A stretch of DNA of 63,580 bases, the filler included. It is 3 parts of 3 records of this genome, joined end to end, with 100 filler letters (N's around TTAATTAATTAA, not from the genome) between each part and the next. Parts side by side here need not be neighbours in the genome. Positions count along the whole stretch, not along the records: positions 1 to 19,782 come from SRR20825019_1435; 2 more parts are not named here. One strand, 5' to 3'. Position numbers and translations under genes: made by a program. The notes under the pieces are model-generated. The model was given only the letters and a program-made list of their open reading frames with translations. It searched no databases and was not told the DNA's origin. Shown here one piece after another: positions 1-63,580 of this stretch (position 1 is the first letter of the stretch; the number at the start of each line of letters is the position of its first letter).

Positions 1-41
1 GGGGCGGGGCTGCGGGCGGGGCTGCGGGCGGGGCTGCGGGC
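1..41 (+). repeat. 12-bp G-rich tandem repeat (GCGGGGCTGCGG, about 3 copies) at the window start
   Basis: Read directly: ggggcggggctgc gggcggggctgc gggcggggctgc gggc. Confidence 0.85.
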
Positions 42-338
42 CGGGGAGCGTGCTTGGTCGCTGGGATGGGAGGGCAGGCGGTGGACCGTAGCGCCCGCTA
101 TTCGCGGCCGGCGGGGCCACGGCTCAGCTGAGTGAAGAGGGAACCGTCACGCTACCAAGGCACCCGTCATTCCTCATCACTGAGTCCCAGCAGCTTCGAG
201 GGCGGGCGTAGTCAGTGCCCAGTGACGAGCACAATGGGGCGAAGCCGGTGCGCTGAAGCCTCCACTGGTGGAAAAGCCAAGGGTCTGCTTCTGCTATATA
301 TAAAGAGGGATGGCTACCGTTGCATACTCACGAGCTAC

Positions 339-1518
339 ATGTCGAATCCGTTCGCACACACCAATCCTTTCGACCAAGCAAAGGCGGGCACTGGAGGTGT
401 GGGCAGTGCACCAGCTGACAGTGTTTTCAGTTCGGACAAGAAGGACAATCCTTTTCAGGTATGGTGTCGCGAGAGGATCTGGTGCTTTGTGATCGTCCAA
501 CTCAACGTTTACTCGCTCGTAGTCAAAGAGTACACCTTTCGCTGATCAAGGAACTCCTTCACCATTCTCGCAGAAGAAGGAAGAAAAGGATAGTGGGTTT
601 GGTCATACTTTGTCGCGAGCTAGAGAAGATGCCATCCGGACAAAGGAGGAGGAGGATCGGCGGGCTGCTGCAGAGAGGGCGGCAGAAGAGCAGCGCAGAC
701 AAGAAATCGAAGAGAGGGAAAGGTCACTATTCCAGCGTGAACAGCAGATAGAGTCACAGGTGAACCCTGTGGCTGTGTCTTCATTTGGGGAGGGTGCGCC
801 TACGACTACAACAATGAGCAGTGGAACGCAAGACAATCAGGGGGTGAAGGAGGTAGATCCGAACGATCCGATAGGCGGAAGGAAGAACGACTGGCCCAGA
901 TTTGTACCGTTCATGAAACACAACATTTCCATTGACATTCCCGCGCGGCATAGAATATTTGTTCGTGTTGCTTATGCCAACTGGTTTCTTATGGGTATCG
1001 CCTCGTTGCTGAACTTGGTGGGCATAATGACATTCAGCATATCTGTCGCGAAGAATCCTTTGTGGATATCGATGGACACTATCTGTATGCTGTTTTGGGT
1101 GGTATATTTTTGGATCGGGGGGTTCTTGCTATGGTATGTGGGCCCTTCTTCTTGACTGCAGTGACTGACTGTTTGTAGGTACTACCCATTGTTTCGGTTG
1201 GCAAAGTCGTACAACTCAAAATTGGCGCTACTTGTTCTGGTGCTGCACTTCTGGCACGTCATACTGCTAGTGTGTTTCTGTCTTGGGATTCCTGCACTCG
1301 GAATGACTGGGCTGCTTACAATTATTCTATGTTTCATTTGGGGTAGCGCTGTGGCAGGGGTATTTGTGATATCTATCGCGCCTATATGGGTTGGCGAACT
1401 AATCCTTTCCATCATCATCTTCAAGTTGATACTGGACTTGTACCTTGACGATAGGCAGCGGAAGAAGGCAGCAAGACAAAACGTGGAATACCCAAGTGGA
1501 ATGAACAACTCGATTTAG
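339..1518 (+). CDS. SCAMP: Secretory carrier membrane protein (SCAMP family), 3 exons
   Basis: ATG 339; three N-terminal NPF motifs; coiled coil; KNDWPRF..HNISIDIP motif; 4 TM segments. GT-AG introns 459-522 and 1134-1178 join the ORFs in frame. TATATAAA near 296-303. Confidence 0.9.
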
Positions 1519-1676
1519 GTAACGATGTTTTACTGAGGAAACACAATCGCTGTTTAGTCGCTAGGTCGCACTGCTTGGACTACGACAATAAAGTCGTCAC
1601 AGAAAGACCACGCATATATGCACTCAACCTTTGGTGATAGTGGCATGGACAACTCGAAGCACTTAGGCAACAGCGC

Positions 1677-3110
1677 CTACCTCACGGGACCCGAGAGGAT
1701 CATATCTCTCCACTCAAGCGCCACGGCATTCCATCCGTACCCGTCGCCATTACCATACACTCTCCGTAGATCGAACCGCATCTCCTCTTGTCTTTTTGTA
1801 TCTTTCAGGAGTTCTATCAAAGCTGCCGCGTAAGCCGTATTCGTTTCCTTCTGACTTGGCCTCTGCTTCACAACATGACCAACCTTCACCACCTGAGAAA
1901 GAGCTCCAGAGTCAGTGACTACCGGAACACAGCCGCACAATTGTGCCTTCAGTGTGGAGATCGAAAACGCCTCTGGGGTATGCGACGGGTAGGCGAATAT
2001 TCCCGCCCTGTGCATTTCCACGGCCACTTCCCTATGCCCAACCCTCCCATGCTCAAATACACCCGGCTGCTCCATGAGCAGTGCCAACCTTGCACGCTCC
2101 ACAGGGTCATACACGGTGCTCCAGCCGTAGAATATGTGTAACTCGGCCCCCGGCACCTCCGCAAGAACATTTGGCCACATATTCAGCAGATTCTCAAGGC
2201 CACGACTATAGCAAACGCTGTACATTACTCTCAAAGGGTCTCTTTCCACTCTTGGTACATGTAGGTCTTTCAGGTTTACGCCATTCCGCGACTTGACGAC
2301 TGGATACCTCTCCATGCCACTGCATATGGGCCACAGCATCTTTTCCTGATAGTCAGAAAGAACTATCGCCTTATCTATGGTGTCCAACGCAAGATCCTTG
2401 AAAAGACCAACAACGGGGTGGTGCATCAGCTCGTCCATCATCTTTATGACGGGAGCGTCATGAATCCAGTAAAGACTCCTTTTCGCGGAATACATTGTAT
2501 GCAGCATGAAAGGGAACCTCCATGCTACGATTGTGTTGAACTGGTCATTGACATTAAACTCAGATATTGGCACATAGTGAACTCCGTCATGCGTTCCAGC
2601 AAACTTCCCACACCGATTGAACACTGTCACATCGAAACCAAGCTTCGACAGTTCCGCCGACAGGTATATGACAGCCTCTTCACTCCCTCCGATTCCAGAG
2701 TTTACCAAGGGAGGGCCCCACGCCTTTCGTTCACCAGGAAGCCTCACAGCAGAGCAGAAGATCACGACAGAGTTCTTTGGCCATACCCGTGGAGGCCGCC
2801 GATCAGTAAAACGGTACAGGTTGTATCGAAGCATAGCCCACAGAAACTCACACCAACAGCGTACAATATCCATTCTGTTGATCCCATTCACAGTCCGTGT
2901 GCACTCAGCTAGACACGGTGCAAGCATGGCTACCAGCACGACCACAACCACGGTTACATAAAGAGTTGCAGCCGGCCGAACAGAAGCCCCCGTGCTACTC
3001 TGAGAGAGACCGCCCTTCACTTCCGGTATGACCTCGTCATGGTCATAACCACCCACCACTACACAGCCAGCCACAGCCAGGCCCAGTGCCAAATATAGGG
3101 CCAACCGCAT
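1677..3110 (-). CDS. GT-B (GT4-like) glycosyltransferase with N-terminal signal peptide and TM segment; apparently intronless
   Basis: 477-aa ORF with GIGGSEEAVIYLSAEL..G.DVTVF, WIHD, SRGLE.LL..WP, HGRV and YPS..PEAFSISTLKAQ..G.VPV motifs; hydrophobic N-terminus. Confidence 0.85.
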   Translation of the reverse strand: MRLALYLALGLAVAGCVVVGGYDHDEVIPEVKGGLSQSSTGASVRPAATLYVTVVVVVLVAMLAPCLAECTRTVNGINRMDIVRCWCEFLWAMLRYNLYRFTDRRPPRVWPKNSVVIFCSAVRLPGERKAWGPPLVNSGIGGSEEAVIYLSAELSKLGFDVTVFNRCGKFAGTHDGVHYVPISEFNVNDQFNTIVAWRFPFMLHTMYSAKRSLYWIHDAPVIKMMDELMHHPVVGLFKDLALDTIDKAIVLSDYQEKMLWPICSGMERYPVVKSRNGVNLKDLHVPRVERDPLRVMYSVCYSRGLENLLNMWPNVLAEVPGAELHIFYGWSTVYDPVERARLALLMEQPGVFEHGRVGHREVAVEMHRAGIFAYPSHTPEAFSISTLKAQLCGCVPVVTDSGALSQVVKVGHVVKQRPSQKETNTAYAAALIELLKDTKRQEEMRFDLRRVYGNGDGYGWNAVALEWRDMILSGPVR

Positions 3111-3950
3111 GGCTGGCGCAGGGGCTTACAACGAAGACACCTGAACACTACCAAGAGCAAGAAAAAGCGATTCGGTGATGGAAAGACAACTGTTCTCAGA
3201 GAAGGGGATATTTGTGGGTCCCCCGAGCCGACCCAACGAAGCCAAGGTGCCCGGGTAGCTGTGGTCCGTACCAGCCCGGACGGGGCCCATCTAGAGTCTT
3301 CCACCGCCATCACCGGCAACATGTTCAGTCCGTAACCTGATGCAGGCGCAGTGACGTGACCGGCGGAGGGGCCGGCCGCGCCGGCCAGCCCGTCCCCACG
3401 GCGGCCGTGCCCGGCGGACCCCGGCCACCGCTTCACCCTGGTCGGGCGGCACATCGCCCTGGCCACGACGGCACCTAGCAACCACTCACCACGCCGGACG
3501 CGGCTCTGTGAGTGATGAAAGTGACGTGTTGCAGCTGACGATGGAACATAGCGATTTCGTTATGTCTAGATTTAAGAAATATGTCTCGATATACCCAATT
3601 AATTTGGTTGGACAGTAGTATCCGACTACTAACTATTTTAAAAGTGATGAAAATCGTCATGCACCAAACTCGGCGGGGCGCGAGTGCCGTGTGTGAGCGG
3701 GGATCGGACCGCACTCTGACGGATGCTCGGCTCAGGCCTCTCCCGGCGTCAGGCCGCGGCCCTGGTGGGCCCGCTCGCGCGCCGGCACCTATCGGGGCAC
3801 CACCAGCCCGGCCAGTCACTCGCCATCCCGGCGGAGGATCGTCAATTCCTCTTGATTTCGACACTGGAGTCGGGTTTGGGATGAGGATCGCCGGGCATCA
3901 GTAAACCGAGCTTAGCCCATGAACGAGACCTCGAAGTGACCTTGATACGG

Positions 3951-6135
3951 CTAGAGGCGATGCAACGAATGAGGTCTCTGAGTCTTGGGGCGGCCTGACT
4001 GTTTCGTGGCGGCTCGAGTGACGCGGGACCCCGAAGATAAGCCCCTCGCTGTTCCTCCAGACACGGGTCTCTGCCGAGAATCAAAAGTGGTATTGGATCC
4101 GAACGTCACCGAATTATACAGTCCGCCGACTGGTTCACCCATCTCAATCATTTCCTTGAGGGATCTAGTCTTCTGTTTCCTCCGCTCCGCCTTCTCACGC
4201 CAGTACAGGAGCTCATTCTTGAATTCCTCTTCCAGCGCCCGGTTAGTCATGCGCAACTTCTCGGCCTCGGCTGCGAAGGAGTCACGATCTCCCCTGAGTT
4301 GTCTGACCTCGTTTACATCGACTTGGCCTGCTTTGGCCTGTCGAAGCTGCGACGTAACCGCTTCCATCGACCGCTTCCATTCTTGCTTGGTATACTCATG
4401 GGCCTCCTCCAAAGAGCGCACATGATCAGCTAGGCGCTTGTTCTCCTGCTCGAGACTCGACACCATCCCATTCCCTTGGTGTCGGATTTGCATCAACTGC
4501 TCCAGATTCGACGCGCCCACCTCTTCCATATCTTTCATGGCGGCCTCGAATGCCTGCCTTTCTTGCTGCCGTTCTGCGGCATTCTGGCTTTGCTCATCCT
4601 CGAGTCTCTCAATGCGGCGAGACATTTCCATCTTCTCGCGGCTCCAATCCTCTCGTTCAACCAAGAGTGATCTAATCTTAGTCAGTGACTTCTCCAGGTC
4701 TGCTGCAAGCCTCTGTGACATCTGCTCTGCCAGCTCCAGTCTCCGACCCTCGTCACTTCTATCAGATTCTGGGCCAGCCTTAGATTTGGAGAGTTCGTCC
4801 TCAAGCTCGGCACAGCGGGTGGAGAGAGACCTTATCGTTCGGCGGGCGGATTCGACCTCTTTGTTCTTCTCGACGACCACCAAAGAACCATCCCCGCTCA
4901 GAACCCTCGCCTTCATATCCTCAAGCTCTGCGCGCATACCTTCCTCTCGCTTTGCACTCATAGCCCTCTCATTTTCCAATGCCTTGCGGAGTTCTGAGGC
5001 CTCCTTTCGTGCCTGCTCGGCAACCTCGTGTGCAAGCGCGGCATCGTCATACGATGAGACATCAGTACGCTCTGCCATAGAGAGCTTTTTCCGTAAGTCC
5101 GATATCCTCTCATTGTAATTTCCCCGTTCTCGATCGATTTGCGCATTCTTCTCGGACATCATATCTGCAAACCTCCTCTCTGCTTGAGACATTCGGGATT
5201 CCAGCTGCTCTGCGGCCTTGGATAGACTAGAGGTGAAATCCTCCATTTCTGCCACTTGTCTTGTCTTGTTCTCGAGTTCCTCGGCCATCTTTTGGTGCTC
5301 CTCAATCCAGCTCTGCAATTCCGCGCGGAGATCCGCCTCTCCCTTCCCTGAGAATCAGTGAGCATATATCGTGACTGCAATAACCATCACGCTTACCACT
5401 GATGCGATTAAGCAACGATGTATTTCCCTTTGAAAGCGAGATTCGCCTGGATCGGTACAAATTAGGGACTTGTCATCATGATGCACTACTCCATCCACTC
5501 ACTTCTCCGTCGCTGTCGGCACCCTAGGCGAGGCCACCCCAGTATTGCGCACAGGCGAGAGAGGTGATGATGGTGCAGAAGGAATGCTTCCAACACTGAC
5601 CCGTGGGTCCTGCCCAGGTTGACTAAGGCCACTGGAATTCATCACTGCGAACGCAGTAGCTGTCGATGGAGCCGCTTCGCGAGCCTGAAGCAGGGGAGTG
5701 GTTGACGGCTCTGGCAACAAGTGAGATGTGTTCGGGTTACTTCCTGCGGCACTAGAAAGTGTCATCTTGTCGTGAATATCCGGGTGATCAGCTTCGCTGG
5801 GCGTAACCATAGGCTTGGGACTCATAACCCCAGTCTCCGCCAATGTTAACTGTGCGGGCAAAACAGGGTTGGCCATGGAGACTGCCGAGGGTGATGGGGT
5901 GCCGTGAAGGGCGGGCTGTACAGTCTTCGTGAGCAAGACTTGGGCACGGAGTCCGTGCACTTACCGCGATTGTACTAGCAGGGGCGGACTGTGACACCAA
6001 GTTCGGTGTAGTGGACGGGGTCTCAGTCATACTGGAGCCTCGAGAGCTCCGGGAGCCGCGCTTGCCATCATAGTCCACTACGTAGTTTCGCTTGTGGTCT
6101 TGGATCACCACTTCCGGGGGACGTTTGAACGGCAT
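3951..6135 (-). CDS. Hypothetical protein: Ser/Pro-rich N-terminus plus long coiled coil, multi-exon
   Basis: ORFs 5788-6135, 5499-5960 and 3951-5318 are on the same strand with donor/acceptor signals between them (e.g. GTAAGT near 5964); E/K/R/L heptad-rich 455-aa last exon. Internal exon boundaries not fully resolved. Confidence 0.7.
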
Positions 6136-6595
6136 GTTTAGCCTCAGGCTTTAGGTAGAGAGACTCGTATTTATCACCCACGCGGCGCGGAAGAGGGGGG
6201 CAGGGGGTTCCGACTGATCTCCATGCGCGCACGTGCTCCAGAACTCGGTCGTCCTGCGGCCACACTGAGAGAAGGTTGGGGCTCAAAGACCGGACCAGGA
6301 CCGTCTGACTAGTGGCGGCGTGGCCCACTTACAGTATGGTCGCGAGCCCCGTCGGCGCCGGGGACGAGGCCCCCCGCCCTGCCCGCCCGGCCGGCCGCCT
6401 GCCGCCGGAACGGCCCCCGAACGAACGCATGAGGCGCGCCGGCGGGGCGGCAGTCCGGCCGGCGGCCTGGCCGAACACCGGAGCGCGTGCCCGACACTGA
6501 TGACACAATCGTGAGCCGTTATATAGTAGCGAAGGTTAAACCGCTAAATAAAGAATCAATAAAATGAAATTATTTATAGAACAATGACTCTACTC

Positions 6596-9500
6596 TCAGA
6601 AGCGAACACTGGAGAGGTCTGGACGAGCCCTATTGCACACTTCGCAATAAAACTGCGACTTCGGGTTGAAGAGGCCACAACCTCCACCACTGCCGCTCGC
6701 ATCATCAGCGACACAGACCCACTTATTGGGTGGGCATTCCCGCTGACCGGTCCAACCCAACTCGCAGACTTCACATGTACGTGAGTTGGAGGCGTTGATG
6801 AAGGTGCAATTCATGCACTGCCAGGCGGTTGCCTCCATAGCCCCCTTGTCCACCTCCATTTCCTCGTTAGCTGGAAGTTGCTCGGGAACCTTGAACACCT
6901 TGACGAATTCCTCAAGGCTGAGGCTACCCCGGCCCTCCGCGTCTACCAAACGGATGGCCTCGTAGTAATCACCAGCCGAGAAACCCAGTCGCATTGCTTC
7001 GAAGCAACGCTGAAGCTCACTGTAGCTCAGCTTGCCATCATTATCAGAATCATGCCCGAGGAATTCCGACGCAGGATCTAGTCGCCGCAAGCGAATGCCG
7101 TTTTGAATGGCGTTAATAATCTGTTCGAGCATTGCCTGCTTCCGCAAGAGGTGCCACTCCTCGCGTGGTGTGAAGATCCGCGCCAATGGAGTGTCGCCCC
7201 ACAAATTACGTTGGCGCCGGCGAAGACGCAAAACGTCAGAGAAGAACGCACGGCGATCTTCCAAAGAGGCCAACTTCAGACCGGCCTCTAGATTCTCAAG
7301 CTCGACATCAGTATAGAACATCTCGCAGTTGTAGAAGCGCAAGCATTGCAGCGATGGCGAGACAACAGCAGAAGCGGATGTGTCCTCAGGATAGAATGGC
7401 ATGCTTCGATCCAATGCACGCCCGGACACGGTCCGAATTGCTATACCAGAGTGAAGGACGGCAGGCTGCCTGTTGTGAATCATCCATCGCAATGTTTCCC
7501 CTTCTGAAAGGGACAGCGCGACCATCATCCTCTGCTGCGGCACTGCCAGATCTTGAGCATCCATTGCATCCGTAGGACACAATGCTTCACAAAACAGTTC
7601 GCTATCACGGCTGCTAAGCCACGCCTTGTCGTCACGGGCAAGCTTTTCCTGTGCAGTAGCAAGACACTTCACCGCCGCGTCGTTGGGGGGTATTGGCGTG
7701 TAACCAGGACGGCAGGCACAGAGCGGGTTACTGCAGTCCCCATTCTTACCACAGCCCGCTGTCATTTGCTTGAACAGATGAGCAACCCACCTCTTCAACC
7801 GAGCTTGCCTTTGTGCTGTGGCAATATCCGGTATCCACTCCATGACAAGGCTCACATTCTTTAAACGCCTCTCGCCCAACCCAACCCAGCGAGGACGGAA
7901 GAAATTATCAGTGAGAAGCAAGTGCTCGGGGAAGTTGAGTGGCTTCATGTCCTTGCGAACATGGAACTGGTTGAAGCGATAGAATGGATCATCCCCAAGT
8001 TTGCATGTCGGCAACGTGCGCAATGTGTCTACTGCCCATGGGTTGTGCTGCTCGTCATCACGTGTGAACGCGCTGATCTTCTGCTCCTCTTGCTCCTGCT
8101 CTTCTTCTTGCTCCTCCTCTTGCTCCTGCTCATGCACAACCTCTGAGTTGTAGCCCTTTTGGACAGCCCCTGTCTCGGCTCCGTCGGTGATCTGGCCCAC
8201 CCGCTCGGTCAGCTGAGCAATGACGGCAGCATCCCTCTCGCTGAGCCGATAATCTGAGTGCTTCTCGACCAACTCTTCAATGCGCGACCTGAAGGGGCGC
8301 GGGGTCGGCACGCAGTCTTCCACTGCATGACTCACTGGCTCACGGAACTGCATCACACAACGACGGAGCCACATTTGAGCGTCATTGCTGGAAGTGGCTG
8401 ACGAACCAAAGCGGTGAAGTCGATCCATGGTGCCTAGATCGGCAGCATATCCAAGGGCATGGACCTCATCGGTCAGGGCCCCCAAGCTGCGCTTGCGCCA
8501 AACATTATACAACTCTTGCGTGCTCATCTTAAGGAACTGCAAGCTCTGCATCCTCATGGAGTTCACCAGCAACCACGCCGGCACGTCCAGCTCGTGTCTA
8601 CCAGTGTACTTGTACGTGCTATTACCTGCATGGGTACCAAGCTCCTGCTCAATGCGGTTCTGTACTTCAGGAATGATGAATAGGTGGATATTTTGGCCTC
8701 GTCCAATGCCACGCATCCGGTAGGCACCCTGAGCATAGTCACGGAAGGTCATGTCTTTCCCGATCGTAAGCACGGCAACAGCAGTGGGCGCTTGCTTGAT
8801 GTCCATGCCAGTGGTGTGCACTTGGTCGTAGAAAGTGAATCGCCGGGCAGGACTGATTCCGCATTGACTCAGCTGCATTGCGTTCTTGGTTCCCCGGACT
8901 AAGATCATCTGCCGATCCTGCCGATCAAGATATACGACACCTTCCATCCACTCAGGAAGATGCTCCAACAGGTACCGCGCAACCTCTTCATTGTCCATGT
9001 TGGTAATGAACGCCCCGGTGTCAATCAGAGCGTGAACGGGGGGGTCAGCAGTGGCGATATCATAGAGAAGACTGCGCGCAGTCCAATCGCTCTTAACTGT
9101 TGCCGATACAACCTTGGGGTTCGTCAACACGTGAATAACACGACCATCGCTCCCAGGTTCGTACTCGCAATCCCCTAAATCAATAGGAAGGAGATTGGAT
9201 GGTGTACCAGAGAAGCCGATTCTCTTCCCAAATAGGATGCTGCTCCCGAGCTCATGACCGCAGGCGCTAATCTTGGTCTGTTGGAAGTTCATTGTAGACG
9301 GGAAGATGTGCTGTCTCAGCAGGTAGTGAAGAAGCTGCGGCAGGCTTCGGACCAGCTCATAAAGGCGGATGAACTGTTTCGCATCACTGACCTGGAACAA
9401 TTGCAAAGGTAGGATGCCGGCCGAGCCAGCGGGTTTGTTCTGCTCTTTTGTTGCAAGATCAATCCACTGACGGAACTGGACGCTCGCAGGGCGTTTCTCC

Positions 9501-12500
9501 TTCGGGCCCACCTGCCGGCTGAAGTCATGCTTCAGTTGAGTCACCACTTTCTTCAGATCCGACTTCCTCAGTCCTTCGTAGCGGAACGCCAGCACAGTAA
9601 GCCCAATTAGCACATCAGGATGGGCAAATTCAGAGCTCCGACTCGGGACATCCTTTCCAACAAATGGCACAGCCATGACTAGGCGACTGTAGGGAGTATT
9701 CGGGTCCACAAGCTGGAGGTCAGCAGGGGAGAGGATACCGAAAGACACACGGTCAATCTTGGAAAGGCAATGAGGCAGCAACTCCCTTGTCCACGATGCG
9801 GCCAAATTTAGCAACTTCTTGGCCTCGGGGATGAGCCCGCCCTCCACACTCGAACGGATCGACTCGATATCGTCACCCATGAGGTACTGCTGTAGCACCT
9901 CAGTAGTGGTAGATACACTGCCAGCAAAGTTTCGGCACAGCCACAACAACGTCCATCTGCAGATCCAAACCTTGATGTGCTCGTGGTAGTAATCCGTGTC
10001 CAGCAACACAAGATGAGGATTCTTCTGTAGCTTATGGAGCTCATAGCCTTTGTGAATAGCCTGCTGCAGTCCGTTCAAGATCTCGATGGCCTGACCACCG
10101 CCAAACACGGCCTGGCACGTTGGATCCCATGAGTCGACGGCTTCGCATATTGAACCACGGCTGTGATAAAATATTGCCTCGATGATATGGATGGGAAGAT
10201 TCCAGCGATGACCTGATAAATCAATAGGAACCTTGTGACCGATGGGGAAGTTGAGTTCGCTACGAAGCGGATGCAGCAGCACATCTACCTCGTCCATTAT
10301 AAGAACTCCATCGGTCCACATGTCCAAAATGTGCACAAGGGCATCGGCCATGTCACTACGAGCAATCATAGTGTCCCTCAAGCGCGTGATCTCACGGTTA
10401 TTTCTGTTGGATGTGGAAGGCACAAGATCCGCCATGTCGAGCTGTTCGATGGAGTGGCTAAGCTCCACAAACTTAAGGAAAAGGGATTTGATGGCCTCAG
10501 GCGGGGCACAAATCACGCCACGCTGCAGGGCAGCGCTCCTCATCTTGGCCCGAAGGCGCTGCACCAATTCGGCACTGTCATCAACGCTACGATCAAATTC
10601 GAGAGTATACACTTTCTTGGTAATAATAGATGCAAAGCACCTGCGCAAGATGTTGCGGGACTGCTCAAGAAGTGCACTCGGCATAACCTGCGTGACCAGA
10701 GACTTGCCATCTGCCAAAATCAAAACGAGGAGTGGTCCAACCACAGTGGTTTTCCCGGCGCCCATAATCATCTGCTGGACTCGCGAGTTGCCGTTGCGGA
10801 TGTTGTCCACAAACCACGTGACCATCTCCACCTGTCGCTTGCGCAGCAAAATATTGAAAACATACTCAAACACTAGGAAGCGCGGGTCAAAGTACACCAC
10901 TGTTGCGGTTGTGTCTTTGCGTTGATGCATGAAGAAGCGCCGAACAGCAATGCTTTCCGCTATGTCGGTGCCCATCTGCTTCAGTTTCTCATGAGTAGAT
11001 ATACTCTCGTTGAGTGCGCTAGTGCCAGTAGAGCCAGAAATGCGGCTAGCAGAATTGAGGATTTGTTTCAGGTAGGTGATAAACGTCCGTGTCTTAAAGA
11101 TGGCTTGCCCAGCACAGAAGCTACGATTGGTTCGCAGCATCACAGAAACCACCATCTTCAAAATGTTGTCAGTGCGGCTGATGAATGGATTCGCACGCCG
11201 CACATCCTCGTCGGATCGAGACGACAAAATGGCGGATGACAGGAATTCCATAGAAATTCGAGTGCGACGCCGCGCGAAACGATTCAGCCAGAATTGAATA
11301 TGGCTAAGGTACTGATGGCCTACGACCTCGGGAAGAACGACCGCATTAGCCTCAGTAGTTATGCGTTTGACAGCCTTCTCAACATAACTACTGTCGGCGT
11401 TGTGCACGGCCTCAAGATCTGTCACCAGATTCTCGAGCATCGCAAGTCCCTCGGAGATATCTTGGGCTCGCCCGAAGGCGATCTCCTTTAGAGCTTCTTC
11501 AGAAAAGTGATGCAGCAGGGGCACCGACGTAGAATTGGCCATGTTGGCATATCCTTGAACATCCCCTGCCATGCGATTAAGTAGATCTTGCGACACAACA
11601 GCACCAGCCGCCTCATGCCCATACAGATCGAACGGAAACTCCGAAGACACGGCCTCCTTCTCCTGCGCCACCCACGACACATACTTCTCAAGTCCAATCA
11701 CAGACAGAGGAGCATTGGCATATGCGCCAATATCCGCGCCCTTCAAGGCCAGCTCGGGACAGTCTGCGACAATGTTCATCTCTGTCAGCATCCTTTGATC
11801 GCATGACGTGTCACTAGCCATCAAACGCAGAGCACCGTTGCATCTCTCAGAATAGGGACGTGTAGTCATCGTCACCACTGCGGCCTTATATTCCGCGCGC
11901 ACGTCCATATTTGCTTGCAAAATCCCTTGCATAAGCAACTGCCGCTCTCCACAGTCGAATGATGTTTGGAACTCGAGATCCACCATGTCCATGAAGGCTT
12001 TGACGTTGCTTCCGCGGCCCATTTCATCGTACAGGTTGAGCCCCATGCGCAGCATGGTTCGGTCCTGGTTGTCCTGAGGCAGTTGGGGCCACGGCAATGA
12101 TGGTATTGATAGCATTGACGCAAGAATGACTAACTCACGAGAAACAACGCCTTCCGACTCGCCATCATCGACGGTTTCCTTTCCCCATCGGGCGTGCTTG
12201 AGATGCCAGTATCGGAGGAGCAGATTTGCAAGCGACGACGTGCAATCACGATCACCAAGCATCATCAGAACGCCACCTGTCAGCATCTCGTACATAAACA
12301 GGAAGCCCAGGTGACGATTGGAGCCACTAACTTCATCCATAATCAAGGCATCGGTAAGAACCAGTTCAAGCATAGGGCTGCCTTCCAACACCTGCGGATG
12401 CGGTACTCCTTCTGCCATCGGACGGGCGCCCTTGGGGAGCTTGTAATGTACTCGTGTCACCTTCGTGGCATTATGCTGAACATAGTCGCGACCCAGAGCA

Positions 12501-15500
12501 CAGAGCTTCACCCAAGGCTGGCCACCCCAACGAGGAGAAGGACCCTTTTGCTCAACTGGCGTACCGGCCTTTCCTTTCAAGTACTCAAGACGATTCTTGA
12601 TAAGGGTGGTTCCAGATTTGCAGTTGTGGAGGAGATCGAGCTCTTCCTCATCTGTTAACAAGCAGCTGCTTGACACATGCTGAACACTTGACAAGTAAGC
12701 GTCCATAACCTGATGAGTCTCCCATTTGCATTTAACAGGACTGTAGAGCACTGCCAATGACATCTTAAGTCTACAAGCATGGGCGTCAGGGTGATTATCA
12801 TCGAGTGTTTTCTCGAACTGGTCAAATATCCACTGCTCCTCGGAAGACAGTTCTGTGTCAATACAGCTACTGTCAATCATGCGGAAGGCATCTTCGTATT
12901 GTCTGGACAAGAAACGGAGAAGCACCATGTAAAGCAAAGATCCCAGGGTATTCGGAAGGACAAAGGTCTTGCTCGTATGTACTGGATACAGGTAAGTCCT
13001 TGTTTGCATAACCTCCTGCCATCCTGAAGATCCACGATCGAAAACAAGCTCCCTCGTGAACGGACGCCCCCTGACACGCGGTCGATGGGCATCATGGTTG
13101 GCTACCAAAAGCTGCATCTCATGAGCATGGTTCCCAATAACAAGACTTTGGTCTATTCCCTGAAGCATCGAGTCGAGGAAATCACACCCGACCTCCGCTA
13201 CATCGCTGATGAACCATCCCGGGTGATCCAAGCTATAAAGTTTCACTGTGCCGTCAGGCCCCTTCTGAGGCTGGAACTTGAGCTGGAGCCGGGGCAGCTC
13301 GACAACAGCAATTCTTGCCAAGGATTGCGACCCTTCCATCAAGCACTTCTCCGGGTAGGAAGTTGTCCACACAAGAATGTGAGAAAGATCTTCGATTCGG
13401 GTGAGCGCACGCGCCAAGCGGGATAGCACGCTGTTTTCTGGGGCATCAAGCAAGTTCAAAAGATATAGGTCTCCTGTACGATTCGACTCGCCAATCTTGC
13501 TTTCGGAACGACCAAGTGCAGCAGGTGCGCTCCCAATTTCGCCAGCAGTCTCTCCGGCCTGCAAGGCACCGCCACTTTCAAGAATAGCGATGGATTCGGC
13601 GTTGACTTCATCCACGAGCCATGATTTAGCGAGGTCAACATCGCCTCCAAAGAGGGTGAGAGCATGCTCACAAGCGACACTACTATAGCCTTCCTCCTTC
13701 AAAACGGCCATACGACTGAGAATCTTTTGATGATCTGCCATCAGATTTTCTTGCTGCTGTTTCTTGGGGCTGATAGATTCTGATGCGGATGCCGCCGGAG
13801 CATCTGGCATATCGATATCCATGGGTGCTTCCGGTTCGCTCACAATCGCGGCCATCACCTCGGCCTGATTGGCCTCGTTGAATAGCCACTCCGCTGCTGC
13901 ACCAAGGTTACCTCCCGTCTTGGACAGAGCAAGCTTCGCCGCAGGCATCGCAAAGCCCAACTCCACCAAGTGAAGAACATCCATTTCCTTGATCTCGGCG
14001 ACAGGCGCTGGTGCGACCGGGGCAGGGGCGTCATTGCGAACAAGATTCGATTCACCAATTGTAGATGACACAATATTCGTAAACCCTTGATTCAGTGCAC
14101 GACGGCGAATACTAGCGTTACATGCGTTTGTACCATTTTCTAATACAACTTCAACGAGGTAACTAAACCACTGAGATTCGTTGTTAATGGGGCTTCCACG
14201 AATAATTCCGTCCTCACCCTGCCACATATTGAAGGATTCAAGCAGAGCAGAAGGAATAAGGCCTTGTAGCAGCCTTGGAGGAAGATAATTCTCCAAACCG
14301 CCGAGGTCCTTGTTTCTCCTTGTCACAACCAGTGAAGACTCCTTCACCCGCTTCTTCTTGAAATCACCGGCCGCGTATCTGACAAGCTCCGATAGGGCTA
14401 CGTCGCGTGTCGACAACTTAGGGGGGAGACTGTGAAGAGCTAGGCGCGCATTCGAGGAATAAACCAACGTGCGGTACATACGTCTGCCGTGAGAAACTAG
14501 ATTGTAGACCATGCACACGTTGGGGGTCTTTAGGGCCACAATTTCCTTCCATGTAGCATCTTCTTTGTCGAAGGCATCGCATCCAATTACACGAACAGTT
14601 GTGCAACCTTCGTGATAGACGGTCTCTGGGAGCAGCAAGGGATATGGAATCTTATGGTCGTCATCAATCGGAGGATACATCATATTGATAATTGGGCGAA
14701 TAATATCAATGGCCCATCGCTCCGATCGGTGCTCATGAACTTCGTCATCGTACGGGTCATACTTGCGGTTGTAGCGGACACCATTGAAAATGACGTCATC
14801 ACAGGGAACTTTGTCGGGTTCGCGGCGAGCATTCATGAAGGGATTATTGAATGCCGGCGGTGCTTCAGCAAGTCCTCCAGGACGCGGAGACTCACACACT
14901 GAGCACTGAGATCCCGCCATACCTTGCTGAGAGCAATTGAAGGACGTACATGCTTCACATCGGAAGCACCTGCCATCGGCACCACCGCAAACCAGGCAAA
15001 TGTAGCCGCCGCCACTTTCTGGGTCGGCCGGTTTCGGTGGGTTCGTTGGAGCACCAATACCTTGGTCTGTATTGATAGGCTCGTCCCATTCCATGAGATC
15101 ATAGTCAGTACCTATCACGTGAACCCAGAACCTGTGCTCGTTGCGCTTAACAACACCACAATGCAATGCCTCGCGACCAAATATAGTTTCAAAGTCTGAA
15201 TATTGGGTCATGCTATCCGGTACAGGGCGAAGCTCATCATTCCTCCAAAGAACTTCAGCAGTCTGGGCATCAAAGCGAAGCTCGGCCTTTTTGGCCACAT
15301 ATCGCCCCAACCCTTCCCTGTCCTGACTCTGCTTGGTCCATCCATCACAAGTGAACTCGCCGTTTCGTAACGCAACACGAATGATATTGTCGAGAACACC
15401 GTTAATGGTGGCCATGTCCGATTCTTCAAACCACGACACGATGCCGCGTCGATGCCTTTGCAGCAGATTGAAAAGGCGGAACTCGGGCACATCCGCCGGT

Positions 15501-18500
15501 GGAAGCTTGAAATAAGTCTCAGTGTCGCCCTCCTTATTCTTTCCGTCCTCAACCGGCCGCACACGAATGAGGGTTGGTACACGAATCGTTTCTCGCCCAA
15601 TGTGCAAAAACAGTGGACGGCGCGATCCCGAGCTGGAAAGATACGATTCAAGGGCGTTCTTGCTCAGATGATTTGTGTTGATCCCTTGAGCCTGCAAGAA
15701 ACGAATCAACCGTTCTTCTGCGGATAACAATTCGTCTCCATCCTTGCATGTCATTTCGGACCGCTGCTGGCCAAGCCCAAAGCCGTGCCAATTCCTCACA
15801 TAGGCCAAGCTACCCACCATAGCTGCGACCACATCAGGTGAGAGTTCTGATCGGTCCACGTTTGACCACACCAGCGCCAAATATGAATGTACAACACATG
15901 CAGTAAGAAGATCATCGGTCTTTTCGGCCTCTTCCCTCCAACGTTCTAAAGTTGGAGCGATTCTGGTGTGGATGTAGTCATAAAGCTTCTTTCTGTAATC
16001 TGCGAGAGACGCGACGATTTCTTTCTCACGGAGATTCGCACCAGAGACTCCAAGGTTTGTCACATATACCATATACCCCTCCATATCCACAGCGATCTGA
16101 GCCATGTAAAGGACATATGATGCATTAGGAGAATAAACAGAGCAGTTCGCCAAGTCCTTGATCGAATCCAACACGACAAAGAATGGTTCCATGACTGCAG
16201 CAGGAGAGTGGCTGAGCTCGTTGACTAACAATCCGTGGCGAGTCCCAAGCAAAGCTTGGTCTTCCGAAACAAAACGGGCATCCATCATCTTCTGAATGTT
16301 CGCATCGCGCCGATCAGCCACAGTCTGACGAAGGGGCACCTTCTTGATGACTGTGTTGAGACTTCCCGAAATCCAAGCATTGGGCTCGAAGAGTACAGAG
16401 CGGAGCACTTCCTGTAGCTCTTCACTAAACAGATATGTCGAGCGATCCTGGCCAGCAAAAAAGTCCAACACCAAGGGAATCGCAACGTACGGCACTGTCA
16501 AATACGACAACAACAGCTCAGATTCCTCGGCACTCAGCGTATCACCGAAAGTAGGAAGCTTCTCTAAGTGTAAAATGTCGTCCTCGCTTGGGAGTTCCTT
16601 ACCTACGATCTTCGCAACATTGGCGGGAGAGTTGACCACAGGGCCCTCGCCCCAACTCAGCTCTCGTGTCCCAAAGGCAGTCAATTGTATGTCTGCAGTG
16701 TCCAGGTCAGGACCACGGAAATTCGCAATCTCCCATTGCAGCGTGCGTGTCTCCTCCCATGAAGACCTCGCCCACGAATTACGTTGCCCTGATGAGTCAT
16801 CGAAGCTCAACCTCCAGTATTGGTAGCCCACCTGCTTTCGCTTCCGATAGAGCTCTGCCTCTCGAGTCTCCATGGTAGTTCCAAACTTGAAGAGAGCCGC
16901 CATATCACGCAATAATGCAAATTCTGGCTTCTCCTGGCAGAGCTTAGAGCGTTCCCCAAACATCCACTCCATTAGAGCTTCCATTTCATGTTGTGCCATG
17001 GGTTGATCTTCCGCCATCAGTTGGTACCCACTCTGTTCCATGATACGGCGGAGGAAGACGACTGTAGGAGAGTACTTCTTGATCTCGATCTTATCTGGCA
17101 TCCGGTATTCGAAAATGCGATATTTGCAACCAGATTCTACGGACTCGAGATAAGCCAGCATGGTATCACGCGAAATGGTGTGCTTAGGATTCACTAACTC
17201 CAGCGATTTGCATACTTCCAAGTAGCTGCGCGAGTTCTGGCACACAGTGGTCGACACTGAGTAGCCATTGTCTTCTCTGAGGAGTCCAGGCACCGTCAAG
17301 TTCTCTCCTTGGGTGTGGACAACACGAATCACAGCATCAAACACAGATAGCATACAGCCCATGGTCAAACAGCGCTCCGAGTCGAATGCCCGGCTTGGAT
17401 TATCTACGCTCTGCCACAGATAAGAATATAAGTACGACAACTTGAAAACGCGTTGAAGACAAGTCATCTGAACATCCTTGGCACTGGTGCCGTTAGATAC
17501 AAGTGCGCTACTGTGAATATTGGCAAAACCATTGTGATAAACGCAATTGCCCGGCTCTGTTCCCATAGGACCTGGCATCGGCAGTATCTCAGTGAAAAGG
17601 GTCGTGATCAATGCCACAGCTTCCATGTGTAGAGCCCGCCGCGACGATGTTGAACTCTCCTTTGCACGATTTAGCAATTGTTGGCAAGCCTCATCGCAAC
17701 GAACAAGTGCAGTAATGACCTGCTCAAGTGATGTCACATTCTCCGGGACGGCCAGCATATTCGCGCGCGCCGGAGGGCGCACAGCAGCACCATCACCAGC
17801 ATACTTCTCAACATCATGCTCCTTCAAGAGTTCAAAGGAATGGAAAGGATTCACAGATGTCTCCAGCTGCGCATCAACACCAGGAGGCAGCCCTTGCTGT
17901 TTGTCTTCAGACGGAAGCTTTGCAACTAGCTGATCAATAGTTTCAACGAGCACTTTCACATTGTTCAGTCCTGTTACACCAAGTCTACCGGCCCTTACTT
18001 CCTTTAAAGAGGCAAGGGACAACTGCTCACAACCGTACTTCAGCAGTGATTGGTCCGTACCGGATATCAGAGTAGGCGGCGCTTCTAACCATGGGAAGTT
18101 ATCAGCGTCAATGTCCTTGGAAATCACCTCCGTTCCCTTTAGGGTGATCAACTTGCCATCTGGCCCAAATAGAAGCAAAGTTGGCAGGCTGGAAACTCCA
18201 AAGAACTTCGCAATCATGCTGGTAACATGGAATGGAACAGCAAGCCATGGCATTTTGGCAAGATATTGGCCCCATTCCTCTTCACTCTTCTCTGATCCAA
18301 CAAACAATACCTCAAATTTACCAGAGCCGTGTCTTTCGAGAACATTATTGTAGGCCTTAATTAGACGTGGCGTAAACTTCTGGCACGGACCGCACCAACT
18401 ACCAGAGAAATATAGCCCCACAATATTCGCGCTGCGGAGAGTTGAAAATGGCAAACGAGCCCCATCCTTATTGGTAAGACCGGCATCGAGACCATCTTGT

Positions 18501-19559
18501 CCCACAACGCGACCAATGGCATCACTGGCTTCGTCCAGGGTCGGCATAGAAGACAGAGTGGCGCCCAACTTGACGAGGACGTCCATCTCGTTTTTGCAGT
18601 CTGGGCCAGCCATCATCATCAAGTCCTCGGTAGCACGAAGCAAAGTCTCGCGCCGCAGCAAGAGCGTCATTTGCTTCAACTTAGCATCAGTAAAACCTTG
18701 ACAACGACAAAGATAGAGGATTGATTCTTTCACGGACTGAGCGGCAGAGGTATTGGAGCGCTGAGGTGTGCGGAACGTGGATGCCATATCATCCTTTCCG
18801 GAAAGAACAGCCTGGGGCAACGATCTCCTGACGCCTGGTTTGGAGAGATCCTCCTCGGCCAGCCATGGTAACAGTACATCGTACAACACCTCGACCCTGT
18901 GATATTCAGAAGGCTCTCCCATCCAAAGAGAAAATATCAAAAGCCAAAACGCAGGATCGGAAACGCGGTGTTGTGGAATATTGGGCAACGTCATGCAAGT
19001 CTTGTACTTGATCTTCGAGTCGGTGGCCGTGGATAAGTGATACTCCACGCCACTACCACTGTTGCACACAGTGACAGTAAAGTTCGTATCACGCTCGCGT
19101 CTCAGGATTACAACTGCCCAGCCTTGAGAAGTGAGACCAAGCCAGCCAGCTGGTAAAAGCAAATACTCCTTCTCTCCAAGCCCCGAAATCTTCTGAACCA
19201 CTGCGGCGACGACATCGGCGATTTGAGCCGGCTTTTCGCAGGTAGCCACTGCCTGCGCGATTTCTGCACAACTCTTCAAGAGAGAAACAAGATTTCCTAT
19301 AATTGAAAAGTCTTCTGCAACCATAGATGAGAGAAACTCCTTAAATCCAGTCTCATTAGATTCCGAGGTGCGCCCCACAAGACGACCTGGAATGAAGTTA
19401 GCGCAACTGAAATCCCCAAATTAAGCCCACCATACCTAACAACTGTGAATACGCGTTCAAGCAGTTCGCAACGTGACCTCCTTCGAGTTCGGTTCCACTG
19501 ACGAAAGGATCTGCCAAAGTCCCAACATAGCCATCATGAAACCAATACGGTTTTTCCAT
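6596..19559 (-). CDS. Giant (~4304 aa) multidomain protein: peptidase-like N-terminus, nucleoredoxin-type thioredoxin, Zn fingers, 2 UBA, DUF3638/DUF3645-type SF2-like P-loop ATPase, AZUL-like domain, EF-hands, C-terminal RanBP2-type Zn fingers
   Basis: Exon 1 19436-19559 (MEKPYWFHDG...) plus a 49-nt GT-AG intron 19387-19435 is in frame with the 4260-aa ORF. Motifs: YFSGSWCGPC; LVELGF..A..AL..GNL..A.EWL; QMIMGAGKTTVV; IMDEVD; AVPFVGKDVPSRSSEFAHPDV; FSGT; TTGMDI; QGAYRMR; GCG...C.N..C.C; DSDNDGKLSYSE; WQCMNCTFIN..C..C. Confidence 0.92.
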
Positions 19560-19782
19560 AATTTCACAATTAGTGCACAGTTGAAATTTGAACTGTGGAA
19601 ACTGGATAAACCGTAGGCGATCATGTCACTTTTGGGTGGACAGATATAAAGTGCAGGCAGCTGCAAGGTTGTACTGGGGGGAACGTGGTGACCTGGTTCA
19701 GTCAGAGCATGGAGGAAGCGGCTAGGGCGTGTACACTGCTTGGGAATCACAAGCTGATACCACTGACCGTGACCGGCCCGGC

Positions 19783-19882
19783 NNNNNNNNNNNNNNNNNN
19801 NNNNNNNNNNNNNNNNNNNNNNNNNNTTAATTAATTAANNNNNNNNNNNNNNNNNNNNNNNNNNNNNNNNNNNNNNNNNNNN
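19783..19882. other. Artificial contig spacer (44 N + TTAATTAATTAA + 44 N)
   Basis: Exactly 100 bp; the 12-mer gives stops in all six frames; an identical spacer lies at 43843-43942. Confidence 0.97.
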
Positions 19883-20271
19883 GGGGGGGGGGGGGGGGGG
19901 GGGGGCTCGACCACGCACCGCGCCCGGCGGGGGTGCAGTCACCGGGTAGCTCCCGGTCAGGCGGCCGGGCAGCCGGGCGGTTGCCGGGCCGGGCGGCCCC
20001 GCTCAGGGCACTAGCGTCGAGGCGGTACTCGCCGGCGAGCATTGTCAACGAGAAGCTGCCCGGAATAGGAGAGCACCGCTACGTTAAGCGGCAGCGCGCT
20101 TACTGTTCCGTCGCGAAGACGTTCAGCAGGGCACCATCCTGTGCTGGCAGGTGGCCTTGTCCTATTACCTTGCCATATGTAGACACCGCCCAAATCCCCC
20201 TTTGATTTTACGCTTGAGCTACGTTAGCACAAGAGTGCCTATATCGTTAGTTGGGGTGTGCGAAAGATCAT

Positions 20272-21576
20272 ATGTCCCAGCGTCGGATATCTGTACCTAG
20301 TGGAGGTGTTGAGAAGTTCGTTGGCTTGCCCCAAGAGTCGCCCTCAAAAGTAGTTTCGCCGAAAGAAGTTCCCGTAAGTTTACTTCTGGCGAAACCTGAG
20401 TTTTATGTTTAACAGCTAGAGACAGTGTGCGGAGTCCCCAGGTCAGGGCTTAGAACTTAAAGAAATAAATCCCACCATGCAGAACGGCGAGGGTCAACGC
20501 GACGGAGAAAGAAGACTGTCAGCGAGTTCCAAGAAAATATTATTTGAAGAAAACGGGTAACTATTGAGAGTTCCCCGGCGCTGCTATAGCTGTTAACTAA
20601 TAGCGTGATTTGCAGAAATGGAACGGAACACATACAAACTCCGCCACAAGCGCTGTCAAGGCAACGCAGCCTTGCTCTCCCGTCATCCTTAGACTTTATT
20701 GCGGTTGACTACGCCAGCCTGTTGGGGAGGGAGAAAGTTCAGGATATGGCGGGTATGCAGCTGCGACTGTGGGATGTTCTCAACCTTACGCTTGTGGATA
20801 GGTAACGAAGTTCTAATTAGTTCGCACTGGAAGGACAATCTCTGCGTTGTTATTTTTCTAAGGAACTTCAGCTGTGTCTTTAGTGCGTGTCTGATATAAC
20901 GAGTAACTGGCATTAATCTGACCTGGTTTGCAGGTCGAAAAATGGTCAGCGAGGTCTTGTTGCGGAGACCTGAGTTCGATGGTCAGGGCATTGGTACGCC
21001 ATACTCGTGCAAAACCTATGCGACCCTGATCAATTTTTTTGCAGAGATATTGTTTGTGGGCCATGGAAGTGTGAAGGCAGCTCGGACATTTCAAGCACGA
21101 ACGAAAATACCCGAAGGCCGTCTTGTGATCGACACGCGGCGGAAACTGTAAGCACATACATAGGTTCCACCGGAGATGTCTTGACATTCCACAGTTACAG
21201 GATACTCGGATTTGGTAACTCGGCATTACTGGGACTCCCACCGGCGCATGCCCGCACGATGGCAAAGTACTTTGGCTTGCTATTGTAGGTGTCTCGTAGA
21301 TTGGGCCCGCTCTTCTTGAATGACTGACTGGATGATATGGTAGCTCGGGCTTTGTGCCAAATCTGAATCACAACGACTCCAGGTTTCAACTCGGAGGGAC
21401 TTTTGTTTTCGGCCCAGACAGCAGCACACATTTCGTTCATCATGATAAGTTTATTGGGGATCTTTGCAGCGTCGGAAACATACTATCCCCCATTGGCACT
21501 CAGGTGCATACAAGATGACGCAGGGTCTCGTGTGCAACTTTCAACTGGGCAGAACGTCCCTTCGTGTTGTGCCTAG
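20272..21576 (+). CDS. Peroxiredoxin-like 2 / AhpC-TSA_2 (FAM213/SelU-like) thioredoxin-fold protein, about 7-8 exons
   Basis: Manual splicing gives ...VQDMAGNEVLISSHWKDNLCVVIFLRNFSCVFSRKM...LFVGHGS...IDTRRKLYRILGF...QLGGTFVFGPDSSTHFVH. The stop is either TGA 21516-21518 or, after one more intron, TAG 21574-21576. Confidence 0.8.
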
Positions 21577-21779
21577 AGGGGCCAAATTCCCCCTCACGCT
21601 GCGGTACATAGAGGACGCGCGAACATGCACGCGCCAGAACCGAGGCATAACTGACGTAATGATAAAAAGTCCGCCGCACTGTTGCGGCTCTCGGAGGTAG
21701 TCTAAACCCATTCGAGAAACACGGATCTGGTTGGTATCTCCTTCACCGACGGAATCGTGATGCATCGCAAGATTCCCTC

Positions 21780-23463
21780 TCAATACCCACACTTACGAGA
21801 ATGGGGGATATCCATTCCCTCCAAGGTGTCGGTTGCTTCTTGCATATCCAACCCAAGGATCTCCACAATATGTTTAGCGATATCTGTGTTTTCATGGTTT
21901 CCTCGTAACTGCAGCGATGTTGGACCATACCCGTAGAGACTTATATCCACGCCCGTATGTTGTTGCGTGGTGAATGCTATATGTGCACGCGAAGCGACGA
22001 TGCTCCCTATCTCGCCCATCAGTGGCCACTTGTCGCCGTCACGAGCTCGTGCTGAAATCCGTGCAGCTTCATCTTCAGTGATGGTCATTGATGCACACTC
22101 TTGCAAAACCTTGATGGGATCTTCACCTCTGCCCATGACTCTCATGGCCATGATGTGCGTGCTACATTTGACTTTCCTCAGAACCTCCACGTCAAGGGTA
22201 TAGTCGCTATTTCCCAATGATAAACCGCCGGTTTCATGATCCGCCACAGACAATAACAAAGTATCTCCACTTTCCTCAGCAAACTCACGCGCCAGCATAT
22301 ATGCTTCATTGTACTCCACAATCTATCCAATCCATTAGTGACTAGATTCCTAGCAGCAACACCTTGAACGTTACCTCGCGGACAGCTGCAGCTGCATCAC
22401 TCCTGTGAAATGCTTGGTCGATCCTACTTCCCTCAATAAGCAACAAGAAAGGACGGCCTTTTCTCTTGAAATGGTCCAAGGCAACGGCAGTTGTTTCCAT
22501 CAGACTCGGTTGTTCACTCGGCCTGTCGATCGCGAAATCCATGTGACCATCGGCAAACACTCCCAGCAGCTTGTCTGCAGAATGTGTATCATCCCTGCTC
22601 AGATGCTCACGCTTATAGATAAGCTTGTATCCGTAATCTCTGACAGCTGTCATCAATAATGAATTTGGCATGTGGTCAAGGCCGCCGCCCATGAGAACAT
22701 CACATCCTTGGGTTAGTTGTTGTTTTGCAATGTCCTCATAATCATATCGGCACATGGCGTGACTGGTAAACGATGCCGGAGTGGCATCCGAGAGTGAAGA
22801 TGTCACGACCGCCCCTGTCAGCATGCCCTTGCTCCGCGCAGCCTCAAAAAGAGTTGCTGTACATACATTAGCCAAATGAAATACCGACAAATTAATGGAC
22901 ATACCCAATGGCTTGCCACTGGGCGATACCGCCACATGTCTGTTATTCGTTTTAAAACCAGTAGAGAATGCAGTTCCCCCGGCGGCAGAGTCAGTGATAT
23001 TACTATTACTGGAATATGTACGGATAGATCCAAGAATGTCAGAATCGAGACTCATGCTTCCGTGTCCGCCGGTATGGTACAATCGCCCTAGAGTCTGAGC
23101 AGCGGGGCCAAATCCGTCGCCGACCATAAGAACTACATTTTTCACAGATCCGTCGAAACTCTGCCCTGAACACGAATGCCGCTCCTGGCTCTGTAGCGCC
23201 ATACCGACTATTGAAAGTCCGCAAAGGGACACAAACGCCAAAAAAATAAGCACGGCCCCCATAAGCTGAAGCGTGCTATGCTTGCCGCTGAAAAGGCTAG
23301 CCAGGTCACGGCACTTATTCCCACGTGACGGACTGTCGATAGGAACCTGTGACTCTGTATCTATCTCTAGAGGCTGGTACCTTTTCATGTTTTTAACAGC
23401 AACACTAGACGAAGTCGTCGGCGCCCCTGCGGGGCTGGGCCCTGCTGTCTCGGTGGAGGCCAT
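21780..23463 (-). CDS. Alkaline phosphatase (PhoA/PHO8 type), type II membrane anchored
   Basis: NVVLMVGDG, TDSAAGGTA (catalytic Ser), ATPASF, IEGSRID, ADHETGG and HTGVD motifs; N-terminal TM; introns 22857-22904 and about 22325-22373. Confidence 0.93.
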
Positions 23464-23519
23464 GGCAAGAATAGATTTTCATTTAATTAGGGGCGACCAG
23501 TTTCTTTGAAGGTAGACTC

Positions 23520-24135
23520 TGCGCATCCTTTGGTTGCGGGCTGAAAGCGGACCTCTGGCAGTCGTTAGACCGCGGCCCACGCCCGGCTGCCCGGCCCGGC
23601 TCCGCGGCGGGCAAAAGTCACTTTTCTTGACCCCGCCTCGTCCGTCTGGCCGGCAGACCCGCCGGCAGGGCGGGTCACTCACGACGGTCGATCGAGCCCC
23701 CGGCGCCAGCCGGAGCGGCGCGGCGCGCAGGCTGGGAAACCGGTCCATTCCCAAGTATATCCCATTTGGGGAATGAATACTAGTGCCCCTGCAGTGGGCG
23801 CAGCGCGTGGGTGCCGGGTTTTTGAGTCAGCCCCCGGCCCGCCGGGGTGGTTCACCGGGCGGCCTGACTGAGTCGTCGCGGGTCGTGCCCGGCACGGCAC
23901 GCGCGCCCGCCGGGTCCGACCGGACCGGACCCCGCCGCCGGGGCCCGGCCGGGAAGCAGCCGGGCGCGCGGGGGCCCTGCTCCCGGTTCGGATCGGAACA
24001 CGGACTACTTAGGCCCGGCGAGCCGGTTCAGCCTGGTGAACTTCAATTCGCAACCAGTCAGTGACCGGACCGGGCCGCCTGAGGTGAACCGCAGACGCCA
24101 TGGGGTGAGCGGTCGTCGAACACCAACGTCGAAGG
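23520..24135. promoter_or_regulatory. GC-rich divergent promoter island (alkaline phosphatase / membrane protein)
   Basis: Two very GC-rich blocks flank a short AT-richer core between head-to-head ATGs; contains TGAGTCA, TGACTGAGTC and CAGTCAGTGAC. Confidence 0.6.
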
Positions 24136-24203
24136 ACACCCCTTGACAAAACGATAAATAAAAGAAGGCTACAGCAGTGAGGATATTTTATTCAGTTGAC
24201 GGT

Positions 24204-25198
24204 ATGCCTGTTAGTGACCAGCGCCTGCAGCAAGCCCAGGAGCTAGATGAGGCCTCCTTAATTTTGGTCAAGGCTGGGGTTAATGCAGTAAAGAGGCACC
24301 CGGGAATGACGGGAATGTACCTCGTCGGCATTTGTTTATTTATTTTTGCGAGCGGTACTGCTCTTACAGTGCAGCAGAGGGAAGCTTTCGAGAGAGAACA
24401 CGCGAAAGTGGACTACTACGCTGTTGATGAAGCAAGGTTTGAGTTGCAAGATGCTGAGAGGCAGTACTACCATGCGAAGGGCTGGTTTAGCTGTGACGGA
24501 TGGTGCCAAAGGAAAAAGGGTGAGCTCGACGTTGCCCAAGACAAGTTTAATCGAGTGATGGCAGAAAAGGAGAGGAAAATTGCCAATGCCAAGGGGAAGG
24601 TTGGTGTGTATTCAGAAATTGGTGTGGCTGAGACTCGCGACCTATTCTGGACTCGGTTTGGTCAAGGAAAGCAGTTTGCCAAGAGGTATGTGCAATGTGC
24701 ATCTGTATCTCCATGACCTGAAGAGCTGAGCTGACTGTCATACTCCAGGCAAACCATGTGGGATGCTCTCTTCATGGGCATCAGCTCAATGGGACGTGAC
24801 GAGAACTTGGTTGGGTATCTTGTTAGGATCCTGGTGAATATGATTTTCAACTTCACGATGGGTATGATCGGAGCAGTGATTGGCTTCATGTGGACCCTCT
24901 ACTCGGTTATCCAGTCGTATCAGGAATCCCTCTTCTCCGCCATGTTGTTCTTCGCTTTGGCCTCACTCGCTGCCATTTCGTTTGCGGTACGGTCTCAGCA
25001 TTTGATGTCATTTGCGCCTCCTAACCTATGGGACTTCAGGCTACGTTCTTGTTGGGCCTGTACACTGTCACTGCAGGCACGGTGTACGTGGGAGCCAAGA
25101 TGATGGCGCAGAACTTGAGAATTGAGGGCGGAAGTGGTGGGCAGTATCAGCAACAACCGGGTTACATCCGTGCAGGACCACGCCCTCACCATGACTAA
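24204..25198 (+). CDS. Hypothetical multi-pass membrane protein, 3 exons
   Basis: ORFs 24177-24716 and 24756-25103 join through short GT-AG introns; N-terminal TM, coiled coil with GWFSCD..C, C-terminal hydrophobic helices; stop TAA 25196-25198. Confidence 0.75.
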
Positions 25199-25257
25199 AA
25201 TCCTCTTCTGGACGGTGCTCCATCAAGTTCGGTTAGTTTTTTTTACTGAATTTCTCA

Positions 25258-28200
25258 TCATGCGACACTTTTCTTTTCGGGGATGGTACCTGGGGTAGTA
25301 GGCCGGGTCCCCCGAGATGACGCCCTTGAGTGTGGCCGTGGGGTTGGTGACCTGGATCCTTCATTACTGGAACTGCTCAGGCGGCGTACCATGCGCCCAG
25401 GTGAGTTAACAAGATTTGTGGGGTCGGCCTGGTCGGCCAGCGGCAGCATGAAGGTAGAGTCCTCGAGATCTTCTTCCTGGACCTGCGCCGTGGCGGTAGA
25501 TGTTGAGCGGGGTGGGTCTTCGTCCGACCCCTCGTCTTTGCCTTCGGACCCATCACCTTTTTTCTTCTTCTTCCTTCCTTTCCTCTTGCCCTTCCCTTTC
25601 TTCTTGGTGGTGGATTCCTCATCATAACCCTTAGGTTTCACTTGTGTCACGGGGCAGATATTCTTTCCGGATATTATGCCACTGTCCAGAGGAATCTCTG
25701 GCCTGGTGTGGGGGGTTCTCTTGGGCGGTTTCCACTTCATCATATTCACAGTCTTTTGTAACGTCAGCCGTCCCCGTGCGATGTCTTCGATGCTCCTCTC
25801 TTCCTTCACCTCTTCCTCTTCCTCGGTAGGTTCCCGAGAGGGCTCAGGCGACGTAAATAGCTTCTTAATAGCGTTGATCAAGGCCTCCTCCGACTCGGTT
25901 TTGATGCCCAGATGCTTGTATGAAAGGTTACTGTACTCTACTGGTGGCGAGTCTTCACGGATCGCGCCCCCGCCGAATCGCCTCACCTGCTCCAGCCTGT
26001 ATCTGGTCGCCTTGTTCCGAATCTTCAAAAGCGTTCGCATTGATGAGACTGTCGTCGGGCGGTCCTCTCCTGGTTCGTTCACAGACACCTCGCTATGCAT
26101 GGCTTCATCATCCCGGGTGAAGAGGGTCATCGCGCGCGTCACAGCCTTTAGCTTATTTCCCTCTGTTTTTGGCCTTGGAGAAAGTGTTGCGGCATTGACG
26201 CTCCAATCGCCTGGTGGCGTGGGAGCCAATGGGACATCAGCAGTCTCGGCCATGGCCTGCTCTACTTGCGTAAGAGGTCGGCGCGGGTGACCGCTATGGG
26301 TCTGCGGCCGAATTTGAGCATTCCTAGAAGTCACTGGGATGCGGGGTCCCCGAGGAGTGGAAGGAGCCCTCGGCATGAGCGCTCGAACTGTGTTTGCCAG
26401 TGTCCATCCTCCTGTCCGCCGGGGGGACGTTGCATTCTCTAACATTGATCCTTTGTGGAACTCCTCACGGTCTCGTAATTTCTGCAAGCTAGCGCGGGCA
26501 TGCTTTGTCAAATCCGGATGTGATTGGGCAGTGTTCTTTTTGACTTTGTGGTCGGGGAACCCAACGTCCACATTTTTGAAGCGCTGGATAGGACCACGCT
26601 CACTCAATTGTTTCTTCTTGCCATCGAAACTCAAGTATGGAAGGAAACCCTTGCCTTTGTCCGATGCGCGGCGAGGGCCGGGCTCACTTTCGCTGATGTC
26701 GTCCTCGGCAATAGCCATATCCACCGGCTGGTCACCAGACCCTGGATATCTTGTGTAAGGAGTGGTTGGTGGCTTCTCCAGGATAAGCTTGCGCCAGTTA
26801 GTGCGAGCAGGTGGTAAATCCTTAATGGAAAATATGGCCTTGCTACTCAAAGCATATTTGGCCCGGAACTCTTTGTATACAGGCCCTTCATGATCTTCTC
26901 CTTGCAGCCAGTTATGCTGAACATGGAGGAGCAGTGGCAATGGTGGTACATTTTGGATGCCGAATCGCCCAAGCCTGATTTCTCTCATGAGACAGGCGGC
27001 CTCTAGGGACTCGCCAGACAGTGACAACAGGATTGGAAGCATCCTGTTCGGGAGCACATAAGACGTCGTGTTTTCTACGTAAGACGTACCGATGTGGTTC
27101 ATAACCGGGCCCATGACATATCGGCTCAACGCCTTGTTCTTAAAACACGACACTAACGTGAATAGATCATCATCGGAGAGAATCTTCAGTGACACAATGC
27201 ATGTCTCAGCCTCAACAGCTATATCTTCATCGTCATCGCCGAGCAAGCGAGTGAGATCCGTCACGAGTTGGTATCCGACCCATTGGAATTTCTGGAGTGC
27301 GTCGATGCCTGCCATTCGAATGGTTGCATTTGGGTGCTTCATCCAATTCAGCAAGATCGGTTCAACAGCATTTCTAAACACCATCCCTGTAGCTTTGACG
27401 ACTATCACGGCCTCCCGCCAGGCTGCCTCGGTATATCTTTTGTTGCCCGGAACTTTGAGCATAAACTTCAGAACGCGGAGGACCTCGAGTGGATCACCGC
27501 CTGACTCCTTCATTGCTCTCATCGAATTAGCAAGAGTCATCACTGCCATTTCTGTCACAGTCATGTCCTTATCATGCTCAGCCACCCACACAAGTGATTT
27601 GAGAACTTGAGCAGTCAGAATCATCTGAGCTTGTAGAGACCTTACAGCCTCCTTTCGAACTAGTACAGATGGATCCCGGCAGCGGTTCACCAGTAAATCC
27701 ACTTCTTCTTTGTGAAGCTTTTCAAGTATCCCATAGTATTTCGTGATTTGCAGTCTGATAGAGTCTCCAGAGGTTTCCATTTGAGCAGCTAGAGCTCTAC
27801 GTACCTCGCCATGCCTGCAAGGACATGGAAGGCATGCATTCACACCCATCATACGGACGGAGAGATCCTTGCTCCATAACCGTGAAACAATTACCTTTGC
27901 TATGTCATCGTGAAGTTCCTGGAAAACAAAAACTATTAGCAGGTGTCAATACCTTCCCCTTCGATGTCATCACCTCATTTTTCCTCACAATGGCAGCTGC
28001 CCTTGCGGACGTCACGTCATCCGCGCTTGCAAGAAGTGACGTGAAGGTATTGGCAACCTGCCTCATATTCTCCTTTCCAAGTGTGGCCCGAGTGCAATCT
28101 GCCAAAAATTCCGACGCTTCTACAGCAGAGCGCCTCACGGAGAGGTTCTGATCCTGCATACGCTGAAGGAGAAGAACCAAGAGCTCGTCATCTAGTGCCC

Positions 28201-31200
28201 TTATTTTCCCTAGAGCCCCAGTCACAGCCCTTCTCACATCAACATTTTGATCTTCTGATGCTATCGCCAAGGCACAATAGAACTCTTCGTGTCTTAAACC
28301 AAGAGTGCCCACCACGTTAATACCAGCGATTCTTATCGAAGGTTGTTTTGCCATGCGAATAGCATTGATCAAGACTGGAATGAGTCCTTCTTCTGCCAGT
28401 ATTACCTCATCCATGAGAACAAGCATGCCCAAGGCAATAGTGTATACAGGAGCCGCGATTTCTTCACCGGGCGGCGTGCGAACTGTCGTGAGTATCCACT
28501 CCAAGGCTGCATATGGAAGCTGTGTTCCTCTGCTGAAGGCATTTTTCAACACTTTTGCAGCAGCATCGACCACATCGGGATCTTCGTCGTGCAATGCTCC
28601 CACGACATCTTGAAGTGTATCGATTTCCCTTTGACATGCGATATCCAATGCCTCTACTGCGGTAGAGCGCGTGGTGGCATGAGAATGCTGAAGAAGTTTT
28701 CTCAACGCCAAGACTGTCACCTCGGAGTTGTACCGAAGGGTATCCAAGGAATGAATGGTGGACGTCCGTACAGCATCTTCCTCATCGAACATCAGCGTTG
28801 TCATCGCAGTGGTGATTTCATCGTCGAATAGTCGGAACTCTTTCACATACAAGACTGCATCCCGCCGCAACTCGCCCTCCTCATGAACCATCCACGACTT
28901 AAGGATGGTCTTTAAACTCTCCTGAGATATACCCCCATTGTTATGCACAATGCTGACAGCCACGTCCCTGACCTTGGCATTCCTGTCTCGAAGACGCCAC
29001 AGCACGGACTGCTCCCTTGTAGGGGTATCTATTATGTCACAATCGTGCATTGCAGTGAGCGCCGCCAACCTGACATCCTGGTCATTATCTTCCATTAGGT
29101 CGCATATCTTATCTCCAGTGTCTACTGTGACGAGGTTCAGATCCTTGCAAATAGAACACGCTCGTGCTCTAACTTCCCAGTGAGAGTTAGCCAGACAGTT
29201 CCCAAGAATCCTTCCAGTGCTGTTCTTCAGATTAAATCTAGTGAGGTATTGGAGGGCTGTGAGAGTCTTAGGAACATCATTTCCTCTCGTCCATTCCGCC
29301 AGGGTTTCTACTAACGTGATGTCTTCGATCTCCCAAGAGGAAATAACCTCTTCGACTAATGATACAATGTCCGGCTCCTTGTCTTCAAGCAGCTTGACAA
29401 CCCCAGAACGGAGAAGTGAGTCGTTTTCTAGCAGGCTTACAACGCTCTTGACAGCACACATACGCCTCGATTTTTCCAAAGATTCGAATGCTCTCATGAT
29501 CCCAGATACAATTTTCTTGTAGTTTTCTAGTCGTAGCATTGGAGGTAACATAGGTAAATTTCGATAGACGAGAGGAGTCTTGGTGGTCATTGCAGTCACA
29601 ATGAAGTTGCACACAGTAGCATTGTCGATACCTTCAAATGAATCAAACTCGGCCGCCTCATACATCGCATCGGACTGCAGATAGTTTAGAGGATGCAATA
29701 ACTGTTCCGATAAGAAATTCCATCTAGTTTTGAAGAGATCTTGCGCAATAGTACTCAGAGGATGCGAGGTTGGAATGGGAGGGTCCCCTGGTGCACGAGG
29801 CCCCGCCGCCAAAGCATCGCGCGCCTTCACCATCTCCTTAAAAGCACGTGTATTCTCTCGACGTCGCATAGCAGCGAGGAGAAGATAGTTCGAAGGGGTG
29901 TGTGTTGAGTCCTTGAATTCCACAGTAGGGTGTGGATTAATCATAATCAAGCGCGCAATTTGCTCAAACACCGGCGGTGAAGCGTACGATAGGGCAGCTA
30001 GGAGCATTTCTTGGTACCAAGGATCGCCTACCTTATCATCCAACATCCTTCGAATAAGAAGCGGCTGCTCTTCTCCCTCGTCCCTTACCGCCCTCTCAAT
30101 TTCACCCACCCAATGCCATCCGGCATAATGTTCCTGCATGACTAGCATGGTAAACTGGAAGACGTCTTGACCATCACCATTTGAGCCGCCAGCCTTAATC
30201 TTGGACATTAACGGAAAGTCACCCTTGTGGATGTGCCTCTCAAGAAAGGCCCAGCACTTTACCCCATTGATATCATCCATAAGTGTAGCAGCTCCTCGAA
30301 TAAATTGGGACGATACAAGACGGGTTCTCTCCGACTGCATGGCGTATGCCAATCTGCATACCACTTCAGCCAAATGTTCCGGATGAACCACCCTTTCCTT
30401 GTCCGCAATGGCTATAATTCTATCTACAATCTTTGTGCCATCGCGCTGATTCTTGGCTCTTACTTTTTCAAACATTTTCAAATATACCCGATAAGAGTGG
30501 TTGCCGTCAGGGCTAGTAAGGGTTTGTGCAAAGAACTCAATGTCATCCTCTTCAACGGCCTCAAGAATCATTGCCCACATTTCCGGATATCTCTTGTTCC
30601 GGTCACGCTCTCGCGCAACAATTTTCTCCTCTACATTTTTTTTGTTGAGATTGCTGACCTTCTGGAGTCTGTCCAAATCTTTCAGAAAATCATGCATGCG
30701 ACCCCAAATTTTAACTTCCTCTTCTACCAGATTTTCCATTGTTTTCTTCAGTGCAAGCCATGAAATGTCTGCGCTCGATGGAAATGATTCTATGTCTCCT
30801 CCGCAATTTCCCCACTCCGCCGCTACGAAGTTTAACATCAGTGGGTGCTCCATCATTTCCCCCAGCGTGTCAAGGGGTTTCTCTTCTCCTAGCATAGCGG
30901 GTAGTTCACTTTTGGTCGAGAATTCTCGCTCAAATACAAAATCCTGTGATGCTTTTGATAGAGGATTCAACAGAAGAACCTCCCATTGCCCAGGGGGGCC
31001 CAGATTGTTGATCATTTTCAATGAACTTGAGGACGATATGATGATTTGCCGACAGTGCCGGAAAAGACCGTTCTGCAACAACTGGAGCAGCGCTTGCTGG
31101 TCCTTTGTAGCATAGTCAAGACCATCCAAAAAGACACATAATCCATCGCCCTCTGCAATCTTGATCAGAATTTTTGAATACTTTCCATCACAACGACCCT

Positions 31201-33137
31201 TTCTATCGTGGAAGAATTCTTCAAGAGAGCTTCGCTTTAGCTGATCTCCACGCAAGCTTTGAACCATGTCCCGAATGTCAAGGAAAATAGGAGTTGCATT
31301 CCGTGGGTCATCGAGGCGATGCTTTATAGCCTCAAGACACATCTTTTGCAGGAGTGCAGACTTTCCATATGCTGACGCACCAAATACTGCTACTTTCTTG
31401 AACACAGTTGGTTGGGTCACAACCGTACTCTCAGAGAGCTCGTCACCAGTGACTTCCACGACTCTTTTCATGCCCTCGGAGGCATATCCAAGATTGGTTA
31501 TATTTGGGAATCGACTCCCTCTTACGTGTCCATCCAAAAAGTTGTCCATGCGCTCTCTCGTGGACAGTAACTTCATCCTTTCATCTTCTCCAACATGTCG
31601 AAACGAAGGCATGATCTGTGTAGCAACATCAAATTTCGAATTTGTAAGCATATTCGTTTGGATTGAAAGGTCTTTTCTCAACGTATTCAAATACATGGTG
31701 ACTTCACTTTCGTCCTTGTCACTAAGTAGCACCTTATTATACATCCATGCATCTAATCTTCGGAGGAGTGACGAGAGCCACTTGCGATGTTCTTCTACGA
31801 GCTGGTGATTAGATCTGTCCTCGAGATCTATTGCCTTATAGCCGTAAAAACGATCCTTAAGATCAGTTTTGATTGCCATAGTTTCGGTCAAAAACTCCTG
31901 GTGTTTCGCATAGTCCTGCTTGTTAGAACTATTATTCCAGGGAATGTTTTCGTTGAACTGCGGAATAAGTGCTGAAAGGTCTGCAACCTCATCCTCCATA
32001 TCTGCAAAGCTCATTTCGTGCTCCTTGAAGAATGGTATCAGTCGAGAGTGCAAAACAGGTGATATCTTGTACAGAGTTTTTTGCACCCAAACGCTGATTT
32101 GTTGAAACTGGTTATGGTACTTGTCCCTTTGCAAAAGGCGCGCTAATGTGACTCTGCGGACAATATTAATGATCTGATGACAATCAAGCCTTCACGGCAA
32201 AACATACTCTAAAGTGCACATTTTCAGCAATCTATTTCCCTCTGATATCCAGTGACACAGCTCTTTCATCGAATCGCGTCGCCTTTTCTCGGGGTTTTCA
32301 TCTGCTATCCGCTGGTCTGTAGAGGCCATGCTGTATGGGCGTGATGTGGAGGATAGGCGCGATGCCGATATGGAGAAGCTCATTTGGGAGCTGGAATTAT
32401 TACTAGGAACAGGATTAGAGTTTCACAACAAACACGCATTCATCTCCTTACTCTAAAACAGAATCCTTCTCGCTCACTTGCTCCTTGTCAGCGTTAAGAA
32501 GGTAGTCTGCATATCAATTTAGTATCAGCAGGTCTAGCGATATCTCATCGTCACCTTCTAATTCTGCCTTCAATTGGGTCATCCTAGAAGTATATAGCTT
32601 ACACTTGGCATGGGAGAATACAATCCTCTTGCCCAGATCAAGAGCATCATCTATTGTCTCATATGTTGCTGATACGTCCTGTTCAAAAGGTGTCTTTTCC
32701 GAACCGATTTCACTCGGCGGTACCGGTGTTGTACCCTCCGGAGTATCAGAAACCGTGACCTTCCTGACCTTCGTGCTACCTGCTTCACTGTTACTCACAC
32801 TCTGCAATCCATTTTCATCACTTCCGCCTGGTTCCTCGCCCTTGACGGAAGGTGCCACCTCCGAGTTCTTTCCTCTAGTTTTAAACGCCATCGCAGTTTC
32901 TTGCATCGCTGCAGTCGTATCAGTGTCAAGCTGTTTCCGTGCACTTTTTATGGACGATTTCTTCGAAGCTCCACTGGCTCCACCCTCCGATGTACTGAAA
33001 GACACTTCCTTTGTAACTCTTTGAGAATTTCTAGAAAGGGTGTTTGCCGCATTTTCCTTGTTCTCTTCAATGGCCGCCAAGCCTGATGGCTCGGAGCATA
33101 CACTAGGTGTGGTCTCAGTAGCTTTATCACCACTCAT
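25258..33137 (-). CDS. Large (~2500 aa) NACHT/STAND NTPase with a long HEAT-repeat array and low-complexity basic/acidic tail
   Basis: Walker A VFGASAYGKS, Walker B LCVFLDGLD, HPLML, FQF...QEHYAG. Many L.D.D..VR..A HEAT units. An intron with its acceptor near 27919 links the 1409-aa and 864-aa ORFs in frame (ELHDDIAKVIVSRLWSKDLSVRMMGV). 5' exons start at ATG 33137. Confidence 0.85.
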
Positions 33138-33249
33138 AATCAGACTAGTCAGAGAAACTCTATCATCCCTTTGATAACAACACACTCGAAGTCAAGTCCT
33201 TACTCGAAACTCTCTATTCACAGCCAGTAGCGCAGGGGAGGTACACATC

Positions 33250-33950
33250 TTTATGGGAAGGTTAGGCACTCTGTGCAACGGCAGTCGCAGCGAGGTTTCT
33301 GTGCTTCTGGGGGGCACCCATCATCGGCGCGAGACTGGGGTCGAGATGACGCAACCTCAGTCGGCTGCCCAGGCGGGGGGTGATCAGCGGCAGCGGCCGG
33401 AGGGGGCGGGGCTGCTAGGCTCTCTCAGTTTATTCGGCCGGCCGGCCCGCGGCCCGGCGCTACGCGAGAGCGAAGGGGTGTGACAGGCTGCTACCAAGCA
33501 TGGCAGCGTACCCCCGACTGGTGAGCCAAGCCGAGTCAACCCGACCCGTGTGTTGTGCACAAACGTGAAACGTTACAGGCCCTAACTTGAAATAACATAA
33601 TATCTCCAAATAGCGATTGGTGATTGTCCGTCCCTCACTGAGGGACGCGGGCCGACCGGACGGCGGTCCCGATCGGATCCGGCCAAGTGCGGCGCCGGTG
33701 CGGACGCGGGCCGCTGCGTCTCTGACTCAGCGCGCGCGGCCCCCGGGGACAGCCTCCGGCGCGGGCCCCGCGCCCCCCCGGACACTGCCGTCACCGCGGC
33801 GCCAGTGCCGGGTGTCCGGGGTCCGCTCGGCCGGCGCACCCACCCCCTCTGGTGTAGCCGCGTCGTCAGCCTCTGCAGCCCAGTCTCGCCGTTGCTCGGG
33901 GTTTAGGGCGACCAAAGACTCCCCTCCCCGGCTGTGTATCTGCGCTGATT
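33250..33950. promoter_or_regulatory. GC-rich divergent promoter island (NACHT gene / LamG gene)
   Basis: GC block, AT-rich core (about 33560-33620), GC block; TGACTCA near 33723; TATATA at 34001-34006 just downstream. Confidence 0.6.
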
Positions 33951-34055
33951 CTTAATCTGACTTCAGCCCAACAGCAGACTAAAGCTGTCCTCTGTGCTAA
34001 TATATATGCAGCCCCAGCGCAGTGAGCCCTTAAGAGGGAACCGAAACTGTTCATC

Positions 34056-35591
34056 ATGGGAAACGAAGCTTCGAGTGAGAAATATACCCTTTCTAAGAGT
34101 GGCGCTGTAATCGATGGGAAAGGTTGGTAGTCAATAGCACGAGGATTTATATGCTGACTATTGGGCTCCACAGTGAAGGACTCGGAGGTGTTCTGTGGTT
34201 ATTTTGATGGCAACGAAGAGTCGTGGTCAAAGAGGCCCTGCTTCAATATTGGAAAACAGAGTGATGGTTCTGTGGGAGACTTTACTGTCACTGGGTTTCT
34301 CTATGTATCTACTGATACAGTAGACCGCGATGGGATGTCTCAGGGCATTTTCGACAATGATGGTACCCCTAGCCTGACTCTCATGCCCCCACGTGCTGGT
34401 GAGGAAGGAAGCAGGCTATGTGCTAGGGTTAAGTCAACGGCCTTTTCCGGATCGGACGAGTCCATCGACTATGGAGTGAGCAACCGGAGGCACTTCTTCG
34501 ACTGCCACAACGCAGCGGTAGTGTCGAAGGTTCCCGTTCCCAACGGCACCTGGTTCCATGTTGCTGTGGTTCACAAGGCCACTGTCGGGGCCTCAGCAGG
34601 CCACTTGTCTATCTATGTGGATGGTGAGGAAGTGGGCACTCAGAAGTTTAAGTCTGGTGCGCGCAGTCTGCCCCCGCGTAATGAGGGCGGACTTTGGCTC
34701 GGCCGCGCGTTTCCTCTCGCTCACGAGTCGGCTTCTGCCAACAATTGCTTCGAGGGAAGGTGAGTGGAATCGGCAGACTTTACTTCTACACTTTTTCTTA
34801 GACAGAGCTAACTCTATCGTTAGTATGGGCATGGTAACCTTGTACAATAAGGCAATTGGTTCTGCGAAGGTGAAGGCTGATATGGGCAACAACCCTCTGC
34901 CTCCAGTTGTGGATGGATATGATCCCAGAGCAAGTAAGTTTCCAGGATGGCATGACTTCGACAGGTCTAACCTCTACTGCACTATATCAGATTCAGTCTT
35001 GCTGTCTGACAGGATGGATAATGACGACAAACTGGCCGACAAACCTTTGTACAATGTTGAGTGGAGGTCACCTACGACTGGAGATGTTGTGGTTCACTTT
35101 GAGGCGAGGGGAGAGGATAGCCTAATTGTATTTTTGGCTGACTCTGTCCACGACGATAAGCACGCTGTGGCAAAGGTTACGCTGAATGGGAAAGTGTGGG
35201 TGATCAGAGTACAGGATCTGCCGAGAGTCTGGACTAACAACTGTGCAGCGATGGGAAGAATTACGAGTCATCGATTTTGGAGTCCGGGAAGGCCTTGGCC
35301 ACTGAGAAGGGATCTCGTCAGAGCCACGACAAGTTCCAATCATATTTTGTTATAGCGAATAAGGAAGGCATTACTGCCGGCTTGGGAACTGCCAGCAAAC
35401 AGGAAAGGGTCATGGTGAAGGCTTCAAAGAACCCCATTCAGAATGTGACATACGCCGGATTCAGTTGCTTCCTCAATAAGGTTGAGCTTCAAAATATCCG
35501 TATTAGCGACTCTAAGGGCCAAGAAGTCGAGTACACTTCTTCAGGGAAGCATCATGGCAGCGAGTTTGCGCTGTGCCGCCCGGACCGGTAA
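34056..35591 (+). CDS. Probably N-myristoylated protein with a ConA/LamG-like domain and a FAMeT-like (Methyltransf_FA) beta domain, about 4 exons
   Basis: MGNEAS start; WFHVAVVH..LSIYVDGEEV..LWLGR..FEG..MVTLYNKAI (LamG-like); HFEARG..SYFV..ITAGLG..NPIQNVTYAGFS (FAMeT-like); short GT-AG introns connect the ORFs. Confidence 0.7.
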
Positions 35592-36289
35592 CTGACCAAG
35601 GCAAAAGTGTATATTAAGTGCGTCCGAACTGCAAGTAAAACAGACAGTTGCCGGAATCATAATTCATCATCCCCACAATATTATCATAAATCATGGCCTA
35701 GAGGGCATGATCGTCCGGAACCAATCGGATTTCCCACAATTACCCACCGAGCGTCGCTTACGACCACGACTCTCCATATAATGTTCTCAAAAACTACCTA
35801 ATCGTTGTTATTTCACAACAAAGTCACTCAGTTGGCCTTTAGAGTCGCCTAGGGCAGGGTGCCGAGTCGCCCGGTTAACCCATCGGTGCTAAGCCAGCTG
35901 TAGAACTTCGCCGGAAAATTCGCGGCCTCGCTCTTTCCCGACCGTGGTCGTCACCAGATGGCGGACAATTCTTTAAGCAAAGTAATGAAACATATACATG
36001 AATCAATTAGGGCATGAGATTATAGATAAGGCGTTGGCCCTAAGTTTCGAGGACGATCATTTAAGTCTTCGATGAGCCGCCGGCCACCTCCCCTCGCCGT
36101 ATTGTTGACAACCTCCCTCTGCTTCCCCCTGCCAGTGCTGCGCGGTCGGATCGTGGGCGCAGCCCAGCCCCCGGGAGGGAGGCCTGCCCGACCCTGAGTC
36201 TCACTTGCCGTCCCGCGTCTGCACGACTCTGGACTGACTGACTCTCGCGGCCTTAGCACGTACTCTCATCAGTGACGCCAGGCAAAGAG

Positions 36290-37736
36290 ATGGCTGCCAG
36301 AAAGCAAGCGGAGCGTCTACGCAAGGCGATCATGGTTCGATAGCACGCTGAAATATTCCGAGACATTCGTGCACTATGGTACTGACCAGATTTAGGTAAT
36401 CGTCAACCTGGACTCACCAAATAAGCATAGCGGCAAAACCTCTGCCAAGACAGAATCGAACAAGATGGTTGGCACTTTTCAACAACGAAAACCAAGAAAA
36501 CCCATAGAAAAAATCGTACGTGATAATAAGGAGGAGGACGAAAATTCCTCAGTGCAGACACCGAAAAGTAAGAGTGTGAAGCCTAGCACTGCAAAGAAGT
36601 CTCAAAAGCCGAAAGTCAAAACCCCTTTAAAAGATTCCACTAATGACGAGGGCATCAAAAAGCATCTGAAGGCTAAGAAGGAAGGCTCCGAAGGCATTCT
36701 CCAAGGTAGGCAACTTTTGCGTATGACCGTTCATGGGCTTACCTTTCTATAGGCAGCGTCGATGTGACCTTTCCCGATGGCTCCACTGACTCATTTCAGT
36801 GGACAAAAGAAGCGAAGAGTGCATCGCCTGGCCAAGAGGCTATGGGGGCCCTTCGCGCCGTAGCTGATACCTTTGATGACAAGGAGGTAAGTTGAATCCA
36901 GTGAGTGCATTTAGTCTTTCTCTAAGGTGTCGAGGCTATAGTTGAACAAGATTCTGAAGAATGCCACGGTAGACTCGTTTGAGAATCTAAAACTGACGTC
37001 AACACTATTTAATCATCGTGTCGAAGCATTGATAAAATCTGAGAAAAGCAGTGGACAAGCGGTGCAGCTCCCCACAGAAGAACAGGTTACGTATGCACTT
37101 GCGAAAACATATGCGGCTGTTGTGGACAACCCCTCCAGTCTCAACAAGTACAAGGGATTCTCACCAGAAGTGTACGGTGAAACTGAAGTTGGGATAATGC
37201 GTGACATTGCGCGCACCACGCCGATTTTGCCAACTCATAACTTCATTGACTTGGGCAGTGGGATTGGGCAAGTGGTCCTACAAATGGCCGGAGAGATTGG
37301 CTGCAAGCACTCCTTTGGAATCGAGCTTATGAACAACCCCGCAGAATATCAAAAGGGCATGGGCCCTGAGTTCAAGAAGCAGTTGGCAAGGTTTAAAAGA
37401 GCCCCTGCTCCCTTTGAGCTTGTTCATGGAGACTTTTTGAAGGATCCTGTTCCGATCGCAAGTGCAGATGTTATTTTTGTAAATAATGTCGCGTTTGGGC
37501 CGGAGCTCAACCATATGTTGGCGCTTAAATTTGCCGAGGAAATGCAAGATGGGGCCAGGGTCGTCTCATACAGACCTTTTGTACAAGCAAGTCGCCGTCG
37601 CAGAATCAGACGGGGAGATCCGACGAATGTCATAGTTATTGAGGGCACACACACATTTAAGGGAAAGGGGGTATCATGGACCGATAATCACATGGACTAC
37701 TACATCCACAAAATCGATAGGTCCTCCGCAAAGTAA
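36290..37736 (+). CDS. DOT1: Histone H3K79 methyltransferase DOT1-like, about 4 exons
   Basis: VYGET, FIDLGSGIGQVV, FGIE, GDFL and IFVNNVAF motifs; Lys-rich N-terminal region; ATG 36290. Confidence 0.9.
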
Positions 37737-37808
37737 CTGACCATTGTTCACATTGAAGTGACATAAAGCAAGAAGAAACATACCATTCTATCAACGGGAA
37801 CGATTTAT

Positions 37809-39209
37809 TTACCTTTCCGCCTCAGTGGGCGACGCAGGCGGTAGATCCCCTGAAGCCTCCTTTTCAGGGCTGCTCATTGTCAACGACAGGTTAATGTCAT
37901 TCGTCTTGGGAGTGAAGATAGTGTCCCCATCAGTGTCACTCATCATGGTATCGACACTGTCACTGAGGAAAGTTTGCAAGGCCTCACTTGTAGCGAACTG
38001 CTTGTTTCCAACAAGCATGAGGAGGTATTCTTGCAACATTACCATACGATACTCTACAACAGGCTTGTCGGCGGGAAATAAGGACCTCCATGGAAGCATG
38101 GGCAACTCCGTTCCACTGAACTGCGCTTGCAAGGTGAAGTGGAGCTTGCGGAAGGAGTTGAAACGACGCGCAACAGTGTACCGTGATCCCTCGTGTTCCA
38201 CGCTTACCAGATACTCGGTGAACTGTTTAGAGCTGGACGTGTTCTCGCGAGTCTCCTCAATAGCAATGTGGTAGGGGCTGTCATAGGGGACACGAGATGC
38301 CTCCATTTCGCGACGAATAGACGTAAGAATCGCCTTAGCAGCGTCAACCACTTTCTTCTTTTTCTCGATCTCAGACGCGAGCTCCTTTTCATCCAATGGA
38401 TAATCCGACACAAACGGCTCTGCTTCCACATTAGCGGTATCCAATTCACCGTCCACCTCTACATCGTCATCTGAAGCCATACGAGAATTTGTTCGCGACG
38501 CTGACCTTGAAGGTGCAGCAGAGGGAACTCTCGAGTTTGACACGGAAGCGGAAATCTGACGAGCGACTACCAACTCTGCACGGAGTTTCTGGACATGATC
38601 CTCGTGCTCTTGCAGAGACTTTTCCATTTCCTCTTGCTCCTTTTCAGGGCCGCTGGTGATTTTCTCTATATTAGCCTCGCGCTCAGCGATTTGCTGACGG
38701 AGATCATCGATCTTTTGCTTTCGGTCCTGAAGCAAAGATACCTTTTTCTCAAGCTTATCCGCTTGAAAGGCAAGATCGGCGTGCCAGTCAGCAACAGCCT
38801 TTGCAGTCAGGCTGTGACGCTTACGCAGCTCAACTTCTCTGGCTTGCCTCTTCACCTTCTCTTCCTTCTGCTGGCACAACGTCTCGAGACGCGCAATCTT
38901 CAGCCGAAGGGCGCCAGGGCTGTCCCGTTCTGGGGTTTCAATGGCGCCATTCTTCTTCAACTCTTCAATCTGCTTCATCTTCTCCGCAATCAGCTCATCT
39001 TTCCGGGAAATGGCAGACTTGGTCTCCTCCAGCTTTGACAACAGTTCGTCTTGGTAGTTAGAAAACTACAGCGATATTAGCATCATTTGACGAAAGCACC
39101 CTTTGCACGATACCTCTTGAGCAAACTTCTTCTCGTCCAAAGTCTTCGCCTTAAACACAGTGGCAACCTTCTTCACGACGGTGGACGGTTTCTTGATGAC
39201 GGCAGCCAT
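37809..39209 (-). CDS. Coiled-coil plus PX-domain protein (sorting nexin-like), 2 exons
   Basis: FTEYLV..YTVARRFNSFRKLH..LQ..LPMLP..VEYR...LQEYL PX signature; exon 1 MAAVIKKP... with an intron at about 39065-39113. Confidence 0.85.
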
Positions 39210-39359
39210 AACTTAGCAGAAGAATCTTTAGTTGAAGATTTTAGTGACTTCACTTTGTTTTTAATCACATATATCAAACATGGAACGTGATTTACTGGTA
39301 GACTGTTCAATTCTCGCGCTGGAGCCATTGCCTCTGGCCCTGTCAGAGTACCGAACAGG

Positions 39360-40240
39360 CTACCCGTTTTATCCGAGCCCGATATGGGGGCCGGCGGCCG
39401 CCAAACGCCGGCCAGTGGCCAGGCCGGCGGAGCCGGTCGGCCCGGCCGGCCGGCCGGCCGTCAGTCAACCTGGGCGGGTTGGGCGGCGCCGCGAGCTAAC
39501 CAAACCCGGCACACGACCAAACAACCCGGGCCGCCGCCGCATCAATGCCATGGTACCAATGTGAGTTCACCAAGGTGGCAGGGTGCCCCGAAAAGCGCCG
39601 ACGCGCAAAAATGTGGGAAGGCCCCTTCGATAACCTAAGATATCTCAGACGTCAGATCGCTCAGATTCAAGTGGAGATACTAAAATGAAGGGTGGTCGTC
39701 CTCGAAACCTGGGAGAGGAAGGGCGTTTGATTCCCGCGCCAAACTGCAACGACTTCCAGTTCAGTGACGGTACACCCCCCCTGCTTGGACGTGGTGAGCC
39801 GGCGCTCACTCGTCCGGCGCGCGGCGGGGCCCGGGGCCCCCCATCCGGACTGCTCGGCTGCGCGGGGCGCGGCGCCCCGCTGTGGTTGCGAGAGTATCAT
39901 GAGAGTGGAGGGTTCAGTCGTTGGCTGGTGGACGGTACTACCGGACCCGCCTGGTGCCGTTCAGTTCAACTGGGGGACTACGCGTCAGTACTCTCAGCGG
40001 GTTCCAGGCCGAAGGGACGAGAAGAACCAGGCTTGTTCATCTCTCCTAGTACGTGACCCGCAAGCGCCATCGCAGCCTGCGTGGCTCTGCTTGGAAAGCC
40101 GAGAGGTACACCCCTCAAACCTCCATGACCCAGAGCCCCCCACCCCACCCCACCCCGGTTTGTCCGTCAAGTGGCACCGCCCAGCAGTGCAAAGGCGGCA
40201 CCTGAGGATAGCAAAGGCAGACAGCCGTGCAGGAAGAACA
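39360..40240. promoter_or_regulatory. GC-rich divergent intergenic/promoter region
   Basis: GC-rich blocks between ATG 39209 (-) and ATG 40308 (+); (CCCCA)n tract near 40136-40156. Confidence 0.5.
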
Positions 40241-40307
40241 TGCTGTACAGAAGTATTTGCTTTGACGTCCACATAACAAACTTTGTCTATTGGACCAGAG
40301 GTGTATC

Positions 40308-41179
40308 ATGACGGGTAGTTGTGGCGAGGCCCAGCCCTCTGTCCCACCTCTGAGACGAGCAAGTAGTTTTCCCGGAAGCCAGTCTTCAAGTGGCGGAGAT
40401 TTGTCAGGAACCTTAAGGTCACTGAAAGAGAAGGTTCGAAAGGTTATGGTAAGCATTGACACAGTCATAGTTGCCGTGCATATTTAACATTAACGCAGGA
40501 AGCAGAGTTTAACTCGCACTTACGTGAAATGGGAGCAGGGCACCTGCCGGTTCCAGCTTGGAATACTACGTGCTCCTTATGCCGTCGTTTTATGGAGTCG
40601 GCTCGCTCGGATGCTTTGGCTCAGCCTGAAGATACATATGATCGCGAAATACTACTGTCCTCCGATTCCGAGTCTGAGAATGAAAACGAAAGCGCTCTCC
40701 AGAAGAGGCCTCCTGGCCTAACTCAAACTCAGAAACCCCTGCGCCGTATACAACCTATTCCGGTTAAAATTCCAAGCGAATCGCTGCGTGTTGTGGAAAC
40801 AAGCAAGAGAAATAGTTGCGAAGAGAACGTAGGTGCTGCTGACTCCAACCATTCTGCGCCAAAACCACGAAGAAGGTTACAACCTAGTCCAGTTTTTAAT
40901 GACTCTCAGAGCGATACACTAAGCAACGAGGTTTCAAATGATGCCACATCTGGATGCTGGAAAAGATCAGCCTCAGACCTATCCAAATATTCTAGTGCAT
41001 TTGGAAAAAAGCGAAGGAAAAGCACAAACAAATCGCAGTCTGACTCGTTGCCGATAACCGAATACTTCGGTCTAAACAAGAACAAAGATGAGATCTCTTG
41101 CGGCGCGACTGCTGCACTGACGGATGAGGGATCAGCCACTCGAGATTCTACTCCGGCAACAGTAGCCAGTTTCCATTGA
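40308..41179 (+). CDS. Hypothetical Ser-rich, largely disordered protein, 2 exons
   Basis: ATG 40308; a GTAAGC...CAG intron at about 40449-40498 joins it in frame to the 216-aa ORF; CxxC and KKRRK; no recognised domain. Confidence 0.55.
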
Positions 41180-41347
41180 TGTTCCATCCTCCATCCTGTG
41201 CCCGCTTTTCAGTAATGCCATTTCTGTCATTAGGCCAGGAATGGATATTAATACTACAGATGCATGGTGAATGATTGTCTCTTCATCACATCTGAAAGAA
41301 ATACTCTGTAGAATACTTTAAATTCGTTTGCTCGTGAATACAGCACT

Positions 41348-43599
41348 TTACTTCTTCTTGCCCTTCTTTCCACCTGCAGCAGCCTCGGCCTCTGCAGCGG
41401 CTTTTCGCCTTTCTTCGACTGCACCAAGGTATATAAGGAAACGTCGAGAATTATAAGAAAATACTCACTCTGAGGGTCCTCCAAAGCATTCGCATATACA
41501 CGCACATTCAGTTTTAGGGGCATCGGCTCAGGCTTAGGCTTCGGTTTGTACTTCTTTTTCTGTTTCCTATACATGATCTCCATAGTGTAGTCCACCTTTT
41601 CAACTGGCTTAACATCCAGTGCGCTTTCAAAGGGAGTGACACCCTTGCCTGTGATCATGATATGTTAATCAAAGGTAGTGGTCTCACAAGTGAGCTGGAA
41701 ACCCACCAACACCATCAAAAAAGTTGGGGCACTTGATAAATGCCCTTCCAAGCTCTGACACAGTAAATCCGACCTCCTTCTCTTCCTCCGCTACCGGAGC
41801 TCCCTTGCCCTTCTTGTTAGCCGCTGCTTCCGCCTCGGCAGCCTCCTTTGCCAGGCGCTCTTCCTCCGTCAATTCCTTCTCAATGAAGAAGTACTTGGTT
41901 TGTGTCACAACAACCTTGATCACAGAGATGAATACAGGAAAAGCGGTATTTGTATCTCACCTACCTCAATGCCGTGAAGAGTGATATAGTCGCGCAAACG
42001 AGCGGACCATTCGGGTGAAAATGTATTGGTAAAGTTGAACTCGACTGTCTCGGCCTCCTCCACGGGATCAAGCTTGAAGTCTTCTCCGAACGCCGAGAAT
42101 TCGACATGTATTGTATTTGGCGGCGGCCCAGTTGGTGCAGCGTCTTTTCCACCCTTGGCTGCAAAATAAGATAGAGTAAGTGCGCTGAAAAGTAGACGCG
42201 CTCGCCTCGTACCTTTCTTGGGGTCATCCGTCGTCTCTGCTGGCGTGTCCAAAACAATGCCGTCCATAGAATCGATGCACAGCACAATCTTTTTTTCTCT
42301 ATCACTATCTACAACCTTCCTCATAACAGGTACCATCTCAGGCTCCTCCGGCACCTCTTCATCTTCCCCATACTCTTTTGGGACCATAATTTCCTCCTCC
42401 TAAGAAAGTGGGGATTCAGAATTTCGGCGATCATCATCCACACAATACACACCTCCGCCAACTTTTGCTCCGCAGCGATGCGATCCTCTTCAAAAATTTC
42501 GACCTCGTCGAGATTCTTGAGGGTTTGAAGCATCGCCAATGTGATTGTACGATAGAACGCACTAAGAAAAAATTGGTTTAGGTCTCCCAATCGAAGATCA
42601 AGCCAAACAAGAGACTATACCTGATGCAGAATGGATTCTTGTACATGCACAAATGCTTCAGCTTATGGAGGAGCTGCAGAGACTCACAGGTGGCCATAAG
42701 GTCTTGCAAATTATTGTTAGACAGATCAAGAGAAATCAGTGTTGCCAAGGGGTGTGTCTCCGGAATACAAGGTGGGATAGTAGACTCTGGATCATATTCA
42801 ACAGGGGGTACAACAGCCTTGATATCAGAAAAGTTGTTGAACGCTAACCCCAAGTGAACTAGTGAGATGCCATCCAGATCAGTGATGTTCGAGAGTCCGT
42901 TGGAATCAGCATGCAGGATCTTGACCTTGCTCGGGAGGTTTTCTAGAACTGTGAGGCTGTTGTTGGAGACCGACAGCTCCTCCAAATTTACAAACCATTT
43001 CAATCCCTCATCCAGCGAGTTAATCTTCTGGTCATTCAGCTTCAACGTCTTGAAGAATTGCAGAATGAACTTTCTTCCAACCAGTTTCAATTCGGAGTTC
43101 ACTCCTCCTCCCAGGCGACGGAGTTCGTCGGCTTCCCCAGACCATGACAATGAATTCCAAGCAACAAGCTCTTCGTTTCCCTCCTCATCACTACCATCTC
43201 CAGGCATTAGACCCATACAGCTTGGCTCCGCCATTACTGTTCCCATCGCATCCTCATCCATCATATCAACGCCGACGAAGGATCCACTAGCCGCCATTGT
43301 TGCCATCTGCTTCTTTTTTTTCGCCATACCATATGGCTTCCCAGACCTCCACGACTTGAAGTCGCTTCTCTCTGTAATTGCATGGGGAATGCTCCGGGCA
43401 ACCTCTTTACTCAATCGAGGAAAGGTGGTCTTCAGAGAGTTGGTGCCCGCGTCAATTCGTGATTTTCCTGAGGATGAGATAGTTAATAGGAAGCCAAACT
43501 AGATTCCGTGTTCAGGTTACCTTCATCTGTTGGGATAATGCCAGTAGTCTGTTGCAGAAGAGACCAGAAGGCTTCTGTGAAGGTCTGGTAGTTCCTCAT
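41348..43599 (-). CDS. Leucine-rich repeat protein, LRRC43-like (SDS22-type LRRs plus LRRcap), multi-exon
   Basis: LEELSVSNNSL, LVHLGLAFNNF, LISLDLSNNNL, KNPF..YR....L..LKNLD; K/E/A-rich tail ending ...GGKKGKKK* at 41348; TATATA at 43644-43649. Confidence 0.8.
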
Positions 43600-43842
43600 T
43601 CCTGGAGAACTGCACCTTACGTCACACGGACAGGCCACGACCATATATAAGTGAGCTTCTTGTCACACTCGAGCGTTGAAAAACTCGCTTCAGTGCGCCA
43701 GAAACCGCGCGCGAGGGATGCGTTAAACACTAAGCCAGCCACTCCGGAGGAGCCCTGCCTGCTGGCACTCCTTGAAGGCGGGGAGACCTGTAACGACCGG
43801 TGGGGAGGGGGCGAAAGAGGGGGGGGGGGGGGGGGGGGGGGG

Positions 43843-43942
43843 NNNNNNNNNNNNNNNNNNNNNNNNNNNNNNNNNNNNNNNNNNNNTTAATTAATTAANN
43901 NNNNNNNNNNNNNNNNNNNNNNNNNNNNNNNNNNNNNNNNNN
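43843..43942. other. Artificial contig spacer (44 N + TTAATTAATTAA + 44 N)
   Basis: Same 100-bp structure as 19783-19882, flanked by G24 and C19 homopolymers. Confidence 0.97.
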
Positions 43943-44354
43943 CCCCCCCCCCCCCCCCCCCTTCCCCCCGCCGCCGGCTCCGGCTCCGCTCGGCGGACAG
44001 CGACTCACGGTCGGCGGACTGCCAGTGCCCCCCTGTGCCGACTTCGGCCGCACCAGGCCGGCACAGGGACGGTTTTGGGCTGGAACCCGCCGTGCTTCTT
44101 CGCCGTTCATCTTGCTGTGGTCATCTGATCCGAGTTACTCAATGAACTGTTTGGTGAGTTCTGTTTTGTACTTCAGCGCGGGCTGGGTTCGTTAAGCACG
44201 GACCTGGGTTCAGATCCAGAATTCGGGTCGTGCGGGATATTGTCACCAGCTAATGCTGGCACCATCATCGCGACCGGGCTCGCTCGCTGTTGGCCCAAAC
44301 AAGCTCTGATAAGTATGTGCAACACGCGATAGAGTTTTTGTGTGAGGTACCAAG

Positions 44355-44627
44355 ATGAGTGCTATGAAACAGGTGTGTTATGCGACTGGCATTGTTAGTC
44401 GGCCTTGATGACAGTTTGCTTTTTAGGCGGCCGAACTGACGGAAATTTTGCCCAAAGCTGGACTTGTGTATTCCGAAAAAGGGAACCTGAGCGAGCTACT
44501 CTGCAAACCGAAAATCCTTCCTATTAAGTCGCTTACTCTAGAGAAACTGGAGCAAATGGAAAAGGACGCGGCCGAAGCCGGCCAAAAAATGGCAGCAGAA
44601 GCTGCGTTGAAAGGCGAGCAATACTGA
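44355..44627 (+). CDS. BBIP1: BBSome-interacting protein 1 (BBIP10/BBS18), 72 aa, 2 exons
   Basis: MSAMKQ, intron 44373-44426, then AAELTEILPKAGLVYSEKGNLSELLCKPKILPIKSLTLEKLEQMEK; matches the BBIP10 signature E.LPK.G....LCKPKLLPLKS.TLEKLE.M. Confidence 0.92.
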
Positions 44628-44815
44628 TCGTATCATCGATCCCTCTTGCAAGCCTTTGCTGTGTCATAACGACTCTCTTCGTGAAGCCTATGCATTTGAG
44701 CTAGTCGGATAGCAATAGCCGCTTTGCATCACTCCTTCATCTCAAAACAATACACAATCTCATTTTTCCCAATCACTTTTGATGTTGCTATGTTTCCATG
44801 AAGCTTAGAGGCCAA

Positions 44816-46009
44816 TTAGGTAAGGTCAGAGGCACTGTCCTTCATAGAGTTCTTGATGCGGAGAAGGATAGACGTCTTCCAGCTATCCAAGCGAGTTATA
44901 GTATCCCATTCATGGACTGCTTGGGTGAACGCCTCAACATCATAAGCTTCATAGGCCTCAACCAGTTGCTGAAAAACCGATGAGCACTAAGAACTTCGTG
45001 AAGCAATACCGAATACGCACCGACAAGAACTTGCATTCCCTTTGAGTGGAGAAAGATACATCCATATCCTGGTATTTCTCCAATGCCCGCTTGGCTCTGT
45101 GTGGCGACATCAGCTCAGTCCAGCACACCCTGAAACAAGAAACCCACCCAATGATGTCACCAGTGCACATGTGACACAGACCAGCCTTCAGGAAATACTC
45201 CTTCACGCTAAACTTAAGGAGGGGAGAGTCCAGGGAAGATGCAGCAACCTAGAAGGAACCCTAAATGGATACTCACAACGCATCACCAGTGCTATACCTG
45301 TTCGTAGATCTCAACAGCACGAGGGTAGTTTTCAAGCTGGGCGGCAAAGTGGGCAACCTTCAGCAAACACTGGTTGCCTTGGCTGTTGCTCTCTTCGCCC
45401 TTATAGTAGTCTGCCGCCGTCTGGAAGTTCTCCATGGCAGGTATTAAGTCAGCATCAGCCTCACAAATATCACCGATTTCCTGCAATGGGAAGTTTCTTA
45501 ATCACAGAACGATGTGAAGGTGTATCACCATACCTTGTGATACTTTGCCGCGTTCGTGAACTTTCCCAGGTCAGTGTAGATATCACAAACAATTCTGAGG
45601 CAGTCGATAGCAGCTGGTGATAGTGAGCACCGAGCCTCAATATACTCTCAAAAACATACTCTCAGAAGACACTTTCTTATAAGCAGTGGCCGCCTTGACA
45701 TAGCCATCAGCGGCCACGATCTTATCCTGGTGTTTTTGATGGCACTCTGCTACTCTTACGAATGCGTCTCCGGCGCTCTTCCCTGTCAAAGAAGTCAGCT
45801 CTTTCCAAACCAGCACCTGTAGTCATACACTGCTTGGACATCTTGAATAGGTTTGCTGCCTTCTCAAAAAGATCGGCTGCTTCCTCGTATTTTGCAGACG
45901 AGCCTCCACCAAAGAGAGATGTGATTGCTCCAAAACCGAACCCTCCCTTAAGCTTCTTCTCAGCCTGCTTGAGGTATTCATTAGCCTTCCCGGTGTTGGC
46001 TTCGTCCAT
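44816..46009 (-). CDS. NAPA: Alpha-soluble NSF attachment protein (Sec17/alpha-SNAP), multi-exon
   Basis: AEKKL..FG....[30 protein letters not shown]...[37 protein letters not shown]. Confidence 0.95.
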
Positions 46010-46059
46010 GTTGAAAAGCCAACTCACTTGTAGTGCAACGCGAATGTCACTAATATGTA

Positions 46060-46970
46060 TAAACCTTGGCGTGGTCCATGCGGGTGAAGGAGCAGGCACC
46101 CCCGCCCAAGTCTGAGTGCGCGTGCCCGGGCCGGGCCGTGGCGTGGGAGCCTCAGCCCAGCCCGGCCCGTCCCGGCGCGACTTGCTTCCGACCCCCGATT
46201 CTGACGTTAGCCGGCCGGCCGGGCTGAGGGCCGGACCGCACCTGTCGGCCCGCGGGCCGGGCTCGGGCTGGTGACGGACGTCCCGGCGTCGGCGGCCCGG
46301 GCCGGCACCAGCGGCTGTGGAGTGACACCGGTGTGAGTCCCCGACCGTGGTCAGCCGTCGTGCCATCGTCACTGATTCGTTCCGGCTGGTCGACCTGACT
46401 GACGGGACGGCCGCGGCGAGCACGGGCCATTGGTGGCTATCATTGAGGGCTTCCCGAGTGGGAAGACTTGAGGCCTTCCTTGAGGATGTCGTGACTGACA
46501 GCTAAATATGACTCTAATTCAGTGTCCGGTCCGGCCGCCCCCGCCCGCTGCCCGGCGCGGCCCGTCCGCGCAGCCGCCGCGGCCGGACGGGACTGAGCTG
46601 GTCAGCGTCGTCCCGCTGCGCGTCGCCCATCGGCCGCGCGGTGACTGAGCGGGACCGGGCCACCAGGCATGGCCCCGCGGTCCGGCGGCGGGGCGCCCGG
46701 CCGTCCGGTCCGACCCGCGCGCCCCGCCCGCCGCGCCCGTGCCGGGTCCGGTCCCCCGCGCCGGGCCGCCCGGCCTGCGGGGGCCGGGCCCGGGGGACCG
46801 CCGCCGGCTGCTGCTGCGGGGATCGGGGGGGGGAGGGGAGGGCTGGGGGCTGAGCAGTGTGGGACGCTGCCCGCCCCGCGGCGTTGGGCGAGAGCCGTCC
46901 AGAGGATGCCTCCGCCCAAGGTGACACGGGATCAGTACCCCGAATATAGGTGCATTGCGGGCACGCCACT
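46060..46970. promoter_or_regulatory. GC-rich divergent promoter island (alpha-SNAP / AKR)
   Basis: Two GC blocks separated by a less GC-rich core (about 46430-46520); many TGAC/TGAG sites; G-tract at 46818-46849. Confidence 0.6.
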
Positions 46971-47035
46971 GTCTGCTACCTCAAATAAGTCATGTTCGCC
47001 CCCTCCCTCCCAAGACCCACTATTAAAACAAAAGT

Positions 47036-48153
47036 ATGGAGAAGCGCCCGCTGTTCCCTGGTAGCTCTATTGAAGTTTCAGTTGCCGGCCTTGGATGCGC
47101 GGGTCTTGGTGGATGCTATGGAGAACAGGAGGAATCCCGTAAGGTGGGCGGGGGGCGCATGTGTTGTCTTTTTAATTTATTTTGGGCACTTTTGGTTCCT
47201 GACGCCCCTATTCGAAGCTCGAGACAGTCCACACAGCACTTCGTGAAGGGGTAAATTTCTTTGATGTGGCCCCGTTTTATGGAGGCACCGCGTCCGAAAC
47301 GGTTCTGGGAAAGGCTCTGCAGTGCGCGTCCGGCTATGCACGTAGCAGCTACTGCATCGCTACAAAGGTGGGCCGCTACGCAATCGAGGGTGAGTTGACA
47401 TTGTTGTTAGTGGTTGGCATTGTGAATCACAGACCCTCAGGTTCAACCAGTGGTGCTGGAGGGAACTTCGATTTTTCCGCAAAGAAGACGGAAGAAAGCG
47501 TGAAGGAAAGCATGGCGCGCCTGCAGACTGACCACATTGACCTCATCCAGTGCCATGACATTGAATACACAGACGTCAAGACTCTTCGCGAACAGACCCT
47601 CCCTTACCTGGAACATCTGAGGGCAACCGGGAAGGTTAGCGCCGTTGGCATTACAGGCTATCCTCTAGGAATGTTCAGGGAAGTCATTGAGAGCTATGGA
47701 GACGAAAAGCTTCCCTTCAATACGATCCTGTCATATGCGCACCTCACCCTACAGAATGACCTCCTCTTGAAAGAGATTCCCTTGTATCAATCCAAGGGTC
47801 TCGGTGTACTGACTGCATCGCCTTTGGCGCTCGGCTTGCTCACCCCTGATGGTCCTCCTGATTGGCATGCCTCCACCAAGGAGTGCATCTCCTCCGCCCG
47901 TGAGGCAGCGGCATGGTGCAAGGACAACAATGTGAATATTGCAGAGCTTGGAATGCAGTATGTGTTCAGCCACAAGGACCTGAGCTCCATCATCATGGGC
48001 GCCATCACGCCGGAGCAGGTGAAAATGAATCTTGGGACCATGAATGCTGCACCAAACCAGGAGGCGGTGGCTAAGATTCGGGAAATTTTCAGCAGTCACC
48101 ATAACGAGATGTTTCCTGCCCAGGCAGGAACCTTTCCCGTCTACAAGTGGTAA
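47036..48153 (+). CDS. Aldo-keto reductase, L-galactose/D-arabinose dehydrogenase-like
   Basis: VSVAGLGCAGLG, GVNFFDVAPFYG, SETVLGKAL, IATKVGRY, FDFSA, RLQTDHIDLIQCHDIE, GITGYPL, SPLALGLLT..GPPDWH motifs; two short introns. Confidence 0.9.
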
Positions 48154-48178
48154 ATATGCACAGGGTCCATCAAGGTAT

Positions 48179-51100
48179 TTATCGGATGTTGTCAAGGGTG
48201 ACTCGCTTATCCTTCTGGAGGGCCTTGTATCCCGACTCATGGAGGTTGCAACCTCGCATATTTAGCTCTGCAAGCGTCTTGTTAAGTGACAAGGCGTCCG
48301 CAAGGACGGTGGCCCCAGCGTCCGATAGTTCAGGATTGTCACCAAGATCAATTTTTTTGACTATTTGATTCAGCCTAAGCGAATCCGCCAGTGCCGTCGC
48401 ACCACTATCACCAACGGAATTGCATGTTAGGTTTAACTCCGTGATGGACTTATTCAGGCGAAGTGCGTCGGCGAGGGCTGTGGCTCCATCATCGCCTATT
48501 CCTGCCTGGTAGAACTGAACGGTCTCCACATGCTCGGTACGAGCCAACGCCGCAGCGTAAATAGCACATCCTTCATCATTGACCGCACGGCGTGATACTA
48601 GACATTTTGTGGCCCTCTTGTCCCTCAGCAAGCTTGAGACAGGAACCACGGCGCAATTCAGCGCGAGGGATTTAAACTTCCCAACGATTTTGCCCAGCTC
48701 AATGGCCCCTGATATGCCAATGCCACTATCTGGCATTCTCACGGCCACATCTGCAATTGTTCCGTTCATTTTGAGTGCTTGAGCAATGGCAGTCGCCCCT
48801 GCATCGGTTACGGAGTGGCCTCCGCTCATATTCACTTCCTTAAGGCTCTTTCGGTCTCCCTGCCGAAGATATTGCGATAAGAGGATGCATGAGTTGTCTG
48901 TCATATAAACCTTTGTCAGGTTGATGAGTGCCGATTTGTAATCCTTAACCATAGAAATGGGGAATTCTGAGTCAATAGTAATGCTCTCCATGCGTTTGCC
49001 GAGAGCAGCTGCCGCCCCGACCCTGCGGACATCATCACTCACGATATCAGTTCCTCGCATGCAGAATTTCTTCAGTGGTCCGCTCTTCAAAATCCCAAAC
49101 AGATCCGTGTTGATCGGGATACTTGTGTTGTCAAGAGTCAGCTCCTCCAGGGTCTGGTTATCGAGGAGGGAGTTGTGCAAACGATCCAGGAAGATCGTTC
49201 CTATGTCGTCATTAGAACTCATGTTGAGTCTTTTCAATACGTCATTGGCCTCGAGTGACGAGGCAATCAACCCGGCGCTATGGTCATCGAGGGAGCAATT
49301 AGCTAAGTTGAGGTCAGTGATACTCTGAAGTCCACAGCATTAGCTCTACAATTCTTTCACTTTTTCCAAAACTAACCTTATTTCTCTCCAGCAGAGCCTG
49401 AAGAAAGAAACCCCCTTCGTTGGGGATCGGGTTCCCAGCAAGATTTAAAACCGTGATCTTTCGATTCTCCATCATACCCTCAATGAGCACATAAACGGCC
49501 TTATGGTGCATGCCACTGTCTGCCACATCAAGCTCGGTATCCTGCGTCATTTGCCGTTTTAGAAAACTTCCCTGGTTTATCTACAGGGAAGGGGCTTACC
49601 TCTAACAAGCGTACATGTGTTGATATCGCTTTGGTCTGCCAGTTGGTCCAGTCGTCACCCAGCACAAAGCAAATGTCATGCTGCGCTGAGTTCAAGAGCA
49701 AATGTCCCATGTCCTGAAAACACTTTTCAAGCTGGGCGGCAAGATCAGCCCATATTCATGTAATACCCGGTGCAATCGCCTTACTTCCGTAGGCAATAGA
49801 TCCAAGACTCCCATCCGCTCCTTCAATGCCAGGACAGCGACAGGGTACAAGTGACGAGATTGCTGCTGCAATTCCTTTGCAGTTTTCAAAAGCCCCGCGG
49901 CATCTTCAATCTCACATTAGAATATGATATTTACGCACATCACCATACAGATTTCGTACCCTTTGCCATCCGCATCGCCTCTATCGCTCGCATTAGCACA
50001 CGTACTTGCTGGTCGTTATCAATGGCAGTCGTAACATTTTGCCGTAGCATAGCCGCCAGCTCCGACAACGCCTCGCTATCATCTGGAGCCCGTTCCACAG
50101 TCTCTTCAAGCTTGTCAATTGCAAGCTCCTCCAAGCGGCGAGCCCTGCGAAGCATATATCAGTATGGCAACTGAGCAGCACCTTCCATCTTAGTTGCTCA
50201 CCCTGCGTAGTCAGTGCTTTCTATTCCCTGTGCCCGAGACTTGAGTGCCATCGCTTCAGCCATGCAGTAGATCGACATAGTCTTCATACGGGTCGTGAAT
50301 CCTGCCAGCACATTTACGATAAGCCCCCAATTGTGCGCCATGAAGGATCTAGGCGGCCACATACCCTCAAAATCGCTTTCCACCAACTCTGGGACGCGTG
50401 TTCCCAGGCCAGATCCTCCGAATTCCTCCGAAGTTTCCCTCATGATGCTTGCTGGTGGACCGAATCCCATCACCTCATGGCTAGATCTCCTTCTTGTAAA
50501 GTGACTGAGGCTTCCTCGTCGCATGGGTAGAGCATTGCTTTCGACTGATTTTGAACGGGATTGGATCATCTCTAACGATTGTTGGCTGAGCACGATGCCA
50601 GTCATCTGGGACAAAATGGCAAACACTTGGGCAAAATCCATCCATTCCGGCAATATCTCCACGTCATAGCGGGAACGGGGAAACTGTGACAAGACCTGGG
50701 CACGTATCATCGTCCGAACATTGCTCTTGCGCTACGGAGACAAGGCACGTAAGGAAAAAAATCATTCGTCTTTGCGTTGCTCTCACCTTAAGGATTTCGT
50801 TCAAGAAATGGATTGTTGCGGAACGATAGTAGCTTTCATAATTTTCACTAGTAGCAGTTTCTCTCAGACGCGCCCTTAAAATATTCTAAAAGAATCCATT
50901 AATCCCTGACCATCATCACACTTCAGATGTGACGTACCTTAACCGCACGTGCTGTCATGTGAGTAAGAATCATTTGCCGCGCTACTTCACTATTATTTGC
51001 TACAAAGAGCTTCCGTTCAAGCACTCCCAGCATTCTAACATTAATTCCTTCTCGATGCAGTACTTGGATAAAGGTGGATCCAAAGTTCTTCACCCGCTCC

Positions 51101-54100
51101 GCATTCAGTGTCATCAACCATCGCACGAAGGCCGGTATCCTTGTTTCCATGAGAATAGAATCATAAGCTTCACGCACGGGCTGATTGTAGCTATTTCTAG
51201 TCTCTGGCGACGCAAACATGGAGAATGCATCTGATGAAATGGGCCGAGGCAGTGCCTTGACCAGTTCTGGACGAAGCATTCGATACAGAAATGCGTACGG
51301 GTCACCGCCCGGAGCCGGCGGTTCTGGCGGGAATACGCGGGAGAAATCCAGAGCGTAAATGCGGTTATCCTTTCCTTGGTGGCACTCTATATCACAAGGC
51401 CCGTAGATCTCAATATCTTTGTTGCAGCATGAGCAATGGACCGGGTGGCCGCAAATGTTAAGCTTGTCGCCTATTCTCCTCATGAGCTGTTCGATGGAGG
51501 GGTCTTGGTTGTGCACCGTGATACCACCGTCGGCGCTCCCATACTTGAGGGTCATACTACCACTGATAGGCAACATGCTCATGGCAGTAAGACGGGAGCC
51601 GCGGAAATCTATGATACACATCATCGGACCTCGCATCTTTGTCACACCAGATCGGGCGAATGCCCCTGCCCCCTTGAGCTCATGGTTGGCCACCTTCATC
51701 GCCGACTCCTCAGTCTCGTAAATACCGCCCCCTTCTGAGAACTTGAACAAAATATTCGCATGCACGAATTTCTGCCCTCCAGCTAGTCCGCCCACAGATG
51801 CGGGTTGAATAGTCTTAGATGGCCATGGAATGTTGCGCTCTGCTAGAATCACTTGCCCATACAGCTGTGCGGTGTCAACGAAGTCTTGTCCAAGAGAATA
51901 TATGTCAAAGTGGGTATCGTATCTTTCCTTCGGGTCCTTTTCACTCCTATCTAAGATGGTCTGCATCTCCTCATTCCAATCGCGCCAGCTGTGCTTTGAC
52001 GCGATCGCCAAATCCATTCGCTTGATTTCCTGTATTATCCTCGCAGTATATACATTTCCCGAAAGCATGTTCTTTTCGTGGTAAGTAGTGTTCAGGATCT
52101 CCTCGTCAATCTGATTCGCATACGATTAGATCTTTTCTGCAAAGTACAACGGTTGGCACGCACCACTCCCATACACTCGTCCAGGGATTCCAAAGACTCA
52201 TCAAGAGACTCAACAACCTCAATGTTAACTGTTTTCTGCTTGATGTACTCATCAAAGGCCATCAAATTACTTTCCACTTCACTCTAAACAGCGTTTTCAT
52301 TAGTCTATTCCTGCTTCATCCCAATTGAAGCCTTACCCGTATCTCGATCAAATCCGCAAGGGGTTTTTCAACATTTTCTACTGCTGTCCGAATGGTCTTT
52401 TTCCTCTCCTCTCCTAGCCTAATGGTCTCATCCACCAGTTCTTGAGCACGGTTCATGGCCTCGACAACAAGGTCGGCGAACTGGCTGTTCAGTCTCTCTA
52501 TTCCGTGCTCAATCTAATACCCTGTTACCCCTGGCCAATAACAACGATACTAGCACTGATAGCTCACCTCCTTATCCACTGCATCTAGGTGTGCCGCCAT
52601 CCCTGCCTTTCCGCACATGGAGTCAGCAGCCGTCGACAACACATTCGCCTGTTCCAGAGCCGCCATGACACGGAATCTGTTCAAGCTCTGCGTCTCCATC
52701 TCCGAGTCGTGCTGTCCAAAGTCGGATCCATAGGCACTGTAGGCTGGGTATGGTGTCGTTTTGCTGTACTCTTTGTGGTGGTATAGTCCGTATTTGTGGG
52801 TCATCCGCCAAGCCGTGTACGAGTTCAACCTCTTCATTGACGGATCGGAGAATATGTCCTGCCCATATACATTCCTTTGATAATTTCCTTGCAAGAACTC
52901 TGCACGCGCTTCAGTTATATGGCGCTTACAACACAACTAAACATTGTCCCACCCTTGCCAAAAAATGCCATCGATGGATGCGGCGGTAATACAAGGTGAT
53001 ATCCACACAGGCAGGGATCCTGATACTTGCCCGTCCTGCGGAATGCATTGACATGATGAACCACCTCACCGGGCTCTTGGAGCATGTCGATGGATATGTC
53101 CTCGAGATCTACCGAGCCGTGGGGCGACTTGTGCTTCACTTCCACGTTGGACTCGAGGTCATGCAGTCTCCACATTGCTCGTGCACATCCAAGGCTGCAC
53201 ATCGAAGAGCTGCCCGCCTTGCACTGCTCGCAGGCGGCGTCCAATGTCACGAGTAGGTTAGCAACAATGTGTCGAAGGATCCTGTCATCGAGCGGAATGA
53301 GAAATTGGGACAGGATGCGGAGCAGTATGGGTCTCTGCAGGTGCCTGAGGAATCCCGTTAGAATAGTCACTCTTTGATGCCCTTTGCGCCTCACCTTAAC
53401 CGGGACTGATCTGACAACACTCTGTGTGCTCTCTTATTCACAAGACGCCGGAAGTAATCAGGATCAGTGTCCTCGAACAGTTTGTCAACAGTATCCACGA
53501 AGTCACTGTATCCCTCGCCAGCATCTACATCCCCCAAGTCACACCCGCTTTCATCGTCATCTTCCTCCCCGCACAGCCGCACTTGCACATTTTGACCCTT
53601 ATCCAGCTTCACCACAGTCAATCAATGCATATTACACTGGTACCCATCACTTACCCAGCCAACCAAGATTGGTTTCTCCTCCCGAGCATTTGAAGACGCC
53701 GCCTTGCTCAAGAATGCATCATACCTACCGCCATTATCTTCACTCTTCCCCGAAAGGCTTTGCATCTCCTTTTGAAGCCAGGCCAGTCGAGCCCCACTGT
53801 CGGCGCCACTCTCGGCCCAGAACCGTTTCGCCTCGCCATATGACACGGTCCCGGAAGACTTTTGGTCAAGTACCCTTCTCAGTTGTTCTAGGTTCTGCGC
53901 ATCGAATGACACTTCTCCCAGCTGCGTGACGAACGCACGGAGGTCAGCAACCTTCAGCCGCTTCACGCCATCTGAGTCAAAGTTTGAAAAAACCTGTGCA
54001 AGCATTTAGGACAAATCACCATCACAAAAACTGCTGGTGACGGTTACCTCGTCAAAAAGCTCTTCAGTTTGCGGCCACTCGGCAGTCACTGAGTTCGTCG

Positions 54101-54146
54101 CTGCCTGACGAGGGGTCCGCGGGGACTCAACAGCCGACGGCGCCAT
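48179..54146 (-). CDS. Multidomain protein: EF-hand, PH-like, coiled coil, Clu domain, TPR-like helices and RI-type LRRs; many exons
   Basis: ATG 54146; FDSDG/DQKSSGTVSYGE EF-like pair; Clu motifs RDWNEEMQ, GLAGGQKF, ANHELKG, IDFRG.RL.A, YGSADGG, GP.DIE.H.GKD.R.YALDFSRVFPP, LRPELV, LHREGIN.R.LG; repeats IGDDGATALADALRLN. That these ORFs form one gene is inferred from the shared strand, short gaps and lack of a promoter island between them. Confidence 0.78.
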
Positions 54147-54189
54147 TTAATCACGAGATCCACCCGAACTTCCAAGTGTATATTTGGAG

Positions 54190-54955
54190 AAAAGAAGGGT
54201 TGAGTCAGCCGGCTACTCGACATGGGGCCGTGAGCCGTCACCGGCACTATCCGACTCCGGGCTGCCGCTTGCCCGGTCCGTCGGGGCGGACGGCGACCCC
54301 GCGCCCAGTGTGGCCCACAGTCACTAACTCTCCGGGGCGGGCAGTGCGGCGGCGCCCTACCCATACGGGCACCCACCCGGGCCACAGGCCGGGCCACCCG
54401 CCGGCCCCGCCGCCGCCCGGCGGCGGGCCGGGGCCGGACCACGGTGGGGGAGATTGACCGGAGATCGCGTGCTCACATGACAGCAGTGGTAGAGCCTTTC
54501 CCGACTCAGTCAGTTTCATCAGTCCGAGAGTTATGATTGGCCCCGGCCGTCGTACCCAGGCAAGCCGGAAATCACACATCCGATGTTTTTCAATATTGAT
54601 CAGTGCGCTCCCCCTTAAGCCCCCGCGCCACTTGGGCCCTGAAGTGAGTGATGAGGGTGGCCCGGCTGCCGGCGCCGGCTCCTCGGCCCGGCAGTGCCCC
54701 GCTTGCGCGAAGCCGCGCCTGGCCCGGCGGGTCAGTGCGCTCGCCGGTCACTGCAGGGCCCCGCCGCGCGGCGGCCCCCCGCGCTCAGCCCGGCCGGCAC
54801 CCGGGCCGGGCCGGCCCCGCCGTCGCCGGGCTGTGCTGCCAGCGGCCGGCCTCAGCTCCACCGGTCGTCCGGCCTGACCTGCGCGGTCCCGGCCGGCCAG
54901 GCAACACCGCCTAGGTAGTCGATCCGGGTTGGCCCGGCCCGACAGGTCAGTGTGA
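54190..54955. promoter_or_regulatory. GC-rich divergent promoter island (Clu-LRR gene / TMEM14)
   Basis: Two GC blocks with a less GC-rich core; TGAGTCA at 54201; GACTCAGTCAG near 54503. Confidence 0.6.
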
Positions 54956-54966
54956 TGGCTTTCCCA

Positions 54967-54998
54967 CGTTTCTACTCATATACGTTTCTACTCATATA
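54967..54998 (+). repeat. Perfect 16-bp tandem duplication CGTTTCTACTCATATA x2 overlapping the TATA-like element of TMEM14
   Basis: Read directly. Confidence 0.85.
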
Positions 54999-55044
54999 TA
55001 GAAAGGCTAGTGAGAATCTGATCGCTAGGCAGAAGAGCCAGACT

Positions 55045-55535
55045 ATGCCGCCACCCAGGAAAAAGAAGGCAGTGGAATTCCCTATCGCCGAGACTTATGG
55101 ATATGCTGGTTTGGTAGGGGAGTTGAAGTTCCCATATAACCTGTAGCTCACAGGCTTGTTGCTTCTACCACTAGGTTACGTTTTTTGGCATATATGGCTA
55201 CGTTAAGTCAGGCAGTGTTATGTCAGGTGCCATGTCAACTCTTTTCGGCGCTGGGTTAGCGTATGCCGGTCACTGTCGCGCGCGGGGCCCTGCTGTTGGT
55301 GCGTGAGACCCCGCCTCACTGGCACGGAAGCTGACGCTGCTCGCAGGTTTGTGTACAGCACTGTTCATGCTCATGGGCCACCGGTTTCTGAACACGGGCA
55401 AGTTCATGCCCGCTGGTATTGTGTCCATTCTAAGGCAAGTGTCTGATAGAAACGCCATGATCCCTCAAAGTACACTCACAATGTCCTTGCAGTTTTCTCA
55501 TGGTTGTGAACTATGCTCGGGCATACTTGAGATAG
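55045..55535 (+). CDS. TMEM14: TMEM14/FAX family small membrane protein, about 4 exons
   Basis: GIYGYVKSGSVMS..LFGAGL and RFLNTGKFMPAGIV motifs; the last intron is probably GC-AG (55435-55492). Confidence 0.88.
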
Positions 55536-55721
55536 TGCTACGGCTAAATTCCCCCATACTTGTGATAGTGTTAAATTCCCCATTTCCTACCCTACTTGCG
55601 ACGAGAGTCCATGAATTTACTCGTACGCACTTCCTTGACTGCACACCACGCAACATGAATATGCAAACCTCAAGGCCCCTAAGCACCAAAGCGTTATAGT
55701 TTTCCGGATGGGCACATACCC

Positions 55722-56043
55722 TCAGTCGCCCCACTTCTGCTTCTCCATCATGGCTTTCTTTTCTCTTTTCTTCTGCTTTAGCTTTTGGATTTGTTTTTTG
55801 CTGAGTTTGGGAGCAACACTTTTTTTCTTTCCATTCTTGTTTTCTTCCGCCCATTTTTCATAGTTGAAATATGCCTGCTGCTGCTTCAAAGCCTGCAGAA
55901 TACGACTCAGAAGATGATGGTTTTTTGAAGCACCGTGAACTTACTTGATCTTCTGGGCGGGTACTGGACGCTCCAGCGCGCATCTCATTGCTGGTGTATG
56001 CACCAAGAGCCTGCGAACGAAACGGGTCTTTAGGCCTGGACAT
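55722..56043 (-). CDS. Small basic hypothetical protein (~89 aa), 2 exons
   Basis: MSRPKDPF...EDQ, a GTAAGT...TGCAG intron, then ALKQQQAYFNYEKWAEENK...KLSKKQIQKLKQKKREKK...KWGD*; TATAT about 50 nt upstream; GC island 56130-56740 upstream. Confidence 0.65.
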
Positions 56044-57037
56044 CACCACTTTAGCTTGACAGGACATCCCATGTAGCCTCCTTGAACCATCTATATCATG
56101 AAAAGAGAAAGCGGTGCAGTGCACTCTTCAGGCAACTGAGGTCACGGCTGTCAAAGACGACCTGGCCGTAGGCCCGGCTTAGGGCGGGGCCTGGCGCCGC
56201 GAGTAGGCCCGGCACCCCCGCGGACTCGGGTTTGCAGGATTCAGAGGGAGCGCGCGGGAACGGGAGCGGACCGCGCGGGCGGGCCAACGACCGCGTTCGG
56301 GCCGGGGTCCGAGCTCCGCCGCCGTCCGCGCTGGGAAGGCTGACTTGGAGGCGGCGGGAGGCCCGCGCGGGCCTCCAGGCCGGGCCGGCCGTGAACGACC
56401 CGGGACCGGAGCAATGAATGCAGTCCGGTCCGCCGGGCGGACGGGAGGCTGGCGGGGCCGCCGCGGGCGGCGGGGCCGCCCGGCCCTCACCGGCGGCGCC
56501 CGGCACCACCCCCGGCGAGGCCCCGGCCGGGCTGAGGTGGCGACCACGACCGTCCGGCCGGAGTGCGGCCGGACGGCCGGGCCGCGTCCTGAAGAACGAG
56601 CAGTGAACCGACCCGCCGCGCCGGCACCCGGGGGTCGGGTGGTTTCAAGTTTGCCGGGGCGCCGGCGGAACGGGGAGGCTGGCGAGTGTTTCCTGTTCCG
56701 GAGTCCGCTCCGGTCGTCCGCACCGTGGAGTGCGGTTTTCAGAAAATACTAGCGGTTAAGTAAGCCCCCGAAATATTTATCCCACTTGGGATCCGATCGG
56801 GCGGCCGCAAAGAGCTAGCATGTGAAAATAATCCGGCAAGGGAAACATTACAGCAAGGTTTATCTATCCGATATGAAACAGTTCGGAATATCATGGTCTT
56901 GAGCACTGCTCTTGCGATATCAACAGAAAATATGTTCAACTGCAGAGAGTGGCTCTACGAACAAGGCACGCGAGTACCATCGTCTATACCACGTACCCCC
57001 GTACACCAAATCTAGAGTGACCATCTGTCCTCTTCGA

Positions 57038-58439
57038 TCAAGATCTGGGTCTGATGGCTACCATCTCTTCAGGAAAATCAATAGAGCTTGATGCCATTCC
57101 AGAAATTTCCTGATAGCAATTTTCACCACTTACAAAGACAATCTAAAACGTGACATAAGGACATATTTGCAATGTGGAAGTCGAGTGACATACCTTACGC
57201 TTCAGGTCGTTATCAAACCATGGCTTTGCAACATTCCAAATGAGAGAATGAAACATGAAGGCAGCGTTGACAACATAAATTTTGATTGGGACAGGGGCAT
57301 AGAAAGACTGAAGTGCAGCCAACTTTTCGATAAATGACAGGTCTATATTTTTGTATCCCATCTACGGAAACATATGAGTAAGAACCAATCATCGCGGGCA
57401 TAATATATTAGTCTTACCCTTTTCACGTCAAATATAACGTAAAGCTCGCCCTTGCTCCTCTCTATCCGCCTCACACACTCCTCAAGCTGATGCTGGAAGT
57501 GCAGGACTTTCTTCGCTAGATCACTCTTAGTACCTTCCTTCATATGACGTGTTGCCAAGAAAAGCATCACATGAGCGATTTCTACACACTCGTTAGATGG
57601 AGTAGAGCAATTATCTCAGGAAGAACACACCTCCTTGCTCCTTCTCAAACGAAAAGACCCGCATTTTTCCCCTCGATGCTTCTGGGCCCAGCAGCTCTTC
57701 ATCAATGTATGTTGTCTCAGGCACACCAAGATTACTGTACGCGTTTCCGCGAATTTTCTAAACATCACCTTGGTCAGAACATACTAAGAACTGGTAAAAC
57801 TGCCCTACTCACCATGTAGGTATCGAGTACTACTCTGGCGCGCTCTGGATTGGATTCATAGTGCCTGGCCAACATTCCCAAAACCTCATCAGGAATAACC
57901 TCCTTCCCATTGGTCCATACATTCCTTCTCTCCCTAAGAAGCTCCTCAGTGTAATATTTCTTGCTTTCATCCAGAATGGGAATAATTCCACCGGGCCTAC
58001 CAAAACAACTAGGCCTGCGGTCCCTGAACAGCATATTCTCTGAGGCCGATTCTTCGGTACTAACGCTATTATCGCTGCTAGCGTGTGTATCATCCGATCC
58101 TAGGCTTGATTCAGAGGAAGCGTATCCCCTCCCAAAAACCTCTTCAACCTCAAAATCCTCAGTTTGGTCTAGTGCATCAAAATATATGTCACCGTCATAT
58201 TCTACGTAGTCTTCCGAGTTCAGCAGAAAAGCGTCCATCGCCAAGGTTTTCCCAACACTCTTTGGCTGCGGCCCAACAGGCGATGTACTTAGAGAACTAG
58301 AAACACTCTGTACAGAACCCTCAGGTGTATATGCACTGGTTCGAACTGATTGTGCGTTGTTCTTCTTTCTCGAAAACAACCTTTTCAGAACACTACGGCG
58401 GCTGCCTTCCACTCGCTCCTTCTTGCTATTCAACATCAT
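57038..58439 (-). CDS. CRAL-TRIO/Sec14-like lipid-binding protein with an N-terminal FFAT-like motif, multi-exon
   Basis: LYVIFDVK.MGYKNIDL.F...LQSFY....KIYVVNAAFMFHSLIWNVAKPWFD..L..KI.F; acidic YDGDIYFDALD; stop TGA at 57038. Confidence 0.82.
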
Positions 58440-59450
58440 GTATGTTACTTGAAGAATCGCAATAGTATGGGTATACATATGGATGACCTCTGCCAAGTGG
58501 ATGCATGTGTCCGGCCAATACGCCAGCAGCCGCAGATGAACAAGCCGAGTAAGTGGTTGCCCTCGTACACTTCCGGCCGGCCAGGTCAGACCGGAAGAAT
58601 CGCAGCGGCTCAGGCAGGTTTTTTTTGGGGGGGAAGTTGCATCAACACTGTCCATCATAACTGTCAACAGTTCCGGTTCTTTCCCAGGACGATGATTGTT
58701 TGACCATGGATGGCCTAGTAGGTCCCATGGGGCGACCGAATTAGAAACCTGTGGCTGGGATTTTCGCATCTCTTCGTTAGCGATGCACGGCGATTGACGG
58801 AGTCATCTATATAGATAGCTATAAACAGAAACTCCCGGGAACATGATGGAAGAAGTTTCAATTGTAAGAAGGTAAGGTTCAGGATTATGCTATATGGTTA
58901 CAACCGCTTAGTATAGATCACTTTCTGTGTTTCTGTATTCTGTGGGCTTTGCACAACTAAAATTACAACCGCTCCAAGCCGGACGATACTGAGTCGCATC
59001 GACATCGCCTCTCTGTTCGTCGGGACCGTCCGTCAGAGCTGATGATGCCATATGGGCGGTCGCGCCGGGAGCCAAGGCGACTCGACCCGAGCCGGCGGGC
59101 CGCCCGGATGATGGGTCAGGCGCCAGTGGTCCCGGCGGCCGCGGCCGCCAATGGCGCCGGCCGGGTACTCTGACTCGGAGCACCGGCACCGGCGGACCCC
59201 ATGGCCCCGGGCCCCGGCTAGTCTGCCGAGCTGGTGGCACCGGCGCGCGTGGGGCCCTCAGGCCTCTGGCCGGGGTCGGTCGACCGGCATGGGTCGGCCG
59301 GAACCAGAAGAGTTCTCGTCCCTTGCTAGTCACCCGTCTTGGTGGAGCAAGGACCCCTTCCAGTATTGTTAATCTGGCAACATGGCGTCAAGCCGACAGT
59401 TCAGTATATATTACTGCACAGTTTACGTCGTAGGAATATCATTGCACACT

Positions 59451-60751
59451 ATGGTACGTTGGTTTGAGTAAATTTCTCTACATCTTCTGATAATTGATTT
59501 TAGCAAGCTGATCCATATGTCGTACCGGAGTTGGTATCCTCCTCTCGTAATTGGGATGACGACGCCGACGCCATAGAGGAGCTGGAGGCCGAAGCTACCT
59601 ACACTTATCCTGGTGATGCGATTATGGATGTATGTGAGGATGCGAGGGGTTCGAACGTGCTGTATTGAATGTATTTTAGATATCAAAGAAGGCCCTGAAC
59701 AAGGATGGCAAGCTTTCGGCACATTCCTTATTTGTTGGCACGGGGGCAGGCGCTACTTTTCTGGACGCAGTGTTTGCCACCAAGAAGTTGATTGGATCAT
59801 GCTCTCTTCCGGAGGTCCCCTTGGTACTTTATGCTCCTGTTGAAGCCATTGTTTTATCTGACATCTCGCGTGTTAGAGTGGAATGGTTTTCTCAGGCGGA
59901 CAGAATGGTTTCCTTTTGTATGAAGTGAAAACTGGTGGTACATAACGACTTGCGGAGGTCGGGGTGGATATGAGCTCACATAGCTTGTTGCAGTTTTGTT
60001 GGGCCTGAATCATACCGTAGAGCTCAAGCCAGAACGTTCCAACGCATTGGCTTCGGCTCTGCTTGAGTCCATTGATTTTGCTGACCAAGCGAGGTTAGCC
60101 ATTGTAGGTTGCGGGAATATTAGTGAACTGACGTTGATGCAAGGGTTTGCGTGTACGACACCATCCCGGACTTCAAGTACTACTCCATGCAGGATATACC
60201 CAAGCCGTTCCTTCGTTTGATCACTAGCTCAGAGCAGGCACGTTTCACAATCGCAATTCTGCTCTGCTTCTAACAGCATGTGTAGCTGGGCGACGAATTG
60301 TCGCAGGATGGCGTTCCCCGCCTCGAGATACCCACCATTATCGAGGGAATCTCCGCAGCTATTGCTTTGCAGGTAAGCTAAGACGCAATGCCGATTGTTC
60401 TGCTCGCAAATAAGGCACACGGTTGACGAACGGTAGTGCGAATTCTCCGGGATTGCGTGTGTGTGTTTTATCACTGTGGTGGAGCAAAGTGAAGTATCCT
60501 TTGATGCCTTGAAGGTGAATAGAGTCGATACAAATTTGGAAATGTGCTCACAACTGTCCAGTCCTTTGACATGAGCATATCTTTTCTTAAGAGGTTGGGA
60601 GTAACCGAGGGTTGTGACAACGCTAAGCTGAAGGCAGCGCTTCAATCTCAGTGAGTCCTTCATCACTGGTGCAATCGTCGTGCTAACCGGTAACTGGTGT
60701 AGACGAGGGCAGCTTTCGTATAACAAGGCCAAAACAGCAGTTTTTGTTTAA
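59451..60751 (+). CDS. PSMG1: Proteasome assembly chaperone 1-like (PAC1/PSMG1), about 10 exons
   Basis: Manual splicing gives ...FLRLITS...VPRLEIPTIIEGISAAIALQCEFSGIACVCFI...DALKSF...KTAVFV*, resembling the PAC1 P.LE.P....AA....C motif, with an HbYX-like end. ATG 59451 lies 41 nt after TATATA; an alternative in-frame ATG is at 59382. Confidence 0.7.
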
Positions 60752-60883
60752 TCCATCCATATTATGGTCTGCTTCAATTTCAGAGTGCTTCAACTCTTTT
60801 GGGATATCCACGTACATACATGGAAACATACCCTTCAGCTTAAAACGTTTACACCTCCGTTTCAACGTGACCATGTTATTCCT

Positions 60884-60917
60884 TTCAATTGTTCGCACAT
60901 TTCAATTGTTCGCACAT
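60884..60917 (+). repeat. Perfect 17-bp tandem duplication TTCAATTGTTCGCACAT x2
   Basis: Read directly. Confidence 0.85.
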
Positions 60918-61625
60918 TCTCACCATCCTGAGTGACGGCGGCGGCGGGGGGGTGGGGGGGGTTCAACACCTGCAACTGCCACCAGAACCCAGGCAAACCT
61001 CCAAATTTGGGCAGTTGACTCTCGGTGTATTAGAAATGGCCGGAATTTTTAATTGGAGATCGGTATTGAGAGATACTATCGATTCAATCAAAGCCAGGAG
61101 GCATACAAAACTATGGATTTCCTAATCTGATTCCTATTCGACTAAACCTTCGGACATACGGTACCTACTTCGGCCCGAAGGGAGGCCGATCAGCGGTTGG
61201 TTGTGGCTGAATATGGCTACTCACGGCTTTTCACCGGGACGATCCATCAATGCAATGGAACAAAAACCCACTATGCAACTGACCCGACCTGACCGTCCAA
61301 TCGCCACACCACACCACGTGAACTGATCTGGTGAGAACTGTGGGCCTACGCACTCCTCATCAGGTCAGAGCCGAGTACCGTATGCGGCGGCCACTAATGG
61401 AGTAGGCCGCTGTTGTCCTGCACAAACTGAGGAACCGGCGCTTCTATGTTGGCCTGTGGTGGTGTGTAGTTTCAAAGGACCAACACTGTGGCTGAGTCAG
61501 GAAGCTCGAGGCAACAATTACCGGCAGGCTATCCCAGACACTAGGGTGGCTGTTGCAACTTGCTGTATACCCTCAGTAATACGTATATATGCAAAATTAC
61601 TGAACAACCAGTGACAAATGTCGAC

Positions 61626-63455
61626 ATGGCCAAGACGCTTCCAATCCTAAGGTTATCTTCCGCCGAACTTGATGCCGTGGAAGTCACCTCCCCAAATTCT
61701 GAGGAAATTGGGTCTTTGTTCATCCCACTGACCAACTCGAAGAAGAACGACAACGGGGCACGAAATAGCAATCCCAGTCCCGACTTAAAGGAGTGTGAAA
61801 AACCCGCTTCCAGAGGGAGGGTCGCCTCTTATTCCTCACACCTGAAGCTCAGCAGCGAGGCGCAATCTCTTCTTCAAGAAGCCGAGGACAGAGATGGAAT
61901 ATACAGACGAAGGGTTTCCTTCAGAGATACGTCACGCCAGTCGGGAAGCACGCCATCTCCTAATCGTGTGCTACCCCCTTTGGAACTGCACAGCTCACCC
62001 AAGATTGTCGAAAGGGAAATTGTCAAGGCCCGGCGGCGATCGATAAGCCCGGAGCACACACGCAGCTTCTTCTTGAGTACCAAGTCCTCTGCATCCATTT
62101 CTTCTGATTCGACCACTTCGTCGTTCTCCTCAACGAATTCCCTCACATCATCAAGAAGCTCATCATTCAGGCTGGAAGGAGTGGATAATTATTTGAAGCC
62201 TACGGACAGTGAATATGTCGATATCAAGCCGTGCAGAGCGCACTGCAAAGACAAACGCCGTCAGTCTACAGGTGTATTGGAGCACAGACTGCAGCGCTCT
62301 TCCCCCGCACCAAGGCACCCGAGTGCGCCCTCCTCCCCCAACATGTCTCCAAAGGAACGAAGGCTAAGCCTCTCCATTAACAGGGGATCTTCGATGTCGA
62401 CAAGTATACCTTCTTCACCTCGCATGTCTCCAACGGAAAGAAGGTCAAGTTTTTCTATTGGCAGGAGGTTATCAGTCTCAGTGTCCCCATCTTCATCGAG
62501 GACGATATCTCCCATCCAAAACGAAAATGAGCCTGTTTTCGTGCGCATTTCATTTTCCGAGAGTGCGCAGGGGGCGCAGGTCCACAAGCTGAAAAAGGTC
62601 TGCAACGGATGCATAACCACGTATAGCGCAGAAAGCGTGTGCGTGCTGAACAACGCGGGCGGGGCAAGGAGGAGATCTTCCTCCTCGGGGAATATGTTCG
62701 GCTTGGACATATCCGCAGCGGCTTTTGACTTGCTAAATTATGAGAGGAAGCCGCTCTCCAAAGCCTACAAGCTTGAATTCAAGCATAGAGACATTCAAGC
62801 CAATTCAGATATTAATGCTACGAGGAGGATAGGGAACAACGTGAGGGTTTCGTGTGCTGTGGCAACAAGTTCAAAAGAATCACGGTTGGCGCACTACATT
62901 TTCAAATACTCTGTAATTTCAGAGGACGAGGGGTCAGACAATGATGAACCACCTTGTGACAGAAGAGAGCCAGCGAGGAGTGCGAGTCCGTGCATGCAGT
63001 TCAACAGGCAGCTTCCAGAAATCGTGCTACCACCGCTATCCCGATCCCCAAGCCTCGCAAAAGGAAGCTTGTCAACTCCATCATCACCCACATATCTTAA
63101 GACCCAGGCCTCGTTGCTTTCTGATCAAAAGTCCATCCCCGAGGATGCAGAGGTGTTTTCGTCTATGGTTACAGCCGCTCTTGAAGCGAGCCTTCAAGTA
63201 CCGACTTCAACTTCCACAGGGCATATGATCACCAGATCAGGAGCGCATAACTGCCTTAGGGTCCAGAAACTGAAATCAAAAGATGAAGCAAGCATGTCAG
63301 ACCTCGGGACGACGTTTCAAAAGACTTCGTTCACAACGCAGTCATCAGGAGCAAATTCTCCTCGAAAATACAGTGCTCAGGTTAATCTGATGATGTTAGG
63401 TTCCCTCGAGGAGTGTCCATGGGCAGACTTTGGCCACTTCAAGCCCTCGAGGTAG
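61626..63455 (+). CDS. Hypothetical Ser/Pro/Arg-rich disordered protein (~609 aa), intronless
   Basis: Long ORF; first ATG 37 nt after TATATA; internal repeat PSSP.MSP.ERR.S.SI.R; many RRxS and SP sites; RRVSF motif. Confidence 0.75.
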   Translation: MAKTLPILRLSSAELDAVEVTSPNSEEIGSLFIPLTNSKKNDNGARNSNPSPDLKECEKPASRGRVASYSSHLKLSSEAQSLLQEAEDRDGIYRRRVSFRDTSRQSGSTPSPNRVLPPLELHSSPKIVEREIVKARRRSISPEHTRSFFLSTKSSASISSDSTTSSFSSTNSLTSSRSSSFRLEGVDNYLKPTDSEYVDIKPCRAHCKDKRRQSTGVLEHRLQRSSPAPRHPSAPSSPNMSPKERRLSLSINRGSSMSTSIPSSPRMSPTERRSSFSIGRRLSVSVSPSSSRTISPIQNENEPVFVRISFSESAQGAQVHKLKKVCNGCITTYSAESVCVLNNAGGARRRSSSSGNMFGLDISAAAFDLLNYERKPLSKAYKLEFKHRDIQANSDINATRRIGNNVRVSCAVATSSKESRLAHYIFKYSVISEDEGSDNDEPPCDRREPARSASPCMQFNRQLPEIVLPPLSRSPSLAKGSLSTPSSPTYLKTQASLLSDQKSIPEDAEVFSSMVTAALEASLQVPTSTSTGHMITRSGAHNCLRVQKLKSKDEASMSDLGTTFQKTSFTTQSSGANSPRKYSAQVNLMMLGSLEECPWADFGHFKPSR

Positions 63456-63580
63456 ACTTTCAGAGCATAAATCCATTAGATCTACAATATTACTTTCTTG
63501 CTCACGGTTCGTACCCCTTGCCCAGTTCTTTTTCTATTCTATTTCTTTTGAGTTGCGGGGGGGGGGGGGGGGGGGGGGGG

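Follow-up and report, generated by a model that had tools for sequence, protein, structure and literature searches.

A two-exon gene for a giant DUF3638/DUF3645 protein with ubiquitin-related modules and a predicted SF2-type ATP motor

The window, by which we mean the whole 63,580-nucleotide stretch of DNA analyzed, carries one gene at 19559..6596 on the minus strand, the strand of every feature described below. It is composed of a 124-nt exon 1, a 49-nt GT..AG intron and a 12.8-kb exon 2, and the spliced model read from the window sequence gives a coding sequence of 12,915 nt for 4,304 amino acids. Exon 1 (19436..19559) comprises 41 codons from the ATG plus one nucleotide, and its product starts MEKPYW... 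The intron (19387..19435) reads GTATGG...CTAAC...CAG: it opens with a GT donor, contains CTAAC as a branch-like site and closes with an AG acceptor; by direct reading, its removal places exon 1 in frame with the long ORF. Exon 2 (6596..19386), in which the stop codon (6596-6598) is included, contains the 4,260-codon open frame, and the main ORF (6596..19378, 4,260 aa) is uninterrupted. Why accept so short a first exon? It carries the conserved N-terminal motif KPxW...DPxxxGTELEGGH, in agreement with the family's N-terminal consensus, and matches residues 4-42 of homolog P0001 (BLASTP E=8e-10). Given the uninterrupted 4,260-codon frame, the homology support for exon 1 and the transcriptome-assembled relatives P0016, P0018 and P0020, which are labeled 'type:complete' at 4,218-4,256 aa and align with 99-100% query coverage, the locus is one gene with two exons whose product is a soluble protein of 4,304 aa. 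An earlier note, made from the letters of the window, had placed the protein at 6596..19559; its upper limit is exactly the ATG of the short upstream exon.

Numbered by residues of the 4,260-aa main ORF, as are all domain positions here, the protein begins with a protease-like head, followed by a WCGPC thioredoxin, a Cys-rich zinc ribbon, two UBA domains and a DUF3638/DUF3645 motor with P-loop and DEVD motifs. After the motor come, in order, an acidic stretch, an AZUL domain, an EF-hand pair and two NZF-type fingers. Pfam, fold and sequence evidence agree with the module order given in the earlier note, and each domain that it named is backed by a profile or a fold. More than half of the protein (residues ~450-1450, 1500-1780, 1960-2830 and 3920-4100) is conserved and free of recognized domains; an ESM Atlas look-up with residues 450-1450 returned fungal DUF6604 clusters at 0.88, under the 0.9 level and so no more than a lead.

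Family membership is clear. PF12340 (DUF3638) matches residues 2831-3069 with 107 bits against a cut-off of 31 (E=1e-30), and PF12359 (DUF3645) matches downstream at residues 3231-3261 with 49.8 bits against a cut-off of 25 (E=2e-13). At E<=0.001 we detected 153 homologs of 2,343-7,455 aa, the closest identity among the matches listed being 46-49%. Domain order is the same as in the window in all ten relatives scanned, and query coverage reaches 99-100% against P0016, P0021, P0028 and P0039. Collinear proteins of ~4,000-5,000 aa occur in oomycetes, Monosiga, Thecamonas, kinetoplastids, thraustochytrids, dinoflagellates and Pelomyxa, and it is virtually certain that the window protein belongs to this conserved set of collinear eukaryotic proteins in the DUF3638/DUF3645 family of giants. 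The suggestion that the locus holds an undescribed system does not survive this comparison: full-length collinear relatives exist in several eukaryotic supergroups, inside a superfamily whose motor profile matches 12,612 representative clusters at E<=0.001. The gene is a further member of a widespread, catalogued protist family, and a search for a one-to-one match to a characterized protein found none.

Many relatives carry the automatic UniRef name "ubiquitinyl hydrolase 1", which presumably may stem from a family-classification rule. The main text of a paper on viral-tegument-like deubiquitinases (PMC9741609) mentions neither DUF, ATPase, P-loop nor thioredoxin and so offers no explanation for the name. 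In the parts of the open-access literature available to searching, DUF3638, DUF3645, DUF6606, PF12340 and PF12359 appear in genome lists only, and a 2025 Tetrahymena paper calls the mechanism of the domain undefined. Open-access main texts yielded no functional study of the family, although genome-wide screens in kinetoplastids may hold data, and a search of the open-access literature for a SecA-like eukaryotic giant ATPase linked to ubiquitin returned only unrelated papers.

The motor (8240..10888, residues 2831-3713) consists of two RecA-like lobes. It contains GAGKTT (2873), DEVD (3029), GFSGTP (3388), HTTGMD (3521) and YRMRGIG (3553), which we take, by eye, to be Walker A, DExx, the SAT-like motif, motif V and motif VI of SF2 enzymes. 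Between DEVD and GFSGTP lies an insert of ~330 helical residues that includes DUF3645, and a long helix follows lobe 2. Across 30 diverse members, Walker A, DEVD, SGT, TTGMD and QGxxRxRG of both lobes are invariant or nearly so. The AF2 model of the motor is only moderate (pLDDT 70.4). Its top two Foldseek matches are Snf2-type, DNMT5 (E=2.2e-4) and RapA (E=4.7e-4), and RIG-I/LGP2, DinG and UvrB rank next; in VIA, SecA stands ahead of every helicase by ~4 Z units with more residues aligned. That the motor is two-lobed and SF2-type, with a model most like SecA, is a new point, and the label of SF2-like ATPase proposed earlier proves apt, given the two lobes with SF2 motifs and the fold matches to SF2 enzymes. 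Downstream of the motor, the acidic E/Q-rich run (8078..8137, residues 3748-3767) is modeled as a helix with pLDDT <50, and an acidic stretch is kept in the family consensus.

Is there a specific link to SecA in sequence? Neither a PDB profile search, nor hhalign, nor Pfam supports one. Weak Pfam matches of the motor connect 11 of 30 members with ResIII (best E=3.1e-4) and two of 30 with DEAD; SecA_DEAD (PF07517) is absent from the best 25 of the 64 weakly matching families. Searching PDB with the 30-member motor profile returned no ATPase, the matches being low-complexity ones to the acidic run, and the single motor sequence gave one chance match. With hhalign, the motor aligned to a single SecA at Walker A only (probability 0.1%) and to a shallow 24-sequence SecA profile at the Walker motifs only (1.1%). 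The controls behaved similarly: SNF2 (24 sequences, 5.9%), PriA-like proteins (four, 6.9%) and other ResIII proteins (four) aligned through the Walker motifs only. All local profiles fell within 1.1-6.9%, a test that does not tell SecA, SNF2, PriA-like and ResIII proteins apart.

The ubiquitin-related modules lie on both sides of the motor. UBA domain 1 (13859..13975, residues 1802-1840) matches UBA at E=4.2e-10 and UBA_7 at E=8.7e-12 when searched as a fragment; on the whole protein UBA scores 30.2 bits against a cut-off of 22.4, and the fragment shows two stretches. The second UBA/UBA_7 stretch is UBA-like domain 2 (13601..13702, residues 1893-1926), which also matches EF-Ts_N, itself of UBA-like fold (E=9.6e-7). 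The family profile matches the tandem UBA regions of NUB1, USP5 and USP13. Upstream, the Cys-rich finger (14879..15013, residues 1456-1500) is an expanded RanBP2/NZF-type zinc ribbon with an extra CxxC; it has no Pfam match of its own and aligns with residues 1316-1348 of P0045, where Pfam finds Zn_ribbon_RanBP at E=6.9e-6.

At the C-terminus, NZF-type finger 1 (6749..6823, WQCMNCTFINASNSRTCEVCELGW), a weak Zn_ribbon_RanBP match, shows by eye the pattern WxCxxCxxxNx6CxxC and has the Thr-Phe and hydrophobic positions that mark ubiquitin-binding NZFs. Finger 2, with the conserved C-terminal tail ...RARPDLSSVRF (6620..6721), has its Cys pairs split by a Gly/Ser-rich insert and Gly-Leu where most relatives have Thr-Phe. 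Zn_ribbon_RanBP is found as two stretches in the last 75 residues (E=0.0058, 16.3 bits against a cut-off of 27; 24-31 bits in relatives), and the family profile matches the NZFs of NPL4 (E=6.4e-5), TAB2 and HOIP. Ubiquitin binding is predicted from the UBA match above the Pfam cut-off together with these profile matches to known NZFs and UBAs.

The AZUL-like zinc-binding domain (7646..7795, residues 3862-3911) matches Pfam at E=1.8e-5, with 25.3 bits against a cut-off of 23.8, and more strongly in P0001 (42.1 bits) and P0005 (35.2 bits). Besides the window, it is found only in P0001, P0003 (there from precomputed Pfam) and P0005, three of 120 listed homologs. Among these sequences, AZUL is an insertion confined to the window's closest clade, a new point.

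Two further modules may provide redox and Ca2+ inputs. The tryparedoxin/nucleoredoxin-like thioredoxin (18083..18541, WCGPC at residues 328-332) has both the fold of that type and the CxxC active site, with a Thioredoxin_8 match over residues 319-409 (E=2e-21). Pfam on a fragment identified the EF-hand pair (6890..7063, residues 4106-4163) by EF-hand_1 (E=3.4e-9, 36 bits where the cut-off is 25.4) and EF-hand_7 (33 bits, cut-off 30). Graded against the EF-hand loop consensus, loop 1, DSDNDGKLSYSE, is canonical, and position 5 of loop 2, DAEGRGSLSLEE, is degenerate. The first Cys of the CxxC survives in only 22 of the 31 relatives aligned, and AZUL occurs in few, so the redox and proteasome links raised in the earlier note do not belong to the core of the family.

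The model of the head domain (18548..19348, ORF residues 11-277) is confident (pLDDT 87.6), and its fold match is protease-like. What is new here is that this model adopts the clan CE-like cysteine-enzyme fold of Legionella AnkH and LegA15. Foldseek on the combined head and thioredoxin model returned thioredoxins only, the head match coming from a search independent of Foldseek; Pfam on residues 1-300 gave no match, and no Pfam peptidase family hits either this head or the paralogs with intact heads. The His-Asn-Gln-Cys set, mapped by motif and topology rather than by residue-level superposition, falls on G86, N106, Q206 and S211. The Cys column, at the start of a helix five residues after the Gln, holds Cys in none of 71 close relatives (33 have Gly, 29 Ser; the window has S211). 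The His column, at the start of a strand, holds His in 21 of the 71, the window having G86 followed by W87. N106, the Asp/Asn position at the end of the next strand, and Q206, the Gln before the Cys position, are present in the window and kept in 65 and 36 of the 71, respectively. Four distant paralogs (P0091, P0105, P0112 and P0114) have the full set. The peptidase-like region reported earlier holds as a fold, but it is missing the His and Cys that are catalytic in its nearest relatives. From these residues, the window head is probably a pseudo-enzyme, which makes the automatic name doubtful, and we caution that 'ubiquitinyl hydrolase 1' is probably the wrong name for the window's group. Another site in the head is strongly conserved, with the YHP His in 96 of 98 sequences and the motif SEYHRxE..YD, so the head may have a different activity.

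What might such a protein do? We tentatively propose a ubiquitin-guided, ATP-driven remodeler. The client's ubiquitin chains would be bound by the UBA pair together with as many as three NZF-type fingers; the head, with a ubiquitin/SUMO-protease-like cysteine-enzyme fold minus the His and Cys, would probably serve as an extra, non-catalytic binding module. The two-lobed SF2-type motor would spend ATP on pulling at the client or its complex, or on remodeling it, the thioredoxin CxxC could provide redox input and the one canonical EF-hand loop Ca2+ input, and in the window's clade AZUL may dock the protein to a proteasome-type partner. Since SecA, a polypeptide translocase, is the best likeness of the motor model, we lean slightly toward protein rather than nucleic acid as the substrate. 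Against this proposal we count the moderate motor model, the lack of Thr-Phe in finger 2, the missing sequence-level link to SecA, the mapping of the head positions by motif and topology, the patchy retention of the CxxC and AZUL, and the conserved YHP site in the head. A rival that we regard as somewhat unlikely is a ubiquitin-recruited translocase or helicase whose ubiquitin-marked substrate would be RNA, DNA or a ribonucleoprotein, such as chromatin or a stalled ribosome. Most SF2 enzymes act on nucleic acids; the weak Pfam matches are to ResIII and DEAD, and Foldseek places Snf2-type proteins first and RIG-I/LGP2, DinG and UvrB after them. However, no nucleic-acid-binding domain is recognized in 4,260 residues, the zinc fingers are akin to ubiquitin-binding NZFs, and VIA ranks SecA above all helicases.

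Could the P-loop module instead be a nucleotide-dependent conformational switch, in a scaffold that assembles ubiquitin, Ca2+ and redox partners without mechanical work? The many binding modules and the large conserved, domain-free portion speak for this improbable alternative, yet the near-invariance of helicase-type motifs in both lobes among 30 members is what would be expected of a working motor. It is very improbable that the protein is an active deubiquitinase or ubiquitin-like protease whose motor and binding modules feed the head. The clan-CE-like fold, the complete His-Asn-Gln-Cys of the four distant paralogs and the UniRef name of many relatives point that way, but in the window Gly and Ser occupy the places of the His and Cys, its close relatives mostly lack the His and uniformly the Cys, the head matches no Pfam peptidase family, and the name is automatic, with no experiment behind it found in the open-access literature. 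Returning to the remodeler, a bolder version is a long shot: an ancient eukaryotic ubiquitin-directed polypeptide translocase with a SecA-like motor, a single-chain 'segregase' that works without p97 or the proteasome ATPases, whose head, formerly a catalytic ubiquitin protease, would have turned reader in the window's lineage and from whose protist kin, via amoebal hosts, the AnkH/LegA15 heads would derive.

The broader interest lies in a protein of >4,000 residues conserved from choanoflagellates to trypanosomatids and oomycetes, which by its sequence would combine five or six ubiquitin-related modules with an intact ATP motor; the window gene adds one member with a clade-specific AZUL insertion. 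Its collinear relatives include Monosiga brevicollis MONBRDRAFT_31645 (P0039), Pythium oligandrum Poli38472_007900 (P0028), Achlya hypogyna ACHHYP_13291 (P0021), the Pelomyxa schiedti 'nxn protein' (P0005) and the 4,900-aa 'conserved hypothetical' proteins of Trypanosoma brucei (P0075) and Leishmania (P0068). The non-kinetoplastid examples are 38-44% identical to the window protein over 90-100% of its length, whereas for P0068 and P0075 the alignment spans just 46% and 34% of the query. All share the order head, thioredoxin, (finger/UBA), UBA, DUF3638, DUF3645, EF-hand and NZF, and the C-terminal end ...RARPDLxxVRF; the extra CxxC in the middle finger and the last finger without Thr-Phe set the window apart. 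Other DUF3638/DUF3645 giants, among them P0091, P0105, P0112, P0114 and the bacterial L001, share the window protein's motor and head fold family, and often its accessories (UBA, EF-hand, Thioredoxin_8). The first four keep the His-Asn-Gln-Cys set that the window's group lacks and have their accessory domains elsewhere in the chain, and the head of L001 is unrecognized by the head profile.

Beyond the family, Legionella AnkH (PDB 6MCA) and LegA15/AnkD (PDB 7EW8) are 10-12% identical to the window head. These effectors have ankyrin repeats and no motor, and their His and Cys, absent from the window, are required for function, LegA15 being a reported Cys-dependent GTPase (PMC6712400, PMC9757750). 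SecA, the bacterial preprotein translocase ATPase, shares sequence signal with the window protein at the Walker motifs only; unlike SecA, the window protein is cytosolic and eukaryotic, with no membrane partner known. The RQT/ASCC ribosome-quality-control complex is multi-subunit and employs Ski2-like helicases, and in it ubiquitin-binding modules bring an SF2 ATPase to a marked client. The remodeler proposed here would follow the same logic.

The giant protein is the product of a single gene. Its long open frame (6596..19378, minus strand) continues uninterrupted for 4,260 codons, and upstream, on the same strand and in another frame, an exon beginning MEKPYWFHDGYVGTLADPFVSGTELEGGHV... starts from the ATG at 19559. 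Removal of a 49-nt intron (19435..19387, minus strand; GTATGG, CTAAC, CAG) places this exon in frame with the long ORF, giving a spliced CDS of 12,915 nt and a protein of 4,304 aa. The 41-residue upstream piece resembles residues 4-42 of P0001, the best full-length homologue (BLASTP E=8e-10), and agrees with the family N-terminal consensus; the upper limit of 19559 proposed in the earlier note is exactly this start codon. We argue for one transcript from the relatives P0016, P0018 and P0020, transcriptome-assembled proteins of 4,218-4,256 aa labeled 'type:complete' that cover 99-100% of the query.

The flanking ORFs are ordinary eukaryotic genes (glycosyltransferase, alkaline phosphatase, NACHT/HEAT, PX, LRR, CLU, aldo-keto reductase). 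Two adjacent minus-strand ORFs at 25258-32134 are separated by 52 nt; one, of 1,409 aa, has NACHT plus HEAT repeats and the other, of 864 aa, HEAT repeats, and together they may be one NACHT-HEAT gene with a short intron. G+C reaches 0.62 at 46001-48000 versus ~0.50 in the flanks, a stretch overlapped by the aldo-keto reductase ORF (47266-48153). Of a 'clustered mitochondria' protein, the minus-strand ORF at 50923-52068 covers just the CLU domain and the beginning of the eIF3_p135 region; it probably represents a single exon of a longer gene with several exons.

Is this an undescribed system? The giant protein put forward as such is real, but it instead adds a member to a family that is catalogued yet unstudied, within which it belongs to a conserved collinear group. 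A word-indexed search detected 153 proteins of 2,343-7,455 aa at E<=0.001, the best full-length match being P0001 at 46% identity. Named relatives include those of Pelomyxa schiedti (44% identity), the oomycetes Achlya, Saprolegnia, Pythium, Phytophthora, Bremia and Albugo (34-40% over 98-100%), Monosiga brevicollis (38% over 99%), Hondaea, Thecamonas, dinoflagellates, Trypanosoma, Leishmania and Bodo, and domain order was identical in all 10 relatives scanned. A profile of the motor alone, made from 30 DNA-derived sequences, matched 12,612 representative clusters at E<=0.001, of which 4,237 remained at the stricter E<=1e-30. The DUF3638/DUF3645 proteins had been described as functionally uncharacterized; we found no functional work on them in the open-access literature. 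A bacterial MAG contig (L001 1-8751) codes for a protein of 2,897 aa or more whose DUF3638 motor (E=1.6e-16) is 28% identical to that of the window. Genomes sampled from its phylum are ~1-3 Mb.

Pfam matches, family-profile matches and finger alignments bear out the predicted multidomain architecture in full. In long-ORF residues, Pfam identifies Thioredoxin_8 (319-409, E=2e-21; WCGPC at 328), two UBA-type stretches (1802-1840 and 1893-1926), DUF3638 (2831-3069, E=1e-30), DUF3645 (3231-3261, E=2e-13), AZUL (3862-3911, marginally over cut-off), an EF-hand pair (4106-4163) and, weakly, two C-terminal RanBP-type fingers (E=0.0058). The family profile matches tryparedoxins (E=1.6e-31), NUB1, USP5 and USP13 in their tandem UBA regions, and NPL4, TAB2 and HOIP in their ubiquitin-binding NZF fingers. 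The Cys-rich finger (1456-1500) has no Pfam match of its own; it aligns with a RanBP-type finger of the homologue P0045 that is Pfam-significant there, relative to which it is longer by a 14-residue insertion containing a further CxxC. A Thr-Phe pair, typical of ubiquitin-binding NZFs, is present in the first C-terminal finger; the second has Gly-Leu in the window and Thr-Phe in most relatives. Among the homologues listed, AZUL is found only in the window, P0001, P0005 and, by precomputed Pfam, P0003. At window residues 322-336 of the alignment, the thioredoxin CxxC has lost its first Cys in several oomycete relatives (e.g., SSAAC, GHAGC), and the domain is absent from two thraustochytrid-type relatives.

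The SF2-like ATPase module noted earlier is supported by five motifs (Walker A GAGKTT, DEVD, GFSGTP, HTTGMD and YRMRGIG), invariant or nearly so across 30 diverse members, and by a moderate AF2 model of residues 2826-3848 (pLDDT 70.4). The model has two RecA-like lobes, the second followed by a long helix, and a helical insertion of ~330 residues separating DEVD from GFSGTP. The motor profile matched no ATPase in the PDB, Pfam gave weak ResIII (11/30 members) and DEAD (2/30) matches, and hhalign against local SecA, SNF2, PriA-like and ResIII profiles aligned only the Walker motifs (probabilities 1.1-6.9%). Because these tests support no specific SecA link, we call the motor SF2-type and keep the SecA likeness as a lead.

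What might such a protein do? We infer that the UBA and NZF modules, perhaps with a dead head domain, would bind ubiquitylated clients, which the motor would remodel using ATP, with Ca2+ and thiol redox modulating the process. AZUL is associated with the proteasome and could give its clade a proteasome-type docking site. Rivals to this reading are a nucleic-acid-directed SF2 enzyme, a switch or scaffold, and an active deubiquitinase. The last is what the UniRef label 'ubiquitinyl hydrolase 1', borne by many relatives, would imply.

AnkH is reported to have a clan-CE-like domain whose His243, Asp258 and Cys324 fall within the motifs rGHa, D/NRg and GNCSWANV; the His opens a strand, the Asp closes the following one and the Cys precedes a helix (PMC6712400). 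LegA15 (PDB 7EW8) is reported instead to be a GTPase needing Cys361 and Gln356 (PMC9757750). A head profile run on 121 sequences (120 homologues and the L001 ORF) detected heads in 97 at domain E<1e-5 and gave no match in 24, including the bacterial protein, whose head this eukaryotic profile does not recognize. Mapped by motif and topology, without superposition, the window residues are G86, N106, Q206 and S211; in the model these fall where strand 85-96 begins, where strand 99-105 ends and where helix 211-226 begins. Across the 71 heads of the window's group, window included, the Cys column holds Gly (33), Ser (29), Ala (3), other residues (4) or a gap (2); His is kept in 21, Asn in 65 and Gln in 36. 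Since Cys is absent from all 71 and His present in only 21, the group's head, with positions so mapped, is most likely catalytically dead under either published mechanism. Elsewhere in the head conservation is strong, as at the YHP His (96/98 heads) and SEYHRxE..YD. Complete His-Asn-Gln-Cys occurs in only four of 27 distant paralogues (P0091, P0105, P0112 and P0114), which, judged by sequence, are the obvious candidates for a head with catalytic activity; the three of them scanned have their UBA, EF-hand or thioredoxin domains placed elsewhere. The distant paralogues' head motifs, GGHA(I), NxG and QRSGTC, agree with the published motifs.
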